Source: Candidatus Parcubacteria bacterium | GTDB taxonomy: Bacteria; Patescibacteriota; Minisyncoccia; UBA6257; HR35 | Reading direction: 5' to 3' | DNA: 64,000 nt | NCBI GenBank assembly: GCA_026004495.1 | Contig: BPJG01000001.1 | Span: 70,470 to 134,469, forward strand | In this document: in pieces, positions 1 through 64,000 of the stretch | Layout: every line of letters begins with the position of its first letter | How positions within the stretch are numbered: the first letter of the stretch is position 1 | Program-made: the position numbers and the translations under genes | The notes under the pieces: model-generated | The model's input: only the letters and a program-made list of their open reading frames with translations | The model's database searches: none | Told to the model about the DNA's origin: nothing

Positions 1-1
1 G

Positions 2-235
2 CTTCAAGGCTTAGCAGATGAAAGAAATGAATCAGTCAAAAAATTAATTAGTGAAGTAATTAGAAAATGTAAAGAAAAAGGAAAATATGTAGGAATTTGC
101 GGACAAGCACCAAGTGATTTTCCAGAAATTGTTGAATTATTGGTCAAAGAAGGAATTGAAAGTCTAAGTGTTAATAGCGATGTAGTGGTTAAAACGATTG
201 AAATGGTTAAAAAATTTGAAGATGAAAATAAATGA
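2..235 (+). CDS. PEP-utilising enzyme C-terminal domain (PEP synthase / pyruvate,phosphate dikinase family), 3' partial
   Basis: Absent from the ORF track because it has no start in the window. Frame 2 reads ...KCKEKGKYVGICGQAPSDFPEIVELLVKEGIESLSVNSDVVVKTIEMVKKFEDENK*. The GICGQ.PS.P...L...GI.S.SV region is typical of the C-terminal TIM-barrel of PpsA/PPDK. The TGA at 233-235 overlaps the eno start. Confidence 0.75.
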   Translation, partial: LQGLADERNESVKKLISEVIRKCKEKGKYVGICGQAPSDFPEIVELLVKEGIESLSVNSDVVVKTIEMVKKFEDENK

Positions 236-1502
236 TATAAAAGTAAATAAAATTTTAGACTCAAGAGGAGAATGGACAATTGATATTGAAATTGAAAGTG
301 AAGGAATAAAAGAAAAAGCCTCAATCCCTTCTGGAAAAAGTATTGGCTCTCATGAAGTTGTTTGTTTAGATTGTGAAAAAATTAAAAAGAACTTAGATGA
401 ATTGTTGAAAGATATAAAAAATAATGATTTTCAAAATCTAAAAGAATTAGATGAATTTTTAATTAAAAGAGCAGGGAAGAATAAAGAAAAATTAGGAGGT
501 AACTTTACTTTAGGAATTTCAATTAGTTTTGCTCGCGTTTTGGCTAAAAGCAAAAATTTGGAGTTGTTTGAATATTTAAAGAACGAATATGCTCTAATAA
601 TAGAAGATGAATTTAGACAAATACCAAGATTAATTTTAAATATTATTGGTGGTGGAGTACATTCTTTTAATAATTTAGATTTTCAGGAATATTGGTTGGT
701 GACGCAGAACTACGCTGAACTGACGCAGAACTACGCAGACAATAATAAAACGCAAACCAATGCGAACTATAAGCTAAATAACGCTAAATTTCAGGTGAAC
801 TTATCCGAAGGAGAAAATTATTATGAAACGCAAAGCGATAAGAACTTAATGCGACTCAAAGCAAATAAATATGAATTTCTTATTTTTTTAATCATAGAAA
901 TCATAAATATTATTAATCAACTTGAAAATAAACTACCTAAACCATTAGGAAGAAATGATGAAGGAGCATTTTGTACAAACTTTAGTGATGATTATGAACC
1001 ATTTTTATATTTAAAAGAAGTTAATAATTTTGAACTTGGAGCTGATATTGCCGCTAATCAAATAACAAAGGTAGTTAATTGGGAAAATGTTTATCGCAAA
1101 CTAAAAATTTTGGGTGTTAAATATTTAGAAGATCCTTATAGAGAAAATGAATTTGAAAAATTTGCTGAACTTCGAAAAGAAGGATTTAAAGTAATTGGCG
1201 ATGATTTAACAGTGACCAATATTGAAAGATTAAAAATTGCCTTAGATAAAAATTCTGTTGATGGTGTAATTGTTAAACCTAATCAAATTGGCACCATAAC
1301 TGAAGCATTTAATTTTGTTAAATTAGCCAAAACAAATAATTTATTTACAATTTTTTCTCATCGAAGTGGAGAAACTAATGATAATTGGATAATTGATTTA
1401 GGAATTGCTTTTGGAGCAGATTATTTTAAAATTGGTGTTCCTTTACAAGGCGAAAGAGTGGCAAAATATAATAGACTTTTAGAGATTTATGGTAAAATTT
1501 AA
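222..1502 (+). CDS. eno: Enolase (phosphopyruvate hydratase) carrying an in-frame repeat insertion
   Basis: N-terminus KILDSRGEWTIDIEIE...IPSGKSIGSHE. C-terminus EDPY...VIGDDLTVTN...VKPNQIGTITE...SHRSGETNDNWIIDL...GERVAKYNRLLEI. The track ORF starts at 198, but the ATG at 222 gives a typical enolase N-terminus and overlaps the upstream stop. Confidence 0.92.
   Translation: MKINDIKVNKILDSRGEWTIDIEIESEGIKEKASIPSGKSIGSHEVVCLDCEKIKKNLDELLKDIKNNDFQNLKELDEFLIKRAGKNKEKLGGNFTLGISISFARVLAKSKNLELFEYLKNEYALIIEDEFRQIPRLILNIIGGGVHSFNNLDFQEYWLVTQNYAELTQNYADNNKTQTNANYKLNNAKFQVNLSEGENYYETQSDKNLMRLKANKYEFLIFLIIEIINIINQLENKLPKPLGRNDEGAFCTNFSDDYEPFLYLKEVNNFELGADIAANQITKVVNWENVYRKLKILGVKYLEDPYRENEFEKFAELRKEGFKVIGDDLTVTNIERLKIALDKNSVDGVIVKPNQIGTITEAFNFVKLAKTNNLFTIFSHRSGETNDNWIIDLGIAFGADYFKIGVPLQGERVAKYNRLLEIYGKI
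701..862 (+). repeat. GC-richer repeat-arm insertion, in frame inside eno
   Basis: The DNA reads gacgcagaactacgctgaactgacgcagaactacgcagacaataataaaacgcaaaccaatgcgaactat... and translates TQNYAELTQNYADNNKTQTNANYK.... It sits after the conserved FQE(Y/F) enolase motif, where enolases normally continue directly. It shares a 40-50 nt core with 1965-2010 and 2551-2600. Confidence 0.7.
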
Positions 1503-1552
1503 TGATTTATATTAAAATTTAATTAAGGTCGAATTAAAAAAAATTTTAAAAA

Positions 1553-1951
1553 ATGACTTCAGATTATATTCTTTTACTTTCAAGAGTGATTTTAGGTCTT
1601 TATTTTTTATTTAGTGGTTTTGCTCATTTTAAAAATTTAAATATGATGTCGCAGTATGCTCAAAGTAAAAATGTGCCAGCTCCTAAATTGGCTGTTATTG
1701 TTACAGGTCTTTTACTTTTAGTTGGTGGTCTTTCAATTTTACTTGGTGCTTATATTCAAGTCGGGGTTTTAGCTTTAACAATTTTCTTTTTACCTGTTAG
1801 TTTTATGATGCATAATTTTTGGACTGTTCAAGATCCACAAATGAAGATGATGGAAATGATTAATTTTATGAAAAATATGGCTATCTGGGCAGGAGTTTTA
1901 GCTTTACTTTTTATCCCTCAGCCTTGGCCATTCAGTCTTAGTTTGTTCTAA
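1553..1951 (+). CDS. DoxX family membrane protein
   Basis: 132 aa with four predicted TM helices. The N-terminus LLLSRVILGLYFLFSGFAHF is typical of DoxX. Confidence 0.65.
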   Translation: MTSDYILLLSRVILGLYFLFSGFAHFKNLNMMSQYAQSKNVPAPKLAVIVTGLLLLVGGLSILLGAYIQVGVLALTIFFLPVSFMMHNFWTVQDPQMKMMEMINFMKNMAIWAGVLALLFIPQPWPFSLSLF

Positions 1952-1954
1952 TTT

Positions 1955-2063
1955 ACGGTTATAGACTAACGCAGACAATATTAAAACGCAAACTAATGCA
2001 AGCTGATGCGGCTAATGAAGGTATTCGCAACGGTTCGCGTGAAAGTTCGCATAGGTTCGCGAC
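1955..2063. repeat. Intergenic copy of the repeat-arm family containing both orientations
   Basis: ctaacgcagacaatattaaaacgcaaactaatgcaagctgatgcgg is followed by four gttcgc words (ggtattcgcaacggttcgcgtgaaagttcgcataggttcgcgac). gttcgc is the reverse complement of the gcgaac word in the arms. Confidence 0.65.
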
Positions 2064-2072
2064 AAATAAAAA

Positions 2073-3941
2073 ATGAAGATATTAATTTTAGGTGGAGGAT
2101 TTGGAGGTACTTATACTTTAAAACATTTGCATAAGTTTTTTCATAATAAGAAGAAAGTAAAATTGGTATTGGTAAATAAAAAGAATTATTTTATTTTTAC
2201 GCCTTTGCTTCATGAAGTCGCTACTGGTGGAGTTTCAATCGATAATGCTTTAGAACCTATAAGAGAAATTATTAAATGTTGCGATTTTGATTTTATCCAT
2301 GGAGAAGTTGAAAAAATTGATTTAGAAAATAAAGTTGTTTATATAAATAAAGAAAGAGAAAATTATAATGTTGATTACGATTATTTAGTTATTGCTTTAG
2401 GTTCAAAAACAAATTATTATAATATTACAGGCGCTAAAGAATTTACCTTTTCTTTAAAAACAGTTGATGATGCCATAAGGCTGAAAAATAGATTTGTTCA
2501 TATGTTTGAATTAGCGAGTGTAGCGCAGACCTGCGCAGACTACACGCAGACTAACGCAGACAATATTAAGACGCAGACTGATGCGAACTACACGCAGGCT
2601 GATGCAGGCAATAATGTAGTGCAGACTAATGCAGAAAACAACGAGAATTTTCTTTATGAAGATTTAAGCTATAAAATTATAGGAATAGCTTATAAAATTA
2701 AAAAGAATTTAGGATTGGGACATAAAGAAAAAGTTTATACGAATTCCCTTGAACTTGAACTTAAAAAAGAAAATATCATTTATAAAAGAGAGGAAAAAAT
2801 CAGCGTGGTATATGATGGAAAAATAGTAGGAAACTATATACCAGATTTTGTAATAGAGGATAAAATTATTGTGGAATTAAAAACACTCCCCTTAATAGAT
2901 GAGAAGACAAAAAAGCAAATCTGGAATTATTTAAAGGGAACTAAATATAGACTTGCAATTTTGATTAATTTTGGCAAGAAAGATGTGGAAATATCTAGGA
3001 TAATTTATGATAAAGCAAGAAATTCTAATAGTCAGCAAGAGTCTGCGTCCAGTCAGAAGGTTGATAATAATGAAAGTCTGCAAAAGTCCGCGTCCAGTCT
3101 GCAAAAGTCTGAGTCTAATAAATATTTAACTTTTGTCATTGTCGGAGGTGGAGCAACTGGAGTTGAACTTGCTGGTGAAATGAGTGATTTGTTTTATAAA
3201 ACATTTAGTAAATTATATTCATCAGATTTAATTTCACAAGTTAAAATAATTCTAATCGAAAAAGGCAAAGAATTAATTCCTCAATTTTCTCCAAAATTAA
3301 GACAAAAAGCACTTGAAAGGTTAAAAAAATTAAAAGTTGATATTAGATTGGAAAGAGGAGTAATTGAAGTTGGTGAAGATTTTATTAAACTTGATGATGG
3401 TAATGTTATCGAAACAAAAACAGTTATTTGGGCAGCAGGAGTTGAAACTAATTTACCAGAAATTATTGGCAAGGTTGAAAAGGATAATAAAGGAAGATTA
3501 GTTGTAAATGAATATCTACAAGTAAAAAAGAAAATAGATATGTTAAGTCAGCAAGAATCTGCGTTAAGTCAGCAAGAGTCTGCGTACGATAATGTTTTTG
3601 CCATTGGTGATGTTTGTTGTTTTATTCAAGACCAAAAGCCTTTGCCACAATTAGCTCAAGTTGCAGTTAGACAAGTAAAAACAGTTTCTTTAAATATTAA
3701 AAATTCGATTGAAAATAAGACTTTACAAAAATTTGCTTACAAACATACTGGTGATTTAATTTCAGTTGGTAGATTTTATGCCCTAGGAGAAATTAAAGGA
3801 GTTGAATTTTCAGGTTTAATTAGTTGGTTTATTTGGAAAGGAGTTTATTTAAGCAAAATTATTTCTTTTCGAGATCAAATCAAAACATTTATTGATTGGC
3901 TTTTGAATTTATTTTTACCCAGAGATATTACTGAATTATAA
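2073..3941 (+). CDS. ndh: Type II NADH dehydrogenase (NDH-2, FAD-dependent pyridine nucleotide-disulfide oxidoreductase) with two in-frame insertions
   Basis: MKILILGGGFGGTY (first GxGxxG). FVIVGGGATGVELAGEM (second Rossmann motif). VFAIGDVC near the C-terminus. At 622 aa it is about 200 aa longer than expected because of the insertions at 2518-3120 and 3543-3584. Confidence 0.85.
   Translation: MKILILGGGFGGTYTLKHLHKFFHNKKKVKLVLVNKKNYFIFTPLLHEVATGGVSIDNALEPIREIIKCCDFDFIHGEVEKIDLENKVVYINKERENYNVDYDYLVIALGSKTNYYNITGAKEFTFSLKTVDDAIRLKNRFVHMFELASVAQTCADYTQTNADNIKTQTDANYTQADAGNNVVQTNAENNENFLYEDLSYKIIGIAYKIKKNLGLGHKEKVYTNSLELELKKENIIYKREEKISVVYDGKIVGNYIPDFVIEDKIIVELKTLPLIDEKTKKQIWNYLKGTKYRLAILINFGKKDVEISRIIYDKARNSNSQQESASSQKVDNNESLQKSASSLQKSESNKYLTFVIVGGGATGVELAGEMSDLFYKTFSKLYSSDLISQVKIILIEKGKELIPQFSPKLRQKALERLKKLKVDIRLERGVIEVGEDFIKLDDGNVIETKTVIWAAGVETNLPEIIGKVEKDNKGRLVVNEYLQVKKKIDMLSQQESALSQQESAYDNVFAIGDVCCFIQDQKPLPQLAQVAVRQVKTVSLNIKNSIENKTLQKFAYKHTGDLISVGRFYALGEIKGVEFSGLISWFIWKGVYLSKIISFRDQIKTFIDWLLNLFLPRDITEL
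2518..3120 (+). mobile_element. In-frame insertion cassette: 5' repeat arms, GxxExxY-family PD-(D/E)XK domain, then 3' inverted repeat arms
   Basis: The core is YEDLSYKIIGIAYKIKKNLGLGHKEKVYTNSLELELKKENIIYKREEKISVVYDGKIVGNYIPDFVIEDKIIVELKTLPLIDEKTKKQIWNYLKGTKYRLAILINFGKK, which is GxxExxY-like with the D...E.K nuclease motif. The 5' side carries repeated gcgcagac/acgcagac words (2521-2640). The 3' side carries gtctgcgt/gtctgca words (3030-3115), their reverse complement. The cassette lies between ...FELAS and KYLTFVIVGGG of NDH-2. Confidence 0.75.
3543..3584 (+). repeat. Solo tandem 21-nt repeat arms inserted in frame in ndh
   Basis: ttaagtcagcaagaatctgcg is followed by ttaagtcagcaagagtctgcg, translating LSQQESA LSQQESA. 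The word agtcagcaagagtctgcgt is identical to 3030-3048 in the large cassette. Confidence 0.8.
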
Positions 3942-3949
3942 TTAAATTA

Positions 3950-5386
3950 ATGGAGCCTCTTTATCTATTTAACACCCTAAGTCGAAAAAAAGAAAAATTT
4001 AAACCTTTGAAAGATAAGATAGTAACGATGTATAATTGTGGACCGACTGTTTATGAAAGACCACATATTGGTAATTTAAGAGCCTATATTTTTGCTGATA
4101 CCCTAAGAAGAACGCTTGAATACAATAGCTATAAGGTCAAACAGATTATAAATATTACTGATGTTGGGCATTTAACTTCTGATGCTGATACTGGTGAAGA
4201 TAAAATTGAAAAAACTGCTCGAAAAAAAAGAAAAACTGCCTGGGAAATCTCTCACTATTTTGAAAAACTTTTTAAGGAAGATATTAAAAAATTAAATATT
4301 AAAAATCCTTTTAAGTTTCCTCGAGCAACTCAACATATAAAAGAAATAATTGAGCTTATAAAGATTCTAGAAAAAAAAGGCTATACTTACAAAATTTCTG
4401 ATGGTATCTATTTTGATACTTCTAAATTTAAAAATTATGGTGAATTAGCTGGCTTAAAGAAAAAAAAATTCATTGCCGGTGCTAGGGTTGAAATAAATCC
4501 TGAAAAAATAAATCCAACTGATTTTGCTTTGTGGAAATTCTCGCCTAAAGATATTAAAAGACAAATGGAATGGAAAAGTCCGTGGGGTATCGGTTTTCCT
4601 GGTTGGCATATTGAATGTTCAGCAATGTCAATGAAATATTTAGGTAAAACAATTGATATTCATACTGGGGGTATAGATCATATTAATATTCATCATACAA
4701 ATGAAATTGCTCAATCAGAAGCAGCAACTGGTAAAAAATTTGTTAACTATTGGCTTCATGTAAATTTTTTAAAAGTTGAAGGAGAAAAAATGTCAAAAAG
4801 TTTAGGAAATATTGTTACCCTAGAAGATATTGAGAAAAAAGGTTTTCAACCGCTTGCTTTCAAATATTTAGTTTTAACCTCCCATTATCGTTCAGAAATG
4901 AATTTCACTTGGCAAGCAATGGAATCAGCTCAAAAAGCATATAATTTAATTTTAGAAACAATCTCCAGTTTTAATCTTTCTATTAATTTGTATAAATCAC
5001 TATCTATCAACAGACAACTTTCAATTCTACATAGCTCTGCATCTAGGGAAATATTAAATATTATTAATGATGATCTTGATACTCCTCGATTAATTGCTAA
5101 ATTATGGGAAGTTTTAAGACTAAATGAAAATTTAAAATTTAAAAAAATTTTTGTTTTAAAAGCTGATAAAATTTTAGGATTGGGATTCAAAGAATTTTTA
5201 GTAAAACAAAAGTTACCAGCCAAAATTAAAAATAAAGTATTATTGAGAGAAAAGCTGAGAAAAGAAGGGAAATGGCAAGAAGCTGATAAGATTAGAGAAA
5301 AAATATTAAAAGCTGGTTATAAAATTGAAGATACTAAACAAGGCCCAATTATTAAAAAAGTCGTTATTAAAAAATTAATAAAATAA
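3950..5386 (+). CDS. cysS: Cysteinyl-tRNA synthetase
   Basis: MYNCGPTVYERPHIGNLRAY (HIGH), GWHIECSAM, KMSKSLGN (KMSKS), DDLDTP. Confidence 0.92.
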   Translation: MEPLYLFNTLSRKKEKFKPLKDKIVTMYNCGPTVYERPHIGNLRAYIFADTLRRTLEYNSYKVKQIINITDVGHLTSDADTGEDKIEKTARKKRKTAWEISHYFEKLFKEDIKKLNIKNPFKFPRATQHIKEIIELIKILEKKGYTYKISDGIYFDTSKFKNYGELAGLKKKKFIAGARVEINPEKINPTDFALWKFSPKDIKRQMEWKSPWGIGFPGWHIECSAMSMKYLGKTIDIHTGGIDHINIHHTNEIAQSEAATGKKFVNYWLHVNFLKVEGEKMSKSLGNIVTLEDIEKKGFQPLAFKYLVLTSHYRSEMNFTWQAMESAQKAYNLILETISSFNLSINLYKSLSINRQLSILHSSASREILNIINDDLDTPRLIAKLWEVLRLNENLKFKKIFVLKADKILGLGFKEFLVKQKLPAKIKNKVLLREKLRKEGKWQEADKIREKILKAGYKIEDTKQGPIIKKVVIKKLIK

Positions 5387-5387
5387 A

Positions 5388-5912
5388 ATGAATAAAAATT
5401 TACAAATAACTTTGGGACTTTTGCGTCTTTCATTGGGCTGGATATTTTTTTGGTCATTTTTAGATAAACTTTTTGGTTTAGGTTTTTCTACTTGCAGAAA
5501 TAGAGAAATAAATATAGTAGATTATTTTTGCCGAGATGCATGGATAAATGGTGGCTCACCAACTTTTGGCTTTTTAAAATTTGCAGTAAAGGGACCTTTT
5601 GCTGAAATTTTTAGATCAATGGCAGGTAACCCAGTTGTTGATTGGCTATTTATGTTAGGACTTTTAGGAGTTGGCTTAGGATTAATGTTAGGAATTTTTA
5701 TTAAACTTTCAACATTCTTTGGCGGATTAATGCTTGTTTTAATATATATTGCTGGCTTTATTTTGCCGGAACATAATCCATTTTTAGATGAACATTTAGT
5801 TTATACAATTTTAATGGGCTTGCTTTATCTTTCAGATTCAGGTAATTATTTAGGCTTAGGTAATTGGTGGCAAAATACAAAATTAGTTCAAAAATATAAA
5901 ATTTTAAAATAA
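5388..5912 (+). CDS. DoxX-like polytopic membrane protein
   Basis: LGLLRLSLGWIFFWSFLDKLFG followed by several TM helices. The start is 1 nt after the cysS stop. Confidence 0.5.
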   Translation: MNKNLQITLGLLRLSLGWIFFWSFLDKLFGLGFSTCRNREINIVDYFCRDAWINGGSPTFGFLKFAVKGPFAEIFRSMAGNPVVDWLFMLGLLGVGLGLMLGIFIKLSTFFGGLMLVLIYIAGFILPEHNPFLDEHLVYTILMGLLYLSDSGNYLGLGNWWQNTKLVQKYKILK

Positions 5913-5931
5913 ATTTTATTACCTTATTTTT

Positions 5932-6510
5932 CTAATATTTTATATGAGGGAAATTTTCAATCCTGCCTAATATTCTAACTTTTAATTTTTTAACGCCCCA
6001 TTTTATAGCTTCATCTACGTTATCAAAATAAACATCAATCTTGTTTCCTTTAACTGCACTGCCAGTATCTAATGCTATGGCATAACCATAATCTGGAATT
6101 TCTAAAACAGTTCCTAATGGAATAATCTCAGGATCGACTGCAACAGTACCCTTTAATGCAGGTAACCCAGAATAAGTAATACCATAATCTTTTCTACCAG
6201 GCATCTTACCCGTAGACTCAGGCCCAGAGGTATAAGCAGTCGCTACTACTTCTAAGGTTTTTAAATATTCAATATTTTTTTGTGAATTTTCTATTATTTC
6301 TTCTAGATCTTTTTTAACTTTCTCATACATTAATTGTTTTTCTTTTAATTCTTTTTCTTTTTCTTCAATTTCTTGCCTAAGATTAGATATTTCTTTGTTA
6401 TCTTTTATAGTTTTTAAACCAAATAAAACAGCTAAAGTCATAAAAAAAGATTTCTTTAAAAAGTCTCTTCTAGAAATTTTTTTATCAAAAAATTTAGGAG
6501 TCTTTTCCAT
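5932..6510 (-). CDS. 3D-domain (RlpA/MltA-like barrel) cell-wall protein with N-terminal anchor and coiled coil
   Basis: VVATAYTSGPESTGKMPGRKDYGITYSGLPALKGTVAVDPEIIPLGTVLEIPDYGYAIALDTGSAVKGNKIDVYF matches the 3D-domain pattern. There is an N-terminal TM segment. Confidence 0.75.
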   Translation of the reverse strand: MEKTPKFFDKKISRRDFLKKSFFMTLAVLFGLKTIKDNKEISNLRQEIEEKEKELKEKQLMYEKVKKDLEEIIENSQKNIEYLKTLEVVATAYTSGPESTGKMPGRKDYGITYSGLPALKGTVAVDPEIIPLGTVLEIPDYGYAIALDTGSAVKGNKIDVYFDNVDEAIKWGVKKLKVRILGRIENFPHIKY

Positions 6511-6552
6511 TTTTATATAAAATTATAATTATATCAAAAAAAATTATAAATT

Positions 6553-7372
6553 ATGTCAAAGCTTAAAAAAAAGATTTTTCAAATTATTAAAAAAATTCCA
6601 TCTGGTCAATTTTTGACATATAAACAAGTTGCGATATTAGCTCATAATGAAAAAGCTTTTAGAGCGGTTGGCAATATTTTAAAATATAAGGCTAAATTAG
6701 GGAAACAATTTATAAATATTCCTTGTCATCGAGTAATTAAAGGTGATTATACTGTTGGTGGATACTTGGGTAGAAAAGATTTAAATTGGTTAAAAGCAGC
6801 TTTACTTTTAAGAGAAGGAGCAATCGGAGTTATTCCAACTGATACAATTTATGGCATTTGTACATCTGCTTTTAATAAAAAGTCTGTTGAAAAAATTTAT
6901 AAATTAAGAAAAAGAAATCCTAAAAAGCCTTGTATAATTTTGATTTCTAACTTAAACGATTTAAAGCTTTTTAAGGTTCAGCTTGAAAATTGGCAAAAAT
7001 ATATTTTAAAGAAAATTTGGCCAAGTAGAATAAGCGTCATTTTGTCTTGTAAATCGAAGAAATTTTCTTATCTTCATCGCGGAACAGAAACTTTAGCCCT
7101 TAGATTACCCAAAGATAAATTTATACTAAAAATTTTAAAAATTTCAGGACCATTAATTGCTCCATCAGCAAATTGGGAAGGGCATGAATCAGCAAAAACA
7201 ATAAATAAAGCAAAAAAAATATTTTAATAACCATGTATTTTATTTAGATAGAGGAAAACTAATTAGTGACCCCTCAAATTTAATCGATTTAACTCACAAA
7301 GAAATAAAAATCATAAGAAAGGGAGCTGATAATGATAAATTAGATAAATTTTTAAATTATAAATTAGTATAG
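6553..7372 (+). pseudogene. MGMT-like DNA-binding domain fused to TsaC/Sua5/YrdC threonylcarbamoyl-AMP synthase, interrupted by a frameshift in an A8 run
   Basis: The N-terminus has FLTYKQVA...IPCHRVI (the MGMT PCHRV motif). It continues GVIPTDTIYGICTSAFNKKSVEKIYKLRKRNPKKPCIIL (YrdC/Sua5). The ORF stops at 7227, but the next frame from 7220 continues YFNNHVFYLDRGKLISDPSNLIDLTHKEIKIIRKGADN...* to 7372, which is the expected PS.i.Dlt...ilR.G C-terminus. The shift lies in aaaaaaaa at 7212-7219. Confidence 0.7.
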
Positions 7373-8044
7373 ACAGAATAACCCTGGGTATCATTTCTAC
7401 ATAGACATACCTTAAAGTTTATATCAATCTGTGATATATATTTTTTAGGTTTTTTGTTTTTAAATCTTGGAATTATTTTAATTAAAAAAGTTAAAATATA
7501 AAAATTCATAATTTCATTAGATTATTAAAATTATATCTATCAACATTATTAGGTGATTTATTAGAAACGTAATATTTTAATAAACTTAGTAACTAAAATT
7601 ATAATAGTAAGCTGTTGGAAGCAGATTATAAAAATTTATTTTAATAAAGATAAAATGTTTTTTTATGTACTATTTATAATATGTATATAAAGAAAGTCAA
7701 AGATAATTTTAATCCCTCAAGTTTGAGAAAATAGAAATTAGCCCTTAATAAAAGCATAGAAAAAATAAAACCAGAACATAGATCTTTTTGACTATATTAG
7801 AACATTTAAAAATTACATCATTAAAAGTATAATTATCTTATAAAATTAACCTTTCTTTAGTAATTATTTGATAGTCTTAAAGCTTCTATTGTATTAGTTT
7901 TATATTTTTTTACTTTTTTTAATATAAGAAATATTAAAATATCATTAAAAAAGGGGAATTCATAAAAATGAAACCAAAAGATAAAAGTTAAAATAAAATC
8001 AGAATTTTAGTTCAATGAAAATTTATAATAAAAAAAATTAATTT

Positions 8045-8182
8045 TTAAGATTCATCATTATTATCCTTATCTTTATCACATTTACAACATTCTGGACATT
8101 TATTGCATAAATCACATATATCTTTTTGTAATTTATAACATACCTTACAGAAATTAGATCTCTTTAATTTTTCTTCTTCCAT
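8045..8182 (-). CDS. Possible 45-aa Cys-rich (zinc-ribbon-like) small protein
   Basis: Absent from the track because it is under 60 aa. It reads MEEEKLKRSNFCKVCYKLQKDICDLCNKCPECCKCDKDKDNNDES*. Eight Cys are arranged in CxxC, CxxC, CxxCC and C patterns. No clear RBS is present. Confidence 0.3.
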   Translation of the reverse strand: MEEEKLKRSNFCKVCYKLQKDICDLCNKCPECCKCDKDKDNNDES

Positions 8183-8231
8183 TAAATTATTTAAATATTA
8201 TAAAGAATTAATTATCGACCTAAAAATTTAT

Positions 8232-9650
8232 CTATTTAAATATTTTTGACCAATCAAAGTTCCACGGATCATCTTTTCTATCAGTAGCTATATCTTTATG
8301 ACCTAAAATGTATTTTATCTGATAGCGAGATTTAATATCATTAATTAATTCATTTAAAGCTTGATATTGTAATTCGTTAGGTGATTCATTTTTATGATAT
8401 ATTAACTCAATTCCTATTGAATATAAATTTACATTGGTTCTATTATCGGGCAATTTACTTTTACCAGCATGATAAGCAATTTTATCTTCAGATAATAATT
8501 TATATATGTTGCCCTGTCTATCAATTAAATAATGAGCTAAAACTTCATAATTTTTGTAAATATTAATAATTTTATTTACATTATAGTGATCTTTATCTAA
8601 TGAATTATAAGAAGAATGAATAATTATCGTGTCTATAAATCTTCGGTGATCATATTTAAATCCCCAATTTATATTTGCGGTTAAATTTTTTATTTTAATT
8701 TTACTATTTTCTTTAATTTCGCTCTTTACACTTTTTTCATTATTTTTATTAATAAATTTATTGATTTCTGAAATAAACTTAAGGGGATCAATAGAAATAT
8801 TATTAACTTTAATAGAAAAATGTAAATGGGGACCCAAAGAATAACCAGTATTACCTACCTCCCCAATTTTCTGACCTTTATTTACAATTTCATTTTCGTT
8901 AACAAAAAATTTATTTAAGTGCAGGTATAAAGAATAAATTCCTCCACCATGATCTATGATTATGGTTTTTCCATAATTAATTAAATCTTTTGCCAGGACA
9001 ACCTTACCATTATTAACTGCATAAATCAAATCTCCGATTTTACCATCTAAATCAACACCTAAATGTTGGACCTCATTTTTACCGCTTTTCCTTATATTCC
9101 CGTAATCTCCAACAATTATAATTTTATCTAATGGATAAATAAATTCTTCATTAAAATAAAGCTGAGTTGTAAATTTATTAACCTTATTTTCAATAATTTC
9201 ATTTTCATTTTTTAGATTATTAATTATATTAGGGATAGTGAATCCCTTTTTTTCTAATGAAGGAGTTGTTTTAAGCTGGGTTATGGGAAAAATTCTTTTT
9301 TTAATTCTAATTATCTTTTCAATTTTTTTACCATTATTAAATTCAATAGTTAATTTATATTTTCCTCCTTCTTCTTTGGGATCTATGCCTATAAAACTAA
9401 CGAATTCACCATTTTTTAAATTAACAAAGTTAATCTGATTATTTTTAAAATAAGAATTAGTTATCTTTAAACCATTATTAAGAACTAATTTAACCATCAT
9501 AACATCTCCAGAATAGAAATTTTCTTTATTAATTTCAAGAGAATAGTTTTGAGCAAAAGTTAAATTAAATAAAATAAATAAAAATAATATCACTAAGGTA
9601 ATTGTCCTTTTTAAAATAATTATTCCTTTAAACTTACTATAGCATTTCAT
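8232..9650 (-). CDS. Bifunctional peptidoglycan hydrolase: M23 metallopeptidase plus N-acetylmuramoyl-L-alanine amidase (Amidase_2)
   Basis: HLGVDLDG...IIDHGGGIYSLYLHL...GNTGYSLGPHLHF (M23 motifs). The C-terminus has IIIHSS...AYHAG...YSIGIELI...ILGHKDI (AmpD-like amidase_2). An N-terminal signal/anchor is present. Confidence 0.8.
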   Translation of the reverse strand: MKCYSKFKGIIILKRTITLVILFLFILFNLTFAQNYSLEINKENFYSGDVMMVKLVLNNGLKITNSYFKNNQINFVNLKNGEFVSFIGIDPKEEGGKYKLTIEFNNGKKIEKIIRIKKRIFPITQLKTTPSLEKKGFTIPNIINNLKNENEIIENKVNKFTTQLYFNEEFIYPLDKIIIVGDYGNIRKSGKNEVQHLGVDLDGKIGDLIYAVNNGKVVLAKDLINYGKTIIIDHGGGIYSLYLHLNKFFVNENEIVNKGQKIGEVGNTGYSLGPHLHFSIKVNNISIDPLKFISEINKFINKNNEKSVKSEIKENSKIKIKNLTANINWGFKYDHRRFIDTIIIHSSYNSLDKDHYNVNKIINIYKNYEVLAHYLIDRQGNIYKLLSEDKIAYHAGKSKLPDNRTNVNLYSIGIELIYHKNESPNELQYQALNELINDIKSRYQIKYILGHKDIATDRKDDPWNFDWSKIFK

Positions 9651-9694
9651 TTTAATTAATTTTAAATTAAATTAAATGAATTTAAAAACTTAAT

Positions 9695-10339
9695 TTAACG
9701 ACAAATTTTTTTAAAATATTCTTTTAATTCTTGTGGTATATTCTGGCATAATTTATAGCAATAAACCTTACCCTTAAATTCACTTAATTTTTTATCATAT
9801 TCAAATAAATCCAAAAACTTATTGTAGCGATAATAATTTACCCTACAAAAATCTTTACTGCTATTATAAGCAAAATAACTTGCTTGATAAATAGCCCCTT
9901 CTTCTGGTAATAACTTAATAAAAAATCCATATTTTCCACCTCCTCCTGTTCCCTGTGATAAAACTAATTTCTTAATTTCACCATTTTCAGTTTTAAAATT
10001 TAAAATTTCTACATTATTATAGATTTTTAAAATATTATTAAAAAAAGATTTTTTGGTTATAAGAATATAATTATCAATAGCAACCCCTCCAAATCCTAAG
10101 CTTACTAAAGCTTCTTTAATACCATCTCGGGTTAAATCAATTTCACTTTCTATTTTTAAATTATCTAAACCTTCTTCTGTTATTTTATTGACAATAATTA
10201 ATTTCCTAATTTTCGGGATTAATTTTTCATAAGGCAATTCAATTCTTATTATAATTATTAAATAAATAATAATAAAGATAATTAATAGAAAAAGTAATCT
10301 AAAAATATATTTAAATTTAATTTTATTAAATAGATTCAT
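9695..10339 (-). CDS. Hypothetical membrane-anchored protein
   Basis: 214-aa ORF with one N-terminal TM helix. No domain recognised. Confidence 0.5.
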   Translation of the reverse strand: MNLFNKIKFKYIFRLLFLLIIFIIIYLIIIIRIELPYEKLIPKIRKLIIVNKITEEGLDNLKIESEIDLTRDGIKEALVSLGFGGVAIDNYILITKKSFFNNILKIYNNVEILNFKTENGEIKKLVLSQGTGGGGKYGFFIKLLPEEGAIYQASYFAYNSSKDFCRVNYYRYNKFLDLFEYDKKLSEFKGKVYCYKLCQNIPQELKEYFKKICR

Positions 10340-10985
10340 AATATTATTATAATCTTCAACTTATAGTTTAAAATCAGAAATTAATTAACCAAAACTTAAT
10401 TTAAAATTATAATTACTAAAAATATGAATAGAAAAATTAAGATATATAAAAATAAAAAACAAGCTAAAGGAAGAATATTATTTTTTCAAATTAAAAAATA
10501 TGAAAATACTTATAATCTCTTAAAATTAATGAAAAAAATACATTTTAGTTAGACTAAAAAATATTAAATAAAATACCTTAAGGATTTATAATTTGCAAAA
10601 AAATGAATAACCGGGAGTAAATGATATTTATTATTTAGAAAATAATTTATTTAGGGTTATTGATAAAATAGATAAAAAAACATAAAAAATATAATTTACA
10701 TTATTCAGTTATACTCCCCATACTTTTAATCATCAACATTTTAGCTTTAAAAATTTTAAAATAATATTTATAATAAGTTATTTATAACTAACAAAAACCT
10801 AAAAGAATTAAATATAGAGACATTGTTTTTATTATGATGCTAGAATTTATAAAAAATAATCATTATATAGTAATAATATATAGTTTTAATTTATATAAAT
10901 ATTGGATATGTAAATATTAGAAAAATTAAAATAACAAATAACCTTATTTAAATAAATCTTAGATTTAATTTAAAATTTATTTAAA

Positions 10986-12674
10986 ATGATAGAATTGCCA
11001 TTTATATTCAAATTATCAATATTATTTTTAATCTCCTTTATTTTAGGTTTTTTATTTAATTTAATAAAACAACCTTTAATAATCGCCTATATTATATCTG
11101 GAATTATAGCCGGAAATTATTTAATTGATTCTTTAGAAACTAAAAATATTTTAAGCATATTTTCAGAAATCGGTGTAGCTTTAATGCTTTTTATTGTTGG
11201 CTTAGAGTTAAAACTAAAAGTTATTAAGGATATTGGAAAAAATGTTGCAATCATAGCTATCTTGCAAGAACTATCAGTAATTATTTTGGGTTTTGTGATA
11301 TCCTTAATTTTAGGTTTTAACCATATAGAATCTCTTTATATAGGAATTGCCCTTTCTTTTAGTAGTACAATTATTATTATTAAATTACTTTCTGATAAGG
11401 GCGATTTAGAAAAATTTTATGGTAAATTAGCTATTGGTTTTTTAATTATCCAAGATATAATATCAATAATTTTAATATTATTAATTCCATTTTTTTCCCT
11501 TAATAAAAATTTTATAAACCTAGAAAACAATTTATTAATTATTAGTTTTGTAATATTATTAATATTTTTTACGGTTCGTTATTTAATTCCTAAATTAGAA
11601 AATTTAATTACCAAAACAAATGAATTGCTATTTATTTTCTCATTCTCCTTTGTTTTATTATTATCTTCATTATTTAAATTAGTGGGAATAGGATTAGAAA
11701 TTGGAGCTTTGATAGCTGGACTAATATTAGCTAATTATCAATTTAGTTCAGAAATTAATTTTAAGTTGAGGCCAATAAAAAATTTTTTCTTAATAATATT
11801 TTTTATATATTTAGGTTTAAATATTAAATTTCCTCAAATAGAAAATGAATTGTTTAAAATCTTAACATTTTCCTTTTTTATTTTGATAATTCAACCAATA
11901 ATCAGTTTTTTCTTATTAAAATTACTTAAAATAGGTAATAGGCAAGCTTTTAAATTTAGTTTGATTTCGGCACAAATAAGTGAATTCTCTTTTATTATTA
12001 TCGGTCTTGGAAATAAATTAGGTCAAATAGAAAATAATTTATTCTCAACAATTTCTTTTATCGGAATTATAACTATATTTCTTTCAATTTATATGTTTTA
12101 TTATTCAGACAAAATATACAATTTAATTTTTAAAAAAATATTAAAAATAAAAGATAGGGTTAATATTGATGAAGAAATAAAAAATAAAAATTTTAATATA
12201 CTTCTTATTGGTTGTGATAGAACAGGTTATAGTTTCTTACTAAGTATTAAGGAAAATAAAGAAAAGATTTTAATAATAGAAAATAATTATCAAAAAGTTT
12301 TAGAATTAAAAAAAATAAATTATAATGTTATCTATGGTGATATAGATGAATTTGAATTGTTAGATGAAATAAATCTTAAGCAGTTTAAAATAATAATTTC
12401 TACAATACCTGATTTTGAAACAAATTTAATACTATTAAGAAGATATAAAAAAGACAATCCCAAAGGAATATTTATTTGTAATTCTAATAAATTTAAAGAT
12501 AATTTAGAATTATACAAAAATGGAGCAAGTTTTGTTAACTTACCCCATTCTTTGGGAGGAGAAAAAATAGCTGATTTAGTTAATAATTTTGGTTTTGAAA
12601 TAGATGAATATGAAGCTATTAAAAAAGAAAATTTTGAAAAGATATATAAAATAATTAATTATTTAAAAATTTAA
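10986..12674 (+). CDS. Cation:proton antiporter (CPA2/Kef-type) with C-terminal RCK/TrkA-N domain
   Basis: About 11 TM helices. The N-terminus has QPLIIAYIISGIIAG, typical of Na_H_Exchanger proteins. The C-terminus has NILLIGCDRTGYSF (Rossmann RCK). Confidence 0.8.
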   Translation: MIELPFIFKLSILFLISFILGFLFNLIKQPLIIAYIISGIIAGNYLIDSLETKNILSIFSEIGVALMLFIVGLELKLKVIKDIGKNVAIIAILQELSVIILGFVISLILGFNHIESLYIGIALSFSSTIIIIKLLSDKGDLEKFYGKLAIGFLIIQDIISIILILLIPFFSLNKNFINLENNLLIISFVILLIFFTVRYLIPKLENLITKTNELLFIFSFSFVLLLSSLFKLVGIGLEIGALIAGLILANYQFSSEINFKLRPIKNFFLIIFFIYLGLNIKFPQIENELFKILTFSFFILIIQPIISFFLLKLLKIGNRQAFKFSLISAQISEFSFIIIGLGNKLGQIENNLFSTISFIGIITIFLSIYMFYYSDKIYNLIFKKILKIKDRVNIDEEIKNKNFNILLIGCDRTGYSFLLSIKENKEKILIIENNYQKVLELKKINYNVIYGDIDEFELLDEINLKQFKIIISTIPDFETNLILLRRYKKDNPKGIFICNSNKFKDNLELYKNGASFVNLPHSLGGEKIADLVNNFGFEIDEYEAIKKENFEKIYKIINYLKI

Positions 12675-12684
12675 TAAATAAAAA

Positions 12685-14100
12685 ATGAATGAAGGTTTAA
12701 CCTTTGACGATGTTCTTTTAATTCCTAAAGTGTCAAAAATTAATTCAAGAAAAGATATTGATTTATCAATAAAACTTCACTCTAAAATAAATTTAAATCT
12801 ACCTATTATATCCTCACCAATGGATACTGTTACTGAATCTGAAATGTCTATTTCGATGGCAAGAAATGGAGGCCTGGGTATAATTCATAGATTTTGTTCT
12901 ATTGAAGAACAAGTAAAACAAGTAAAAAGAGTAAAAAGAGCAGAGAATTATTTAATTGAAAATCCTATTTGCATTTCTCCTCAAGCTACCCTAAAAGAGA
13001 TAAAAAATAAATCGATAGAATATGATTTTGAAACTTTTTTAGTTGTCGATGAAAATAAAAAACTTTTAGGATTAATTTCTAAACGAGATTATTTCTTAGA
13101 AGAAAATGAAAACAAAAAAGCATTTCAATTAATGACTCCTTTTGAAAAATTAATTGTTAGTTATAAGAAAATATCCTTAGCTGAAGCTAAAAATATTTTT
13201 AGAAAGTATAAGATTGAAAAAATACCAATAATTGATAAAAATAGAAAAATTGTTGGATTAATTACTTTTAGAGACTTTAAAAATTCTTTAAATAAAAAAG
13301 CAAGTCGCGATAAAAATGGTAAATTATTAGTTGGAGCAGCAATTGGAATAAGAGGAGATTATTTAGAACGAGCTAAAGAATTAGTAAGGGCAGGAGTTGA
13401 TATTTTATGTATTGATGTAGCTCATGGACATTTAGAAAAATCAATTAAAACCATAAAAGAAATTAAAAAATATTTTCCCGATATTCCATTAATTGCCGGA
13501 AATATAGCAACAACTGAGGGAGCTAAAGATTTGATAAAAGCAGGAGCAGATATCATTAAAGTTGGCATAGGTCCAGGAAGTGCTTGTACTACAAGAATTA
13601 TAGCAGGAGTTGGAGTCCCTCAATTATCAGCTATTATTAAAGCTAAAAGTGGATCTAAAAATATACCAATTATTGCTGATGGAGGTTGTCGCAATTCTGG
13701 TGATATAGTTAAAGCTTTAGCTGCAGGAGCAAGTGCAGTTATGTTAGGTTCATTATTGGCAGGAACAGATGAATCTCCAGGAGAAATTTTTTATCTTAAA
13801 AATAAAAGAGTTAAGGCTTTTAGAGGAATGTCTTCAGCTGAAGCTTATAAAAACAAATTAAAATCTACTAATGATAACCCAGAATATGAACCAATATCAG
13901 AAGGAATAAATTATGGTTTTATTGAATACAAAGGTTCAGTTAAAGAAGTTTTAACTAATTTAGAAAAGGGAATTAGATCTGGTTTTTCATATTGTGGAGC
14001 AATAAATATTAAAGAATTATGGCAAAGAGCTGAATTTATTAAAATTTCTGATAAAGGATACAAGGAAAGCTTACCTCATACTATTAATTTTCTTGATTAA
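12685..14100 (+). CDS. guaB: IMP dehydrogenase
   Basis: [21 protein letters not shown], a CBS pair, [15 protein letters not shown]...GD..KA.A.GA..VM.G. Confidence 0.92.
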
Positions 14101-14671
14101 AATAGCTTAATAAATCTAATTTGTTTTTAAAAATTTTAATAATAGGCTTTTGGTAACTAACTAATTTATCTTTAGCTTCATTTAAATTAAAATATTGAAC
14201 TTTATCAATTTCTGGTATAGTAATTTTTTTATTAGATTTTGGTGGCCAATTAATAATTATAAATTTTCCCCTCTTGTTTAATGTACTACCAAAATCCTTT
14301 TCTAAGATAAAAATATATAAGATTTTATTTCTGCCCCTTACTTCATCTAAATATAAAATTTTATCTTTATCTTCCTGCGATAATTTAAAACTTGTTTCTT
14401 CTTCAAATTCTCTAATGGCAGTATTTTTTAAATCTTCATCATCTTTTACCTCACCCTTGGGAATACTCCAGCTATTCAAATCTCTATTATGCCAAAATGG
14501 ACCGCCGGGATGAACTAAAAGAATTTCTATATTATTAAATTGATATGAATTAGAATTATTTTTAGCTGATATTGAATTTAATAAATTTAACGACTTACCT
14601 TTTTCTTTTTTTACTGTTTCAATATAAATATTATTTTTTCTATAGACTAAAATACCAGCAGATTTTTTCAT
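14084..14671 (-). CDS. NUDIX hydrolase
   Basis: GGPFWHNRDLNSWSIPKGEVKDDEDLKNTAIREFEEETSF contains the Nudix box GX5EX7REUXEEXGU. Confidence 0.8.
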   Translation of the reverse strand: MKKSAGILVYRKNNIYIETVKKEKGKSLNLLNSISAKNNSNSYQFNNIEILLVHPGGPFWHNRDLNSWSIPKGEVKDDEDLKNTAIREFEEETSFKLSQEDKDKILYLDEVRGRNKILYIFILEKDFGSTLNKRGKFIIINWPPKSNKKITIPEIDKVQYFNLNEAKDKLVSYQKPIIKIFKNKLDLLSYFNQEN

Positions 14672-14717
14672 AATTTTTTATATTTTTTTTATCTAAAATA
14701 GATAAAAAAACTAATTA

Positions 14718-15113
14718 TTAAGAATAGCTTATTTCTTTTATTTTCTTAATAATTTCTTCTAGACCTGACGATTTATAAATAATTCCTTTTAATCCTAAAG
14801 ATCTAACAAATTCATCATTTATTTCTTGACCATCATCTGTATATTTAAGGTTGGTAATAATAATAATATTAGGACATTTTGATCCCAGGTCTTTTTTAAG
14901 ATGAACCAAAAATTCTAATCCACTTATTTCCGGCATTGATATATCTAATAAAACTAAATCGGGTTTAATTTCAATTATTTTAAGTAAAGCTTCTTTGGGG
15001 TCATAAAAACATTCTATTTCGAAACCTTCTTTTTTTAGAGCAAAAGAAATTAAATCACAAAATGATTTTTCGTCATCAACTAATAATATTCTATAGGGCC
15101 TTTGTTCGGCCAT
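14718..15113 (-). CDS. Stand-alone response regulator receiver domain (CheY-like)
   Basis: ILLVDDEKSF...KPDLVLLDISMPEISG...IIIITN...K receiver motifs. 131 aa with no output domain. Confidence 0.85.
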   Translation of the reverse strand: MAEQRPYRILLVDDEKSFCDLISFALKKEGFEIECFYDPKEALLKIIEIKPDLVLLDISMPEISGLEFLVHLKKDLGSKCPNIIIITNLKYTDDGQEINDEFVRSLGLKGIIYKSSGLEEIIKKIKEISYS

Positions 15114-15271
15114 AAAAAAATTATAATTTATAATAGAAAAACAATTTAAACCTTTGTGGATAAATAATTAAATTTTAAATATTATTTTTTTTTAAAAAAA
15201 TTTAGTAGTAAAATATTATATTATTTGAAAAATAAGATTAAAGATTAAAAATTAAAAAATTATGGTTATTT

Positions 15272-17161
15272 ATGTATAAAGAAAAAAATAAAAAAGAAAA
15301 AAGGAAAAGTGAATCAAGAAAAAAGGAAAATTTCTCTCAATTATTAAATCAAGAAATTTTGTCATTTAAAAATTTTAATGAATTCAATCCAACGCAAAAT
15401 ATTTTTGAAGTTAATTTAATGGAAAAATATATAATTAGGGAAATAAAAGGAGAAGATACTTTATTGCTAAGAAAAATTACTGATACAGAAGATTTAATCG
15501 ATGATAAAGAAACTGAAATAATCGAAGTTTTAAGTTTAAATTTTCCTGAAAGCGAAGAATACAAATTTCCAATAGAATACTGGATAAATTTATGGATAAA
15601 ATATGGCGGATGGATAGATCTTAATAATCTACCTCAAAAAAATGAGCTTTCAATAAAAGAAGCCAGAGAATTTTTTAGTAAAATTCCTTCAAAAACTGAA
15701 GTAATTTTTGATTATTATTTTTCTACTGAAGAAACATTATATAACTTTTGTAAATATAAATCCCAGCATTATTTATCAAGATATATTAGTTTCTTAAATA
15801 TCCATTTAGAAAACTTTAATTATGATATTGTAGGGATTAATTTAGATTATGAAAGATTTTTAGCCCTAAAAAGATATAAATTATTTGGCCGACCGATTCC
15901 TCTTGAAATTCTAAGCTTAGAAGAAATGAATTATTTATTAAGAAATGAAAGATTAAAAGAAGAATACCTTAGTAAAACAACAAAAAGAACATTTAATTGT
16001 GATTTAAATATACAAAATCCAACTTCAAATCAATACGCCGGAACTACAAGAATTATATATACAAAATTAAAAAATCCAGAATATTATCCTTATCACATTT
16101 TTTTAGGAAATCCTTCTGAAGAAGAAATAATAGAATATATTAAAGTATTATTAATTAAGAACTTAGTTTCATCATTTACCCAAAATCAATTTGATGAAAA
16201 TACAATAATTCAAAATTTAATTTTCAATTGTCAATTATATAAAATTTTAAAATCTGAAGATAAAATAATTCTTTTACCAACTGTTGCTACAATTCCTACA
16301 GCTTTTTTATTTAAATGGCTATTAAGGTATACAAAAAAAGAACTTATTAAAAGAGGTAGAGAAGATTTAGCAGAAAAAATTGTTATTCCTAAATTTTTAT
16401 TCATCAATAGTGAAAGTATATACTTAAGAGAAAATCTTAGTAATGAAGGAATTATGAATCAAATATTTCAAAATTTAAAAGAAGGATTAACAACTAAAAC
16501 ATTAGATGAAAAATTACAAGAACTAAAAAAAGAAATTGAAGAGAAGGGAAAAAATGAAGAAGAAAAGAAAAAATTAAATTTTTTAAAATATATTATCGAA
16601 TTTTCTTTGAATCTAAAAAAAAGATTGTATATAGTTAATAAAGAGTTATTTGATGATCTAAATATTGATAACCTAAGACAAAAATTATCAGAATTAAAAA
16701 TTTCTTTTTTAGATGATGCCACAGGAATGAAAGCTACATATTTTTTGTCCTATACATCTGCTTATTTGGCTATCTTAGATATATTAAAAGATAAACTTAA
16801 GAATGATTGGGATAAAATAAGAGATGAAATTTATGATATTTTGGAAAGGGAAATAATGCCCATTCAATTTACAGCTAATTTAGAATCATTAGATTATCAA
16901 ACTATTTATAATCAAAGTGCTAATAGATTTATTATTACAGAAAGATTGTTTATTGAATTACTTCCAATATTTAAAAGAAAAAAAGAAAAAAAGTCAGAAA
17001 ATCCAGAAATTATTTTAGAAAAACCAGATATAAAAACAGAAAAAATTTTGCACGACTTTAATACAAAAAAAATAGAAATATTAAAAGAAATATCTAAATA
17101 TTTATCTCCATTTTTAGCTGACTATATAATCACTTACCCAAATTTAGTTATCCCGAATTAA
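15272..17161 (+). CDS. Hypothetical protein (629 aa)
   Basis: Long ORF with coding-like composition. No motif recognised. Confidence 0.6.
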   Translation: MYKEKNKKEKRKSESRKKENFSQLLNQEILSFKNFNEFNPTQNIFEVNLMEKYIIREIKGEDTLLLRKITDTEDLIDDKETEIIEVLSLNFPESEEYKFPIEYWINLWIKYGGWIDLNNLPQKNELSIKEAREFFSKIPSKTEVIFDYYFSTEETLYNFCKYKSQHYLSRYISFLNIHLENFNYDIVGINLDYERFLALKRYKLFGRPIPLEILSLEEMNYLLRNERLKEEYLSKTTKRTFNCDLNIQNPTSNQYAGTTRIIYTKLKNPEYYPYHIFLGNPSEEEIIEYIKVLLIKNLVSSFTQNQFDENTIIQNLIFNCQLYKILKSEDKIILLPTVATIPTAFLFKWLLRYTKKELIKRGREDLAEKIVIPKFLFINSESIYLRENLSNEGIMNQIFQNLKEGLTTKTLDEKLQELKKEIEEKGKNEEEKKKLNFLKYIIEFSLNLKKRLYIVNKELFDDLNIDNLRQKLSELKISFLDDATGMKATYFLSYTSAYLAILDILKDKLKNDWDKIRDEIYDILEREIMPIQFTANLESLDYQTIYNQSANRFIITERLFIELLPIFKRKKEKKSENPEIILEKPDIKTEKILHDFNTKKIEILKEISKYLSPFLADYIITYPNLVIPN

Positions 17162-18715
17162 CAAGCTAACAAAAAATTTACTTCCCCTACCTTCGCCTTC
17201 TGATTCGGCCCAAATTCTGCCTTGATGAGCTTCAACTAAATTTTTAACAATATAAAGACCTAAGCCAGTACCTCTAATTTCTTTTTTAATTGAAGGATCA
17301 CGAACAAATTCACCAAAAAGCTTACTTTGTAATTCTTTTGACATTCCAATTCCAGAATCACTAACACAAATTATTAATTCATTATTTTGTTTATAAACAC
17401 TTACCTTAACCCATCCTTGAGGAGTATATTTAATAGCATTATCAATTAAATTTTGTATGACTTGAGAAAATCTTAATTTATCAACTTTCAAAATTATTTG
17501 CTCAAGATTAGTTTCAAGACTTAGCTCTAAATTCTTTTCTTTGGCTAAAATAGTAAAATTATTTAAGATTTCTTTAATCAAACTAATAATTTCAACTTCC
17601 TCAAAATTAAGGTCCATTTTACCTTCTTCAATTCGTCGATAATCCATAAATTGTTCAATTAAAACCAAAAGCTTATCAACTGAATCTTTAATTTTTTTGG
17701 CAAAATCTTTTGCTTGTTCCGGCACATTTTCAATTCCATCAGCAATTAATTCAGCATAGCCTTTAACAACAGCCATCGGTGCTTTTACCTGATGCGACGC
17801 AAACGAAAGAAACTCCGATTTAATTCTATTTAATTTTTCCAATTTTTCTCTTAATTCAACTTCTTTTCTTACAGATTGTATAGTTATTAAAGAAACAATT
17901 AATATGAAAATAAATATTATTATTCTAATTAAAATTTCGATAAAATTAATGCTTATTAATATTTGGAATGCTGTTAAAATTAATAATATACTAATTAAAA
18001 TATCAATTAAAATAAATTTAATATTTAAGAATTGATAACGAACTATTGCTAAAAAAGTAAGTAAAATTAGGGGTATAGAATATAAAATACCAAATTGAAT
18101 ATATTTAGCGTTGCCAAATACATTAGGAAATATAAAATTAAAAATTATATGTAAGGTGAAAGTAACCAAAGCTCCGATAAATATTAAGATGGCGGAATAT
18201 TTTAGATTTGTCTCTTTAACAGAATAAATTTTTTTAATAAAACCAACAAAAAAGCTAATTAACAAACCTATTGTGGTTATACCAAATAATACTATACCAA
18301 TATTAGTTTTTACGCTTCCTATAGTGCCGTCAGGTTTAAATGAAATAATTTTTTCGAAAACTAACGGCGTTAATGTGAGTATCGAAACAAAAATAGTAAG
18401 TGGTAATAAAACATATTTAAAAGTTTTAGAATAATTAAAAGAAATATTAGGAAAAGCATAATACAAATTAAATATTGAGAAAGCGTACCAAATAGCAAAA
18501 AACATGTGTATCCTTAAAAAAATAAGTGCAAGGTTATTTAAATGCGGTTGATTGTATAAAAAATTGAAAATACCCCATAAAATAGTGCTTAGACTTAAGA
18601 GTAAATATGCAAAATTAGTAGCACCTTTTCTATTTTGGTTATAAATTATAAAACCTAATACTCCCATAGCACTAGCTACCCAACCTAAGATTATAAATAT
18701 GAAATTTTGGCTCAT
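17144..18715 (-). CDS. Sensor histidine kinase with polytopic N-terminal membrane domain
   Basis: SEFLSFASHQVKAPM (H-box), NLIDNAIKYT (N-box), DSGIGM, GTGLGLYIVK (G-boxes). About 9 N-terminal TM helices. The start overlaps the stop of the upstream methyltransferase gene (ATGA). Confidence 0.9.
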   Translation of the reverse strand: MSQNFIFIILGWVASAMGVLGFIIYNQNRKGATNFAYLLLSLSTILWGIFNFLYNQPHLNNLALIFLRIHMFFAIWYAFSIFNLYYAFPNISFNYSKTFKYVLLPLTIFVSILTLTPLVFEKIISFKPDGTIGSVKTNIGIVLFGITTIGLLISFFVGFIKKIYSVKETNLKYSAILIFIGALVTFTLHIIFNFIFPNVFGNAKYIQFGILYSIPLILLTFLAIVRYQFLNIKFILIDILISILLILTAFQILISINFIEILIRIIIFIFILIVSLITIQSVRKEVELREKLEKLNRIKSEFLSFASHQVKAPMAVVKGYAELIADGIENVPEQAKDFAKKIKDSVDKLLVLIEQFMDYRRIEEGKMDLNFEEVEIISLIKEILNNFTILAKEKNLELSLETNLEQIILKVDKLRFSQVIQNLIDNAIKYTPQGWVKVSVYKQNNELIICVSDSGIGMSKELQSKLFGEFVRDPSIKKEIRGTGLGLYIVKNLVEAHQGRIWAESEGEGRGSKFFVSLLIRDN

Positions 18716-19464
18716 TTCTTTATGATTATTAAAATATACCTTGATCTGAAAGTATTTTTTAGATCTTTAAAGTCAATACCTAAATTTTTATATTTTTCTT
18801 TAATTTTTCTAGTAAGTCTTCTAATAAAGAGATAATATTTCTTGATCCCGATTTTTTTTAAAATTTTTTTTATTTCTGATGGTAAATAAGCTGCTCGAGC
18901 TGAATAATAAATTAATTTTTTACTTAGATTATCAGGCGGTATAACCATTTTTAAAAGATAATAAGGTACATCTCTTCTTAAATCTTGAATATAAATTAAA
19001 CTATTTTGTTTTGTCACCCTTAGCATTTCTTTTATTGCTTTAGAAGTATTTTTAAATTGATGCAAACTATCTTTACACACAACAATGTCAAAATAATTAT
19101 TAGGAAAATTTAATTTATGAATATCATCTGAGATAAATTTTGTATTTTTGCAACCCTTACAGTTTTTCTTTGCCAATTGAAGTGCAAATTTAGTGTTGTC
19201 TATTCCGATAATTAAAGCATTTGGAAACCTTAAAGCAAGCTCTTTGCATAAAAACCCAGGACCACAACCTACATCAAGAATTTTAATTTTTTTATTGGTA
19301 TCTATTTTTGTTTTGGCAAATTCAATTAAATTATCAACAAGCGGAATTATCCACTTTTTATAATTTATTGTTGACATTTTCTCAAATTCTTTATGCTCAT
19401 TAATACCCATTTCTTTAGGTTCGGGAATCCTCTTTTTAAAAAATAGTTTTACTTTATTACCCAT
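18712..19464 (-). CDS. Class I SAM-dependent methyltransferase
   Basis: ILDVGCGPGFL (motif I) and FDIVVCKDSLHQF. Confidence 0.8.
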   Translation of the reverse strand: MGNKVKLFFKKRIPEPKEMGINEHKEFEKMSTINYKKWIIPLVDNLIEFAKTKIDTNKKIKILDVGCGPGFLCKELALRFPNALIIGIDNTKFALQLAKKNCKGCKNTKFISDDIHKLNFPNNYFDIVVCKDSLHQFKNTSKAIKEMLRVTKQNSLIYIQDLRRDVPYYLLKMVIPPDNLSKKLIYYSARAAYLPSEIKKILKKIGIKKYYLFIRRLTRKIKEKYKNLGIDFKDLKNTFRSRYILIIIKK

Positions 19465-20987
19465 TTTTGTTTAATACCTGCCTTAAAATAAATTGGATCT
19501 TCGTAGGGGTGAAGGAAAATTTCTGGTTCTAATTGTTTTTTATATTTTTCTGAAGCCGTTGAATAAAGATGATTATATTCTGTTGAATGTTTAATTAAGG
19601 AGTTTACTACTTCTTTTTTAATTCGTTCTTTTAATTTAAAAGCCGGTTTTATATTCTTTTTCATCTCTATATGAATATGCAATTTTTGATTGTAATTTTT
19701 ATCATAGACAACTTGCATTGTAAATTTACCTGTAATATATTTTTGTAGTTCTGATTTTAATAAAGCTTGTCTAATATATTCAGGATATAAAATAATTCCA
19801 AACAAGGATACAGTAAAGTCAGATCTTTCATAAACATATACGAATGGCAATTTAAGAATTTTATCTTTTATTTTCAACTTCTCAGATTCTTTAAAGATAT
19901 CGATGCCTACTTCTTTTAATCTTTTTATCATTTCATCAAAATAAATAACCCCTCCATAATCAGGGAAACTATATCTTAGAATAGGAATTGAATCTCCATG
20001 TCCCGAGGCCAAGATTAAGCCATCTTTTTCTTCAAACCAAACAATATAAGGATGGTATTGAGCTAAAGTAGGAGTTCTGGTAGCGTCTCTAAAGAGATTT
20101 CTAAAAACTTTATCTTTTTCAACAGCAATGTGCCTTATTAGGTTGGAAAAAGCTGTTTCATGTGCCATAGTTCCAAGTTCAACTGTACCATAAATATTGA
20201 TATTATCATTAAGCATATTTTCAAGATTGACCTTATTAGCGATATACTTTCTAAAGCTTTCAGGAAAGCTTTCAGCAGCATTTAAGATTCTTATTTTGAA
20301 TTTTTTAAATTGAACCCCGGCTGATACTGCTTCGTCGACTAAATCCTTGACAGAAGGAGGATAACCAACAAGAATTATTTGATCGTAATAAAATGATAGT
20401 TTTTGGAAAGTTTTTAATATTAATTCTTTATTTACTCCTATAGGAGCAACTGTTAATGGATATTTTTCGCTGAGTCTGTAGTAAACATAATAATTATGTA
20501 ACCCCCCAATCCATATACCTAATCCAAAGCTCAAAATAACTAAAGTATTAAATTTATTAATACCCCATTGATTTAAAAAGGCAGTTTCTAGTACATACAA
20601 TCCCTGTTCATCCAAATTTTCTCCTCTAATAAAATAAAAAGGCTCACCAGTAGAGCCCGAAGTTGCTGAAATTGTTGTTAGATTTAAATTTTCATTTGGA
20701 TAGAGTTGTTGATAAGGATATTGGCGAAGATAATTATTTTTATTCATAATTGGTAATTTAGCTAAGTCTCTAAAACCAGTAATTTCTCGATAATTAATTC
20801 CATTTTCTTTTAAGAATTGTTTATAAGCTGGTGTTGTTTCAATGGTAAATTTTACTAGTCTATCTATTTGTTTTTTGCCTAAATTCAACCAATAATCAGG
20901 TGGTCGTGTTTTTAATTCCTTCAATCTTTTATCTATGTTTTTGGGATATTTAAAATATATAAATTTTTTGTCCATTATGTTTCCCAT
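19449..20987 (-). CDS. Adenylate-forming enzyme, phenylacetate-CoA ligase / F390 synthetase (PaaK/CapK-like) family
   Basis: SATSGSTGEPFYF corresponds to the TSG(T/S)TG.P AMP-binding motif of the PaaK family. The size and C-terminal lid region are consistent with that family. Confidence 0.65.
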   Translation of the reverse strand: MGNIMDKKFIYFKYPKNIDKRLKELKTRPPDYWLNLGKKQIDRLVKFTIETTPAYKQFLKENGINYREITGFRDLAKLPIMNKNNYLRQYPYQQLYPNENLNLTTISATSGSTGEPFYFIRGENLDEQGLYVLETAFLNQWGINKFNTLVILSFGLGIWIGGLHNYYVYYRLSEKYPLTVAPIGVNKELILKTFQKLSFYYDQIILVGYPPSVKDLVDEAVSAGVQFKKFKIRILNAAESFPESFRKYIANKVNLENMLNDNINIYGTVELGTMAHETAFSNLIRHIAVEKDKVFRNLFRDATRTPTLAQYHPYIVWFEEKDGLILASGHGDSIPILRYSFPDYGGVIYFDEMIKRLKEVGIDIFKESEKLKIKDKILKLPFVYVYERSDFTVSLFGIILYPEYIRQALLKSELQKYITGKFTMQVVYDKNYNQKLHIHIEMKKNIKPAFKLKERIKKEVVNSLIKHSTEYNHLYSTASEKYKKQLEPEIFLHPYEDPIYFKAGIKQKWVIK

Positions 20988-22072
20988 TGTATAAAGGGTG
21001 GTTTTTTAACCGAGATGGCCGATGGTGGATCAGCTTTTCCTATTCTCATTACTGCGGTTAAAATATAATTATTTTTATCTACTTTAAATAATTCACATAA
21101 TTTTTGATAAGAATTATTAATAATGTTTAGCTCTTCTTCATTAAAAATATTTTTGTTTCCAAAATTAGCCTGTTGCCAAAAGAAAAATATTCCTGTAATT
21201 AGATGACAAGCTAAGTTTAACTTTGTAGCTCTAAGCCAAATATTTTCTATAAGCCTACCAAGATTTATAAATTCCTTATCATTATTAATAATAGAAAAAC
21301 CAATCATTGTGTTAGTAGCTGAATACATTTTAACTGTGTCTTTATAAATAGTTCTTACGATTCCTAATTTCTTCATTAATTTAAAGAAAGTAGTATTCCT
21401 TAAAAGTTTAATCATTAATATTTGAGGTGGTTTAAACTCCATTGTTTTGATATATAATCCCCTTTCTCCCTTTTGAGCTTTTTCTTTATCAAAAATGATC
21501 TCATTAAAAAGCAATTTTCTAAGATGGTCATTGTTAAAATTCAAATAAGTGTCATAAGCCAATAAACTGCCAATTTCATTTATTAAATCACCTTCAATTA
21601 TTGAAACCTTACAATTAGAGAAAAAATTAACTTCATTTAATAAATATTTTTTTTCTTCTTCTGTTAAGGCCTCTTTTTTGTAATGGTTTCTATTGGTTGT
21701 TCTTTTTTTAATATATTCATATAAGTCATCTTTCTCTTCAACGCCTGACTTTTCTAAAATAATTGAGGCTATGATATTATTTTCAAATTTCTCATTTATT
21801 GTTATTATGGGATTTAATTTATAATGCTTGGCTGTAATTACTATATTTTCAATTAAAGCCCCACAAGCAATTAAAGTACCTCTATTATTGTAATTTAATA
21901 TTGGATGATCTTTTTCTGGTAAATATCTTATTTTTATCGTATTTTGAGAAGCAATAAATTCCCATGGTTGAGAATTGCTTCCAGATGGAGCATTTAAGCT
22001 TTCTTTTAAAATATTTTCTATTAAAGATTTTTCAGGCATTTTTATTAATAATATTTTACAGCATATAATCAA
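20975..22072 (-). CDS. Double-domain nitroreductase-family protein
   Basis: NAPSGSNSQPWEF is the nitroreductase signature. A second lobe follows at about residues 200-365. The likely true start is MPEKSL at 22039. Confidence 0.7.
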   Translation of the reverse strand: MIICCKILLIKMPEKSLIENILKESLNAPSGSNSQPWEFIASQNTIKIRYLPEKDHPILNYNNRGTLIACGALIENIVITAKHYKLNPIITINEKFENNIIASIILEKSGVEEKDDLYEYIKKRTTNRNHYKKEALTEEEKKYLLNEVNFFSNCKVSIIEGDLINEIGSLLAYDTYLNFNNDHLRKLLFNEIIFDKEKAQKGERGLYIKTMEFKPPQILMIKLLRNTTFFKLMKKLGIVRTIYKDTVKMYSATNTMIGFSIINNDKEFINLGRLIENIWLRATKLNLACHLITGIFFFWQQANFGNKNIFNEEELNIINNSYQKLCELFKVDKNNYILTAVMRIGKADPPSAISVKKPPFIQWET

Positions 22073-22075
22073 TAT

Positions 22076-23188
22076 TTACAATTTTTTTAATTTTTTGAGG
22101 AAATATTTTTGTTGTTTTTTAAAATCTTTAGGTAAAATCGATAACATTTTATCAATATTTAATAAAATTCTTCCTTCTTTAATTTTTCCACCAAGAATAA
22201 TTTTTTTTGATAAATAAGAAACAGCTACACCGCATAAAGTTGCAGCATTACCTAATTGTGGCCAAGAATAAATTGTTTTTCCAACTTCTATTAATGAATA
22301 TAACATTCTTGGCGTTGCTAAATTAGCGCCTGCAATTTTGGCTGTAATCTTTATCATATCTTGAGGATTTAAATTTTTTAGATTTTCGGAAGATAAATTT
22401 CCCAAAAGACCATGAAGAATAGGATAATTAGGATTTAAATCGTATCTTTCGATGTCAATTAAAATATTATCGGCATGGTCTGTTGCCATAATTACAGGAA
22501 TTCTATATTTTTTAGCTTTCTCTCTTATTTTTATTTTGAGATAGAGATTATCCATTTCTTCAATTAAAACATCAATTTTAGGTTTAAGTAAAAAATTATC
22601 TATATTTTTATAAGTAATACCTTCTGAATAAATTTTCAAGCTTGCATAAGGATTTATTTCATAAATTTGTTGAGCACAATAAATTGCTTTATTAATTCCA
22701 ATCGACGAAATAGGATAACGTAATCTATTTAAATTAGATAAAGAAATTTCATCATTATCAGCTATTTTCATATATCTAGCTCCACCTATCATTGCGAGTG
22801 TTAAGGCTATATGAGAACCCACACTAAGACCTGCTATCCCTATTCTTGATTTATAAAACTTTATTTGTTCATCTTTGGTTAGAAGGTAAATATTTCTCGC
22901 AGTTTTAGTTTCAAAAAATTCTTTTTCATCTAAACAGTGAATTAATTTTTTATTCCAGGGGAAATATATCCATTTACCAACTTTATCTAATGTTTTATTT
23001 TTTAATTTTTTCTTTAAAAAATTTTCAAAATCTTGTTGATATTCTTTGATAAATTTATATTTAGGATTTTTAATTAAAAAATAATCTTCTAATTGTTTTT
23101 CGTAATTATCTATGATTTCTGATGGGTTTAATCTCTTTTTTAATAGCTCTAAACTTATATGATGAGCGTTAAAAATTAATGGCTTCAT
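22076..23188 (-). CDS. ThiF/E1-like adenylyltransferase with a roughly 110-aa N-terminal extension
   Basis: RIGIAGLSVGSHIALTLAMIGG...MKIADNDEISLSNLNRL (Rossmann motif plus the D.D....NL.R E1 motif). No CxxC zinc pairs were seen. Confidence 0.75.
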   Translation of the reverse strand: MKPLIFNAHHISLELLKKRLNPSEIIDNYEKQLEDYFLIKNPKYKFIKEYQQDFENFLKKKLKNKTLDKVGKWIYFPWNKKLIHCLDEKEFFETKTARNIYLLTKDEQIKFYKSRIGIAGLSVGSHIALTLAMIGGARYMKIADNDEISLSNLNRLRYPISSIGINKAIYCAQQIYEINPYASLKIYSEGITYKNIDNFLLKPKIDVLIEEMDNLYLKIKIREKAKKYRIPVIMATDHADNILIDIERYDLNPNYPILHGLLGNLSSENLKNLNPQDMIKITAKIAGANLATPRMLYSLIEVGKTIYSWPQLGNAATLCGVAVSYLSKKIILGGKIKEGRILLNIDKMLSILPKDFKKQQKYFLKKLKKL

Positions 23189-23427
23189 TGTCTAATTTGA
23201 ATATTATTTTAAATTATATCACAATCAATATAGTTTTTAAAAAATTATTTATTTTTTACTTATTTATTTCTCAATTTCTTAAGAAATTAAGAAAAACAAA
23301 ATTTTCTAATTTAATACATACGATGTCTTATTAATTTTTTTCATTATTCATCTCTATAGCAGAAAATAATGAAAATGCTTTGGAGTTTTGGAAAAATAAT
23401 AAAAACTTTGAATAAGGAGGTAAGACC

Positions 23428-23658
23428 ATGAGAGCCGTTCGAGTTGAAGAGCTAGAAATAATTTGTCACGAAGTAAGGCGCCGGATGTTCCAAACCATCC
23501 TCAATGCGGGAAGCGGTCATCTCTGTAGTTCGTCTTCCTCTGTGGAATGCATTTTTAGAAGTCTACAGAAATTTATAAATCTATATGTCTTCTGTTTAAT
23601 TTGTTTTGGTAATGTAAAATCCCATTCAGAATCTATACCCGGAGAACTGAAAGTATAA
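23428..23658 (+). pseudogene. Transketolase N-terminal fragment (only about 45 homologous residues)
   Basis: A strong SD (aaggagg, 23415-23421) precedes the ATG. MRAVRVEELEIICHEVRRRMFQTILNAGSGHLCSSSSSVECI resembles the transketolase ...R..I..M...AGSGH.GGSLS.VE.. motif. Homology is lost after about 23560. GC is much higher than in the flanks. Confidence 0.55.
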
Positions 23659-24723
23659 AGAAGTGATAGTCTGCTGTTTATAGAACTAGTAATTTCAAGA
23701 AGATGAGATAGAGTCATCCCATATCCGATAGAAGCAGAAACTGGTTTCTGGCTATTGTAATTGATCCCAAAAAGAAGTATTCTGCTGTCGATAAATTGTG
23801 TGGTAGTAAAATTGCTTCCGTGTATATTCTTTTGCCTACCCAGTTTTGTAGATGCCTCTCGACAAAAAATATATCAACGGCTAAAATTTATTGCTAAATT
23901 GAATAAAGCTCGTTGGCAATTGATGAAACCTTTTCATTTGGGTTTTTTATTTTGTGTAAAAACTCCTTGAAAACACCTCGCGCATTTGACTGATTGATTT
24001 CTAAATTTTTTAAGTAAGGGTATATTGCATTAAAAATACTAAGAAATTCTGAGTCAAACATTTGATCTATAACGCGGTCGCTCATGTTTGTACCAATTCA
24101 ATTATATCTCTCAAATGACCATTCGTCGTCTAGTTTTTCTAATGAGTCAGCAACCATGGCTTTTGCACCTGGAGGCGAAAATTTTTTTCATTTAGTTGCT
24201 TTACAGCTGGATCTTTGAATAACGGGTTAGGATAATTTAATGATTTTTCTCCGTTATGTTTAACGATAAATCTTTTCTCCTTGTAGATATCAAAGACCGA
24301 ACGAACGAATTCCTGATACAATTTGTTGTTTGTATTGAAGTAATTGTCGTAATCACAGCTTATCTGAATACTTTTCAAATCTTTCAGAATTACATCGCTA
24401 AAATAATTCAGAACGCTTATTGGTTCAGTAAATTTATACAAGTGACTTTTCGGGATCTTATAAAAATTGAAAATAAGATCTAATGTTCTTTGATCTGTAT
24501 CATTTAGTTTTCGTTTTTGTAGAAAATTTGATACTGCATTGGCAATTTTAAAAACGGTAGAACCGCTATAATGCATGCAAATTGGGAATCGAACAGAAAA
24601 TCCCTGTTTTCGTTTCCATCTAGCCCAAACGTCAGCCAATACAAAAATCCTTGCATGACTTAAACTCAGCGGGCACACCGGATGCATGTGAGCAATATCA
24701 ATAAAATATTTTTTATCTTCCAT
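23517..24723 (-). pseudogene. Class I aaRS-like (archaeal/eukaryal LeuRS-like N-terminus) gene, degenerate HIGH motif, broken downstream
   Basis: The 24139-24723 ORF reads FIDIAHMHPVCPLSLSHARIFVLADVWARWKRKQGFSVRFPICMHYSGSTV, matching P..sG.lH.GH.R.y...Dv.aR..R..G..V.FP...H.tG.p. Two in-frame TAG codons lie at 24139 and 24130. Frame changes follow, leaving pieces at 23894-24085 and 23517-23717. Confidence 0.5.
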
Positions 24724-24726
24724 AGC

Positions 24727-25341
24727 TTATATAAATAACGGTTTTATTTTTTCAAAAATTTTTCGGTGCCCAATTTCGTTAGGATGAATACCATCTTCGG
24801 AAAGCAACCCTAGATAATCAGACCTTAGCCATTCTTCAGCAATACTCAAAAAGGCGATATTCTTTTTTTTACACTCATCGCCAATGATCTTTTCATACGT
24901 TACGATTTTTTCATTCAAAAAATATACATTGTCCAATGGTGTTGTTTTTCGTTCGTCAACCGGGGTTAAACCAACGAAAATAATGTGATTGGTGTATTTA
25001 CTTGCGTTCTTAATGAGAAGTCTTATATTGTTTTTGAAGCCTTCTGCATTTGTAATAGGGTTGTCTATGGATTCGACGCATTTTGTATCGTTGATACCTA
25101 CTGCGAAAATGATAGAGGAATGATCGTCGGGATAAATTTTTCTACATCTTGCTTCAGCCTCAATTGGAAGTCGTTTAATAACTTCATTGGTTGATTCACC
25201 CGAGATGCTTAAATTATGGGTAAGAGTAAAATCTTTATCTTTTTTATCAAATTGTTGAATTAAAAGAGAGGGCCAAGATTTTATTTTTTCCACTTTTCTA
25301 CCCGCCGCTATGCTGTCTCCAAAAATTAGTATGTTGTACAT
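24727..25341 (-). CDS. SGNH/GDSL hydrolase
   Basis: ILIFGDSIAAG (block I), GINDT (block III), DGIHPNEIGH (block V). The gene is GC-richer than the genome background. Confidence 0.8.
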   Translation of the reverse strand: MYNILIFGDSIAAGRKVEKIKSWPSLLIQQFDKKDKDFTLTHNLSISGESTNEVIKRLPIEAEARCRKIYPDDHSSIIFAVGINDTKCVESIDNPITNAEGFKNNIRLLIKNASKYTNHIIFVGLTPVDERKTTPLDNVYFLNEKIVTYEKIIGDECKKKNIAFLSIAEEWLRSDYLGLLSEDGIHPNEIGHRKIFEKIKPLFI

Positions 25342-25412
25342 TAATTATTTTAAATTAAGTTTAATTTTTTATTTGTACGAATTATCTAATATAATAATGA
25401 CCTAATTATAAC

Positions 25413-26177
25413 TTAAAAATCAATAAATTTAAAAAGGAAAGGGAAAGATGGTGATCCAAGAAATATAGAAGTGCGTAAGTCCTCAAATCGCACCCCTTTT
25501 TCATTACTTTGAATGATTAACTTATATTTTTTGAGGTTCCAATAAGTCTTTATAAAGTTTCTTATTGCTTCTCGTCTGATTTGTTCTATAATCTTTTCAT
25601 AATAATTATCTAGAAATAATTTCTTAAAATAAAATAAAGCGTAAAGATTATCAAGAAAATAATCTCGAGGATCATCCATAACCAAATTGTTTCTATTAAT
25701 CAAATATTTTTTAATTAACTTAATTTCTTCAACTTCAGGTAGAATTTTTATTTCATTAAAAATAATATTTAAAATCTCCCTAATATTTTTTAGATCACTG
25801 CTAAATTCTATATAAACATAACCAAAATTATTGCCAGCTAGATAAGATCCAGAATAAACATCATAAATCAGACCATTTTCTTGTCTTAAAATTTTAAATA
25901 ATCTACTATTTTGCGGACCAGCTAATGTATTTAAAATAACCCCTTGTAAAATTGAATTCTCAACCCCAGTTTTTCTACTAATAGAAGGAATAATTAGACT
26001 AACACTTATGGTTTTTAGGTTGTGGTTGTGATTAAAAGCAAAATTTTTATTAAACCAATCTTTAGAATTAATGTGGATATCAATAGCTTTGGGATTTTTC
26101 TCAATATTATCAAATTGTTTATTCAATATATTTTTTAATTTATTAATCTTAAAGCCCCCTGTTATTGCTAAAATCAA
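25413..26177 (-). pseudogene. M16 (insulinase/pitrilysin) peptidase C-terminal half only
   Basis: ILAITGGF...LGVILNTLAGPQNSRLFKILRQENGLIYDVYS matches the M16 inactive-domain pattern. The ORF starts at a TTG, with an in-frame TAG 6 codons upstream (26196-26198). No catalytic HxxEH half is present. Confidence 0.6.
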
Positions 26178-26486
26178 TTGACTTCTCGAAATAATCTAAT
26201 ACAGTTACTACTGTCCCTTCTTTCGCCATCAAGGAAGATTCGTAACCTCCGCCACAACCGCATTCTATGCATTTTAAATTTATAAAATTTCCTATTATCG
26301 ATTTATAGTGATTATTTAATGCTTCGTTACAATAAAAATCCCATTTATCATTAATTTCAAATATATCGCCATGTTTTTTATAATAATTTAATCATTTTTT
26401 CCCAGTGATTATCCCAAAAGCGTCTTTCATCTAAAGCAAAGTCTTTTCGATGAAAAAATAATAAATCTATTATTTTTGTTAGCCAT
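26155..26486 (-). pseudogene. Class I SAM methyltransferase, multiply frameshifted and truncated
   Basis: Three frames give MANKNNRFIIF, then FHRKDFALDERRFWDNHWEK, then KKHGDIFEINDKWDFYCNEALNNHYKSIIGNFINLKCIECGCGGGYESSLMAKEGTVVTVLDYFEKS. The breaks lie at T and A homopolymers (about 26450 and about 26395). The gene ends within the M16 fragment. Confidence 0.6.
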
Positions 26487-26493
26487 CTGTTAA

Positions 26494-26867
26494 TCATTTT
26501 TTTATTAATCTTTTTATTATTTTTAGGGGCCTAAAATTTCTACTTATTTCTTCAAAATTTTTTTTACATATATCTCTATTATCTTTTGGGTAGTTACAAA
26601 GATAAATATCTAAAGTAAGGTAATTCAATTCAGGCCAAGTATGAATAGTAATGTGAGATTCAACCAAGCTAATCGGATCAGTGAAACCACCAGCAGAAAA
26701 TTTATAATAAAAGGATCCTAATTCGTGTATATTATATTTTTTAACAATGTTGTGAATGTATTTTTTCGTTTGATTTAAAGATTTCAGTTCTTCAACTTCT
26801 TTTGTGGTAATTTCTCCTAATATATGAAGTCTGGTAAATGGTCCGTTCTTGTTTTATTCATACACAT
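26494..26867 (-). pseudogene. S-adenosylmethionine decarboxylase (SpeH-type) paralog, start region out of frame
   Basis: The translation LGEITTKEVEELKSLNQ...FSAGGFTDPISLVESHITIHTWPELNYLTLDIYLCN contains the ESH..IHTWPE pyruvoyl-enzyme motif. This frame has no ATG, GTG or TTG. The upstream ATGs at 26861 and 26867 are in another frame. A TA-dinucleotide slip at about 26821-26826 would join them. Confidence 0.6.
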
Positions 26868-26885
26868 CCTTTTATTGAATGATAA

Positions 26886-27920
26886 CTAATGTGTTCCTTT
26901 TTCTACAATTTCAAAAAGGTTTTTTGAGCAATCAATTACGGCCTTAACACCTAATGGTATTGTAAGTATAGGATCAGTATGGCCTATATCAACATTAGCA
27001 AGAATTGGAAATTTATAACCAGTAGTTCTTATTTTAACTAATCTTATGGCTTCTTTTTTTTCTTTATCAGAATAACCAAAAAACCTTCCAATTATCATTC
27101 CTTTGACTTTTTTAAAAATACCAGATAACTCAAGATCAGTTAAATAAGAATCTATATTTTCTATTCTTTCTCCTCTTGTAAAGTCATTATCACTCTCTGG
27201 TATCTCCCAAAAAAGAATTTTGTTAGTAAAATCAGGCCAATATTTTGTCCCTCTTAAATGCATCATTGAAGTAATACAGCCACCCAAAATTGGTCCTTCT
27301 ACTTTACCTTGTTTTAACCATTGCCAACCTTTGTTCTTTTTCATTTTTCTTGGTCTTCTTAGATCTTCTTTTTTAAACCAATCAAGAATTTCATAGGTCC
27401 AACAAGAAGAAGGCTTAATCACACCGATAGGTTTGTCTTCCATTAATGCTTTTTTAAAATATTCTTCAGTATAAGGGAGTATTCTTGGGTTTTCTGCAAA
27501 TTGAGTAAGAGCTGCTGGCCCATAAAATGTTATTAAATTTGCCTGGGTATAAAACGCAAAATGTAAAACTGTAGCGTCGGAATAACCAACAAAAATTTTT
27601 GGGTTTTTCTTTATGAGATTAAAATCTAAATATTTTAAAACTTGATTAGAGTGATTTCCTCCTATAAAACAAATTATTGCTTTAACTTCTTTATCTTTAA
27701 AAAATAAATTAATATCTTCTGCTCTTTCCTTAGGCGAACCGGCAGTATAACCAGTAATATTTAAAGCATTTTTACCAATTTTAACTTTAAATCCCATATT
27801 GTTTAACATTTTAATAGCTCTTTTTGTTCTGTGTGGTACTAAACCAGCAAGTGGGGCTGATGGACTTATTAATCCGATTGTATCTCCTAATTTAAGTTTT
27901 GGTGGTTTAATTAATTTCAT
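26886..27920 (-). CDS. S66 serine peptidase (LD-carboxypeptidase LdcA / microcin C7 immunity MccF family)
   Basis: LKLGDTIGLISPSAP, VGYSDATVLH (nucleophile Ser), DIGHTDPILTIPLG (catalytic His). Confidence 0.85.
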   Translation of the reverse strand: MKLIKPPKLKLGDTIGLISPSAPLAGLVPHRTKRAIKMLNNMGFKVKIGKNALNITGYTAGSPKERAEDINLFFKDKEVKAIICFIGGNHSNQVLKYLDFNLIKKNPKIFVGYSDATVLHFAFYTQANLITFYGPAALTQFAENPRILPYTEEYFKKALMEDKPIGVIKPSSCWTYEILDWFKKEDLRRPRKMKKNKGWQWLKQGKVEGPILGGCITSMMHLRGTKYWPDFTNKILFWEIPESDNDFTRGERIENIDSYLTDLELSGIFKKVKGMIIGRFFGYSDKEKKEAIRLVKIRTTGYKFPILANVDIGHTDPILTIPLGVKAVIDCSKNLFEIVEKGTH

Positions 27921-27933
27921 ACCTATTTTAAAG

Positions 27934-28227
27934 CTATTGGAAAATTATGGATGAATTTGACCCTCTACACATAGGAATGGTTTTGTTTCCCAGATAAAAG
28001 GTAATTTTAAAATTACCTGGATAAATCTTTCTATCCCCATTCCCCAACCGCAGTGAATTTTTTGTTTTTTTACTACTCTTGAATCGATATATGGTTGATA
28101 ATCTGTATAACATAGCCCCTTTATATATAACAAAATCTTTGTCTTTAATAATATCTAAAATTACTCCTCTTAATTCATTGTAGGCTATATCAGTGCAGTC
28201 AGTTATAAAAACAATTCGCTTTTTCAT
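27934..28227 (-). pseudogene. Mosaic remnant: short N-terminal piece plus class II aaRS (Asp/Asn/Lys-type) motif-3 C-terminal fragment in another frame
   Basis: Frame A reads MKKRIVFITDCTDIAYNELRGVILDIIKD.... Frame B (27945-28133) reads ...YTDYQPYIDSRVVKKQKIHCGWGMGIERFIQVILKLPFIWETKPF, resembling the class IIb ending ...H.G.G.G.eR......g...Ir....FP. Confidence 0.45.
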
Positions 28228-28229
28228 AA

Positions 28230-29027
28230 TTAAATTAAATTTAAATTAATTATTCGTTTTTTATCAAAAAGTTTTTTAAAATCGTGTCCAATCTTGTCCA
28301 TCAAAAAAACTTTTGCTTTAGAACATTTTGTTCTTTGAAAAAAAATAGAACTGGTGTAGTTAATTGTTTCATCTGATTTACCGTGAAATATAATGATGTT
28401 AGGGTAATTTTTATCCATTTTGATAAAAGAGTCAGCCTCCTTGCCGGAAAAATATTTATCCCAACATTTATTTTCTATTCCCCTGAAAGCAAATTTATAA
28501 CCTCTTCTAAGAAATTCGAGGAAAGATATATTGAATTCATAAAATGCTTCTATATTTTTTGGGTTTTCTAGATATGCTAAAACCTCTTTTTTATGTAAAA
28601 ATAGTAAAGGAGCAAATAATAAAACATTCTTTACATCATTTTTGGATACTTTTGCAGAGATAACCGGATTACCAGCAAAACTGTAACCAATTAAATGTAG
28701 ATTTTTGTAATTCCAATATATCTCTTTATTGTCAAAAGTTTTTATCCCTTTTTTCTTTTTTACGAACTCAACTGCTAATTCTACAGTTTTTTTGCAGTTC
28801 TTATAGGTAAAACTGCCTCCACTTAACCAGCTTCCCAGATAATAAACGCTGAAGAAAGCAGTTTTTTTATCTACCTTATCAATAAAAAAATCTTTATCGA
28901 TTATTTGCGGTAACCCAGGGAAATAAATAAAAATATTTTCGACATTTACCTTGCCATTGTTAAAACTATCTTTTGTATAGTAGAAATGCAGTGCTACATT
29001 TTTATAGATAAAAAGTTCTAATTCCAT
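28230..29027 (-). CDS. Alpha/beta hydrolase
   Basis: HLIGYSFAG is a GxSxG-like nucleophile elbow. IIIFHGKSDE and GHDF are consistent with the acid and His positions. Confidence 0.6.
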   Translation of the reverse strand: MELELFIYKNVALHFYYTKDSFNNGKVNVENIFIYFPGLPQIIDKDFFIDKVDKKTAFFSVYYLGSWLSGGSFTYKNCKKTVELAVEFVKKKKGIKTFDNKEIYWNYKNLHLIGYSFAGNPVISAKVSKNDVKNVLLFAPLLFLHKKEVLAYLENPKNIEAFYEFNISFLEFLRRGYKFAFRGIENKCWDKYFSGKEADSFIKMDKNYPNIIIFHGKSDETINYTSSIFFQRTKCSKAKVFLMDKIGHDFKKLFDKKRIINLNLI

Positions 29028-30041
29028 ATTTTTTTAAGCTAATAAATATTTTTCCCTTTACCGCATCGATAATAATTTTTTTATTTCTATAGTTATCAAT
29101 TTTTCCTTTGATTATTTTTGATTCTACAAGACAAAAAATATTAAACTCTCTCGCTATGACTGCTATGTGTAAAAGAATGCCTCCAGTTATTATTAATCCA
29201 TTAATAAATGGAATTTTTTTAATCAACGAAATGTCCAGATTGCGTTTTACTAAAACAATATCATTTTATATTTATTTTATCATAATCTTCAATGTTTTTA
29301 ATTATTTTTAAAAATCAACTTGCGATACCCTTGTAAGCAATATTTCCTGTTCCTATGATTTTACTTTTGTCAAAAGTATAATTTATAATTTGGGGATATT
29401 TGTTCAGAGTTGTAATATTTCTACTTTGGAAAATATAAATTTCCTTACCGTCCCATCCCCATTCAATATCTAAGTATTCCCAAATATACCTTCAAGATTT
29501 AATGCTATCTTTGACAATTTTTTCAAAAATTTAGATTTCAGGTTATTTATTTTGGCTTTTTCAATTACCTTGATAATTGGTTTTTTATGACAACTAACAA
29601 CAGAATCTCCCAAGTCTTGGGTATATTCTACAATCATCTTATTGATATTTTGATTAAATGGATCGGCAGTAAATATCACTCCCGCAACACCTACGGGAAT
29701 CAATTCTTGAATGGCAATAGCCATACTTTCAAATTCCAGTCTGATATCATTTATTCGCGCGTATATTTTAGCATTATCACTAAATAAAGATCGATAACAT
29801 AATATAATTGCCTTTATAATATTTTCTTCCCCTTTTATATTTAAGAAGCTTGAATATTGACCAGCAAAGCTGAAAAAAGGGGGGATCCTCTACCCACACT
29901 TTTCTTTGATTATTTTTATTTTTTTGGATTTAGTTCCTACTTCTAAATTATCATAATCTTCTATAAGTTTTATATTATGGTAAATGAAATGTTTATCACA
30001 CATTAGCTTTAAAACCTCTTCTTTTAAAAAGTTCCTTTCAT
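29002..30041 (-). pseudogene. PEP synthase / PEP-utilising (rifampin-phosphotransferase-like) gene, multiply frameshifted
   Basis: The pieces, in order, are ...YDNLEVGTKSKKIKIIKEKCG*, MAIAIQELIPVGVAGVIFTADPFN...DLGDSVVS (ATP-grasp part, 29470-29724), DIEWGWDGKEIYIFQSRNIT, and GLIITGGILLHIAVIAREFNIFCLV (swivel phosphohistidine domain, 29002-29226). They lie in different frames. Confidence 0.65.
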
Positions 30042-30073
30042 CTTGGATTAATCAAATATTATTTTATAGGTCC

Positions 30074-30163
30074 TTATTTTTCCCAACGATAAATAGTAAT
30101 ATATCTAACATTAAGTAATTTCGCTATTTCAATTGTGGTCAAATAAACGTTCTTATTTTTCAT
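30074..30163 (-). pseudogene. Excisionase/AlpA-type helix-turn-helix stub (29 aa)
   Basis: MKNKNVYLTTIEIAKLLNVRYITIYRWEK* resembles the excisionase-family HTH (..lT..E.A..Lgvs..TiYrw...). It ends prematurely. Confidence 0.4.
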
Positions 30164-30372
30164 ACAATTCATATCATTAAATGACTTTGTTATACTTATA
30201 ATATAATTGCTGAACACTTTGCTAATGGTTTAGTATAATAATAGTAAAGGTCGAACACATCACAAACTATCTACTAAAACAGTTATCATAACTAATTATA
30301 ATAAAAAAGCTTTTATTCAAGAACAAGGGTCAAATGTTCTTGACATGGGCGGATTAAAAATAAAAATCAAAA

Positions 30373-30417
30373 ATTAGAAGAAATAGAGAGATTAGAAGAA
30401 ATAGAGAGATTAGAAAT
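30373..30417. repeat. 18-bp tandem repeat, 2.5 copies
   Basis: attagaagaaatagagag occurs twice, followed by attagaaat. Confidence 0.85.
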
Positions 30418-30558
30418 CAAATATCTTTACATCAGACCTTGACGACCTCATAACGAGTTTAATAAAAGGGCTATCTAAATATGGAAAAAGATATTTTAGA
30501 TATGTTTTATTAGTTTTAGATGATAAATAGTTTTATATAATAAAATATTTATATACAA

Positions 30559-31020
30559 ATGAATGATTACTATAAAATATATAATTATTTTTTGACCGCC
30601 ATTAAAAAAGATAATCCTTATGGTACTCCCCCAAAAATTAGTGGAGGAAATACAAAAAATATTAAAAATGCTTTATTAAAATTTTTAATTACCCTCGAAA
30701 AAATAACAACTTCGTCAAAATTAAAATATCAAGATATTTCTATATTTGTTTTAACTGACCCCAAATTTTTCTTTCCTCATAAAAAATCGAACATTACATT
30801 AGATGATTATGGAGCGCATTTAAAAGTAAGTACCAAGGGTTTGTTGTATCAAATCTTTCAAGCTTTGGATTTATCTAGACATTTTAATTTAGTCATAAAA
30901 TTATATAATCTACTTTCAGATTTACATTTATACTTATCAATGAATGATATCCCCTCAGTAGAAATATATAAAAATAAAACTTTGAAATTATTGAAAAAGT
31001 TAAAAGAATTGGTAATTTGA
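30559..31020 (+). CDS. Hypothetical protein
   Basis: 153-aa ORF. No motif recognised. Confidence 0.45.
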   Translation: MNDYYKIYNYFLTAIKKDNPYGTPPKISGGNTKNIKNALLKFLITLEKITTSSKLKYQDISIFVLTDPKFFFPHKKSNITLDDYGAHLKVSTKGLLYQIFQALDLSRHFNLVIKLYNLLSDLHLYLSMNDIPSVEIYKNKTLKLLKKLKELVI

Positions 31021-31308
31021 GAGTTGTTCTAATGAATTTTCAAGAAATTTTACAAAATTTAAACTTGACGGAGGAGTATTTTGATATTCAAAGAAGGATA
31101 AAAAAATTTAAGAGTTGATCAAATTTGTTCTTTAAGTGAATTGGTTGGGGGTCAAATTTAAAAGGTTAAATTTAAAAGAGAAGATTTAGAAAAGATAGCA
31201 AAATTAATTAAAGAAACAGACTCTGTTAATTTAGATACTATAATAACAGAAGCAAATTCAATTAAAGATCTTATTTTTTGGTTAGAAATTTTTGAAAAAT
31301 ATAAATAA

Positions 31309-31878
31309 ATGTATATTTCTCAGGGTAGATTTTGTTATATTGAAGAACTAACAACAGCCAATGATAAAGAATTATTTGAATTAATGAAAGAAAATGAAGA
31401 AGAGTATAGAAATTTAATTAGTGATCAACCCCTACCTCAAACTTATGAAGAATTTCGGGAAACATTGAAAACTTGGTTTACTCATGGAAGAAATTTTCAG
31501 TTTTTAGTCAGAAAAAGAGAAGGAGACAAAGTTATAGGTACTTTTTTCTTTTATTTTTGGGATCAAGAAAATAAAACAACTAAAATATCAGCCTATTTTA
31601 TTCCTGAAGTAAGAAAGACACCATTAATTGAAGAAGCATTAGGATTAGCTTTGATGTTTGCTTATAAAATAATGCATGTAGAAAAAGTAGAATTTTATGT
31701 TTATAGAGAAAACACTGAAATGCTTAACTTAGTTAAAAAATATAAGATTAATAAAGTATGTGAATCTCAAAGCGAAGTTAATCCTGAAAGAACATTAATA
31801 AACTTAGAAATCTCAAAAGAACAATTACAAGAAATATATAAAAAATTAAGAAGATTTTATGAGAGAAAGATAAGGTAA
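31309..31878 (+). CDS. GNAT N-acetyltransferase (RimJ/RimL-like, Acetyltransf_3)
   Basis: The layout ...FLVRKREGDKVIGTFFFYFWDQENKTTKISAYFIPEVRKTPLIEEALGLALMFAYKIMHVEKVEFYVYRENTEMLNLVKKY fits the RimL-type GNAT core. Confidence 0.6.
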   Translation: MYISQGRFCYIEELTTANDKELFELMKENEEEYRNLISDQPLPQTYEEFRETLKTWFTHGRNFQFLVRKREGDKVIGTFFFYFWDQENKTTKISAYFIPEVRKTPLIEEALGLALMFAYKIMHVEKVEFYVYRENTEMLNLVKKYKINKVCESQSEVNPERTLINLEISKEQLQEIYKKLRRFYERKIR

Positions 31879-32172
31879 AAACCTGAATTTTTCTTAAATT
31901 TTTAACCTCCATCCAACCCCTGATAAATTGATTCTTGACCCGAATCCCATTAGAAGAAGCAAAAAAATTTATTCCATTTTGAAATTAAATTTAAAATAAA
32001 AGGTTATAAATAAAGAAAATTCTTGAATTAAAAAGTTTGATTTTAAGTAAAAAATTAAAAAAAAGAAGTATATAATATATAAAAAATTTTTCAGTTGATT
32101 AAAAAAGATTAAGAAAAGAAATTATTTGAATCAGTTATTTATGGAAAAAAGAAACATTCTCAATAAATATCA

Positions 32173-32308
32173 AAAAAGATATATTTTCTCAAGATAACTT
32201 AAGTAAAAATTTCTATTTAACTGGTGGAACAGCCTTATCAAATTTATTAGTAACTTTTTATTTAAATAATAAAATTGATGAAAATTTAGATTTTTATATC
32301 AGAAATTG
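32173..32308 (+). pseudogene. Possible AbiEii/nucleotidyltransferase-toxin fragment
   Basis: KNFYLTGGTALSNLLVTFYLNNKIDENLDFY resembles the f.LkGGTAL...y...R.S.DlDF N-terminal motif. Only about 45 codons are open. Confidence 0.3.
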
Positions 32309-32362
32309 ATTTTACGTGATAAAATAATTACATATATTTTTTTTAATAAATTATAATTTTTT

Positions 32363-33409
32363 ATGATAAAAGAATTTAAAAGAGATCAACATAAAAATCA
32401 AACTTTATTTGAAAGATTCTTTGAATATAGACAACAAATAAAGAATTTATTTTTTCTATTAAAAAGAATTTTAACGATACCTATTATATACTATGATTAT
32501 CCGAGTGAAAAGATAAAAAATAGTCTTCAAAGAATTATTGACAACTTAGAAAAGAAGTACCCAGGTGATCAATGTCGTAAATATTTAACCTATCTTTTAC
32601 TAAAAGAAAATATAATTGGAGAAAGGGGAATAGTTCCTAAAAAAAGTGAGATTGAAAAGTTTGATTTTAAAGGCGAAGATTCTATTATTTATCAACTACA
32701 ATTATTTATTAAAAACTGGCAAAAAGAAAATGAGGAAATAATAAAACTTAGAAAAGAAAAAAATTTTAAGTCATATTTAGAATTATTAAAATTAACCGAG
32801 AATAATTTAAAAAATAAAAAAATTTTAGATATTGGAACAGGAGAAAATTATTTTATTGACTATTTATATGATAAAGAATTAACAAGTGGTTCTTATGGGT
32901 TAGATATTAAACCTCCAATATTAAATGAGGGACATTTTTTTATTGGTAAATTAGAAGAATTATCTTTTCAATCGGAATCCTTCGATTTGGTCACTTGTGT
33001 AAGTTCTTATCCTGGAATTTTTGTTTTTGAACTAATAGAATCAGAAGAAGTAAATGAATTAAATGAAGAAAAAATAAGAGAATTAATTAGGCAAGGATTA
33101 GAAGAAATGCTAAGAGTAACTAAAAAAGGTGGTGAAATAAGAATTACTCCATTTGCAAAAGAAATTATTTTTGATGAAGAAAAAATTAAGAAATACAAAA
33201 AAATTTATGAAAGATTAATTAAACAAAAAAAGCTAAATGAAATTATAATAGAGGAAATTGAAAATTATTGTAAGGAAACTCAAGCAAAATTAGAAATGGA
33301 ATTTCTTAAAAAAGAAAAATGTCCTATTTATATTAATAAAGATAACCAACCATTTAAAACAAAAAATTATTATATTGCTAATAATTATGTAATTATCATT
33401 AAAAAATAA
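32363..33409 (+). CDS. Hypothetical protein with a class I methyltransferase-like central domain
   Basis: ILDIGTGENYF (motif I-like) and FDLVTCVSS. The N-terminal roughly 110 aa is shared with the 38369-38695 protein. Confidence 0.55.
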   Translation: MIKEFKRDQHKNQTLFERFFEYRQQIKNLFFLLKRILTIPIIYYDYPSEKIKNSLQRIIDNLEKKYPGDQCRKYLTYLLLKENIIGERGIVPKKSEIEKFDFKGEDSIIYQLQLFIKNWQKENEEIIKLRKEKNFKSYLELLKLTENNLKNKKILDIGTGENYFIDYLYDKELTSGSYGLDIKPPILNEGHFFIGKLEELSFQSESFDLVTCVSSYPGIFVFELIESEEVNELNEEKIRELIRQGLEEMLRVTKKGGEIRITPFAKEIIFDEEKIKKYKKIYERLIKQKKLNEIIIEEIENYCKETQAKLEMEFLKKEKCPIYINKDNQPFKTKNYYIANNYVIIIKK

Positions 33410-33428
33410 AAAAAGAATAAATTTACTC

Positions 33429-33456
33429 TTGACAAATTTTTTTATTGAGGTATAAT
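33429..33456 (+). promoter_or_regulatory. Consensus sigma70-type promoter of cassette 1
   Basis: TTGACA (33429-33434), a 16-nt spacer, then TATAAT (33451-33456). Confidence 0.6.
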
Positions 33457-33462
33457 TATTAT

Positions 33463-33526
33463 CGGCTCTAACCCCTATGTCCTCGTCTCTGATATGGAAT
33501 GGAAGCTCCTGCTTCCATTTTTTTTT
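33463..33526 (+). ncRNA. Candidate small RNA 1: 38-nt unique segment plus intrinsic terminator
   Basis: The unique core is cggctctaacccctatgtcctcgtctctgatatggaat. It is followed by the hairpin atggaagc-tcct-gcttccat and T9 (33518-33526). The start is estimated from the -10 box. Confidence 0.5.
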
Positions 33527-33576
33527 ATTCGTGTATTAAATTTAGATTTTCATGATATAATAATTAAAAAAATATC

Positions 33577-33604
33577 TTGACAAATTTTTTTATTGAGGTA
33601 TAAT
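33577..33604 (+). promoter_or_regulatory. Consensus sigma70-type promoter of cassette 2
   Basis: TTGACA (33577-33582), a 16-nt spacer, then TATAAT (33599-33604). The 35-nt block is identical to cassette 1. Confidence 0.6.
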
Positions 33605-33610
33605 TATTAT

Positions 33611-33672
33611 TAGTCTTGCCATAACCGTATCCGAATCACCTAAATTTGGAAGCTCCTGCTTCCATTTTTTTT
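33611..33672 (+). ncRNA. Candidate small RNA 2: 37-nt unique segment plus the same intrinsic terminator
   Basis: The unique core is tagtcttgccataaccgtatccgaatcacctaaattt. It is followed by the hairpin tggaagc-tcct-gcttcca and T8. Confidence 0.5.
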
Positions 33673-33767
33673 ATTCGTGTATTAAATTTAGATTTACATG
33701 ATATAATAATTAAAAAATAAAACTTTTTATGTTTTTAAATAAATTTTATAATATAAAAAAATAGAAA

Positions 33768-34502
33768 ATGGATAAAACTTTAAGGAATTCAATCATAGTT
33801 TTTTTATTTTCCTTTTTAATAATATGTTTTTGGTTTGCTTATGAATACTCAAAAAATGTTAAAGTCAAAAGATTAATTACTGTAATCGGCGAAGGGGAAG
33901 AAATTGTTACGCCTAACATTGCCGAAATAAGAATTGGAATAATTACGAAGGGTGAAGATTTAAAAACTATTCAAGAAGAAAATGATAATAAAATAAATAA
34001 AATTATAGATTTTATAAAGTCAAATGGAATTGATAGTAAAGATATTAAAACAGAAAATTATACAATTCATCCAGATTATGATTATAATACTTATCCTTCT
34101 CAAATTATTGGCTATAGCATAAGTCAAAATTTGAAAGTTAAAATTAGAGATTTGAATAAAATAAGCAATATTTTAAAAAAAGTAGTGTCTGAATATGGTG
34201 CTAATGATGTTTATGGACCTGATTTTACTGTTGACGAAATAGAAAATTATTTAGAAAAAGCAAAAGAAAAAGCAATTTTAAATGCCAAAGAAAAAGCTGA
34301 AAAAATTGCAAAAACAGCTGGAGTTAAATTAGGTAGAATAATAAGTATAAGCGAATCTTCAATATCTGGTAGAGACTTAAGTTCATTTTATAATTCCGCT
34401 GGTCGAGGAGGTGGTGAGTATATTATACAATCATCTCCCAAAATAGAACCTGGGTCTCAAGAAATAAAAACTCAAGTAAGCGTAATTTTCGAAATTAAAT
34501 GA
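33768..34502 (+). CDS. SIMPL (DUF541) domain periplasmic/secreted protein
   Basis: There is an N-terminal TM segment. ITVIGEGEEIVTPNIAEIRIGIITKGEDLKTIQEEN...IKTENYTIHPDYDY fits the SIMPL pattern. Confidence 0.7.
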   Translation: MDKTLRNSIIVFLFSFLIICFWFAYEYSKNVKVKRLITVIGEGEEIVTPNIAEIRIGIITKGEDLKTIQEENDNKINKIIDFIKSNGIDSKDIKTENYTIHPDYDYNTYPSQIIGYSISQNLKVKIRDLNKISNILKKVVSEYGANDVYGPDFTVDEIENYLEKAKEKAILNAKEKAEKIAKTAGVKLGRIISISESSISGRDLSSFYNSAGRGGGEYIIQSSPKIEPGSQEIKTQVSVIFEIK

Positions 34503-34551
34503 ATATTCTTTAAAAAAATAAATATTTTAAAATAGTAACCTAAATAATTAT

Positions 34552-35388
34552 TTACTTATATTTGCTTTTATAAAGTAAAGGGGCGGCTAAAAAAATAGAA
34601 GAGTAGGTACCAATAACAATTCCAATCTGAATTGATAGAATAAAAGGTCTTAAATCTTGAATTAGAATAGATAGAGGTACAATAGATATAATTGTAGATA
34701 GTGAAGTAAAAATAGATCTTCTTAATGTCTGATTAATACTTAAATTGAATATTTCAGCAGTATTTTTGCCTGTCTTTAAAATATTTTCCCTCAAACGATC
34801 GAAAACAACAATTGTATCATGTACAGAAAAACCAGCAATAATTAATAAGGCAGTAATAAATCTAAAATCTAAATCAAAATTATAAAACTTAGAAAGAAAA
34901 ATATAAAAACCAGTTGTAGCTATAACATCATGAAAAAGAGTAATAATAACAATAAAACCCAAGAAGAAAGGGGAAAATTGATTTTTTAATTTATAGAAAG
35001 AAAAAGAAACATAAGAGCCAATTGCTAATAAAACCAAAACAATCATTAAAAATGCCTTACGTCTTAACTCTGAGCTTAAGCTACTACTAATAGATTCAAA
35101 TTTTATCTGTTCACTTTGATTATCTCGATTTTTAATTTCTTGCCAAACAATATTTAAATCTTGTTGACTCTTAATTATATATCCCTCTTCAGTTGGATAA
35201 TAAATTGCCTTTAATTTTAAATTATTAATAATTAAAGGAACATCAGCTTTGGTTTTAATTTCAAGAATATTGCCACCAACTAAATCAATACCTAAATTAG
35301 GATTAAAAAGATAAAAACTTAAAACTCCAAAAATAACTAAAATTAAACTTAAAAAATAAAAATAATAACGATATTTAATAAAGTCCAT
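34552..35388 (-). CDS. secF: Protein translocase subunit SecF
   Basis: FIKYRYYFYFLSLILVIFGV...GIDLVGGN, and C-terminal HDTIVVFDRLREN. No secD lies adjacent. Confidence 0.85.
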   Translation of the reverse strand: MDFIKYRYYFYFLSLILVIFGVLSFYLFNPNLGIDLVGGNILEIKTKADVPLIINNLKLKAIYYPTEEGYIIKSQQDLNIVWQEIKNRDNQSEQIKFESISSSLSSELRRKAFLMIVLVLLAIGSYVSFSFYKLKNQFSPFFLGFIVIITLFHDVIATTGFYIFLSKFYNFDLDFRFITALLIIAGFSVHDTIVVFDRLRENILKTGKNTAEIFNLSINQTLRRSIFTSLSTIISIVPLSILIQDLRPFILSIQIGIVIGTYSSIFLAAPLLYKSKYK

Positions 35389-35899
35389 ATTATAAATTTA
35401 ATTTAACATATAAGAAAATTTAATTATAACTTAATTCTAAATTATTTTAAATGATTTCAAAAATTTTTATAATTAAAATAATTTTAAAAAAATCGATAAA
35501 AATGATTATAAAAAAATTAAAATAATTATCAACAATTATTAGTTAGTAAATTAAATAAATAAATAAATATGTAATTTTTTTATTTTATATAATTAATACA
35601 ACATTAACCATAATACTCTATAGAGTTTACACTTCCAAAAAAAGCTTTAAATATTTTTTAAATAGACGGGTTTAATCAACTAAAAAAAGAAGAGAATGTA
35701 GGGCGAATAATTAATTTCTAAATTAAAAGAAGACTTAAAAAACCTAAAATCAGATTAAGAAATAAATTAAAAAATAAAATATACTTCATTATTTGGTTAA
35801 ATCAATAAAAATTTTTATTATAGAATAGTTGAAAAATAAAAATAGTAAAAATAAAAATAATTCTCATTAAAATGAATATAAACAAAGAAATGACATAAT

Positions 35900-36289
35900 T
35901 CAGATTATTTTTAATATAATTTCTCTTTCTCTTGGTCCGTCAAATTCAATTAAAATTACTTTTTGCCAAGTTCCCAAAATTAAGTTCTTGTTTTCAAATG
36001 GAATAAAAAGAGAAACACCAATAAGTGAAGATAAAAAATGATCGGGAAAATGTTCAGGATTATGAGGATGAATATAATTTGCTCGAGGGGTAATTTTTTC
36101 AAAGGCAGTTAAATAATCTTTATTAGCACCAGGGTCTAGATCAGCAACAGTTAAAGCGCAGGTTGTATGTAGGGCAAAAAGGAAAACTAAGCTATTTTCT
36201 TTTTCTTGGTTGGTTAAAATTTTATTTATTTCTTCAGTAATATCAATAATTTCTTTTTTTTTATTAGTTCTAATAATTAATTTAAACAT
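35900..36289 (-). CDS. yjbQ: YjbQ/UPF0047 family (secondary thiamine-phosphate synthase) protein
   Basis: LFALHTTCALTVADLDPG...HFPDHFLSSLIGVSLFIPFENKNLILGTWQKVILIEFDGPRER. Confidence 0.85.
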   Translation of the reverse strand: MFKLIIRTNKKKEIIDITEEINKILTNQEKENSLVFLFALHTTCALTVADLDPGANKDYLTAFEKITPRANYIHPHNPEHFPDHFLSSLIGVSLFIPFENKNLILGTWQKVILIEFDGPREREIILKII

Positions 36290-36843
36290 TACTGATTTAT
36301 CTCTTCATTAATTTCAATAATTTTAAATTTTAATTTATCAGGATCAATATTTAGAACTTCAATAGATTTAGGCAGATTAATTAGATTATTTCTATTAATA
36401 GAAATATTATAATTACTAGGCTCTAAATCAGATAAATCAATTACTGCTTTAATATTTTCAGTTTTAAAATTTTTAAAATCAAGTTCATTGCCAGAAATTA
36501 AAACTTTTATTTTTGAAATATTTAAATTAGACACACTTAAATTATCTTTAAGGTTAATAAATTCAATTGGAACTTCAACGATTTTTTGAATCTTTGTTTT
36601 GTTATAATTATTAACTATCCAAATTGAAAAAGAAATAAATAAAGCTAAAAAGCCAAAACCAATATTTTTTATTATTTTGCTATAATCAGACTTAAAAAGA
36701 TCATTAAAGGAATTTTGAAAATAATAATTTTTTAATTCTTTTATAATCTTGTCTTCGCTAATATTAAAAAATAATTTAGTATCTTTAACAAAAGAAATTT
36801 TTCCAGTTTCTTCAGAGATAATAATAATTAAAGCATCAGATGA
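36289..36843 (-). CDS. Same-frame continuation: CdaA C-terminus (SDALIIIISEETGKISF) fused to a TM segment and a YbbR/CdaR-like domain
   Basis: All 185 codons after the TAA are open in the cdaA frame. They read SSDALIIIISEETGKISFVKD...IGFGFLALFISFSIWIV (TM)...VEVPIEFINLKDNLSVSNLNISKIKVLISG...(YbbR-like). The first canonical start codon is the GTG at 36534. Confidence 0.7.
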   Translation of the reverse strand, partial: SSDALIIIISEETGKISFVKDTKLFFNISEDKIIKELKNYYFQNSFNDLFKSDYSKIIKNIGFGFLALFISFSIWIVNNYNKTKIQKIVEVPIEFINLKDNLSVSNLNISKIKVLISGNELDFKNFKTENIKAVIDLSDLEPSNYNISINRNNLINLPKSIEVLNIDPDKLKFKIIEINEEINQ

Positions 36844-37491
36844 TTAAGATAAACCTATGGCTGATCTATGACGAGTGCCTAATCTTTGATTATAATCATA
36901 AAAATCAGGCAACGGTAAATGAGCTGAAGCATATTTAATTTTATCATTTTTAATAATAATTGCGCCATCATGGAGCGGTGAGTTTTTATTGAAAATAGTT
37001 ATTATTAGTTCTGTGCTTATTTCACTGTTAAGTAGCTTTGCACCTTGGATAATAGAATCTAGAGTGATATTTTTTTCAAAAACTAAGATGGCTCCTATTT
37101 TATTTTGAGACAAATATTTTATAGCATTTAAGATGTTATCAATTAAAACATCTTTATTATTGAGATTTTTCTTTCTTTTTGGTACAATAATAGCAATCTG
37201 TTCTAAAAAAATCCTAAGCTCTCTCTGAAAAATTACGATTAAACTTAAAATTACAAAAGGTAGATAAAATTGAAGCAAATTTTTAGTTAGAGTAAGGTTT
37301 ACCCAATTAGCTACAAGAAATAAAAATACAAGAATTGAAAAACCAAAAATGATTTTATAAGAACGTGTTTTATTAATTATAGATATAGTAAAAAATACAA
37401 GAATACTTAATAAGAAAATATCTATAACATCTTTAATATAGATATTTTTAATTAAATAAATTAATTTTTGATAATCAATAAAATTATTCAT
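36844..37491 (-). CDS. cdaA: Diadenylate cyclase CdaA, terminated early by an in-frame TAA
   Basis: Three N-terminal TM helices. DAC-domain motifs GAILVFE, PLHDGAIII and RLGTRHRSAIGLS are followed by TAA (36844-36846), where homologs have the Glu of G(I/L)SE. Confidence 0.85.
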   Translation of the reverse strand: MNNFIDYQKLIYLIKNIYIKDVIDIFLLSILVFFTISIINKTRSYKIIFGFSILVFLFLVANWVNLTLTKNLLQFYLPFVILSLIVIFQRELRIFLEQIAIIVPKRKKNLNNKDVLIDNILNAIKYLSQNKIGAILVFEKNITLDSIIQGAKLLNSEISTELIITIFNKNSPLHDGAIIIKNDKIKYASAHLPLPDFYDYNQRLGTRHRSAIGLS

Positions 37492-37521
37492 TTTAAATTA
37501 TATTATAATTAAAAAATTGAA

Positions 37522-38325
37522 ATGCCTGAGCTTCCTGAAATTGAAACTATTAAAAGATATTTAGAAAAAGAAATTATAGATCAAAAAATAAAAAATATTG
37601 AAATTTTTAATAAAAGAAGTTTTAAGGGTAATAAGAAAAATATTCAAGGAGCGAAAGTTATAAGACTCGAAAGAAAAGGCAAAGTGTTAGTTTTTGTTTT
37701 AAGTAATGGTTATAATCTGATGTTTCATTTAAAGATGACAGGACAAATTTTATTTTTCAATTTCTTAAAAAAATTAGCAATAGACAAATCAACGAGAGTT
37801 ATTTTTATTTTAGATAATAGCTATCTTGTTTTTAATGACATTCGTAAGTTTGGTTGGGTAAAAGTTGTTGATGATAAAAATTTAAGAGAAGAGATAAAAA
37901 GGTTGGGCATTGATGCTTTAAATTTAACTTTTGATAATCTGAAAAGAATTCTAAATAACACTAAAAGGCCAATTAAATTGGTTTTAATGGATCAAGCAAA
38001 AATCGCTGGAATTGGAAATATTTATGCAAACGAATCATTATTTTTAGCTAAAATTAATCCTCAAACTCCAGCAAATAAAATATCTGAAGAAAAAATAAAA
38101 GAATTATTAAAGGCAATTATAAAAATTTTGAAAAAAGCAATTAAATATGGAGGGACAAGTTTTAGTCTTTACCTCAAACCAGATGAGTCTAAAGGAAAAT
38201 ATCAAGAAAAATTTTTAGTTTATAAAAGAGAAGATAAAAAATGTTGGCGATGTCATAAAAATATAAAAAGAATAATTTTAGGAGGAAGAAGTACTTTCTA
38301 TTGCCTTAATTGTCAAAAATTATAA
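37522..38325 (+). CDS. mutM: Formamidopyrimidine-DNA glycosylase
   Basis: MPELPEIETI, GIGNIYANESLF, and the zinc finger CWRCHKNIKRIILGGRSTFYCLNCQ. Confidence 0.92.
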   Translation: MPELPEIETIKRYLEKEIIDQKIKNIEIFNKRSFKGNKKNIQGAKVIRLERKGKVLVFVLSNGYNLMFHLKMTGQILFFNFLKKLAIDKSTRVIFILDNSYLVFNDIRKFGWVKVVDDKNLREEIKRLGIDALNLTFDNLKRILNNTKRPIKLVLMDQAKIAGIGNIYANESLFLAKINPQTPANKISEEKIKELLKAIIKILKKAIKYGGTSFSLYLKPDESKGKYQEKFLVYKREDKKCWRCHKNIKRIILGGRSTFYCLNCQKL

Positions 38326-38368
38326 TTTAAATACTGCAATTAATTAATTTTTTCAATTAATCTTTGTT

Positions 38369-38695
38369 TTAATCTAAACCTAATTCTTCTATAGTTTTAT
38401 CTAAATATTGTTCAATTGAATCTTCACCAGGGAGATCAATATCTTTAATTTGTTCCTCAATTGGCGTACTGCCTATTAAGATATGGTAAGCCGAGTATTT
38501 TAATAATTCATCTTGTCCATATTTTTCTTCAAGTTTCTTACAAAATTGGGTTATTATTCTATGATATTCTTCTCTAAAGTTTTTAGATTGTAATATATGT
38601 TTATTAAAAATAATTTCTATTTTTTTTCTAATCCGCTCATTGATTTCTTTGTTATTGTCATTTCTTTCTAAATTAAAATTAAATTTATCTTTCAT
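38369..38695 (-). CDS. Hypothetical protein, paralogous to the N-terminus of 32363-33409
   Basis: KKLEEKYGQDELLKYSAYHILIGS...DLPGEDSIEQYL parallels DNLEKKYPGDQCRKYLTYLLLKEN...DFKGEDSIIYQL. Confidence 0.5.
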   Translation of the reverse strand: MKDKFNFNLERNDNNKEINERIRKKIEIIFNKHILQSKNFREEYHRIITQFCKKLEEKYGQDELLKYSAYHILIGSTPIEEQIKDIDLPGEDSIEQYLDKTIEELGLD

Positions 38696-38765
38696 TATTT
38701 TTATTAATTTATAATAATTTAAATATTATTATAAAATAATAACTTAAAATATTAAAATTATAATT

Positions 38766-40106
38766 ATGCCAGGTGAAAAACATAGACAACCTGAAAGAAA
38801 AAGACAAGAAAAAGAAGAATATAACAAAGAAAGAAGAGAATTTTTAAAATATTTATTAGGTTTTGGTTTAACTAGTACATTAACATTAGGAGGTTTATTT
38901 CTTCTATTGAAAAATTTACCTAAAAAAGAAAGAAGAAAATTTATTTTAAAAGAAATAATAAAAAAAAGACAAGAAAATATCAATAAAATAGAGAAAATTA
39001 GTAAATTTAATCCTAATGAAAAAATTAAAGTAGAAATAAATTCTGAATTAAAGAAATTCTTGAAAGAAACAAAAATAAGTGGATTAATAGAATATTATTT
39101 TCCTGAGACAATTGACGATAAAATATCTCCTAGGCTTATTTTAGATAATTTATGAGAAGAAAAAAATAATAAATTTAGTGAAAATAAAGAATTAGAAGAA
39201 TCTTTTCGAGAATTAAAATTAGATATCTTAGAAAATTATGAAAAAGAACCAGGTGAAAAAACTAATATTGAAAATTTCATTAATTATCTTATTTTTTGTC
39301 TCATTAAAAGTATATTAATTTTAAATATAAAAAAATTATCTGACTTGTTTATATTTCCTAAAAAAGAAGAGAATTTATCAACCGAAGAAAGAAATTTACT
39401 AAAAGAAAAGAGGGAATTATTAGAATTTATTTTAAACGATGATTCATTTTATCAATATTTATTACTAACTTTAGTTGTTATTATTTTAAATGAAATATGT
39501 TTTGCCTCCGAAAATAATCCTGAAATAAATTTAAATATCTTAGAATATTTGATTTCAAATTTTGGTATTAATTTTATAAGCTGTATCCCTGCAATTTATG
39601 ATAAAAGGTTATCATTTGGTCCGTTTCAATTAACTGATTTAGTTGTCGGCAAAAATACGGCTGAAAAAATATATCCTATTACTACAATTAATCTATGTTT
39701 ATCAGATAAATTTGAAGATTACAAATTACCCAATAATTTAGCTGAATTTAGAAACCAGGATCATTATCAAGGAGTGATCTTTTTATGTATTTATTATTTA
39801 TGTAAATATATAAAAAACCTAGATGAAACGAAAATTAAAGAATTAAAAGACTTAACAAAACAAACTGCTCATATAAGAGAAGAATTCTATAAAAAATTAT
39901 CGTTAATGTTTTGTAGTTGCCATCATAATGGTGAAGCACAAATTAAAAAATTTATAGAAGATAGATTAGAATTAGATAAAGATGAATACCTAGAACGTTC
40001 AATAAAGAATTTCGAAATCGTTGAACAAAATTTGAGAAAAAAAGTTAAAGAATTAATTAATAAAATCATGAAAGAAATAAAGGAAGAAATGAAATCATTT
40101 GAATAA
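38766..40106 (+). CDS. Hypothetical protein; one reading frame interrupted by a single TGA at 39153-39155
   Basis: The track ORFs 38766-39155 and 39345-40106 (TTG start) share a frame. The 63 codons between them contain no stop and no ATG or GTG. There is an N-terminal TM segment. Confidence 0.55.
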
Positions 40107-40135
40107 ATAAATTATAATTATTAAAAATAACTAAA

Positions 40136-40960
40136 ATGAAAAATAAAGAAATAAAAACGAAAACTTTATTAGATTTTTCTATAAAAACAGCTCATAGTGT
40201 TGGAATTATATTAGAAAAACTTTTTAGAAAAGAAAATCCATTTATTCGTGGCACTTCAAAGGAAATAAAAACATTTTATGATGAATTAACAGATAAAATT
40301 ATTAAAAAATCAATTGAGAAAAATTTTAAAAATCATTCCTATTTAACTGAAGAAACTGGCTTAGTTGATAAACATTCAGATTATCTTTGGATCATTGATC
40401 CATTAGATGGAACTGGTAATTTTGTTAATCATAATCCATTTTTTTCTGTTTCTATTGCTTTATGGTATAAAGGTGAGCCATTATTAGGAGTTATCGAAGC
40501 CCCAATATTAAAAGAAAGATTTATTGCTATAAAAAATAAAGGTTCTTTTCATTATGATTTAAATAAAAAAAATAAAAAAAATGAAGCGAAATTATCAGAT
40601 ATAAATCATTTAAAAGAAAGTTATGTTGTCTACTGTGAAGGCAGTGAAAAAAATAAATTAAGGATCGTCAATTTATTTGATAAAATTTATCCTCAAGTAA
40701 AAGAAGTTAGAAAATTAGGTTCGGCTGCTCTCGAATTAGCCTGGATAGCCTTAGGTAGGGCAGATATATATTTTACTACCCAAATTTCGCTTTGGGATAT
40801 AGCAAGTGGATTAATTTTTACTTCTGAAGCTGGAGCAAAATTATTTAAGTTTAACGGAGAAGAATATAAATTTAAAGAATTTTACAATAACTTATTAAAT
40901 AAATTTGATTTGATTGCAGGTAAAGATTTTTTAGTAAAAAAATTTTTAAAGTTGATTTAA
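40136..40960 (+). CDS. Inositol monophosphatase family protein (SuhB-like)
   Basis: LTEETG, WIIDPLDGTGNF, LGSAALELAWIA, WDIASG. Confidence 0.88.
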   Translation: MKNKEIKTKTLLDFSIKTAHSVGIILEKLFRKENPFIRGTSKEIKTFYDELTDKIIKKSIEKNFKNHSYLTEETGLVDKHSDYLWIIDPLDGTGNFVNHNPFFSVSIALWYKGEPLLGVIEAPILKERFIAIKNKGSFHYDLNKKNKKNEAKLSDINHLKESYVVYCEGSEKNKLRIVNLFDKIYPQVKEVRKLGSAALELAWIALGRADIYFTTQISLWDIASGLIFTSEAGAKLFKFNGEEYKFKEFYNNLLNKFDLIAGKDFLVKKFLKLI

Positions 40961-41358
40961 ATATCTAGAGAAAGTTGATCCTCATTATTTTGCTGATTTT
41001 CAGCTCGTAATCTTCTTTGGTAATCTTTGTAAATTGCTAAAGCTCGGTTGAGCATATCTTTAAAACATTTGTTAGAAATCTCAGTATAAGCCTTAAAATC
41101 ATTAGAAATATTTACACCAACAGGACTCTCGCTTGAGATTATTTTTGTCGATACCCTTCCTTCATTATTAAAAATAAACCTTTTAACTATAACTACATTA
41201 TGCCTATTAATTACCTCAAAGTCAACAATAAAATTATTGTTATAATCATAGCCAATATATTTAGGTTGCCTTTTAACTTTTTCAAAAGGAGTAATCTGAT
41301 CCCAGCCTTCGAGTTCATCAGAATTGTCATAAAAATTAAATCTAAGTTGTTCTCTCAT
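40957..41358 (-). CDS. Hypothetical protein
   Basis: 133-aa ORF. No motif recognised. Confidence 0.45.
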   Translation of the reverse strand: MREQLRFNFYDNSDELEGWDQITPFEKVKRQPKYIGYDYNNNFIVDFEVINRHNVVIVKRFIFNNEGRVSTKIISSESPVGVNISNDFKAYTEISNKCFKDMLNRALAIYKDYQRRLRAENQQNNEDQLSLDI

Positions 41359-41410
41359 AATTAATTAATTTTATAATATAATTAATAATTTTAAAAATTA
41401 ATTTTTAATT

Positions 41411-42226
41411 ATGAAATTTTTTGACACTCACTGTCATCTTAATATTCCACCATTAAGAGAAATTTATAAAGAAATAATTGAATCAGCACAAAAAAATAAT
41501 ATTGACTATATAGTTATTCCAGGTACCAATTATGAGGACAGTATTTTTGCCATAGAAATTGCTAATAGTTTCAATAATATATATTGTGCCTTAGGATTTC
41601 ATCCTAATGAAATTATAGAATTATCTTTAAAGGAGATAATAATAAAATTAGATAAGTTAAAAAATAATTTAAATGAAGATAAAGTAATAGCAATTGGAGA
41701 AATAGGTTTAGATAAAAAAGCGGGAAATTTTGATTTTCAAAAAGAAATTTTTATTTTACAAATAAGATTAGCTAAAAAATATAACAAACCTTTAATAATT
41801 CACAATCGAGAATTAAGCAATGATTTATTAAAAATATTAAAACAAGAATGGAACGATTATTTTGAAAATAATATAGTCTTCCATTGCACTGAGCCAAATG
41901 AAGAAATATTAGAATTTGCTAAAATTAAAAAATTATATTTAGGTTTTGATGGTGATTTAACTTATAGAAAAGATAAACAGGAATTTATAAAAAAAGTTCC
42001 ATTGGATTTGATAGTGATGGAAACAGACTCACCATTTCTTCTGCCTGAACCATTAAGAACATTTATTAAACACCAAACTCGTAATAAGGAAGAAAACTTT
42101 TTCCCTAATAAGCCTGAAAATTTAATTTTAATCTTCAATAAGATTGTCGAGATTTTAAATCTTGATAAAGAAATATTAGCTCAAAAATTATTAGAAAATA
42201 GTCTAAGATTGTTCAATTTAAAATAA
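41411..42226 (+). CDS. TatD family metal-dependent hydrolase
   Basis: FFDTHCHLN, GEIGLD, IIHNRE, METDSPFL. Confidence 0.88.
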   Translation: MKFFDTHCHLNIPPLREIYKEIIESAQKNNIDYIVIPGTNYEDSIFAIEIANSFNNIYCALGFHPNEIIELSLKEIIIKLDKLKNNLNEDKVIAIGEIGLDKKAGNFDFQKEIFILQIRLAKKYNKPLIIHNRELSNDLLKILKQEWNDYFENNIVFHCTEPNEEILEFAKIKKLYLGFDGDLTYRKDKQEFIKKVPLDLIVMETDSPFLLPEPLRTFIKHQTRNKEENFFPNKPENLILIFNKIVEILNLDKEILAQKLLENSLRLFNLK

Positions 42227-42312
42227 ATATTCTTTTAAAGAATTATTAAGCAGTTAATATTTCAAGAGATTAATAATTAATTTATTTTTAATTTATATTT
42301 ATAATAATTTTT

Positions 42313-43518
42313 ATGAGAAAAATAATATTTATTCTAATAGATGGATTAGCAGACATCGCAACCAAAAATACTCCTTTAAGATTGGCATCAAAAATATTTT
42401 TGGATTCACTCAAAGGTAGAATTCATTTATCATATATTTATCCTTTAAAAAAAGAGTATTGGCCTAAAGGTGGTAATTATAGTGTTAGTGGATTAGCTAA
42501 TTTTCACTTGTTAGGATATAAATTAAAGATTAAACAATTTAAACGTGGCCCTTATGAAGCAATTGGAAGTAATATTAAGTTTAAAAATGGTTGGTTAGCC
42601 TTTAGAGTTAACTTTGCAACAGTTGATGAAAAATCATATGTTATAGATAGAAGAGCAGGAAGAAATATTTATGGTTTAGAAAAATTAACTAAAGAAATAA
42701 ATTCAATCAAATTTAAAATACCCTTTGAACTTTATCACATTGCTGGCCATCGAGGAGTTTTAATTTTTAAAACCAAACTTTCAGAAAATATTTCAGAAAA
42801 TGATCCTTATAAAACAAATTTAAGAATAAAAAAGATTAAACCCTCAAAAAAAGATTATTTATCAAAAAAAACAGCTGAATTAATTAATAATTTTTTAGAG
42901 ATAGCTTATGAAAAAATAAAAATTAGCAAAATAAATTTAGAAAGGCAAAAAAGAAATATTTTACCCGCAAATTATCTTTTAATAAGAGAGCCAGGAAATA
43001 AAATATTGAAGTTAAAAAATTTTTTTAGAAAATATAGCTTTAAAAATGGCCTTATAATAGCAACTAATGGAGTTGATAAAGGAACTTGCTTAAGTGTAGG
43101 TTTTAAAAAGTATGACCTTAATTATCCTAACAGTATTATTAATGAATTAAATAATTTAACTAAAGCTATATTTAATTTAGGAGATAAATATCAATTACTC
43201 TATTGTCATCTTAAAAAGGCAGATGAATTAAGTCATGATAAAAATTTCAATGGTAAAAAAGAATTTTTTGAAAAATTTGATGATTTTTTAAAAAAGATAT
43301 TCGCTAAATTTAAAAATGATATTTTTGTTATCACCGGTGATCATATTACTAATACTCAATCCGGCGAACATATGTTTGGTCCAGTACCTTTAATTATTAT
43401 TAACTCAAATCTAATTAATAAACCCAAAGAGATTAGTGAAATTGAAGCTATAAAATTGGGCGAGTATTTTAAAAATACTAATGATTTATGGAAATTTTTA
43501 AAACAAAATGTTAGCTAA
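42313..43518 (+). CDS. apgM: Cofactor-independent phosphoglycerate mutase, ApgM (archaeal) type
   Basis: ILIDGLAD, RGPYEAIGS, AFRVNFATVD...VIDRRAGR, VITGDHITNTQSGEH, GPVPLII. Confidence 0.75.
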   Translation: MRKIIFILIDGLADIATKNTPLRLASKIFLDSLKGRIHLSYIYPLKKEYWPKGGNYSVSGLANFHLLGYKLKIKQFKRGPYEAIGSNIKFKNGWLAFRVNFATVDEKSYVIDRRAGRNIYGLEKLTKEINSIKFKIPFELYHIAGHRGVLIFKTKLSENISENDPYKTNLRIKKIKPSKKDYLSKKTAELINNFLEIAYEKIKISKINLERQKRNILPANYLLIREPGNKILKLKNFFRKYSFKNGLIIATNGVDKGTCLSVGFKKYDLNYPNSIINELNNLTKAIFNLGDKYQLLYCHLKKADELSHDKNFNGKKEFFEKFDDFLKKIFAKFKNDIFVITGDHITNTQSGEHMFGPVPLIIINSNLINKPKEISEIEAIKLGEYFKNTNDLWKFLKQNVS

Positions 43519-45169
43519 AAGAATAGAAAACAGATTAAAAATTTTAGGCAGAAAATTAATTGATAAAGATTTTAATGATTTGAAAAAAAATTTATTTATT
43601 TCTCACTGCGATAATTTAGATCATGGTGACTACTATTCTAATTTTATATTTTTATTAGCAAATAAAACAAAATTAAGCGCTAGGGAAATATTTGAAAAAA
43701 CTAAAGATTATTTAGAAAAACTATCCTATATTAAAAAGGTTGAACTTATTAACGGTTATCTTAATATTTTTATTCAAAAAAAAGTTTTTTTTGAAGACTA
43801 TAAAAAAGTTTTATTAAAAAAAGAAAATTTTTTAAAGAATAACTGGGGAAGAAATAAGAAATTAATAATTGAATATATTTCAGCTAATCCAACTGGACCT
43901 TTACACATAGGTAATGGTAGAGGAGCAGTTTTAGGAGATATTTTAACTAATGTACTTAAACTATCAAACTTTAGGGTAACTAAAGAATATTATGTTAACG
44001 ATAGAGGTAATCAAATAGATTTATTGGTAAAATCTGTTTTACATTATCTAGGTAAAATTTCAAATGAAGAAAATATTTATAAGGGTGATTATCTTAAAGA
44101 ATTTGCCTTTAAATATAAGAAAGAATTAGAAAATATGTCAATTGAAGAAATTAAAAAATTTACCGTTAAATATATCTTATCTAAATTAATTAAACAAACA
44201 TTAAAAAATTTTGGCACTAATTTTGATAATTTTTATTTTGAAACTGATCTTTATTCTAAAAATACAGATAAAGAAGTAATAAAAATTTTAACTAAAAAAG
44301 GATTAATTTATGAAAAAGATGGAGCTACTTGGCTTAACTTAAAAAAATTTAATGAAGCTAAAGATGAAGTATTAATTAAAAATAATGGCGAACAAACTTA
44401 TTTTTTATCTGATATTATTTATAACTATGATAAATTTTTTATCAGAAAGTTTCACTATTCAATTATGATTGTCGGTAGTGATCATCATGATCATATTAGA
44501 AGATTACAAAAAACATTTGAATATATTTTTAATGTTGAAGCCAAAAGATTTAAATTTATTGAATATCAAATGGTTCATCTGTATAAACAGGGTGAAAAAA
44601 TTAAAATGTCAAAAAGAAAGGGTGAATTTGTAACCCTTGATGAATTAATTAAAGAAGTAGGAGTTGAACCAATAAGATTTTATTTTGCTAAATATTCACC
44701 TGAAATTACTATTAATTTTGATTTAAATGTGGTCAAGAAAGAAAATATTAATAATCAAATTTGGTATTTAATGTATACCTACGCCAGATTTAATAAGATT
44801 TTAGAAAAAGCAAAAGAAAAAAAATTTAAATTTGATTATCGACAAAACTTAAAAACTAATCTAACTAAAAGTTTCATTTATTTAATAAATCAAGATAATT
44901 ACTTAAAAATATTTAGAAGAATAAATCAATTTCCTTTAGTAATTTTAAATTCAGCAATCAATCTAAGGCAAAATTATGTAATTAGTTATTTACTAAAATT
45001 AGCAGATGAACTTAATAGTTTTTATGAAAAAGAAATAATAATTAAAGGCGATTCAAAAGAAATTAGATATAAACTTATTTTTATCTATTATCTCAAAAAT
45101 ATTCTTGATTTAGGCCTTCATCTTATTAATATAAAGCCTAAAAAAGAATTGCATAACCCGATAAGTTAA
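43508..45169 (+). CDS. argS: Arginyl-tRNA synthetase
   Basis: SANPTGPLHIGNGRGAVLGD (HIGH region), VGSDHHDH, KMSKRKGEFVTLDEL. Confidence 0.92.
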   Translation: MLAKRIENRLKILGRKLIDKDFNDLKKNLFISHCDNLDHGDYYSNFIFLLANKTKLSAREIFEKTKDYLEKLSYIKKVELINGYLNIFIQKKVFFEDYKKVLLKKENFLKNNWGRNKKLIIEYISANPTGPLHIGNGRGAVLGDILTNVLKLSNFRVTKEYYVNDRGNQIDLLVKSVLHYLGKISNEENIYKGDYLKEFAFKYKKELENMSIEEIKKFTVKYILSKLIKQTLKNFGTNFDNFYFETDLYSKNTDKEVIKILTKKGLIYEKDGATWLNLKKFNEAKDEVLIKNNGEQTYFLSDIIYNYDKFFIRKFHYSIMIVGSDHHDHIRRLQKTFEYIFNVEAKRFKFIEYQMVHLYKQGEKIKMSKRKGEFVTLDELIKEVGVEPIRFYFAKYSPEITINFDLNVVKKENINNQIWYLMYTYARFNKILEKAKEKKFKFDYRQNLKTNLTKSFIYLINQDNYLKIFRRINQFPLVILNSAINLRQNYVISYLLKLADELNSFYEKEIIIKGDSKEIRYKLIFIYYLKNILDLGLHLINIKPKKELHNPIS

Positions 45170-45634
45170 ATAAAAACATATAAAGGCTATAATAATTCCA
45201 AAAATTATATCAATTGGCCAATGCATTAATGATAACCAACTTAAAATTGCTATCAAAATTGATAAAATAAATAAAAAGAATCCTAATTGAATATTAGAAA
45301 TTAAAGTTACGAATGAAATAGCAAAGGATAAGGTTGTGTGTCTTGAGGGGAAACTATCTAATCTTTGCTCCTCAAAAGGAAAAAAATAACTTATTGGCCT
45401 TAAGGACTTAAATTGACCATTGATTAAAATAATAAAAATAAAAGAAAAGAAAAGAACTATTACTAACTCTAAAAGGTAGATTTTATTTAATTTTTTATTA
45501 TGAATAAAAGATAAAATAATATTACCAAAAGAAAAAATGAAAACTAATCCAAGTAAAAAATCTCTTAAAACATCAAAAAAGTATATTAAGTTATAATTAT
45601 CTTTTAAAATTAAAAAAATGAATTCTGTGGCCAT
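45110..45634 (-). CDS. PAP2 family phosphatase (membrane)
   Basis: KSLRP...SFPSRHTT...(H) PAP2 motifs and 5 TM helices. It overlaps the argS 3' end by 60 nt. Confidence 0.7.
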   Translation of the reverse strand: MATEFIFLILKDNYNLIYFFDVLRDFLLGLVFIFSFGNIILSFIHNKKLNKIYLLELVIVLFFSFIFIILINGQFKSLRPISYFFPFEEQRLDSFPSRHTTLSFAISFVTLISNIQLGFFLFILSILIAILSWLSLMHWPIDIIFGIIIAFICFYLTYRVMQFFFRLYINKMKA

Positions 45635-47108
45635 TAATAAAATTATAAATATATTTTTAAAAAATTTAACTTTTAATCAAACAATAATTAAAAATAGTTT
45701 TTGGCTTATTGCTGGTAAATTAATAAGTGGAATATTAAGGGCTTTATTAGTTATTTTTTCAGCCAGATTATTAGGAACAAGTGAATATGGAAGTTTTTCT
45801 TTGGCAATGAATTTTGTTCTCCTATTTTCATTCTTGCCCGAATTAGGATTAACCTCAATTTTAACTAGAGAATTATCTAAAACTGAAGACAAAAAAGAAA
45901 GACAAATTATTTTTAATAATATATTCATAATCTCTTTAATCTTAAGCTTCATATCTTATTTATTGATATTTTTTTTAGGACAATTATTTTTAAAAGACGA
46001 ATTAGCTAAAATAATTTTACCCATATTATCTTTAATGTTAATTTTTGATATCTTTAGGGAATTTTCTTATGCTATTTATAGATCAGAACTAAAAAGTGAA
46101 TTACAAGGAATTTTTCATTTTCTAACAAATCTTTTGCTTTTTATTGGTGGTTTAATAAGCTTATATTTATTTCGGAAAGCAATTTATTTATCGTGGGCCT
46201 ATTTAATAACCATAACTATTGGATTTATAATAAGCAATATTTTTCTTATTGACTACTTTAAAAAATTTAAATTAGTTCTTGATTATAAAAAATGGATATA
46301 TTATTTTAATTCATCCTGGCCAATCGCTATTGCTAATGCTTTATACTTATTATTACTTTTTATAGATTCAATAATATTAGGTTGGTATTTTCCCAGTAAC
46401 ATAGTGGGAATTTATACCTCTTCAGTCAAAGTAAATGAATTTTTAATAATTTTTCCCACAGGAATTTCGTTAGCTCTTTTACCTATATTTTCAAAAAATA
46501 CTCTAGATAAAGAAAAATTAAAAACTACTTTAGAGCTAGGCCTAAGATTAACCTATATTTTAATTTTACCAATAATATTTGGCGGCATTTTACTTTCTGA
46601 AAATTTAATTAATTTTATATTTGGAAAAGAATACTCGGATTCACATTATGCCTTTAAAATTTTAATTCCTTCACTAATAGCTACTTCAATTTTTATGATA
46701 TTATCCCAACTATTAATTGCTCTAAACAAAAGAAAAGAATTATTAATATACGAGTTTTTTATATTTTTGATCAATCTAATAGGTAATATAATATTAATTC
46801 CATCTTTAAGCTTTATGGGTGCTGCCTATATGACAACCATAAGTAATTTCTTAGGGCTAATATTAATCATTTTAATAACCAATAAATATTTAAATTTTGA
46901 TATCTATTTCGGTATAAAAAAACCCTTTTTAGCTTCGGTTTTGATGAGTTTAATAATTTTAGCTTTAAATAAAATTAACTTTTTATTAGCAATTATAGTG
47001 GGCAGCATTTTATATTTTATAGTACTAATTTTAATAAGAGAAGAACTTATAATTAAAATAATTAATAACATTATAACTATCATTAAGTTTAAAAAATATG
47101 ATAATTAG
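45618..47108 (+). CDS. MOP-superfamily flippase (Wzx/polysaccharide biosynthesis protein-like)
   Basis: About 14 TM helices. The N-terminus NSFWLIAGKLISGILRALLVIFSARLLGTSEYGSFSLAMNF is typical of Wzx-type flippases. Confidence 0.7.
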   Translation: MNSVAINKIINIFLKNLTFNQTIIKNSFWLIAGKLISGILRALLVIFSARLLGTSEYGSFSLAMNFVLLFSFLPELGLTSILTRELSKTEDKKERQIIFNNIFIISLILSFISYLLIFFLGQLFLKDELAKIILPILSLMLIFDIFREFSYAIYRSELKSELQGIFHFLTNLLLFIGGLISLYLFRKAIYLSWAYLITITIGFIISNIFLIDYFKKFKLVLDYKKWIYYFNSSWPIAIANALYLLLLFIDSIILGWYFPSNIVGIYTSSVKVNEFLIIFPTGISLALLPIFSKNTLDKEKLKTTLELGLRLTYILILPIIFGGILLSENLINFIFGKEYSDSHYAFKILIPSLIATSIFMILSQLLIALNKRKELLIYEFFIFLINLIGNIILIPSLSFMGAAYMTTISNFLGLILIILITNKYLNFDIYFGIKKPFLASVLMSLIILALNKINFLLAIIVGSILYFIVLILIREELIIKIINNIITIIKFKKYDN

Positions 47109-48666
47109 TTTATTATTATCCTTAATATTTTTTTTAGTTATTGGTATAAATTTTTTAAGATTAGTCCAAATAAAAGATTATTTTTTTCCATCAATCTTAG
47201 CCTATTTTGATTATCCTTCAAATTATCGTCATTTTTTTAGACTATATGAATTAATTTTAATTATAATTTGGTTATTTTTAATTTTTTTTTCTTTTAAAAA
47301 TGGGAAGATATATATTAATGAAAATATTTTATTGTTAATTTTATTAATTTTTGGCATTTTAATATATTTAAGAAAAGATCAAATAAAAAAAATAAGGTGG
47401 AATCTTAAAGGTTTATTTATTTTTTATTTAACTACTTTAATTAACTACAGAATTTTATCAGCAACCAATAATGATTTAACTATTGTCATCATTCTTTTAA
47501 CATCAGCAATTCAATTTTCAATAGTAATTTTTTCGACTTTTATAGCTAATATTATTACTAAAGTTTATGCTGAATATTTATTTAAGATAACAAAAAATAA
47601 AATTTCAAAATGGCTAAAAAAAGATAAAAATAGATTAGTTATTGGTATCTCAGGTAGCTATGGGAAAACATCGACTAAAGAAATCTTATCACAACTTTTA
47701 GAAGAAAAATTTAAAGTTTTAAAATCACCACTTAGACTTAATGCCGAAATAGGTTTAGCAAAATTTATTTTAAAGAGTCAATTAAAAAATTATGATATCT
47801 TAGTTTTAGAATTAGGATCCAGAAAGCTGGGTGAAATTTCAAAAATGGTAGATATTTTTCAGCCTAAATGTGTTTTTTTAACAGGCCTAGGTCCACAACA
47901 CATTGCTACTTTTGGCTCCTTTGAAAATATGATTAAGGGAGAAACTGAAATATTTAAAAAAATAGATGATAGTGGGATAGCATTTTTAAATATTAAGGAT
48001 AGATGGATAAAAGAATATGAAAAAAAATTGAATATAAAAAATAAATATCTTTATGGTGACAAGGATGGGAATTTTTATTTTAAAGAAGAAATTTTAACTT
48101 TAGATGGCTCAGAATTTATTTTTGTCTATCCCGAAGGAGAAGAAAAATTATTTACCAATATCGTTGGTAATCAATTTTTAGAAAACTTATGTGGAGCCTT
48201 GGGATTGTGTTATATATTAGGCATTCAACCCTATCAATTAAAAGAAAAATTAAAAAATCTTAAATTACTTTCAAATCAATTTGAAATCGTAAAAAGAGCC
48301 AATCCTTTAATTATTAATGATTCTTATAATGCTAATTTAATTGGGGTTCAAAGGGGAATTGAATTTTTTAATAAAATTTTTAAGGGTAAAAAAATATTAT
48401 TTTTTGGAGGAATATTAGAATTAGGAGAGGAAACAGAAAAAATTTACCAACAATTAATAGAATATTTTAAAATATTTGATTTGATAATTTTAACTTTTAA
48501 TGATTTTAGTGAAATATTCCTTAAAAATATTGAAAATGAAAAAATTTTAATTTATGATAATCAAGAATTAGATAAAATTATAAAATTTTATGATTTAAAC
48601 GATTTGGGATTATTAATTTTAGGAAGAATTCCAGAAAAATTATTAAATAGAATTAAAGAATTATGA
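47098..48666 (+). CDS. MurF-like Mur ligase with the canonical N-terminal domain replaced by about 170 aa of TM helices
   Basis: VIGISGSYGKTSTKEIL (P-loop), LVLELGSRKLGEI, and NDSYNAN in the C-terminal domain. Residues 1-170 form 4-5 hydrophobic helices. Confidence 0.7.
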   Translation: MIISLLLSLIFFLVIGINFLRLVQIKDYFFPSILAYFDYPSNYRHFFRLYELILIIIWLFLIFFSFKNGKIYINENILLLILLIFGILIYLRKDQIKKIRWNLKGLFIFYLTTLINYRILSATNNDLTIVIILLTSAIQFSIVIFSTFIANIITKVYAEYLFKITKNKISKWLKKDKNRLVIGISGSYGKTSTKEILSQLLEEKFKVLKSPLRLNAEIGLAKFILKSQLKNYDILVLELGSRKLGEISKMVDIFQPKCVFLTGLGPQHIATFGSFENMIKGETEIFKKIDDSGIAFLNIKDRWIKEYEKKLNIKNKYLYGDKDGNFYFKEEILTLDGSEFIFVYPEGEEKLFTNIVGNQFLENLCGALGLCYILGIQPYQLKEKLKNLKLLSNQFEIVKRANPLIINDSYNANLIGVQRGIEFFNKIFKGKKILFFGGILELGEETEKIYQQLIEYFKIFDLIILTFNDFSEIFLKNIENEKILIYDNQELDKIIKFYDLNDLGLLILGRIPEKLLNRIKEL

Positions 48667-49901
48667 ACAAAAAATTGATTTCGACAGATTTTTTCCCAAA
48701 TTTTGAAGATGATGATTATTTATTGATAAAAAAAATTTTAAAAAATAAGAACAGCTGGCAAGAGGGAAGGGAATTAGAAATTTTAGAATATGAATTAAAA
48801 AAATTTTTTCCCAAAGGAGAAATATTTTTATTTACTACCGAAAGAGGTGCCTTAGAATATTTTTTGAAATTTTATTTAAAAAAAACAAAACATAAAAAAG
48901 TAGCTACCCAAGCCTTTACTTGTTTTGTAATACCCAAATCAATTATCAATGCTGGTGGAATTCCTATTTATATTGATATATCTGAAGGTTATTTAAATTT
49001 TACTCAAAAAGAATTAGAAAAAGTATTTAAAAATAACCAAGATATTTCAGTGATTATTCTACAAAATACATTTGGGGTTCCTAACGATTTAAATAAAATT
49101 TTAGGCTTTTTAAAAGACAAAAATTGTTTAATTATTGAAAACTTAGCTCATAGTTTTGGAGCTAAATTTAACAGTTATTATTTAGGAAATTTTGGTGATA
49201 TTGCCTTAATTAGTTTTGGTAGAAGCAAGGTTATATCTTCAATTTTTGGAGGCGTATTAATAATTAATGACAAACAATTAGCTGAGGAATTTAAAAACTA
49301 CTATAAAGAATTAGACTATCCTTCAAAATCATTCATTATTAAATGCTTGATCTATGCCTTAAATATGGGACATTTAAGGAATAATTTTACTATTTATGGT
49401 AAATATTTAATGTATTTAATTAGAAAATTAAATTTAGCTGTTTTAGAAATTTCAACAAAAGAAAAAAATGGTTTAACAGAAAATTATTCAATTAAAAAAT
49501 TACCTAATTCTTTTGCTATTATAGCGCTCAATCAATTAAAAAAAATTTTTAAATTCAGTGATCATCGTAAAAAAATTTCTAAAATTTATATTAAAGAAGG
49601 GTTAATACCTTATGGCGAAGTTTATAATGAAGCTGAATATTATTACTTAAGATTACCCCTAACAAATGTTAAACCACAAAAATTAATTGATAGCCTTAAA
49701 AAATATAACATCTATTTAGGTAATTGGTATAATTCAGCCCTAGCTCCACTTACACGAAGATTAGACAGATTTGGTTATTATTATGGAATGTGTCCTAATG
49801 CAGAAAAATTAGCTTTATCAATTTATAATTTACCTACCAACATTTTAACAACCCCAGATGATGCTTATTTAATAGTAGAATTAATTAAAAAATGGAATTA
49901 A
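48663..49901 (+). CDS. DegT/DnrJ/EryC1/StrS-family PLP-dependent aminotransferase
   Basis: The fold-type I layout includes ALISFGRSKVISS (Schiff-base Lys region). The start overlaps the upstream stop (ATGA). Confidence 0.65.
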   Translation: MNKKLISTDFFPNFEDDDYLLIKKILKNKNSWQEGRELEILEYELKKFFPKGEIFLFTTERGALEYFLKFYLKKTKHKKVATQAFTCFVIPKSIINAGGIPIYIDISEGYLNFTQKELEKVFKNNQDISVIILQNTFGVPNDLNKILGFLKDKNCLIIENLAHSFGAKFNSYYLGNFGDIALISFGRSKVISSIFGGVLIINDKQLAEEFKNYYKELDYPSKSFIIKCLIYALNMGHLRNNFTIYGKYLMYLIRKLNLAVLEISTKEKNGLTENYSIKKLPNSFAIIALNQLKKIFKFSDHRKKISKIYIKEGLIPYGEVYNEAEYYYLRLPLTNVKPQKLIDSLKKYNIYLGNWYNSALAPLTRRLDRFGYYYGMCPNAEKLALSIYNLPTNILTTPDDAYLIVELIKKWN

Positions 49902-50905
49902 AAGATATATCAGAAAAAGATTATAAAAATTTTATTAAAGAACAGAAACCAATATCTTTTCTCCATAATTATGAATGGGGTGAGGTAGAAAAAAAATTAG
50001 GTAAAGAATTTTTTAGATTTGGAATTTATAAATCTCAAACTCTTATTGCTGTAGTTCAAATTATAGGTCATAAATCTAAGAGAGGTAATTTTTTAACAAT
50101 TTCTCATGGTCCTATAATTAATCCAAATTTTAAAGAAAATTTCTTAGAAATAATTGATTTAATTATAGAAAAAATTAAAAAATTAAATTTGAAAAAAAAA
50201 TATTCATTTCTAAGAGTAAATTTTTTATTTGAAAATTCAGAAGAAATTTTAAAAAATTTGATAGTCAGAAAATTTAAATTAGCTCCACGCTGGTTTGTAA
50301 GTGAAAATTTTTGGATTAAAGAAATAGATAAAACAGAAGAAGATTTACTAAAAGAAATGGATAATAATCACCGAAAGCAAATTTTAGATTCACTAACAAA
50401 GCCATATTTAGAAATAGAGAAATCAGATAAAATTGAAACAATAAAAATATTTTGGGATTTATATAAGAATTTAGCTAAAGAAAAAAATTTTATTCCGTAT
50501 AGCTACAATCTTATAAAAAATGAATTTGAAATATTTACTAAAGAAGATAAAGCCCTCTGGTATTTAGGTAAAATTGAAAATAAGTATTATTCAGCAGCTC
50601 TAATAATTTTTGATAATAATTTTGCCTATTATCATCATTCTGCTTCTATAAAAATAAAAGAGCCATTAAACTATAAATTGCAATGGCAAATTATCTTAGA
50701 CGCTAGACAAAGAGGGTGTAAATTTTATAATATGTGGGGAATAACAAATCAAGGTAAAGAACATCCTTGGTATGGTTTAACTCAATTTAAAAAAGGTTTT
50801 GGTGGAAAAATGATTAATTTCTTGCCGACATTAGATTTTCGCTTAAACTGGAAATATTATTTAACTTATGCTTACGAAAAAATATATAAAAAAATAAAAA
50901 ATTAA
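49892..50905 (+). CDS. FemAB/FemX-family peptidyltransferase (aminoacyl-tRNA-dependent peptidoglycan branch formation)
   Basis: FLHNYEWGEVEKKLG..., YYHHSAS, and YNMWGI...GLTQFKKGFGG are typical FemAB features. Confidence 0.7.
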   Translation: MELKDISEKDYKNFIKEQKPISFLHNYEWGEVEKKLGKEFFRFGIYKSQTLIAVVQIIGHKSKRGNFLTISHGPIINPNFKENFLEIIDLIIEKIKKLNLKKKYSFLRVNFLFENSEEILKNLIVRKFKLAPRWFVSENFWIKEIDKTEEDLLKEMDNNHRKQILDSLTKPYLEIEKSDKIETIKIFWDLYKNLAKEKNFIPYSYNLIKNEFEIFTKEDKALWYLGKIENKYYSAALIIFDNNFAYYHHSASIKIKEPLNYKLQWQIILDARQRGCKFYNMWGITNQGKEHPWYGLTQFKKGFGGKMINFLPTLDFRLNWKYYLTYAYEKIYKKIKN

Positions 50906-50953
50906 TATTAAAAATAGATTATGGTATAATAATATAAAAATTGTAAATTTTCT

Positions 50954-51037
50954 GCCCGGGTGGCGGAATTGGAAGACGCGTATGACTCAAAATCATATGG
51001 GTGAAAACCTGTGTGGGTTCGAGTCCCACCCCGGGCA
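50954..51037 (+). tRNA. tRNA-Leu (anticodon CAA)
   Basis: A cloverleaf folds by hand. The acceptor is gcccggg/cccgggc, the anticodon stem tatga/tcata with loop ctCAAaa, a long variable arm, and the T arm gtggg-ttcgagt-cccac. No CCA is encoded. Confidence 0.9.
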
Positions 51038-51091
51038 ATTAAATTTTAATTTTTAAAATAACATTGATAAAATAAAAAATAGTTAATAAAA

Positions 51092-51164
51092 GCCCCCATA
51101 GCTCAATTGGTAGAGCAGCTGGCTCTTAACCAGAAGGCTGGAGGTTCAAATCCTCCTGGGGGCA
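51092..51164 (+). tRNA. tRNA-Lys (anticodon CTT)
   Basis: The acceptor is gccccca/tgggggc, the D arm gctc-aattggta-gagc, the anticodon loop ctCTTaa, and the T arm ggagg-ttcaaat-cctcc. Confidence 0.9.
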
Positions 51165-51182
51165 AAGTAGATTAAGAATAAA

Positions 51183-52190
51183 ATGGAAAATAAATTTAAA
51201 AATATAAAAAGACAATTAGAAAATATTATTAAAAAAAATCCCTACTTAGGTAGTCTTTATGATTATTTTCTTAATTTAATCTACAAAGAAAGAAGAAATA
51301 TAGAAGAAGCTCAAGATATAGCAAATGTCATTAGATATTTATTTAACCCTCTTGAAAGTCATATAAAAGATTTAAATATTATATTAGAAAATTTTAGTAG
51401 TCTACCATACTTCAACGAGCAAGAAAAATTAATTATAAATAAATTAAAAAATGATTTACAAATTATATATCCACCAACTAAAATCTTGAAATTTATTACT
51501 AATTTTTCTGAAAAAATTTATTTTCTTTTTAGAAAATATGAAGATGAAATAAATAAAATTAATCAAGAAACTATTCCTTGGAGTGAATTTTATCCAACTT
51601 TAAATAACTTGATAGACGATTATTTTAAAGATTTAGATAGTATAGTTAAAAATGAACTTCAAAAAGAAAGGCGGTGTATATATATCGTTTATAGGTTATT
51701 AAAAAATACAATTCAAGAAATAAAAAATTTATTTAATTCAAAAAATGCTGAAGTTAAAAATATTTTAAGACAACAAATAGAAGCAATAGAATTAGAATCA
51801 AACGATTATTTAACTTTAAACATTATTGAAAATAATTTTAAAAATAGAATTGATGATCTTTTAAAGGAGCCTATAAATTATTTAATTTTAGATAAAGCAT
51901 TAGAAAATGAAACTATTGGACCATCCCAAGAGCATCTTTTTAGTTTAATCAAAGAAGGTAAAGATTTAGAAATGGATCAAGAATATCTAGATAAGCTAAG
52001 AATTGAATCTAATATTGAAGAAAATTTAAGACAATTGAATGTTTCTTATATAATTGATAAAATAAAAGATGAATTCTTAATTATACAATCTTATTTTTGG
52101 TATGGCACGGATTTAGATACATTCAATGACATTACATATATAACATTAGATCAAAAATTAAGATTATTAAAAGAATTAATAGAAGAATAG
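51183..52190 (+). CDS. Hypothetical protein (335 aa)
   Basis: Long ORF. No motif recognised. Confidence 0.5.
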   Translation: MENKFKNIKRQLENIIKKNPYLGSLYDYFLNLIYKERRNIEEAQDIANVIRYLFNPLESHIKDLNIILENFSSLPYFNEQEKLIINKLKNDLQIIYPPTKILKFITNFSEKIYFLFRKYEDEINKINQETIPWSEFYPTLNNLIDDYFKDLDSIVKNELQKERRCIYIVYRLLKNTIQEIKNLFNSKNAEVKNILRQQIEAIELESNDYLTLNIIENNFKNRIDDLLKEPINYLILDKALENETIGPSQEHLFSLIKEGKDLEMDQEYLDKLRIESNIEENLRQLNVSYIIDKIKDEFLIIQSYFWYGTDLDTFNDITYITLDQKLRLLKELIEE

Positions 52191-52216
52191 AAAAACAATA
52201 ATTTATTTTAATTAAT

Positions 52217-53026
52217 TTATAAACCTAAAACTTTAATTTCTTCTATTATTTTTTTAATTTTATTGGTATCTATTTTTGTTTTCTGAGAAATATTTTCTAT
52301 ACTATCTCTTAGTAAATCATTTGTTAAAACATAATGATTTTCGATAAATTTCTTTATTATAAATTTATTGGCATTGAGAATTATAGTTACTGGATATAAA
52401 TTTTTATCTTCTATTAATCTTTCTAAAGATTCGTCTGGGGGGTAATGCCAGGCAGTTAATCTTATATTTCGACAATTAGCGAAATTAATTGCCTCGGCTG
52501 AAATTTGAGTATTGGTAACTAACCATGGAATCAAATAGGGATACTTTTCATTTATATCAATCCATCTACCATAAATATATAAAACATTTTTTAGGTCTGA
52601 TCTTATTTCAAAAGAATTGTGAAATTTACATTCAATTATATATTTTTTTTCTTCTTTAATAGCAACTATATCTATTTCGTAATTTAAACATTTACCTTCA
52701 ATAAATTCGTTAATTATGGTATCATAACCATATTCAGCCAAAATTTTAGCAAAATACTGCTCAAAGGGATAGCCCGTAGGTCCCAAATCAAAAATGGCTC
52801 TCTTTAAATTATAACGAAGTGCATAATAATGATTAATTTTTTTTAATTCTTTTATGGTCAATTTGAAAATATCAGAACTTTTAGATACTAAAGGTAATTT
52901 ATTATAGATTCTACGACAAATATTATTAGCAGCTGGATAATCAATCCCGATCCTGCTTAAACTATTACAAAATTTTTCTTCATTAAAAATTTCTTCTTCG
53001 CCAAATTTTTTAATTATTTTTTTCAT
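52217..53026 (-). CDS. ATP-cone domain fused to a restriction-endonuclease-like (Mrr_cat/PD-(D/E)XK) domain
   Basis: The N-terminus IKKFGEEEIFNEEKFCNSLSRIGI...YALRYNL is ATP-cone-like. GYPFEQYFAKILAEYGY...YEIDIVAIKEEKKYIIECKF carries the E.D...ECK nuclease core. Confidence 0.65.
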   Translation of the reverse strand: MKKIIKKFGEEEIFNEEKFCNSLSRIGIDYPAANNICRRIYNKLPLVSKSSDIFKLTIKELKKINHYYALRYNLKRAIFDLGPTGYPFEQYFAKILAEYGYDTIINEFIEGKCLNYEIDIVAIKEEKKYIIECKFHNSFEIRSDLKNVLYIYGRWIDINEKYPYLIPWLVTNTQISAEAINFANCRNIRLTAWHYPPDESLERLIEDKNLYPVTIILNANKFIIKKFIENHYVLTNDLLRDSIENISQKTKIDTNKIKKIIEEIKVLGL

Positions 53027-53784
53027 TTTTTTTTAAAAATAAAAAACATATCGAAAATTTCTTTGAGCGATAAATTTCTTGGTCTTTTTAAAAGTAAATT
53101 TTTATCTTTAATTTTATATATTTCTTTTGAATAAAATCTTTTTAAATTATTGAGAACAGTTCTTTTATTATTAATAAAAAATCTTTTAAGAAACATTTCA
53201 AAATCTTCAACTTCTGAAATGAGAGGCTGTGAATAAAAAGAAAATTTAAGAGCTATTGAATCAACCTTGGGGGTAGGGAAGAAATATTTATTTTTGATTA
53301 CCATAATTTTTTTTATTTCAGTAAAATTTCTTATAAAACAGTGTAAAAAATTATTACCATTTTCACCTAAAATTTTTTGACCATATTCTTTCTGTAAAAC
53401 CAAAACAGCTATTTTAGGATGATTATCTTTATTAAATATTTTTCTTAAAATCTTGCCAGTAATAAAATAAGGTATATTACCTATGAGCAAAAAATCATTA
53501 TTAAATTTCTTTAAATTGCTTTTTAAAAAATCTTTATTAATTATTTTTACATTTTTATAGTTCTTAAATCTTTCTTCTAAAAATTTTGATAAATTTTTAT
53601 CAATTTCATAAACTATTAATTTTTTTGCTGATAATAAAAATTGAGTTAAATTACCACTACCACCTCCTATTTCAATAATTGTTTCGTTGTGGATAACTCC
53701 CAAGCTATTAGCTAAAAACATCAAAAATTTAGTATTTTTTAAAAAATATTGACCCAATGTTTTTTTTAACCTAAATCTTATCAT
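53023..53784 (-). CDS. rsmA: 16S rRNA (adenine1518/1519-N6)-dimethyltransferase
   Basis: LGQYFLKN, IIEIGGGSGNLT, GNIPYFITG. Confidence 0.88.
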   Translation of the reverse strand: MIRFRLKKTLGQYFLKNTKFLMFLANSLGVIHNETIIEIGGGSGNLTQFLLSAKKLIVYEIDKNLSKFLEERFKNYKNVKIINKDFLKSNLKKFNNDFLLIGNIPYFITGKILRKIFNKDNHPKIAVLVLQKEYGQKILGENGNNFLHCFIRNFTEIKKIMVIKNKYFFPTPKVDSIALKFSFYSQPLISEVEDFEMFLKRFFINNKRTVLNNLKRFYSKEIYKIKDKNLLLKRPRNLSLKEIFDMFFIFKKK

Positions 53785-54144
53785 AAATTAATTATATGTT
53801 ATAATAGTATTTATCAGAAAATTTTAAATAAAATTAATAATATTTTAATTATAGGTAATTGTCGAAATTAAATTCTAAGAATAAAGAAAATTAGTAGGTT
53901 ACTAGTTTTTATTTTAATTTTAACAATCTATTTTACAATTAATTTTGATAAAGAATCATCTTTACCTGATGAAAATATAAGTTATTCGAGTAATAATTAT
54001 GAAAATTTTATTATAGATAGTAATTTTAACAACGATTTAATATCAATAGATAACCAATCTATTGAAATTAGTTCAGATATTGCTTATTTAGTTAATAGCA
54101 ATATAAATAATAATTATTTTATTGAAAATAAGAAAAAATTAGAA

Positions 54145-54759
54145 ATGTCAATTGCCGAAAATCTAGTCATTAATAATAATAAATATTTAAAGTATATGGT
54201 TAAAAAGGGAGATAATTTAGAAAAAATAGCTAAATCATTTGGTTTAAGCGTAAAAGAAATAAAAAATATTAACAATTTAAAAAATGATAAGATAATAGCA
54301 GGAAAAATATTATTAATACCATCAAACGTAAAAATAACGGCTAAAATTAATAATAATGAAAAAAAGTATAAAATTAAACCAGAATATGTATCAGCCCTAA
54401 CAGAAATTAATGGTTTATTAATACCAACAGATGGTATTAACCAAAAACATGTCCATTCCAACAATGGAGTAGATATTTCAACAGATTGTGGAATGCCAGT
54501 ATATTCAGCTGCAGATGGAATAGTTATTAAAGCCGAATCAAGCGGTTATAATGGTGGTTATGGAAATTATATACTTATCCAACACAGAAATTTTGAAACA
54601 TTATATGGTCATTTGTCAAGAGTTTTTGTAAATTCAGGAGATAATGTTTCTAAGGGAGAATTAATAGGATTAGTAGGCAATACAGGATATACAATTGGAT
54701 TAACAGGTTGCCATCTTCATTTTGAAACCCGTGGCTTAAAAAACCCTTTATCTAAATAA
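54145..54759 (+). CDS. LysM plus M23 peptidase; the frame is open upstream to 53878 and includes a signal anchor but no canonical start
   Basis: YMVKKGDNLEKIAKSFGLSVKEIKNINNL (LysM). GVDIS...ILIQHRNFETLYGHL...GNTGYTIGLTGCHLHFE (M23). Upstream in frame lies EIKKISRLLVFILILTIYFTINFDKESS... Confidence 0.8.
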   Translation: MSIAENLVINNNKYLKYMVKKGDNLEKIAKSFGLSVKEIKNINNLKNDKIIAGKILLIPSNVKITAKINNNEKKYKIKPEYVSALTEINGLLIPTDGINQKHVHSNNGVDISTDCGMPVYSAADGIVIKAESSGYNGGYGNYILIQHRNFETLYGHLSRVFVNSGDNVSKGELIGLVGNTGYTIGLTGCHLHFETRGLKNPLSK

Positions 54760-54775
54760 TATAAAATAAATATTT

Positions 54776-54846
54776 TGCCCTCGCCAGGAATCGAACCTGG
54801 ATCTTAACCTCCGCAGGGTTACGTTTTTCCGTTAAACTACAAGGGC
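54776..54846 (-). tRNA. tRNA-Arg (anticodon GCG)
   Basis: The reverse complement folds as a cloverleaf. The acceptor is gcccttg/cgagggc, the anticodon stem taacc/ggtta with loop ctGCGga, and the T arm ccagg-ttcgatt-cctgg. Confidence 0.85.
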
Positions 54847-55081
54847 TATTATTTTAAAATTAGAATTAAATTAATTATAAATTATCTCTTATAATCATAG
54901 AATTTTAACTAATTAAATTATAAATTTTTATAAATTTAAATTATAAATTAATTTTAGAATTAAATAGTTAAATATTTAAATATTTTTTATTTTTATTTTT
55001 TAATAATTTTAATTATAATTTAATTATATTTTAAAAAAATAATTAAAAATATTAATAAAAAATAATAAATTATCGAATAAT

Positions 55082-55152
55082 CGGGGTGTAGTATAGCGGC
55101 AGTACGCACCCTTGGGGTGGGTGTAGGCCGGGTTCAATTCCCGGCACCCCGA
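55082..55152 (+). tRNA. tRNA-Pro (anticodon GGG)
   Basis: The acceptor cggggtg/caccccg has the C1:G72 pair typical of bacterial tRNA-Pro. The anticodon stem is caccc/gggtg with loop ttGGGgt, and the T arm is ccggg-ttcaatt-cccgg. Confidence 0.88.
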
Positions 55153-55238
55153 AAAATATTAGTAAAAAGATAAAATAGTAAATATATATAAAATATAATA
55201 AAAATATAAATATAAAATAAGATATTTTTATTAATTAT

Positions 55239-55276
55239 TTTTTAGTTCGCAAAAGATATATTTTGCGAACTAAAAA
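55239..55276. terminator. 16-bp perfect inverted repeat (hairpin) between tRNA-Pro and the fba 3' end; possible bidirectional terminator
   Basis: The hairpin is ttttagttcgcaaaa-gatata-ttttgcgaactaaaa. There is no canonical 3' U-tract in either direction. The core uses the gttcgc/gcgaac words. Confidence 0.4.
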
Positions 55277-55308
55277 TTAAAGCTAAAATTAAATAAAATA
55301 TCCCTTGA

Positions 55309-56166
55309 TTAAACATAATAAAATAATCTCTGGTAAAGTATTATTTTTCTTTTTAATTTTTCTATTATCTTATCTAAAATTTTATAAGGAATAACAGTTT
55401 TTTCTTTAATCAATTTTGATAATTCTTCTTTCCAAATTTTTCTAAATTCGGTATTAATATGAATAATAGAAATACCATTATTAATTGCCTTAATAAAATC
55501 TTTTTTTGTTAATCCAGAGCCTCCATGTAAAACTAACGGTAGATTAACTTTATTTTTTATTTCTTTAATTAAATTAAAATTTAAAGTTATTTTTTTAAAT
55601 TCTTTATTTTTAAATTTTATTTTTTGGGGTATACCATGGACATTACCTACTGATATTGCCAGTAAATCAACTTTAGTTTGATCGACAAATTCTTTGGCTA
55701 AATCAGGTGAAGTAAAATATTCTTCTTTTAATTCAATAGTATTTTCAATATCTGAGTGGCCAGTTAAATAACCCAATTCTCCTTCAATTAAACTTTTTTT
55801 ATTATTTTTATTCCTATAATTAACAACTTTTTGAGTAATCAAAATATTTTTTTTAAAACTTAATTCGCTACCATCAAATAAAACAAAATCAAAATCATAA
55901 TCTATAGCTTCGTAAGCTTTTTTAATATTTTTAGTGTGATCAGCATTTGAATAAACTTTAATTCCCCTTTCTTTCGCTTCATCAATTAAATCTTCAAAAT
56001 AATTTATACCCCAAAACTTTCTTTCACCTTCAGAAACTCCAATAATTAAGGGAATCTTTGATTCTTTAACAGCTTCAATCCCTGCCTTAAATTGTTCAAA
56101 GGTAGAAACATTAATATGTAAAATGGCTTTCTTTTTTTTGCCTTGAAAAATATTTAAAACTTCCAT
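55309..56166 (-). CDS. fba: Class II fructose-bisphosphate aldolase
   Basis: NADHTKN, LLAISVGNVHG, LVLHGGSG. Confidence 0.85.
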   Translation of the reverse strand: MEVLNIFQGKKKKAILHINVSTFEQFKAGIEAVKESKIPLIIGVSEGERKFWGINYFEDLIDEAKERGIKVYSNADHTKNIKKAYEAIDYDFDFVLFDGSELSFKKNILITQKVVNYRNKNNKKSLIEGELGYLTGHSDIENTIELKEEYFTSPDLAKEFVDQTKVDLLAISVGNVHGIPQKIKFKNKEFKKITLNFNLIKEIKNKVNLPLVLHGGSGLTKKDFIKAINNGISIIHINTEFRKIWKEELSKLIKEKTVIPYKILDKIIEKLKRKIILYQRLFYYV

Positions 56167-56376
56167 TTATTTTCTAAATATAATCCACAATATTAATGAA
56201 ATAAATAAACTTATTATTAAACTCGTAGCCAAAGGAAAATAAAAAGTAAAATTTTCCTTTTTAATTAATATATCCCCAGGAAGTAGGGGCAAGTTTATAA
56301 TTTTTGATTCAATCAACTTAATTAAAATTCCTATTCCTAATAAAATTAAAGAAAAATAAATTATTAAATTACCCAT
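56167..56376 (-). CDS. DUF2905 small membrane protein
   Basis: LPGDILIKKENFTFYFPLATSLIIS is the DUF2905 signature region. 69 aa with 2 TM helices. Confidence 0.65.
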   Translation of the reverse strand: MGNLIIYFSLILLGIGILIKLIESKIINLPLLPGDILIKKENFTFYFPLATSLIISLFISLILWIIFRK

Positions 56377-56384
56377 TATTTTGT

Positions 56385-56753
56385 TTATGTTATCCTAATA
56401 ATTTTTTTAAAAATAGTTTTTTTAGGTTTTAATAATTTTTTAAAGTCTTTATAAGAATTTAATATCTGCTGATGATAATTTTTAGTAAAATTACAAATAA
56501 ATAAATCTAAATTAACTAAATTTTTTTCGGGCCAAGTATGAATTGAAAGATGAGAATTAGACAAAATAAATACTATTGTTGTTCCATTATTTTTTTTAAA
56601 TGTATGATAAAGATATTTAATAAATTTTATTTTGTTTATTTTGAGAATTTTTTTTATTTCTGTTAAAAAATAATTAAATTTAACTAAGTTAAAATCACAA
56701 TTAATAAAATCTACAGAAATTTGATAACTTCTTGAAAACTTTGTTGTTTTCAT
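56385..56753 (-). CDS. speH: S-adenosylmethionine decarboxylase proenzyme (SpeH-type)
   Basis: ILSNSHLSIHTWPEKNLVNLDLFICNF matches (E)SH..IHTWPE......D.f.C. Confidence 0.65.
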   Translation of the reverse strand: MKTTKFSRSYQISVDFINCDFNLVKFNYFLTEIKKILKINKIKFIKYLYHTFKKNNGTTIVFILSNSHLSIHTWPEKNLVNLDLFICNFTKNYHQQILNSYKDFKKLLKPKKTIFKKIIRIT

Positions 56754-56883
56754 ACAGTGTTAAGTTAAAATTAATTATATAAATAGTTTAAATATTAATT
56801 TAAAAAATTTAACTGAAATTAAAATAACCACTAAATTAGAATTATAATTTAAAAAAAATTAAAAAGCAAATAAAAATTTAAAA

Positions 56884-57375
56884 ATGCTAGCAGGAAGTCA
56901 TATTATTTTTGCTAATGCAATTTTTTCCAATTTAACTCAAAATAATTTTTCTGCTTTTATTTTAGGAATTATTTCTCATCATATAGCCGATAGATTACCT
57001 CATTTAGATTTAAATTTAATTAGACATACAAAATTTAATAATTTAGATTTTTTTAAACTTCCTCTCAAAATCCAATTAATTGTTTATGCAGAATTTTTAT
57101 TAGGTATATTTTTTGTTTATTATTATTTCATTGATAATTATAAAATAAACAATTTAATAGTATTTTATTTAAGCTTAGGAGCCATTTTCCCAGATCTAAT
57201 TAATATTTTTTTAAAAAATAAATTAGAAAAAATTCCGTTGATAAATTATTATGTAAAATTTCATAAAAATTTCCATTTTAAGCTAAAGGAAAATAGTAAA
57301 ACTAAAATTCTATTTTTACAAATAGTAGTTTTGTTATTTTCATTGTTTTTCTTCAGGTTAACATTAACTAATTAA
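56884..57375 (+). CDS. Membrane protein, possibly a YdjM/DUF457-type metal-dependent hydrolase
   Basis: MLAGSHIIFANAIF...GIISHHIADRLPHLD plus TM helices. Confidence 0.35.
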   Translation: MLAGSHIIFANAIFSNLTQNNFSAFILGIISHHIADRLPHLDLNLIRHTKFNNLDFFKLPLKIQLIVYAEFLLGIFFVYYYFIDNYKINNLIVFYLSLGAIFPDLINIFLKNKLEKIPLINYYVKFHKNFHFKLKENSKTKILFLQIVVLLFSLFFFRLTLTN

Positions 57376-58351
57376 TATAATTTTTTACAATATTTAAACA
57401 ATCATTTTTATTTTTTACCCAAATTAAATCTTTCATTTTTATTAACTCTCTATACTGTTTGCGAGCAAATCTTCTTATATCACGATAGCAATTTTCGAAA
57501 ATATTTTGATAAAAATTATCTCTTTTTAGAATTATGAATTTATTATAATCAAAACTTTTTATTTCTAAATTTTTTACTAATAAACCAAACCAACGATATT
57601 CAAGACCAAAATTAATTATTCTTTCAAAACTTAATCCCCTTCTCTTTAATTTTAAAATCTCTAAAATTATTCTAAAGCTTCTTACCTTTAATCTTTTTTT
57701 TATTTTATTTTCTAATTTATTCCAATCAAAATCTGGAGCTATAGTTAAAATATTATATTTAGGTGTCTTAACTAATTCTGGTATTGATCCTTGTTGTTTT
57801 ATTATTTCAATAGCTCTAATTAGTCTTCGCTTATTATTTTTGTCTATATTTTTAGCTCTTTCTTTATTTAAGCTGATCAAATATTTATAAAGTTCATCAA
57901 CTGATAATTTTTCCAATTCTTTTCTTAGATTATAATTAGGTTTTACCTTAGGTAATTGCCAGCCTTCTTTTAATGCCCTTAAATAAAGTATAGTTCCCCC
58001 ACAAATAATTATCTTTTTTGCTTTATTGTTTATATATCCTATTAATAAATCAATGTCTTCTAGCCATTTACCTAAGGAATAATTATATTTAGGATGTTGT
58101 TGGGAAATTAAATAATGAGGAATATTAAATTTTTTTGAATAACAGATAATAAACTTTTTATTTTTAAATCTAATTTCTTTTAGTTTATCTATTTCTATTT
58201 TTCCGCTTCCAACATCTAAAAATTTATAAACTTGCCTTGAATCTGCATTTATAATTTCTCCATCTATTTTTTTAGCCAACCAAATGGCTAAATCTGATTT
58301 GCCACTTGCTGTTAAGCCTGTAATAAAAATTAAATTAATATTATTCATCAC
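57368..58351 (-). CDS. miaA: tRNA dimethylallyltransferase
   Basis: IFITGLTASGKSDLAIWLAKKIDGEIINADSRQVYKFLDVGSGK. Confidence 0.88.
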   Translation of the reverse strand: MMNNINLIFITGLTASGKSDLAIWLAKKIDGEIINADSRQVYKFLDVGSGKIEIDKLKEIRFKNKKFIICYSKKFNIPHYLISQQHPKYNYSLGKWLEDIDLLIGYINNKAKKIIICGGTILYLRALKEGWQLPKVKPNYNLRKELEKLSVDELYKYLISLNKERAKNIDKNNKRRLIRAIEIIKQQGSIPELVKTPKYNILTIAPDFDWNKLENKIKKRLKVRSFRIILEILKLKRRGLSFERIINFGLEYRWFGLLVKNLEIKSFDYNKFIILKRDNFYQNIFENCYRDIRRFARKQYRELIKMKDLIWVKNKNDCLNIVKNYIN

Positions 58352-60153
58352 TTTATTTTTAAAACTTTTATTATTACATCATTAGGTACCTTGACTCTAC
58401 CCTTGCCTAATATTGTTAATTTTTTCTTGCCTTCTTTTTGTTTTTGCCATAATTTCATTTTTCTCGTAATGTCTCCCCCGTATAGCCAACCAGCAACATC
58501 TTTTTTAAGTGCTGGTATTGTCTCTCTAGCTATTATTTTACCCCCTATAGCTGCTTGAAGTTTAACTGGAAATTGTTGTTTGGGTAATATTTTTTTTAAT
58601 TCTAAAATTATTTTTCTTCCAACCTCTTCTGCCTTTTCTTTTACTACTAATCTACTTAAGGAAGAATGAATTTCTTCAGCTATTAAGATATCTAATTTTA
58701 CTAAATTTGATTTGCGATAATCTAAAAATTTCCAATTAAGACTTGCGTAACCCGAGGTAATTGATTTTAAATCATCATAAAAACCCGAAACTAACTCTTC
58801 GAGTGGCATTTCGGCTTTAATTATTAAAAAAGAAGATAACATATCTTGACTTTTTATTGTTCCCCTTCTCTTTTTTATTAAATTAGAAACAAGCTCAACA
58901 TAATTAAATTGAGTAAATATCTCAATTTCTAACCATGGCTCATTAATTTCTAAAATTTTAGAAAATTCAGGCAGTTCATTAATATTTTCGATTTCAATTT
59001 TTTGTCCATTTTTCAAAATAACTTGATATTTTACTGAGGGTGAAGTTATAATAACCTCAGTATTAAATTCTCTTTTTAATCTTTCATAAAATATTTCTAA
59101 ATGAAGTAATCCTAAACAACCAACCTTATAACCCCTACCCAAAATATTTGAAAAGCATGGTTCTATTTTTAATGACCAATCATTTAATTTTAATTTAAAC
59201 ATATTATCTTTGAATTTTTCATAACTTATTTCTTCTGAGGGATAAACATTAGCAAAAACTACTGCTAAGGGTTCTCTATAACTATTAATTGCCTGAATTT
59301 CTATATCATTAACTATCGTATCGCCTATTTTAACAAGGCTTGATATCTTATCTTTATCACCAAATAATTCTTTTATACCTGTAGCAATATAACCAATTTC
59401 TCCTACCTTTAAAGAATCAACTTTTTTTATTTCAGGAGTAAAAAATCCTACCTCAAAAGATTTAAAGCTATAATTATTTGATTTAAAAAAATAAATATTT
59501 CCAGCCTTAAATTCCCCACTTATAACTCTAATGTATGCTAAAATACCCTTATAGGGATCGAAATAAGAATCAAAAATTAAAGCTTGACATTTATTATTAA
59601 CAGATAAGATACGAGGTGAGGGTATTTTTTTAATAACTCCATCTAATAATTCTTCAACTCCTAAACCAGTTTTAGCAGAAATTAAATAAATATCTTTCTC
59701 CTCACAACCAACCAGCTTCTTTATATCATTAATAAGATAATCTAAATCAATAATATTCAAATCTATTTTATTTATAGCTGGAATAATTATTAAACCTAAA
59801 TCTTGAGCTAATTTGAGATTATAGAAAGTTTGAGCCTGTATTCCTTGCGTTCCATCAATTAATAAAATAACACCCTCAACACATGACAAAGCGCGAGAAA
59901 CTTCATAAGAAAAATCACTATGTCCCGGAGTATCAATTAAATTTAAAACATAGCCATTATATTCCATTCTTACCGGTTGCATTTTAATCGTAATTCCCTT
60001 CTCTCTTTCCAATGATAATCTATCTAAATATTGTGGGATTAACTTATCTTTAGGAACAGTTTTGGTAATTTCTAAAAATCTATCCGCTAAAGTTGATTTG
60101 CCATGATCAATATGTGCAATGATAGCAAAATTTCTTATTTTGTCTATATTCAT
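58348..60153 (-). CDS. lepA: Elongation factor 4
   Basis: IRNFAIIAHIDHGKSTLADRFLE, LIDTPGHSDF, NKIDL, and the C-terminal LepA_C region. Confidence 0.95.
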   Translation of the reverse strand: MNIDKIRNFAIIAHIDHGKSTLADRFLEITKTVPKDKLIPQYLDRLSLEREKGITIKMQPVRMEYNGYVLNLIDTPGHSDFSYEVSRALSCVEGVILLIDGTQGIQAQTFYNLKLAQDLGLIIIPAINKIDLNIIDLDYLINDIKKLVGCEEKDIYLISAKTGLGVEELLDGVIKKIPSPRILSVNNKCQALIFDSYFDPYKGILAYIRVISGEFKAGNIYFFKSNNYSFKSFEVGFFTPEIKKVDSLKVGEIGYIATGIKELFGDKDKISSLVKIGDTIVNDIEIQAINSYREPLAVVFANVYPSEEISYEKFKDNMFKLKLNDWSLKIEPCFSNILGRGYKVGCLGLLHLEIFYERLKREFNTEVIITSPSVKYQVILKNGQKIEIENINELPEFSKILEINEPWLEIEIFTQFNYVELVSNLIKKRRGTIKSQDMLSSFLIIKAEMPLEELVSGFYDDLKSITSGYASLNWKFLDYRKSNLVKLDILIAEEIHSSLSRLVVKEKAEEVGRKIILELKKILPKQQFPVKLQAAIGGKIIARETIPALKKDVAGWLYGGDITRKMKLWQKQKEGKKKLTILGKGRVKVPNDVIIKVLKIK

Positions 60154-60250
60154 TTTATTTTTTTTAGTTTATTAACCCTTAGCTTACTTTTAGTATTAAC
60201 TAAAGTAAAACTAAGGATAATTTTAAAAAATTATATTAAAATTTTATTAA

Positions 60251-61111
60251 ATGTATGATGGGATAAAAAAACCTTTATTAAAGATATTTTTAATATTAGA
60301 AAATATTTTAATATCTGTATTAATATTCTACTTTATTATAAATAATTTTAAAGATTTTAATAAGAGTTTTTTTTACTATTTATACATTTTCGATATATTT
60401 ATCTCAGAAAATTATTTATTTTTCTTCATTAGTTTGCTCTTTTCTATTTTAGTTTTATTATCCCAAGCATTATTATGGAAAAAAATCTTTGAAATTAACA
60501 ATATAAATATAAAGTACTTATCTTCTTTAAATTTATTTTCTCTTATTCATTTTAAAAGATTATTTTCCCCTTTTGGTCCAATTTCACCTATTTTAAATAT
60601 AGGCGGAGATATTAAAAAATCTACTTTTATATATTCTACTTATATAATTTTTATAACATTAGGTTCGATATTTTTTTTCTTTTCAGCCCTTGCTTCAATT
60701 TATCCTAATTTAATTATTCTTTTTTCTTTATTATTTTTTTTAATCTTAAAATTATTAACCAAAAGAAAATTAGGTAATTTAAACTTTAAAAATTTTTTTA
60801 TCTTAATCTTCCTATCTTATCTGAATGAATTTTTTAGTTACGCGACATTTTTATTTTCTTTAAAAATTTTTTCATTAAACATTGATTTCTATAACAGCTT
60901 GTTTATATATTTAACCTGGGTAATAGTAAGTAGTTTATTTCCCTTCCTTTATGGAACTGGTTCAAGTGAATTAACTTCTATCTACCTGGCTAATTATTTA
61001 GGTTATGATAGTGCTTTATTTGCCTTAGGAATTATTTTTTATAGAATTATAATCACTTACTTCCCTATATTATTTTTAATACTAACAAAAATTATTAAAT
61101 TAAGAAAATAA
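60251..61111 (+). CDS. Polytopic membrane protein (family not resolved)
   Basis: 286 aa with about 8 TM helices. Confidence 0.45.
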   Translation: MYDGIKKPLLKIFLILENILISVLIFYFIINNFKDFNKSFFYYLYIFDIFISENYLFFFISLLFSILVLLSQALLWKKIFEINNINIKYLSSLNLFSLIHFKRLFSPFGPISPILNIGGDIKKSTFIYSTYIIFITLGSIFFFFSALASIYPNLIILFSLLFFLILKLLTKRKLGNLNFKNFFILIFLSYLNEFFSYATFLFSLKIFSLNIDFYNSLFIYLTWVIVSSLFPFLYGTGSSELTSIYLANYLGYDSALFALGIIFYRIIITYFPILFLILTKIIKLRK

Positions 61112-61256
61112 ATTTATTTATTTAGAATTTTTAAAATTAAATTTATCTTACAAAATTTAGAAATTAAAATTCCCACAATTAAAATAATTCTCACTTAAGG
61201 TAGGAATTATTTTATATATTTTGAAATTTTAAAAAATAATTTTAAAATTAAAAATT

Positions 61257-63053
61257 ATGAAAATTGATAAATTATATAAAATTCGTCATTCTCTAGCACA
61301 TCTTTTGGCAACTGCTATCCTAGAAATAGATCCTAAAGCAAAATTCGGTATTGGCCCAGTTACTGAAAATGGATTTTATTATGATTTTTTACTATCGAAA
61401 AAAATCGAGCAAAAAGATTTACCATTAATTGAAAACAAAATTAAAGAATTAATTAAAAAGAATATAAAATTTGAAAGAAAAAAAATAAGTTTAACTAAAG
61501 CTAAAAAATTTTTCAAAAATCTTAATCAACCATTTAAGTTAGAATTAATTAATGATTTACAAAAATATAGCACAACTGAATATGAAAAAATTTTAGATAT
61601 CAAAGACAAAAAAATAAAACCTAAAAAAATAAATTATGTAACTTTATATAAAACTTATAAATTTATAGATCTTTGTCGAGGTGGACACGTATCCAAGTCA
61701 TCAGAAATAAACCTTGAATCTTTTAAATTAACTAAAATAGCTGGAGCTCATTGGAGAGGAAACGAAAATAATCCAATGTTAACTAGGATCTATGGAGTTG
61801 CTTTTGAAACTAAAGAACAATTAGAAAGCTATCTTAAATGGGAAGAAGAAGTTCAAAAAAGGGATCATCGTATATTAGGTCAAGAATTAGAGTTATTTAC
61901 CGTTGATGAAAATGTAGGATCAGGTTTAATTTTATGGCTACCCAAAGGAGCAATAATTAGACAAACTATTCAAGAATTTATAATAGATATTTATAAAAAA
62001 AATAATTATCAATTAGTATTTACCCCTCATATTACTAAACAAAAATTATTTGAAATTTCAGGTCACCTTTCTTATTATCAAGAAAATATGTATTATCCTA
62101 TAAAAATTGAGGGAGAAAATTATTATCTTAAACCAATGAATTGTCCTTTTCATTTAACTATTTATAAACAAAAAACTAAAAGCTATCGTGATTTACCAAT
62201 TCGTTATGCTGAATTGGGAACTGTTTATCGTTACGAAAGATCAGGTACCCTTTCAGGTTTAACTCGAGTTAGAGGTTTTACCCAAGATGATGGTCATATA
62301 ATTTGCACCTTCAATCAGCTACCGGAAGAAATACATAATTGCTTAAATTTAGTTAAATTTATTTTAGAAAAATTTGGTTTTAAAGATTTTAAGGTCTTTT
62401 TAAGTATCTGGGATAAATCAAATAAGAAAAAATATTTAGGCACAAATAAAGAATGGCAATTTGCTATTGAAAGTTTAAAAAAATCGGTTGAAAAATTAAA
62501 TTGGCAATATGAAATAATGAAGGGAGAGGCAGCTTTTTATGGACCTAAAATTGATGTTGTTGTTAAAGATGCCCTCGGAAGAGATTGGCAAATTTCAACT
62601 ATTCAATTAGACTTTAACTTAACCAAAAAATTTGATTTAGCTTATATTGATAAAGATAATAAAACCAAGAAGCCTTATTTAATTCACCGAGCTTTATTAG
62701 GTTCAATTGAAAGATTTATTGGTTTATTAATAGAGCATTATGAAGGAAATTTACCCTTTTGGCTTTCGCCTATTCAAATTGCTATCATTCCCGTGAATAT
62801 AAATCATCTAAGTTACGCAGAAAAATTATTAGAATTATTAAAGGAAAAAAATTATCGTGTAAAAATATTAGAAGCAACAGAAAGTTTATCTAAAAGAATA
62901 CTTATTGCTGAAAAAGAAAAAATTCCCTATATGATTATAATCGGTGATAAAGAAATAAAAGAAAATAAAATATCTATTAGAAAACATAAGATAGGTAATA
63001 TTGGAACATTAAGTTTAAATAAATTTTTACAAATTATCAGTAAAGAATATTGA
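61257..63053 (+). CDS. thrS: Threonyl-tRNA synthetase (lacks the N-terminal TGS domain)
   Basis: HSLAHLLA (editing/second additional domain), CRGGH, and the class II motifs YLKPMNCPFH, GLTRVRGFTQDDGHI and FYGPKID. An anticodon-binding domain is present. Confidence 0.92.
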   Translation: MKIDKLYKIRHSLAHLLATAILEIDPKAKFGIGPVTENGFYYDFLLSKKIEQKDLPLIENKIKELIKKNIKFERKKISLTKAKKFFKNLNQPFKLELINDLQKYSTTEYEKILDIKDKKIKPKKINYVTLYKTYKFIDLCRGGHVSKSSEINLESFKLTKIAGAHWRGNENNPMLTRIYGVAFETKEQLESYLKWEEEVQKRDHRILGQELELFTVDENVGSGLILWLPKGAIIRQTIQEFIIDIYKKNNYQLVFTPHITKQKLFEISGHLSYYQENMYYPIKIEGENYYLKPMNCPFHLTIYKQKTKSYRDLPIRYAELGTVYRYERSGTLSGLTRVRGFTQDDGHIICTFNQLPEEIHNCLNLVKFILEKFGFKDFKVFLSIWDKSNKKKYLGTNKEWQFAIESLKKSVEKLNWQYEIMKGEAAFYGPKIDVVVKDALGRDWQISTIQLDFNLTKKFDLAYIDKDNKTKKPYLIHRALLGSIERFIGLLIEHYEGNLPFWLSPIQIAIIPVNINHLSYAEKLLELLKEKNYRVKILEATESLSKRILIAEKEKIPYMIIIGDKEIKENKISIRKHKIGNIGTLSLNKFLQIISKEY

Positions 63054-63056
63054 TTT

Positions 63057-63656
63057 TTATTTTCTTTGATAAATTCTTACAGTAGCCGAACCCCAAGAAA
63101 AAGGATATAAACCTTCGTTAATCATTTCAAAATTTGAATTATCATTTATTTTCTTGGTTAAAATTATCAACCTGCTACCCTTCTTAAGCTCTAATGACAT
63201 ATTGACAATCCTTTCTAATTGTTCATCATTAAAACAAGTTGAATTAACAAAAACCAAATCACCATCACTAAAATCATTATCAAAAATATCACCCTTAATA
63301 AATTCGATAGAATTTTCGTCTTTTAAATTAAAAATATCTTTAAATCTACTATAGGCTAATTGACTTGCTTCTATAAGAGATTCAAGATACTCTATACCGA
63401 TTGATTTTTTAACATCAAAAATCAATTTAGCTAATATTACTGCCTTGCCAGTGCCAGAACCTAAATCATAAAAGATAGAATATTTATCTGCATGAGCTTT
63501 TTCTAATATTTCACAAAAACCTTCTGGTATTATTTCTCCATAAACAAAAGATTTATCATTAATGCCCCTTTTACTTCTTTCTGACAATGAAAGACTAAAA
63601 CCATCAATATCTTTATATATTTCGTTAAAAATTTTAATTTTTTCTTCCTTAGTCAT
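63057..63656 (-). CDS. Class I SAM-dependent methyltransferase
   Basis: FYDLGSGTGKAVILA (motif I) and DLVFVNS. Confidence 0.6.
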   Translation of the reverse strand: MTKEEKIKIFNEIYKDIDGFSLSLSERSKRGINDKSFVYGEIIPEGFCEILEKAHADKYSIFYDLGSGTGKAVILAKLIFDVKKSIGIEYLESLIEASQLAYSRFKDIFNLKDENSIEFIKGDIFDNDFSDGDLVFVNSTCFNDEQLERIVNMSLELKKGSRLIILTKKINDNSNFEMINEGLYPFSWGSATVRIYQRK

Positions 63657-63800
63657 TTTTATATTATTATAATTATTTAATTAAATTATATTGAAAGAAT
63701 ATTTAGTGATATGATATAATATTATAATCTATTGTCAATATTAAGGTCGTTAATTTAATTAAATTATTAATTTAAATTTAAGATATTAATAAGAAATACA

Positions 63801-64000
63801 ATGCAAAATTTTTTAAATCTATTATTTATTTTAATCTTGTTATCTCTTTTAATAAGTGGTTTTTTTAATATTATACCTTGGAAATTTAATATTTCAGCTT
63901 TAATTGTAGGAATTATTCTCTGGTTGATTTTGATTTACAATTCATTTATATCGCTTAATCAAAGAGTTAAAGAAGCTGAAAGCGATATTGAGGTTCAAAT
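63801..64000 (+). CDS. LemA family protein, 5' partial (runs off the window)
   Basis: Absent from the track. MQNFLNLLFILILLSLLISG...IILWLILIYNSFISLNQRVKEAESDIEVQ matches the LemA N-terminus (TM then YN.l..l...v.ea.s.i.vq). Confidence 0.7.
   Translation, partial: MQNFLNLLFILILLSLLISGFFNIIPWKFNISALIVGIILWLILIYNSFISLNQRVKEAESDIEVQ

Follow-up and report, generated by a model that had tools for sequence, protein, structure and literature searches.

In a 64-kb stretch of the hot-spring Candidatus Parcubacteria MAG KatS3mg094 (hereafter the window; ~10% of the 634-kb genome), we found two short tandem units that share a promoter, a terminator and a tail but carry unrelated cores between them. The explanation that we tentatively favor, at a probability of about 0.45, is that these are two stand-alone genes for trans-acting, base-pairing sRNAs, which would be co-expressed from their identical promoters. 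The probability that the rival explanations considered below leave over falls to other RNA functions (protein sponge, priming and others).

Anatomy of the two units and their predicted RNAs

Repeat search and pairwise alignment delimited two tandem units of ~147 nt on the plus strand, at 33427-33574 (unit 1) and 33575-33717 (unit 2), where an initial annotation had placed two units sharing promoter and terminator. Each opens with a 36-nt promoter block, TCTTGACAAATTTTTTTATTGAGGTATAATTATTAT, at 33427-33462 and 33575-33610, and the two copies are 100% identical. In unit 1, this block combines a -35 element, TTGACA (33429-33434), a 16-nt spacer and a -10 element, TATAAT (33451-33456), for a 12/12 match to the consensus, and a TATTAT after the -10 element reaches the predicted start site; in unit 2, the same elements lie at 33577-33582 and 33599-33604. 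The core comes next, with 37 nt and 50% GC in unit 1 (33463-33499) and with 36 nt, 38% GC and no ATG in unit 2 (33611-33646). Both cores are unique in the window, and each would form the body of a predicted RNA. Terminator scans and folding, joined for unit 2 by the repeat search, then located a hairpin, TGGAAGC-TCCT-GCTTCCA, at 33500-33517 with a T9 run behind it (33518-33526), and the same hairpin in unit 2 at 33647-33664 with a T8 run (33665-33672). The hairpin block (TGGAAGCTCCTGCTTCCA) is 100% identical between the units, as is the 26-nt block TGGAAGCTCCTGCTTCCATTTTTTTT (33500-33525 and 33647-33672) returned by the repeat search. Tail 1, a 45-nt AT-rich block plus a 3-nt linker (33527-33574), is part of the duplicated unit, and repeat search and alignment found that the 45-nt tail 2 (33673-33717) differs from it by a single T-to-A. 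Tail 1 also contains TGATATAAT, which reads as an extended -10-like motif.

Taken as one 53-nt repeat, the T run and the 45-nt tail are 98% identical between the units (the unit 2 copy spans 33665-33717), and in the alignment the units differ outside their cores only by one T (T9 versus T8) and by the T/A mismatch in the tail, so that 108/109 aligned flank positions are identical, plus one T indel. In contrast, 11/37 alignment columns are identical between the cores, which is the level expected by chance. These results bear out the initial annotation in its identical TTGACA-16-TATAAT promoter block (36 nt by our alignment), its near-identical 3' block of hairpin, T8-9 run and tail with a t/a difference, and its observation that core 2 has no ATG. 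It was also right that the cores are unrelated, but the core lengths of 38 and 37 nt that it gave should be 37 and 36 nt; the shared T before GGAAGC had been counted in.

Neither constant block is expected by chance (0 expected in dinucleotide shuffles of the window, for both blocks). The constant stretch between the two cores measures ~111 nt and is complete only once, the leftmost and rightmost copies being halves. Near-identical flanks around cores that match at chance level point either to recent duplication with discrete replacement of one body or to the juxtaposition of members of a dispersed family. So sharp a body swap between near-identical units would call for a discrete replacement event.

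On both strands of the 64-kb window, these two are the only 12/12 TTGACA-N16-TATAAT sites. By our own estimate from base composition, which is not the output of a tool, about 0.35 perfect promoters per window are expected by chance, and in a genome of 24% GC a lone promoter is therefore weak evidence. Canonical hairpin-plus-T-run terminators (stem of 6 bp or longer, 4 or more GC pairs, 6 or more T in 8) number three in the 128 kb of strand that the window offers. Two of them belong to the units (7-9 bp with 4 GC pairs, then T8 or T9) and the third sits inside a coding region, leaving those of the units as the only intergenic ones. A perfect promoter with a canonical terminator ~40 nt downstream is too improbable to be put down to chance.

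Promoter, terminator and fold predictions support the proposal of the initial annotation that the products would be ~62-64-nt RNAs with a variable 5' segment and a constant terminator hairpin, and the units are very probably two independent transcription units. Predicted RNA 1 (~33463-33526, ~64 nt) folds at -17.9 kcal/mol, with z = -3.5 versus shuffles, and predicted RNA 2 (~33611-33672, ~62 nt) has z = -2.9 versus shuffles; the terminator hairpin is the main contributor to both scores and is still predicted at 65-75 C. RNA 1 has an additional 7-bp hairpin inside core 1, while no structure is predicted in core 2, where the fold leaves the first ~30 nt of RNA 2 single-stranded. On the minus strand, the fold was no better than that of shuffles, and no T run follows the hairpin.

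The mean GC content of the window is 24%. The initial annotation had called both cores unusually GC-rich, which holds for core 1 (in the top 0.8% of 37-nt windows) and to a moderate degree only for core 2 (top 6%). Four tRNAs were detected in the window at Rfam gathering thresholds, and their 56-72% GC is what an AT-rich thermophile would be expected to show. In such organisms, islands of high GC content reportedly mark functional RNAs. The GC enrichment of the cores mildly favors a functional RNA.

No Rfam 15 family was assigned to the cassettes at gathering thresholds, and ARAGORN found no tRNA or tmRNA there. A permissive scan of 33300-33850 returned a sub-threshold L20-leader, on the opposite strand only, which arises from the hairpin and the A/T runs and was rejected. 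We also considered whether the cores, at 37 and 36 nt, might be split-tRNA halves, and dropped this candidate: no acceptor-stem complementarity was visible by eye, and ARAGORN and Rfam were null. A likeness of core 2 to the 3' end of 16S rRNA (UAACCGUA...AUCACCU) was rejected as well, local alignments of both cores in both orientations with E. coli rrnH falling within the shuffle distribution. Pairing between the two cores was not significant. Among box C/D motifs, RUGAUGA is absent and CUGA occurs only once, in core 1. The reverse complement of core 2 reads AGGTGA-N13-ATGGCAAGACTA (as RNA, AGGUGA-N13-AUG GCA AGA CUA) and looks like a ribosome-binding region. This resemblance recurs in 2.8% of shuffles per orientation and is not significant after four tries, and we regard the possible likeness to a translation-initiation region as a weak lead.

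Genomic setting, relatives and searches for copies and targets

The units lie between a methyltransferase-like gene upstream (32363-33409, 348 aa), which is KatS3mg094_100, and a SIMPL family gene downstream (33768-34502), whose protein is 100% identical to KatS3mg094_101; with these as the flanking genes, the public annotation is empty between them. Unit 2 precedes the SIMPL gene by ~100 nt on the same strand. We scanned 40 ORFs of the window with Pfam (nearly all of those of at least 150 aa), and those left without a family also with PADLOC and NCBIfam. They include housekeeping genes of the usual kinds (aminoacyl-tRNA synthetases, enolase, IMP dehydrogenase [IMPDH], Mur ligase, SecF, Fpg, KsgA, LepA and others), a modification-enzyme-like cluster at 17144-23188 (kinase, methyltransferase, PaaK-like ligase, nitroreductase-like and ThiF), and an Mrr-like endonuclease 19 kb from the cassettes. 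None of these 40 ORFs was assigned to Cas, Nop/Tas, TnpB/IscB, Argonaute or reverse transcriptase, in agreement with the earlier remark that no nuclease or Cas-like gene adjoins the units. Short gene fragments occur at 29002-29724, and the ORF at 30559-31020 (153 aa) is among several small ORFs without any family.

DRR290133 is the only sample in which the organism has been seen, and in its independent Logan assembly the contigs are broken precisely at the repeats: L002 ends 30 nt into promoter 1, and another contig, L001, starts in the T run of unit 2. These contig ends confirm the junctions to both flanking genes and leave the internal order and the number of units uncovered.

In three relatives (bacterium HR35, BPJI01000001 and an ENA contig), no cassette is present upstream of the SIMPL gene. 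The closest of them is the ENA contig, with a SIMPL protein 70% identical, and there a different, very GC-rich structured segment occupies the position of the cassettes. Similarity to this closest relative resumes at about 33711, around the end of tail 2 and just upstream of the SIMPL gene (BLAST, L009 130-176 versus 33711-33759, 75% identity), which indicates that the cassettes end there. As the promoter-proximal region of the SIMPL gene aligns with that of the relative, the cassettes are evidently not needed for SIMPL expression.

On the upstream side, the methyltransferase-like protein has a single full-length homologue, in KatS3mg095 (58% identity), and its best PDB match, which is non-significant, is the peptide methyltransferase LahSB. 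The KatS3mg095 homologue adjoins the counterpart of the 17144-23188 cluster; the two loci are not syntenic, and no cassette is present downstream of the homologue. The idea of an RNA-guided methyltransferase, suggested by the adjoining gene, was dropped on this account. A mini-gene scan of all fetched loci (a promoter, <150 nt, then a terminator) returned only the two units, plus one weak site in KatS3mg095. Absence of the cassettes at the loci of the relatives points to a lineage-specific insertion; without conservation in the loci examined, purifying selection is not demonstrable.

The initial annotation had suggested looking for further copies of the promoter and terminator blocks and for targets of the cores, and neither search was successful. 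With up to 3 mismatches allowed, the constant blocks had no occurrences in the window beyond the two copies already described. A 22-nt hairpin-plus-T pattern had no genuine copy in 185,579 GTDB species genomes or in JGI metagenomes, collections that evidently do not include the genome of the window itself; the lone match in GTDB and JGI was one Chitinophagaceae sequence in an unrelated context, which we attribute to chance. The hairpin and the promoter block had no match in IMG/VR. For copy searching, the scaffold sequences are TTGACAAATTTTTTTATTGAGGTATAAT and TGGAAGCTCCTGCTTCCATTTT.

Compared with the window (BLAST-short), the cores gave a longest match of 11 nt. Their best duplexes in the window, on both strands, reached -29.9 kcal/mol for core 1 and -24.1 kcal/mol for core 2, within the ranges of the best duplexes of shuffled cores (-27.6 to -34.3 and -22.4 to -29.1 kcal/mol, respectively), and are thus no better than shuffled cores in these 64 kb, or ~10% of the genome. 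BLAST against 50,697 phage and 72,556 plasmid records gave no match to the cores, only AT-rich noise outside them, and four exact 19-20-mers from the cores had no match in IMG/VR; these sets may lack CPR phages of the hot-spring habitat.

Candidate functions and origins

As two sRNA genes, the units would occupy a lineage-specific intergenic stretch between the methyltransferase-like and SIMPL genes, and each would be transcribed from its own strong, probably constitutive sigma-70-type promoter, with the identity of the two promoters leading to co-expression. Transcription would start on the first nucleotide of the core, or no more than a few bases from it, and stop at the common hairpin and U-tract, giving RNAs of ~64 nt and ~62 nt that have distinct 36-37-nt 5' segments and the same 3' hairpin and U tail. 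The largely single-stranded, GC-enriched 5' segment may then pair with a different target RNA for each sRNA, while the hairpin and U tail that both have in common would act in termination and stabilization and possibly as a chaperone handle. The pair could have originated by recent duplication of a ~147-nt unit and a later, discrete exchange of one of the two bodies; another possibility is that two members of a dispersed family came to lie side by side.

Several observations argue for this sRNA reading. A perfect promoter and a canonical terminator ~40 nt apart occur twice, and nowhere else in the window; the plus-strand RNAs fold better than shuffles, with the 5' 30 nt of RNA 2 predicted unpaired, and the minus strand is null. 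The cores are GC-enriched, the units have no ORF in common, and the SIMPL gene has a promoter-proximal region of its own. Against it, the cassettes are unconserved in the relatives examined and the duplexes in the window are no better than shuffles, flanks so nearly identical may be the mark of a very recent duplication and not of function, and a single perfect promoter per window is not much above what chance would give (~0.35).

Some weight, a minor share of the probability, goes to the explanation that the units are a young, functionless duplication in a decaying, rearranged region, with a 37-nt replacement in one copy and RNAs that are transcriptional noise. The cassette is absent from all relatives examined; the neighborhood looks rearranged, with the gene fragments at 29002-29724 and a methyltransferase-like gene non-syntenic with KatS3mg095; and the tail past the terminator shows no less conservation than the parts that look functional, which suggests recency and not selection. 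One perfect promoter per window is, by our estimate, near chance, but it is rare here for a 12/12 promoter to have a canonical terminator ~40 nt behind it (three terminators in 128 kb of strand), neutral processes do not readily swap an exact start-to-terminator segment while leaving both flanks intact, and the cores share the GC enrichment of the genome's structural RNAs. Considerably less probable is a cis-acting role, in which unit 2 would be the promoter and terminator-controlled leader of the SIMPL gene, unit 1 its duplicate, and read-through would be regulated by a factor acting on the hairpin. The SIMPL gene does lie on the same strand ~100 nt downstream, in a layout of promoter, short leader, terminator and gene, and the tail holds the extended -10-like motif. 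However, the two leaders are alike in the terminator only and so have no common sensor sequence, the 36-nt leader has no predicted antiterminator (alternative) fold, and terminator 1 would be bypassed by promoter 2. The SIMPL gene, moreover, has its own promoter-proximal sequence, aligned with the relative, and no riboswitch or leader family matched apart from the spurious sub-threshold L20-leader on the opposite strand. The reading that we consider close to refuted, and very improbable, is that the units encode very small peptides, either MSSSLIWNGSSCFHFFLFVY on the plus strand of unit 1 or MEAGAS... on the minus strand, maybe tied to the cluster of ThiF, nitroreductase, ligase and methyltransferase genes. 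Minus-strand ORFs of both units open with ATGGAAGCAGGAGCTTCC (MEAGAS) and go on to a variable end, and the modification-enzyme-like cluster at 17144-23188 has its KatS3mg095 counterpart beside the methyltransferase-like homologue. Yet these ORFs are 16 and 9 codons long and have no ribosome-binding site or promoter-like site, and their common "leader" is the hairpin read backwards. The plus-strand ORF (20 codons, no ribosome-binding site) is confined to unit 1 and has no counterpart in unit 2, whose core offers no start codon, and six-frame translation found no ORF common to both units, all of which supports the earlier view that a peptide function is unlikely.

The initial annotation had gone further and likened the units to guide or antisense RNA cassettes. 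As guide-RNA cassettes, they would join a programmable 5' specificity segment to a constant 3' handle and depend on an effector encoded elsewhere in the genome, perhaps in the manner of independently transcribed crRNAs or other RNA-guided CPR systems, and we give this only a slim chance. It would account for the clean modular swap of a 36-37-nt segment, a length within the crRNA-spacer range, between near-identical flanks, and for cores whose GC content exceeds that of the genome, which would be compatible with a foreign origin; CPR bacteria are documented to have RNA-guided systems, TIGR-Tas among them (PMC12045711), and the window is only about 10% of the genome. Against this, there are two units only, with no further copy in the window or the large collections, and no protospacer-like match in phages, plasmids or IMG/VR, and the 40 ORFs scanned in the 64 kb include no Cas, Tas (Nop), TnpB, IscB or Argonaute-like protein. 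The duplicated unit is promoter-core-terminator-tail and not repeat-spacer-repeat, its outer "repeats" being halves; box C/D motifs and alternating short repeats are absent; and the constant handle is a mere minimal terminator hairpin. Every check proposed for this programmable-cassette step that was run came out negative. Equally doubtful is a more speculative "plug-in" family, with a fixed promoter-terminator scaffold and exchangeable ~36-nt segments captured from foreign or host nucleic acid, which would equip an episymbiotic, CRISPR-less Parcubacterium to silence genes of phages, competitors or hosts through programmable RNAs, maybe with the help of an effector encoded at an unlinked locus. 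The GC-rich cores are unlike a 24% GC genome, and the reverse complement of core 2 has a likeness to a ribosome-binding site and start codon.

Comparison with known RNA systems

In the type II-C CRISPR systems of Neisseria, a promoter lies inside each repeat and crRNAs are transcribed independently. The two units resemble this arrangement in having a ~36-nt variable segment with a promoter in the constant sequence just upstream, and in a predicted RNA that is variable at the 5' end and constant at the 3' end. Unlike CRISPR arrays, in which unique spacers separate three or more direct repeats of about 25-40 nt, they number two, their ~111-nt constant stretch occurs in full once, and a terminator follows every unit; the 40 ORFs scanned in the 64 kb include no cas gene, neither a tracrRNA-like partner nor a protospacer match was seen, and the tandem-repeat list of the window contains no CRISPR-like array. 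Synthetic sRNA designs graft a target-binding sequence onto a fixed scaffold and terminator, and the likeness to the units lies in a fixed promoter, an exchangeable ~20-40-nt 5' antisense segment and a fixed terminator scaffold. Synthetic sRNAs are, however, an engineering practice and no natural family, and the scaffold here is the terminator hairpin only, with no chaperone-binding module identified. In type III toxin-antitoxin loci (ToxI-like), near-identical RNA repeats of ~34-45 nt stand in tandem ahead of the gene for an endoribonuclease toxin, whereas here the bodies are unrelated and the downstream gene belongs to the SIMPL family.

TIGR-Tas systems are RNA-guided systems of phages and CPR bacteria whose processed guides are 36 nt long (PMC12045711). 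In their units, edge and loop repeats of 8-12 nt alternate and are accompanied by two ~9-nt spacers and box C/D-like motifs; the arrays, usually of 5-15 units beside a Nop-domain Tas gene, are expressed as one transcript that is then processed (PMC12045711). The two units have in common with them a Patescibacteria host, the 36-nt size and the combination of constant and variable modules; unlike TIGR arrays, they have no edge or loop repeats common to the cores and no box C/D motifs. Among the ORFs scanned, Pfam gave no Nop match.

Present evidence calls for nothing beyond a variant of ordinary bacterial sRNA genes, and a CRISPR-like guide role is unsupported. To our knowledge, the regulatory RNAs of CPR/Patescibacteria are almost entirely unexplored, and if expressed, the two units would be clean, easily testable examples. 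Should more cores be found on this scaffold elsewhere in the genome or the population, they would point to a natural modular system for making new antisense or guide RNAs; if there are only these two, they would be a lineage-specific orphan sRNA pair, useful for annotation and conceptually not new. In the standard design of trans-acting bacterial sRNAs, a Rho-independent terminator lies behind the 5' pairing segment, and tandem paralogues are well known among sibling sRNAs such as OmrA/OmrB, PrrF1/PrrF2, LhrC1-5 and NgncR_162/163 (PMC4211561). As in those siblings, the units appear as adjacent short RNA genes (<100 nt) in tandem duplication, each with its own promoter and Rho-independent terminator and with the presumed pairing region upstream of the hairpin. 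In sibling sRNAs, however, the RNA bodies are alike, usually including the seed, and the promoters often diverge, whereas here the promoter, the terminator and the predicted untranscribed tail are identical or nearly so and the body is unrelated (11/37). One scaffold with two unrelated bodies would imply discrete body replacement and not ordinary divergence, and it is in this respect, a common scaffold without a common body, that the predicted pair is unusual among tandem sRNAs.

GC-rich segments at related loci and intrinsic terminators

In the closest relative, we found a very GC-rich, strongly structured segment upstream of the orthologue of the SIMPL-family gene (positions 1-90 of the ENA contig, L009), at the place where the window has its two cassettes. 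The segment is truncated by the contig end and carries a terminal hairpin (GGGGGGGGCGGGGC...GCCCCCGCCCCCC); it has no match in Rfam. Downstream of its homologue of the methyltransferase-like gene (348 aa in the window), at a distance of ~670 nt, KatS3mg095 also carries a GC-rich island of ~130 nt (L010 11680-11817). This island ends in a canonical terminator (ATGGGCGAGC...GCTCGCCCAT TTTT); it likewise has no match in Rfam and is a candidate unannotated sRNA. Within the window, canonical intrinsic terminators are nearly missing under a stringent definition (3 in 128 kb of strand), and the tRNA genes of the window, too, are without them.

Nuclease-fold genes and GC-rich repeats

In an NDH-2-type pyridine-nucleotide-disulphide oxidoreductase (gene at 2073-3941, + strand), residues 197-309 form an inserted domain of the PD-(D/E)XK_3 nuclease superfamily, a fusion or insertion that is out of the ordinary. 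Inside and near this gene lie clusters of GC-rich direct repeats in both orientations (682-745, 1986-2068, 2499-2632, 3024-3186 and 3547-3594), with a repeat unit of 10-11 nt of the type ACGCAGACTA / AGTCTGCG, and the region that hosts them (1-6000) shows raised GC and strong GC skew. Another gene (52217-53026, - strand), which directly adjoins that of the KsgA/RsmA rRNA dimethyltransferase, encodes an Mrr-like protein of the PD-(D/E)XK restriction-endonuclease fold; its C-terminal domain is AF1548-like, and PADLOC gave weak matches to CARF-PD-(D/E)XK models.

Gene neighborhood and a possible modification cluster

The 29-33.7-kb stretch of the window appears rearranged or decaying. Near 30 kb, gene orientation and GC skew both switch sign, and short ORFs resembling pieces of larger genes are found at 28230-29724. 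One of these, of 84 aa, is similar to the PEP-utilising/PPDK N-terminal region; intact PPDK genes occur at the KatS3mg095 locus (L010).

A conserved gene cluster on the - strand of the window (17144-23188) has its counterpart at L010 3911-9096. The methyltransferase-like gene (348 aa) that precedes the cassettes in the window has a homologue in KatS3mg095, and there this homologue adjoins the cluster, as does a 50-aa ORF. The cluster is made up of a histidine kinase, a SAM methyltransferase, a PaaK-like adenylating ligase (512 aa), an Rv1355c/Acg-type nitroreductase-like protein (365 aa) and a ThiF/E1-like protein (370 aa). The cluster, in which DVU_1553/1556-family models find weak matches, may serve to modify peptides or small molecules.

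Follow-up and report, generated by a model that had tools for sequence, protein, structure and literature searches.

The membrane diadenylate cyclase CdaA/DacA (TIGR00159) is known from L. monocytogenes, B. subtilis, S. aureus and L. lactis (PDB 4RV7, 6HUW, 6GYW, 9G69), where a CdaA_N region of three transmembrane (TM) segments is followed by a DAC domain carrying the DGA and RHR motifs. In the cdaA-cdaR-glmM arrangement of Firmicutes, the cyclase gene is directly followed by that of CdaR, a YbbR protein in which a TM anchor precedes the PF07949 domain. The CdaR of B. subtilis has four YbbR domains. The YbbR part of CdaR has been reported to be located outside the membrane (PMC8316131). In the papers on CdaA consulted here, there was no statement on the role of the glutamate in the SEETG motif or on CdaA-YbbR fusions; these papers name only DGA, RHR and His170. 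The SEETG glutamate presumably has a role in metal binding, which forms no part of the evidence presented here.

The gene described here, cdaA-ybbR, is encoded on the minus strand of a 64,000-nucleotide stretch of DNA (hereafter the window) from the genome KatS3mg094. Its product shares with CdaA/DacA the three N-terminal TM segments and the DAC domain with DGA and RHR, at 35-45% identity over DAC. Unlike CdaA/DacA, the window gene adds a C-terminal TM segment and a YbbR domain in one polypeptide and has a TAA at codon 216; there is also no glmM nearby, its place after the gene being taken by yjbQ. With Firmicutes CdaR it has in common a TM anchor followed by PF07949, encoded directly after the cyclase, and the topology would place the YbbR domain of the window outside the membrane as well. 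In contrast to that CdaR, the YbbR domain is single, fused to the cyclase and without a gene of its own. The intact fusions KatS3mg095_0851 (P0001), KatS3mg097_593 (P0009) and the other members of P0002-P0011 have the same architecture and length, and the premature stop is found only in the window copy. We propose, with a probability of about 80%, that the locus represents a recent and real nonsense mutation in a natively fused cdaA-ybbR gene, which would make it a young pseudogene or null allele.

The minus-strand open reading frame 37491..36844 starts with ATG at 37491 and has 215 codons before the premature TAA at 36846..36844 (codon 216). This 5' part of the gene encodes the three N-terminal TM segments and the DAC domain up to HDGA and TRHR, and the C-terminal end of its peptide reads RLGTRHRSAIGLS / NQRLGTRHRSAIGLS. 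Immediately after the stop, the same frame opens with SSDALIIIISEETGKISF and continues for 184 sense codons (36292..36843) to a second TAA at 36291..36289; the original prediction counted 185 codons here, which is correct for the open frame if the final stop is included. The 3' part contains the last strands and helix of DAC, a linker, the fourth TM helix (TM4) and YbbR. An open frame of this length after the stop has a probability of ~3e-9 of arising by chance given its composition (24% G+C DNA); over this stretch, 17 and 44 stops interrupt the remaining two frames. The distal TAA overlaps by one base the ATG of the next gene (TAATG, 36291..36287), which is yjbQ (UPF0047, PF01894; 35900..36289, minus strand). 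Such an overlap of the yjbQ start with the distal stop fits the long frame as the native gene and 36289..36291 as its native stop. As predicted, no canonical start codon precedes the GTG at 36534, the first ATG, GTG or TTG in frame past the premature stop, and initiation there would yield an 81-aa piece without TM4 and without the first residues of YbbR. In the public record, the 215-aa product is GIW65586.1, misnamed 'ABC transporter permease', and the 81-aa product is GIW65585.1, a 'hypothetical protein'. A correction of the annotation is called for, in which the locus of GIW65586.1 and GIW65585.1 becomes a cdaA-ybbR pseudogene.

Domain searches were carried out on the joined cdaA-ybbR sequence with the stop masked or read through. 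In Pfam, CdaA_N (PF19293) matches aa 16-91 with 31.4 bits (cut-off 23.8), DAC (PF02457) matches aa 122-239 (36775..37128) with 129 bits and runs across the premature stop, and YbbR (PF07949) gives a single match at aa 307-391 (36319..36573) with 32.8 bits (cut-off 22.3). These matches and the frame itself directly bear out the predicted in-frame TAA inside the DAC domain, beyond which the frame runs on through a TM helix and YbbR. The NCBIfam equivalog TIGR00159 'CdaA' scores 205.6 bits, above its cut-off of 188.8, only with the stop read through. Hydropathy analysis indicates three N-terminal TM segments at about aa 22-40, 46-64 and 74-88, and a fourth hydrophobic segment, TM4, at aa 276-293 (36613..36666) between DAC and YbbR. 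The DAC motifs HDGA and TRHR are located at aa 174-177 and 206-209, respectively, and the premature TAA sits between RHR (aa 206-209) and SEETG (aa 226-230; 36802..36816). The sequence thus has the CdaA_N domain and the DGA and RHR motifs of a CdaA-type cyclase, but not a complete, uninterrupted DAC domain. As for CdaR/YbbR proteins, a membrane anchor precedes the YbbR domain; there is neither an independent gene with a start codon for this part nor a series of YbbR repeats.

A homologue search of 5.8 billion protein clusters returned as its eleven top homologues (P0001-P0011) proteins of 394-416 aa and 39-55% identity, all of them uninterrupted CdaA-TM-YbbR single ORFs covering 96-99% of the joined window sequence. 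The named members come from Parcubacteria/Patescibacteria MAGs, Paceibacteria among them. In the alignment, homology spans the full length, with the post-stop part of DAC, TM4 and YbbR included. The invariant residues D219, S226, E227 and G230 of DAC, W291 of TM4 and P308 of YbbR are all kept in the window copy, the four of DAC being encoded after the stop; F311 is also among the YbbR positions. The similarity downstream of the stop is therefore genuine, with a C-terminus in the relatives that is homologous at TM4 (W291) and YbbR (P308) and not unrelated. The best match, P0001 (KatS3mg095_0851), is intact and 55% identical. Its gene context, fpg <> cdaA-ybbR > yjbQ ... SIMPL, is common to the window, and P0001 is considered the orthologue for this reason. 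Considering the whole-length homology to intact single-ORF relatives, the CdaA-TM-YbbR fusion is native to the clade, and it is the stop that is the anomaly. Of the interpretations offered by the original prediction, the favored one is thus a natural cdaA-cdaR fusion that was recently hit, with the closest relatives all uninterrupted at 394-416 aa and GAA at the site in the orthologue.

Fusions of this kind also occur outside Patescibacteria, as seen in 474-aa forms from Desulfobacterales and Geobacter, which comprise P0117-P0120, matched by both Pfam models, and a Geobacter ORF (L015). Two other candidate loci, L005 and L010, were rejected as fusions; they consist of separate cdaA and cdaR genes that share a frame and are set apart by a stop and one or two codons. 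A family-alignment scan of genome contigs detected mostly distant CdaA loci, and there were no close Paceibacteria relatives among the matches listed. The CdaA-YbbR fusion is accordingly not new; it is already present in public databases across several phyla, largely unremarked.

The examination of relatives proposed with the original prediction yields both the codon at the site and the state of cdaR. The codon aligned with the premature stop is GAA (Glu) in the syntenic orthologue P0001 and CAA (Gln) in the next relative, P0002, and the cdaR part is fused in all of P0001-P0011. The same column has Ser in the clade of P0004-7 and P0012, Arg in P0028 and Glu in most other CdaAs. The stop had been described as replacing a conserved Glu, which is right for the majority, while the alignment with its E, Q, S or R does not bear out invariance. 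Judged from this alignment, the column is a variable, surface-type position and not a conserved catalytic glutamate. The ancestral codon at the stop site could be GAA or CAA, either of which would become TAA by one substitution; the predicted single substitution stands, and its assignment to GAA is made less certain by the CAA of P0002.

The structural consequence of the stop was evaluated by comparison with S. aureus DacA (6gyw) and with an AF2 model of the orthologue P0001. Residues 112-262 of the query align with 6gyw, and about 46 of the 151 aligned residues (~30%) are located after the stop. The P0001 model (mean pLDDT 81) has four N-terminal helices at residues 7-102 over the TM region, DAC at 111-260, a long helix at 265-298 corresponding to TM4, and a beta-rich domain at 303-396 at the place matching YbbR. 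When superposed on crystal structures of CdaA, its DAC domain gives a TM of about 0.9 and an rmsd of about 1.4 Å. The stop site corresponds to residue 218 of the model at the end of helix 208-219, and the DAC elements following it are the strands 223-227, 234-238 and 241-243 and the helix 248-260. If the stop is obeyed, the 215-aa product would, according to the model, end before the final three beta-strands and the final helix of DAC and would also be without the invariant Ser-Glu pair. Because of the loss of these elements, and as judged from the fold and the conservation of the motifs, this product is most likely catalytically dead. The TM4-YbbR module, without a start codon of its own, would not be made. 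The predicted truncation of CdaA within its catalytic domain, with an orphaned regulator, would follow as the consequence of a recently hit fusion.

The proposed mutation depends on the TAA being real. HiFi errors are mainly homopolymer indels and not substitutions. KatS3mg094 is a MAG from Katase hot spring, consisting of the single contig BPJG01000001 of 634,165 bp. It was assembled with metaFlye from PacBio Sequel II HiFi reads (PMC9671151), and Table S3 of that work gives one contig, 21.6x coverage, 25.6% G+C and 623 CDS, and places it in GTDB as Patescibacteria; Paceibacteria; UBA6257; HR35, where it represents a novel genus. Run DRR290133 has a Logan contig that matches the window at 100% identity along 4,555 bp, the TAA included. 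It should be mentioned that the KatS3mg095 orthologue is found in this run too, from which the Logan contig and the MAG appear to be independent assemblies of the same data set. A real gene that is intact, with GAA or CAA, and a T introduced as a metaFlye consensus error would be compatible with this origin of all the evidence in one sample and one sequencing run, with the Logan assembly apparently built from the same reads, and a possible 1-bp homopolymer problem is seen in a speH-like ORF of the window. However, a substitution error in a HiFi consensus at 21.6x, from reads of quality >Q20 (PMC9671151), is very unlikely, and an independent assembler gave the same base within the 4.5-kb stretch of 100% identity. 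The identical TAA from a second assembler, together with the 21.6x HiFi consensus, makes an assembly or sequencing error at this base unlikely. A protein of the alternative allele is also not on record: there is no intact near-identical protein among the 5.8 billion protein clusters, where the best match is 55% identical, and both products, of 215 aa and 81 aa, are the sole members of their clusters. JGI metagenome contigs gave no match to a DNA pattern in which the variable base was set to N. A scan of GTDB species genomes with a peptide pattern did not recover the genome of the window, and exact-protein look-ups of two further window proteins, the fpg product and a protein of 622 aa, gave no record of either. 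We therefore regard the artefact as improbable, with only a small share of our confidence. An intact allele may also be present in the same population.

If the TAA is real, it could in principle be decoded by a suppressor tRNA or through leaky termination, so that full-length CdaA-YbbR is made, perhaps in reduced and regulated amounts. Such readthrough would account for a post-stop ORF that is perfectly preserved and evolves no faster than that of the orthologue, and for the yjbQ start that still overlaps the distal stop. However, TAA is the main stop in the window, accounting for 37 of the 51 stops at the ends of open frames that are 150 codons or longer, and the stop is not conserved, a sense codon (E, Q, S or R) being present in all relatives. 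The base following the premature stop is T, and UAAU terminates strongly in E. coli. A segment of 121 nt that includes the stop and the sequence behind it is less stably folded than shuffled controls (z = +1.44), with no stable stimulatory RNA structure after the stop in this folding comparison. All four tRNAs of the window are ordinary, with no suppressor among them. All that the window gene shares with the UGA recoding of Gracilibacteria/Absconditabacteria is a stop in frame within a conserved domain; the codon of the window is instead TAA, the main terminator, neither conserved in relatives nor accompanied by a stimulatory structure in the folding comparison. All six frames were also scanned for stops with at least 70 open codons on both flanks, which gave cdaA and five other cases. 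The three of these five with the longest flanks (22076, 24727 and 39153; the other two being 45677 and 56167) were translated, and each was rejected as an interrupted gene: 22076 is ThiF adjoining a nitroreductase-like gene, 24727 is a GDSL lipase adjoining an aminoacyl-tRNA synthetase fragment, and 39153 is two unknown ORFs with TGA between them. A second domain-interrupting TAA was thus not seen among the translated flanked-stop cases of the 64-kb window. TAA recoding in KatS3mg094 is rejected, as nothing in the window or in the relatives suggests decoding, and readthrough, which the original prediction had listed, is not supported and is given a very low probability. A related version, in which small amounts of full-length CdaA-YbbR come from low-level readthrough, or the 215-aa protein with its TM segments and partial DAC acts as a modulator, and in which the 184 codons remain under continuing selection, is similarly improbable; if it were true, a stop codon would be throttling the synthesis of c-di-AMP in a Patescibacteria symbiont. 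The stop could also mark a functional fission, in which the N-terminal protein of 215 aa and a C-terminal protein with its own initiation work like separate CdaA and CdaR. Other phyla do have separate adjacent cdaA and cdaR genes, sometimes in the same frame as in L010 and L005, but the stop of the window falls inside the DAC fold and off any domain boundary, and the first post-stop start, GTG 36534, gives the 81-aa piece lacking TM4 and the first YbbR residues. We consider such a division of the gene highly improbable.

For the preferred reading of a nonsense mutation in a native fusion, the age of the lesion can be roughly bounded. When compared with nine outgroup proteins, the C-terminal part of the window gene shows a mean identity of 40.3%, the same as that of the intact orthologue, and this relative-rate comparison with the nine outgroups gave no signal of relaxed constraint downstream of the stop. 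The family-invariant residues are all retained after the stop. Of all single-base changes that the codons after the stop could undergo, about 4.8% would make a new stop, and the neutral divergence since the lesion is under about 11% (95% confidence), a loose bound that comes from the intactness alone. The nearest orthologue is 55% identical, at which synonymous sites are saturated. The lack of downstream decay, the retained invariant residues and the equal rate point to a recent nonsense lesion. It is noted that the complete preservation of the 184 downstream codons would also be expected under continued expression.

Older gene remnants with multiple hits are found elsewhere in the window, at about 23.2-30.6 kb. 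They include fragments of PPDK_N and PEP-utilizers broken by stops and frameshifts, a second AdoMet decarboxylase (AdoMet_dc) copy that has no usable start and whose conserved body stands in a different frame from the ATG close by (an intact copy is located at 56385..56753), a methyltransferase motif-I fragment, an M16 peptidase fragment consisting of an M16_C-only ORF, and an aminoacyl-tRNA synthetase fragment of 194 aa. The presence of these decayed genes indicates that gene inactivation is ongoing in this reduced genome, with cdaA as the case of a single lesion.

The original prediction had further connected the locus to c-di-AMP signalling through a 'Kef/RCK' transporter encoded at 10986. 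RCK_C/TrkA_C is the c-di-AMP-binding domain in known targets. The protein encoded at 10986 has Na_H_Exchanger and TrkA_N only, with no RCK_C/TrkA_C, and no c-di-AMP riboswitch was detected in the 64-kb window. A transporter without RCK_C and a window without such a riboswitch provide no support for a local c-di-AMP signalling link, and this connection is not upheld.

Taken as a course of events, the native product would have been a membrane diadenylate cyclase of ~400 aa with three TM segments, a cytoplasmic DAC domain, a fourth TM segment and one YbbR (CdaR-type) domain, the latter predicted by topology to be outside the cell. One substitution, from GAA or CAA to TAA, would have created the premature stop at codon 216. 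With the stop obeyed, the gene would yield a 215-aa membrane protein that is most likely a dead cyclase, and the TM4-YbbR sensor would remain unexpressed. Premature termination in cdaA-ybbR could also lower the translation of yjbQ, as the overlap of the two genes suggests. The null allele would be young, in a genome that is also losing genes elsewhere.

The locus is most likely an ordinary pseudogene at an early stage, derived from the gene of a signalling enzyme in a CPR genome, rather than a new mechanism. The membrane c-di-AMP cyclase is essential in many Firmicutes under standard growth conditions. Should the null allele be real and fixed, the membrane c-di-AMP cyclase may only just have been lost from this 634-kb Paceibacteria genome, and the gene would have been caught at the first step of decay. 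The case would then provide an example from nature in which c-di-AMP signalling is dispensable or is shed during reductive evolution.

The interrupted cdaA-ybbR gene is represented in GenBank by two entries, neither of which carries a pseudogene flag. GIW65586.1 (window 36844..37491) is a 215-aa CdaA fragment labeled "ABC transporter permease", and GIW65585.1 (36289..36534) is an 81-aa YbbR fragment labeled "hypothetical protein".

PEP synthase/PPDK-like remnants on the minus strand at 29000..30560, recognized by matches to PPDK_N (75.8 bits) and PEP-utilizers (25 bits), are interrupted by several stops and frame changes and constitute a multi-hit pseudogene. A second copy of S-adenosylmethionine decarboxylase (AdoMet_dc, PF02675) is located on the minus strand at 26494..26870, in addition to the intact copy at 56385..56753. 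Its conserved body, NKNGPFTRLHILGE...ESHITIHTWPE, lacks a canonical start and is offset by -1 in reading frame from a nearby ATG (MNK...), to which it would be joined by one additional A in the run AATAAAAC. Either the frameshift is genuine, or the HiFi reads carry a homopolymer error.

The minus strand at 23190..26400 holds several gene fragments close together. This cluster includes a 194-aa N-terminal fragment of a class I aminoacyl-tRNA synthetase (24139..24723, minus strand), followed by an ORF-less stretch of about 950 bp, as well as a minus-strand peptidase ORF containing M16_C only (25413..26177), with a methyltransferase motif-I fragment (IECGCGGGY) directly upstream of it. No Rfam match was found in the cluster. 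The cluster may be decaying acquired DNA, since the G+C content is raised to 0.32-0.37 over about 23250..25350, versus 0.24 for the whole window.

On the plus strand, the enolase (198..1502) matches Enolase_N up to residue 127 and Enolase_C from profile position 138, leaving residues 128-294 outside the Pfam matches as a possibly divergent or inserted segment. The 622-aa NDH-2-type pyridine nucleotide-disulphide oxidoreductase (2073..3941, plus strand) has an in-frame insert at residues 197-309, a PD-(D/E)XK_3 nuclease-family domain (PF13366, 112.8 bits). For the plus-strand transporter at 10986..12674, first described as Kef/RCK, the Na_H_Exchanger and TrkA_N domains are present, but a TrkA_C/RCK_C domain was not detected.

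A minus-strand cluster at 19449..23188 groups a gene for a ThiF-like E1 with genes for a nitroreductase-like protein and for a 512-aa protein of unknown family. In the neighboring MAG KatS3mg095, the cdaA orthologue also has a ThiF gene at a distance of a few kb, and this gene comes after one for a 510-aa protein without any Pfam match (L002 10616..13209). This MAG has two cdaA-ybbR homologues from different subclades, P0001 (KatS3mg095_0851) and P0012 (_0659). They may reflect two organisms rather than two paralogues, because the 1.0 Mb bin has an estimated contamination of 8.6%.

In Syntrophorhabdus (L010) and an Acidobacteriota MAG (L005), cdaA and cdaR are two genes in one reading frame, separated by no more than a stop codon plus one or two further codons (...LLG-stop-R-MELIRKY at L010 3718..3726; ...VRR-stop-T-VNFLRKY at L005 3781..3789). 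The fused form of Paceibacteria and Geobacter could therefore be created by losing a single stop between cdaA and cdaR.

What the first reader, a model, noticed from the sequence alone, without database searches (positions are those of the whole stretch)
45110..50905. Envelope gene cluster with a membrane-anchored MurF-like ligase lacking the canonical N-terminal domain
This cluster comprises PAP2 phosphatase (minus strand), a Wzx-type flippase, a MurF-like ligase, a DegT-type aminotransferase and a FemAB-type peptidyltransferase. The four plus-strand genes overlap at their ends (47098/47108, 48663/48666, 49892/49901).

The Mur ligase retains the ATP P-loop (GSYGKTSTKE) and the central and C-terminal domains. 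Its first roughly 170 residues, however, are 4-5 TM helices instead of the soluble UDP-MurNAc-peptide-binding domain.

Combined with an amino-sugar aminotransferase, a tRNA-dependent Fem transferase and a flippase, this suggests assembly of a peptide-decorated, lipid-linked glycan at the membrane. That would be distinct from the classical cytoplasmic MurC-F pathway.
Basis: partly seen in the sequence, partly recalled or inferred. Interest (0 to 1): 0.5.

Follow-up and report, generated by a model that had tools for sequence, protein, structure and literature searches.

The report
Membrane-anchored MurF cell-wall gene cluster
The cluster is real, but its odd ligase is most likely not part of a separate pathway: it appears to be the ordinary last-step peptidoglycan ligase (MurF) of many CPR bacteria and gut Clostridia, with its soluble N-terminal domain replaced by a conserved five-helix membrane module that I could not find described in the literature.

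Summary
Observation confirmed. All five ORFs, their overlaps and their family assignments are as stated. The ligase (47098-48666) has a MurF-type core, and in place of MurF domain 1 it has five transmembrane helices.

Interpretation only partly supported.
- The membrane module is a dedicated domain. It has 1,073 cluster representatives, always N-terminal to this ligase.
- It has conserved cytoplasm-facing motifs and no solved structural relative.
- Orthologues sit in the murF slot of CPR dcw clusters (ftsI...murC-murB-murA...hydrolase-LIGASE-DegT-FemAB-mraY-ftsW-murG-ftsQAZ). In Clostridia they sit next to ddl.
- So this is most likely the housekeeping MurF, tethered at the membrane beside MraY, and not a pathway distinct from MurC-F.

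In CPR the module is hydrolase-TM-MurF-DegT-like-FemAB. It usually lies just downstream of SerRS, and it never co-occurs locally with Ddl (0 of 125 loci). The DegT-like protein belongs to a CPR-specific subfamily. The window's clade lacks the hydrolase and instead has ArgRS, a PAP2 phosphatase and a MOP flippase upstream.

Not settled: whether a canonical murF, ddl or alr exists elsewhere in this genome, and what DegT does.

Verdict: a new variant of a known kind, moderately interesting.

The parts
47098..48666 (+). Membrane-anchored MurF-type ligase, 522 aa
   Evidence: Pfam Mur_ligase_M and Mur_ligase_C. NCBIfam best hit is murF TIGR01143, 204.5 bits, profile positions 63-393 of 418. Best PDB sequence hit is E. 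coli MurF 1gg4, E 1.6e-30. Best fold hits are MurF 4qf5, 3zl8 and 1gg4. The DSYNAN motif is at aa 408.
47098..47625 (+). N-terminal five-helix membrane module (aa 1-176) replacing MurF domain 1. It carries cytoplasm-facing conserved residues Q24, K26, D27 (consensus E) and Y28; I99, N102 and K104 (consensus P, T, K); T165 (consensus A) and K168.
47626..48666 (+). MurF catalytic core: central ATP-binding domain (P-loop GSYGKT at aa 186) and C-terminal domain
48663..49901 (+). DegT-like PLP-dependent protein of a CPR-specific subfamily. The Schiff-base Lys189 is kept, but the canonical PLP-N1 Asp is Asn (IENLAH).
   Evidence: Pfam. Best PDB hit is a sugar aminotransferase, 7b0m, 3e-11, with the Lys motif aligned. 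The family is discrete: scores are 140 bits or more, then drop to 66 bits or less. Invariant residues and the Asp-to-Asn change. The gene immediately upstream is the TM-ligase in 52 of 80 independent loci.
49892..50905 (+). FemX-like (FemAB family) aminoacyl-tRNA-dependent peptidyltransferase, 337 aa
   Evidence: Pfam FemAB, 70.5 bits. S. aureus FemX 6snr, E 7.8e-12. It follows DegT directly in 42 of 80 loci.
45618..47108 (+). MOP-superfamily flippase (Polysacc_synt / MurJ / SpoVB-like). Candidate Lipid II flippase; specificity not established.
   Evidence: Pfam Polysacc_synt 104.5 bits, MurJ 42.6 bits. All NCBIfam equivalogs are far below cut-off. No PDB sequence hit. Linked to the ligase only in the window's own clade: L001, L088, L090.
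45110..45634 (-). Small PAP2 phosphatase, probable undecaprenyl-diphosphate phosphatase (carrier-lipid recycling)
   Evidence: Pfam PAP2, 36.1 bits. NCBIfam best hit is undecaprenyl-diphosphate phosphatase PRK11837, 31 bits, far below cut-off. Weak match to Aquifex LpxE 6ebu, with PSxH and HxxxD aligned but the C1 Lys and C3 Arg not aligned. Same position in L088 and L090.
43508..45169 (+). Arginyl-tRNA synthetase. A conserved upstream neighbour in this clade, occupying the place where most CPR loci have SerRS. Context only; functional membership is uncertain.
   Evidence: Pfam labels for the orthologous gene in L001 and L088. ArgRS lies upstream in 3 CPR-type loci, and SerRS in 35 of 39.

Best explanation
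The ligase is the organism's MurF: the enzyme that adds the C-terminal dipeptide (normally D-Ala-D-Ala) to UDP-MurNAc-tripeptide. It occurs here in a widespread variant form, in which the soluble N-terminal domain 1 has been replaced by a five-helix membrane module. The N-terminus is outside and the catalytic core is in the cytoplasm. The last cytoplasmic step of peptidoglycan precursor synthesis is therefore held at the membrane, next to MraY, which uses its product.

The conserved residues of the membrane module all face the cytoplasm. They probably either help hold the nucleotide-sugar end of the substrate, which is the job of the lost domain 1, or dock the enzyme to MraY.

The surrounding genes form a peptidoglycan-precursor and lipid-carrier module:
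- The FemX-like transferase adds a tRNA-delivered amino acid as a branch on the stem peptide.
- The MOP flippase probably exports the lipid-linked precursor.
- The PAP2 enzyme probably recycles undecaprenyl diphosphate.
- The DegT-like PLP protein is an obligate partner of the ligase and Fem in CPR, but its substrate is unknown.

Shown here: domain architecture, topology, MurF-type core, family-wide conservation of the membrane module, and synteny with dcw and ddl.
Inferred: substrate, the role of the membrane module, and the roles of DegT, the flippase and PAP2.
For: MurF identity of the core:
- NCBIfam murF scores 204.5 bits, against 65.5 bits or less for the monofunctional MurE, MurD and MurC models.
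- PDB sequence and fold searches rank MurF first.
- The DSYNAN and N-x-E-I-G motifs align with E. coli MurF.

Membrane module:
- AlphaFold model with pLDDT 93.
- Positive-inside rule across 43 sequences.
- 1,073 representatives, always fused N-terminally to this ligase.
- About 115 of the top 120 homologues and 78 of 80 GTDB loci carry 3-5 TM helices before GSYGKT.

Pathway membership:
- The gene occupies the murF slot, immediately upstream of mraY, in the dcw clusters of L002, L005 and L006. No other MurF is present there, and L006 has exactly four Mur ligases.
- It is adjacent to ddl in 66 loci, mostly Clostridia. This mirrors the ddl-murF operon of Bacillus and Staphylococcus (my knowledge).
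- L088 places the window's gene order directly after mraZ-mraW-ftsL-ftsI.
- The only canonical MurF among the top 120 relatives is from Aquificota, not CPR.

Module:
- DegT to ligase linkage in 52 of 80 loci, and DegT to Fem in 42 of 80.
- Fem matches S. aureus FemX.
Against: - The protein scores below the NCBIfam murF cut-off (204.5 vs 288.6). It also lacks domain 1, which in canonical MurF contacts the UDP part of the substrate (my knowledge), so the same substrate is not guaranteed.
- In this window the gene is not in a dcw cluster, and no mraY, ddl or other mur gene lies within the 64 kb.
- I could not scan the rest of the genome, or any whole Clostridial genome, for a second canonical murF.
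- In CPR the ligase is never next to ddl. It is next to DegT-FemAB instead (0 of 125 loci have both). This leaves room for a different dipeptide or a different supply route.
- DegT has no role in the textbook pathway.
- The PAP2 motifs are only partly canonical.
Confidence: 0.7

Rival explanations
1. The membrane module changes the substrate. The ligase acts at the membrane on a lipid-linked intermediate (undecaprenyl-PP-MurNAc-tripeptide, with or without GlcNAc) and not on the UDP-linked one. The dipeptide would then be added after MraY, much as MurT/GatD and staphylococcal FemX act on Lipid II.
For: - The UDP-contacting domain 1 is entirely absent.
- It is replaced by a conserved polytopic module whose conserved residues sit at the cytoplasmic membrane face.
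- The module is never found detached from the ligase.
- The module has no known fold relative, so its function is open.
Against: - The gene keeps the classical position upstream of mraY.
- No direct evidence exists for lipid-substrate binding.
- MraY prefers the pentapeptide nucleotide (my knowledge).
- A simple tether combined with MraY docking explains the same data.
Confidence: 0.12
2. In CPR the DegT-like and FemAB pair functionally takes the place of Ddl. It would supply or remodel the C-terminal part of the stem peptide through an aminoacyl-tRNA-dependent, PLP-assisted route. Ser-tRNA is a possible donor, given the adjacent SerRS. The TM-ligase would then add something other than Ddl-made D-Ala-D-Ala.
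For: - Ddl and FemAB are mutually exclusive next to the ligase (66 Ddl-type loci vs 59 Fem-type loci, none with both).
- DegT-FemAB sits exactly where ddl sits in Firmicutes.
- SerRS lies within 4.5 kb upstream in 35 of 39 CPR-type loci and in 0 of 66 Ddl-type loci.
- The CPR dcw clusters examined contain murA, murB, murC, murD, murI, mraY and murG but no ddl.
- DegT is a discrete CPR subfamily with altered PLP-site chemistry in the window's clade.
- PLP enzymes acting on aminoacyl-tRNA have precedent in SelA and SepCysS (my knowledge).
Against: - The absence of ddl was tested only within about 10 kb of the ligase. ddl may lie elsewhere in these genomes.
- Known Fem enzymes add branches to an existing stem peptide. 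They do not make the MurF dipeptide (my knowledge).
- The DegT fold is typical of nucleotide-sugar aminotransferases.
- The SerRS synteny may simply be inherited gene order within related CPR lineages.
- In the window's clade the neighbouring synthetase is ArgRS, not SerRS.
Confidence: 0.1
3. One reading: the five genes build a separate peptide-decorated, lipid-linked glycan (not peptidoglycan). An amino sugar made by DegT would be acylated by Fem and by the Mur-like ligase, then exported by a Wzx flippase.
For: - DegT-family enzymes normally make amino sugars.
- The flippase's best Pfam model is Polysacc_synt.
- In this window the cluster is detached from the other mur genes.
Against: - The ligase-DegT-Fem trio lies inside dcw clusters between murA/glmS and mraY in diverse CPR, and next to ftsQ in many others.
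- The ligase core is specifically MurF-like.
- The cluster contains no glycosyltransferase, no sugar dehydratase and no initiating phosphotransferase.
- The flippase and PAP2 are linked to the trio only in one small clade.
Confidence: 0.06

Closest known systems
Canonical MurF (UDP-MurNAc-tripeptide:D-Ala-D-Ala ligase; e.g. E. coli 1GG4, T. maritima 3ZL8, A. baumannii 4QF5)
   Same: - Central ATP-binding domain and C-terminal domain.
- P-loop, and the DSYNAN and N-x-E-I-G motifs.
- Best sequence and fold match.
- Orthologues occupy the murF slot in dcw clusters or sit beside ddl.
   Different: - The soluble N-terminal domain 1 is absent. A five-helix membrane module with its own conserved motifs replaces it.
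- The protein scores below the TIGR01143 cut-off.
- It is usually translationally coupled to an alpha/beta-hydrolase gene, though not in this window.
MurE-MurF chimeras (Bordetella pertussis 8F5D; PMC10214165)
   Same: Another natural MurF in which the N-terminal 'cap' is missing and its hydrophobic patch is covered by a fused partner. This shows that the MurF N-terminus is evolutionarily replaceable.
   Different: The partner there is the soluble MurE. Here it is an integral membrane module. That survey screened only Mur proteins longer than 600 aa and does not mention transmembrane forms.
CapB/PgsB poly-gamma-glutamate synthetase and MurT (of MurT/GatD)
   Same: Members of the Mur-ligase superfamily that work at the membrane. 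CapB has an N-terminal anchor, and MurT acts on Lipid II (my knowledge, and PMC3266927 as listed).
   Different: Neither was among the sequence hits. The core here is specifically MurF-like. CapB has a single anchor helix, not a conserved five-helix module (my knowledge).
FemX / Fem transferases (S. aureus FemX 6SNR; Weissella viridescens FemX)
   Same: The window's 337-aa protein matches the FemAB family and FemX in both halves. Its size is that of the short FemX type, which lacks the coiled-coil insert (my knowledge).
   Different: The acceptor, the amino acid and the tRNA used are all unknown. In CPR the protein is fixed in a ligase-DegT-Fem module, frequently downstream of SerRS.
DegT/DnrJ/EryC1 nucleotide-sugar aminotransferases (PseC, ArnB, perosamine synthetase)
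   Same: Same fold family, with the PLP-binding lysine conserved.
   Different: - A discrete CPR-only subfamily, at 70 bits or less against NCBIfam equivalogs whose cut-offs are about 375-650 bits.
- The PLP-N1 Asp is Asn in the window's clade.
- It is embedded in a peptidoglycan gene context and not in a sugar pathway.

Membership tests
MurF (UDP-MurNAc-tripeptide--D-Ala-D-Ala ligase) | Central Mur-ligase ATP-binding domain with a P-loop | tested here: met
   Pfam Mur_ligase_M 114.8 bits at aa 184-370. GSYGKT at aa 186.
MurF (UDP-MurNAc-tripeptide--D-Ala-D-Ala ligase) | C-terminal domain with the MurF-type DDSYNAN motif, and closest similarity to MurF among the Mur ligases | tested here: met
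   - Mur_ligase_C scores 35.8 bits.
- DSYNAN at aa 408 aligns with DDSYNAN of E. coli MurF.
- The murF model scores 204.5 bits against 65.5 bits or less for the monofunctional MurE, MurD and MurC models.
- MurF structures rank first.

MurF (UDP-MurNAc-tripeptide--D-Ala-D-Ala ligase) | Soluble N-terminal domain 1 (contacts the UDP end of the substrate) | tested here: not met
   The alignment to E. coli MurF begins at chain residue 88 = query residue 167. The murF profile is matched only from position 63. In the model, aa 1-175 are membrane helices.
MurF (UDP-MurNAc-tripeptide--D-Ala-D-Ala ligase) | Score at or above the curated family cut-off (NCBIfam TIGR01143) | tested here: not met
   204.5 bits against a cut-off of 288.6. 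The shortfall is consistent with the missing domain 1.
MurF (UDP-MurNAc-tripeptide--D-Ala-D-Ala ligase) | Genomic placement with the peptidoglycan genes (dcw cluster before mraY, or with ddl) | tested here: met
   Met for orthologues: L002, L005, L006 and L088 (dcw clusters), and 66 loci with ddl. Not met in the window itself, which has no other mur gene, mraY or ddl.
MurF (UDP-MurNAc-tripeptide--D-Ala-D-Ala ligase) | It is the only MurF of the genome, and it adds D-Ala-D-Ala to UDP-MurNAc-tripeptide | not testable with these tools
   Only 64 kb of a 634-kb contig is available, and there is no whole-genome access. Enzymology is needed.
DegT/DnrJ/EryC1/StrS PLP-dependent aminotransferases | Family profile above cut-off, and the Schiff-base lysine | tested here: met
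   Pfam 102.5 bits against a cut-off of 19.8. K189 is invariant in 19 aligned members and aligns with the Lys of 7b0m.
DegT/DnrJ/EryC1/StrS PLP-dependent aminotransferases | Aspartate pairing with the PLP pyridine nitrogen (the I-E-D-x-A-H motif) | tested here: not met
   The motif is IENLAH (or IENLTH in three) in the window's protein and in all 31 other clade members where it could be read. It is IEDxxH in the 10 more distant members. The role of this Asp is from my knowledge of ArnB and PseC.
FemAB aminoacyl-tRNA-dependent peptidyltransferases | Family profile above cut-off; use of aminoacyl-tRNA as donor | tested here: inconclusive
   The profile criterion is met: Pfam 70.5 bits against a cut-off of 24, and FemX 6snr at 7.8e-12. 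There is no NCBIfam hit. tRNA dependence and the acceptor cannot be tested here.
MurJ / Wzx (MOP flippases) | Assignment to a specific flippase equivalog (MurJ, Wzx, SpoVB, TuaB) | tested here: not met
   Superfamily membership is clear from Polysacc_synt at 104.5 bits. All equivalog models fall far below their cut-offs, for example murJ at 29.8 vs 235.6 and O-glycosylation Wzx at 33.8 vs 720.
PAP2 undecaprenyl-diphosphate phosphatase (BcrC / YbjG / LpxE-like) | PAP2 profile and the three catalytic motifs (KX6RP, PSGH, SRX5HX3D) | tested here: inconclusive
   Pfam PAP2 scores 36.1 bits against a cut-off of 27.2. PSRH and H-x3-D are present and RP is present. The C1 Lys and C3 Arg do not align with those of LpxE. 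The best NCBIfam model, undecaprenyl-diphosphate phosphatase, scores far below its cut-off.

The most novel reading that the evidence does not exclude
Two readings are not excluded, separately or together.

(a) The membrane module converts MurF into an enzyme that works on a lipid-linked precursor, or in an obligate complex with MraY.

(b) In CPR the DegT-like and FemAB pair stands in for the absent neighbouring Ddl. This pair is fixed downstream of the ligase, is usually downstream of SerRS, and never occurs with Ddl. It would give an aminoacyl-tRNA-dependent route to the stem-peptide terminus.

Either reading would mean that a large part of bacterial diversity, including CPR and for (a) abundant gut Clostridia, finishes the peptidoglycan precursor differently from the textbook pathway.
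Probability: 0.15. Interest if true: 0.85.

Novelty: new variant of a known kind. Interest (0 to 1): 0.58.

Why it matters
Textbooks treat MurC-F as soluble cytoplasmic enzymes, and MurF inhibitors and structures all concern the three-domain soluble form. This work indicates otherwise for a large group of organisms.

- A MurF form with a dedicated five-helix membrane module in place of the substrate-holding N-terminal domain is widespread. It was found in more than 1,000 sequence clusters and more than 580 species-level genomes.
- By synteny, though unconfirmed at whole-genome level, it looks like the housekeeping MurF in Patescibacteria/CPR and in many Clostridia. The Clostridia include cultured gut genera (Butyrivibrio, Waltera, Christensenella) that could be tested directly.
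- It offers a natural case of physical coupling between the last soluble step and the first membrane step (MraY) of cell-wall synthesis.
- The membrane fold has no solved relative.
- The CPR-specific partner set (alpha/beta-hydrolase, DegT-like PLP protein, FemX-like transferase, SerRS neighbourhood) hints at unexplored peptidoglycan chemistry in organisms whose walls have hardly been analysed.

For annotation, these proteins are currently named inconsistently as 'hypothetical', 'Mur ligase family protein' or 'MurF'.

Tried and rejected
1. Looked for a second Mur ligase, ddl, mraY or the alpha/beta-hydrolase in the window (tblastn and phmmer). None was found, so the window alone cannot show whether a canonical murF exists.
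2. Pfam scans of 20 other window ORFs. They found no dcw genes, only scattered peptidoglycan hydrolases.
3. Tried to walk beyond the window with the look-up of encoding contigs on edge genes. One returned only a 2-kb Logan contig and the other was not on record.
4. Spent the last large protein search on a Saccharibacteria Ddl, to see whether Parcubacteria or KatS3mg094 have Ddl. It returned only near-identical gut Saccharibacteria and about 60%-identical unnamed proteins, so it was uninformative.
6. Six literature searches for a transmembrane or membrane-bound MurF and for CPR peptidoglycan genes. No description was found. A seventh search, on Ddl in CPR, returned nothing, and an eighth produced the Bulleidia paper. 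The Mur-chimera survey (PMC10214165) screened only proteins longer than 600 aa, and the Bulleidia paper (PMC12786226) does not mention TM forms.
7. Considered CapB/PgsB, MurT, Mpl, CfbE and the pseudomurein ligases as the true family. All were rejected because they score far below MurF or not at all.
8. Considered that the TM region could be an artefact of a wrong start codon or a fused upstream ORF. Rejected because the region is conserved in more than 1,000 homologues and modelled with high confidence.
9. PDB search with the alpha/beta-hydrolase partner. It gave only generic esterase, arylesterase and dehalogenase relatives, with no functional clue.

Full report
**Observation**

The window is very AT-rich, at about 22% G+C. 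The ligase is identical to a protein from Candidatus Parcubacteria bacterium KatS3mg094, on a 634-kb contig.

All family assignments pass Pfam's curated thresholds:
- PAP2.
- A MOP flippase (Polysacc_synt 104.5 bits, MurJ 42.6 bits).
- Mur_ligase_M and Mur_ligase_C.
- DegT_DnrJ_EryC1.
- FemAB.

The ligase's best NCBIfam model is murF, at 204.5 bits. The match covers only profile positions 63-393 of 418 and lies below the 288.6-bit cut-off. Monofunctional MurE, MurD and MurC models score 65.5 bits or less.

**The N-terminus is a real, dedicated membrane domain**

- Hydropathy analysis finds 4-5 hydrophobic segments in aa 1-158.
- An AlphaFold model built on 43 homologues is very confident (pLDDT 93.4, pTM 0.88). 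It shows helices 2-25, 49-68, 75-91, 103-122 and 136-175, and the last helix runs into the first strand of the ligase core.
- Across the 43 sequences, loops 1 and 3 and the post-TM5 linker carry 4.7, 3.1 and 6.1 Lys+Arg on average. Loops 2 and 4 carry 0.8 and 0.5. The N-terminus is therefore outside and the ATP-dependent core is cytoplasmic.
- Every well-conserved position in the module lies at the cytoplasmic face. These are Q24 and Y28 (invariant), K26 and E27, P99, T102 and K104, and A165 and K168.
- A profile of the module alone, searched against 1.84 billion representatives, finds 1,073 proteins (480 at E of 1e-10 or better). The match always starts at the N-terminus, in proteins of about 490-585 aa or in short fragments. 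The module therefore occurs only fused to this ligase.
- Pfam and NCBIfam have no model for it.

**The core is MurF**

- phmmer against PDB ranks E. coli MurF first (1gg4, 1.6e-30). Query residues 167-458 align to chain residues 88-380, so domain 1 is unmatched. The DSYNAN and N-x-E-I-G motifs align.
- Foldseek ranks MurF structures first (4qf5 at E 2.5e-25, target TM-score 0.72; then 3zl8 and 1gg4), ahead of MurE and MurC.

**Distribution**

About 115 of the top 120 homologues carry 3-5 TM helices followed by GSYGKT. The best 80 loci are mostly Clostridia:
- Lachnospiraceae and Oscillospiraceae.
- Ruminiclostridium and Christensenella.
- Cultured Butyrivibrio and Waltera intestinalis.

Saccharibacteria, Magasanikbacteria and other Patescibacteria are also represented. 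Nearly all of these loci carry the TM module. The only canonical MurF in the top 120 is from Aquificota.

**Genomic context decides the interpretation**

In three CPR loci (L002, L005 Gottesmanbacteria, L006) the order is: ftsI, MurE-like, murC, murB, murA, (glmU, glmS), alpha/beta-hydrolase, TM-ligase, DegT, FemAB, (dagK), mraY, (murI, murD), ftsW, murG, ftsQ, ftsA, ftsZ. The TM-ligase fills the murF slot. No other MurF is present, and L006 has exactly four Mur ligases.

In Firmicutes the conserved operon is hydrolase, TM-ligase, ddl. Sixty-six loci show this arrangement. It parallels the ddl-murF operons of Bacillus and Staphylococcus (my knowledge).

In a 54%-identical relative of the window's protein (L088), the window's own order is preserved: apgM, argS, PAP2(-), flippase, ligase, DegT, Fem. 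There it follows mraZ, mraW, ftsL and ftsI directly.

Orthologues with the extension do sit in standard dcw clusters. The 'only murF' half could not be tested for this genome.

**The CPR module**

Starting from the DegT side, 80 independent metagenome loci were examined. The TM-ligase is immediately upstream of DegT in 52. FemAB is immediately downstream in 42. Most other cases are contig ends or have one small ORF in between, which is PaaX_M-like in L164.

The DegT-like protein forms a discrete CPR subfamily. Scores are 140 bits or more within the family, then drop to 66 bits or less for generic DegT enzymes. Its Schiff-base lysine is invariant. The Asp that normally pairs with the PLP ring nitrogen is fixed as Asn in the window's clade and retained as Asp in more distant members.

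Fem matches S. aureus FemX.

Among 125 classified loci, 66 have Ddl and 59 have FemAB beside the ligase. None has both.

In CPR-type loci a seryl-tRNA synthetase lies within 4.5 kb upstream in 35 of 39 eligible cases. In Ddl-type loci the figure is 0 of 66. In the window's clade ArgRS holds that position.

The alpha/beta-hydrolase is nearly universal upstream of the ligase elsewhere. It is absent from the window and its sister genomes, where a PAP2 and a MOP flippase are found instead. The hydrolase resembles only generic esterases.

**Mechanism**

Most likely (confidence about 0.7), the protein is the housekeeping MurF, tethered in the membrane next to MraY. The cytoplasm-facing conserved residues of the module either substitute for domain 1 in holding the nucleotide end of the substrate or dock the enzyme to MraY.

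The neighbouring genes fit a peptidoglycan-precursor module:
- Fem adds a tRNA-delivered branch residue.
- The MOP flippase and PAP2 serve export and carrier-lipid recycling. PAP2's best NCBIfam model is undecaprenyl-diphosphate phosphatase. It has a weak match to LpxE, and its catalytic motifs are only partly canonical.
- DegT's role is unknown.

Rivals that remain open:
- Action on a lipid-linked tripeptide intermediate (about 0.12).
- DegT and Fem replacing Ddl through a tRNA-dependent route (about 0.10).
This one is disfavoured by the dcw synteny and by the lack of any glycosyltransferase, dehydratase or priming transferase in the cluster.

**Novelty**

Six literature searches found no description of a transmembrane MurF. 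The 2023 survey of Mur chimeras considered only proteins longer than 600 aa and does not mention transmembrane forms. Databases name these proteins inconsistently.

I rate this a new variant of a known kind: a known enzyme and pathway, with an undescribed, widespread architecture and partner set. The library searched excludes most subscription journals, so prior description elsewhere cannot be ruled out.

**Limits**

- I had no whole-genome access, so I could not test for a second murF, ddl or alr.
- The loci sampled are the best-scoring ones and are phylogenetically related, so the counts are not independent events.
- All functional statements beyond domain identity, topology and synteny are inference.

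Noticed in passing
L164:6380-7666 and 34 other CPR loci; window 43508-45169: A seryl-tRNA synthetase lies within 4.5 kb upstream of the TM-ligase in 35 of 39 eligible CPR-type loci, and in 0 of 66 Ddl-type loci. A class II Asp/Lys/Asn-type synthetase often accompanies it. In the window's clade ArgRS is in that place. This may hint at the Fem donor tRNA, or may only be inherited synteny.
   Followed up: partly
L002:9282-10004, L003:9243-10004 and most other loci; absent from the window: An esterase-like alpha/beta-hydrolase of about 220-260 aa sits immediately upstream of the TM-ligase in nearly all Firmicutes and CPR loci, with its stop overlapping the ligase start in the loci inspected (L002, L003, L005). 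The window and its sister genomes lack it. Its function is unknown; the best PDB hit is 5jd6 at 1e-17.
   Followed up: partly
window 48663-49901 (codons about 158-163): In the DegT-like protein the canonical I-E-D-x-A-H aspartate is Asn (IENLAH, or IENLTH in three). This holds in all 32 members of the window's clade where the motif could be read. The 10 more distant members keep Asp, and the Schiff-base Lys is invariant. The clade may have altered PLP chemistry.
   Followed up: yes
window 2073-3941 (+): A 622-aa NDH-2-type pyridine-nucleotide-disulphide oxidoreductase carries a PD-(D/E)XK nuclease-superfamily domain (PDDEXK_3, 112.8 bits) inserted at aa 197-309, in the middle of the oxidoreductase.
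   Followed up: no
window 17144-23188 (-): A run of co-oriented genes: a ThiF-like E1 enzyme, a 365-aa nitroreductase-family protein, a 512-aa protein with a weak AMP-binding C-terminal domain, a SAM methyltransferase and a histidine kinase. It resembles a small-molecule or peptide modification cluster.
   Followed up: no
window 8232-9650 (-), 26886-27920 (-), 54145-54759 (+): Peptidoglycan-remodelling enzymes are scattered through the window: an M23 peptidase fused to an Amidase_2 domain, an S66 LD-carboxypeptidase, and a probable LysM/M23 peptidase (assigned from its orthologue in L001). The LD-carboxypeptidase implies tetrapeptide stems and so a normal D-Ala-terminated precursor.
   Followed up: no
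window 45110-45634 (-): The PAP2 ORF overlaps the 3' end of argS by 60 nt and the flippase start by 17 nt. Its C1 Lys and C3 Arg do not align with those of Aquifex LpxE, while PSxH and HxxxD do. Its true start and catalytic competence are therefore uncertain.
   Followed up: partly
L031:5010-6251: The Ddl next to the TM-ligase in a gut Saccharibacteria genome is about 60% identical to a very large set of Ddl proteins of about 400 aa. Its hydrolase-ligase-ddl operon has the Firmicutes layout. This may reflect lateral transfer between Clostridia and Saccharibacteria.
   Followed up: no
L164:11285-11809 and similar ORFs of about 165-285 aa in many L090-L169 loci: A small ORF is often inserted between DegT-like and FemAB in CPR loci. 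In L164 it has a PaaX central (Cas2-like) domain at 72.6 bits. It is absent from the window.
   Followed up: no
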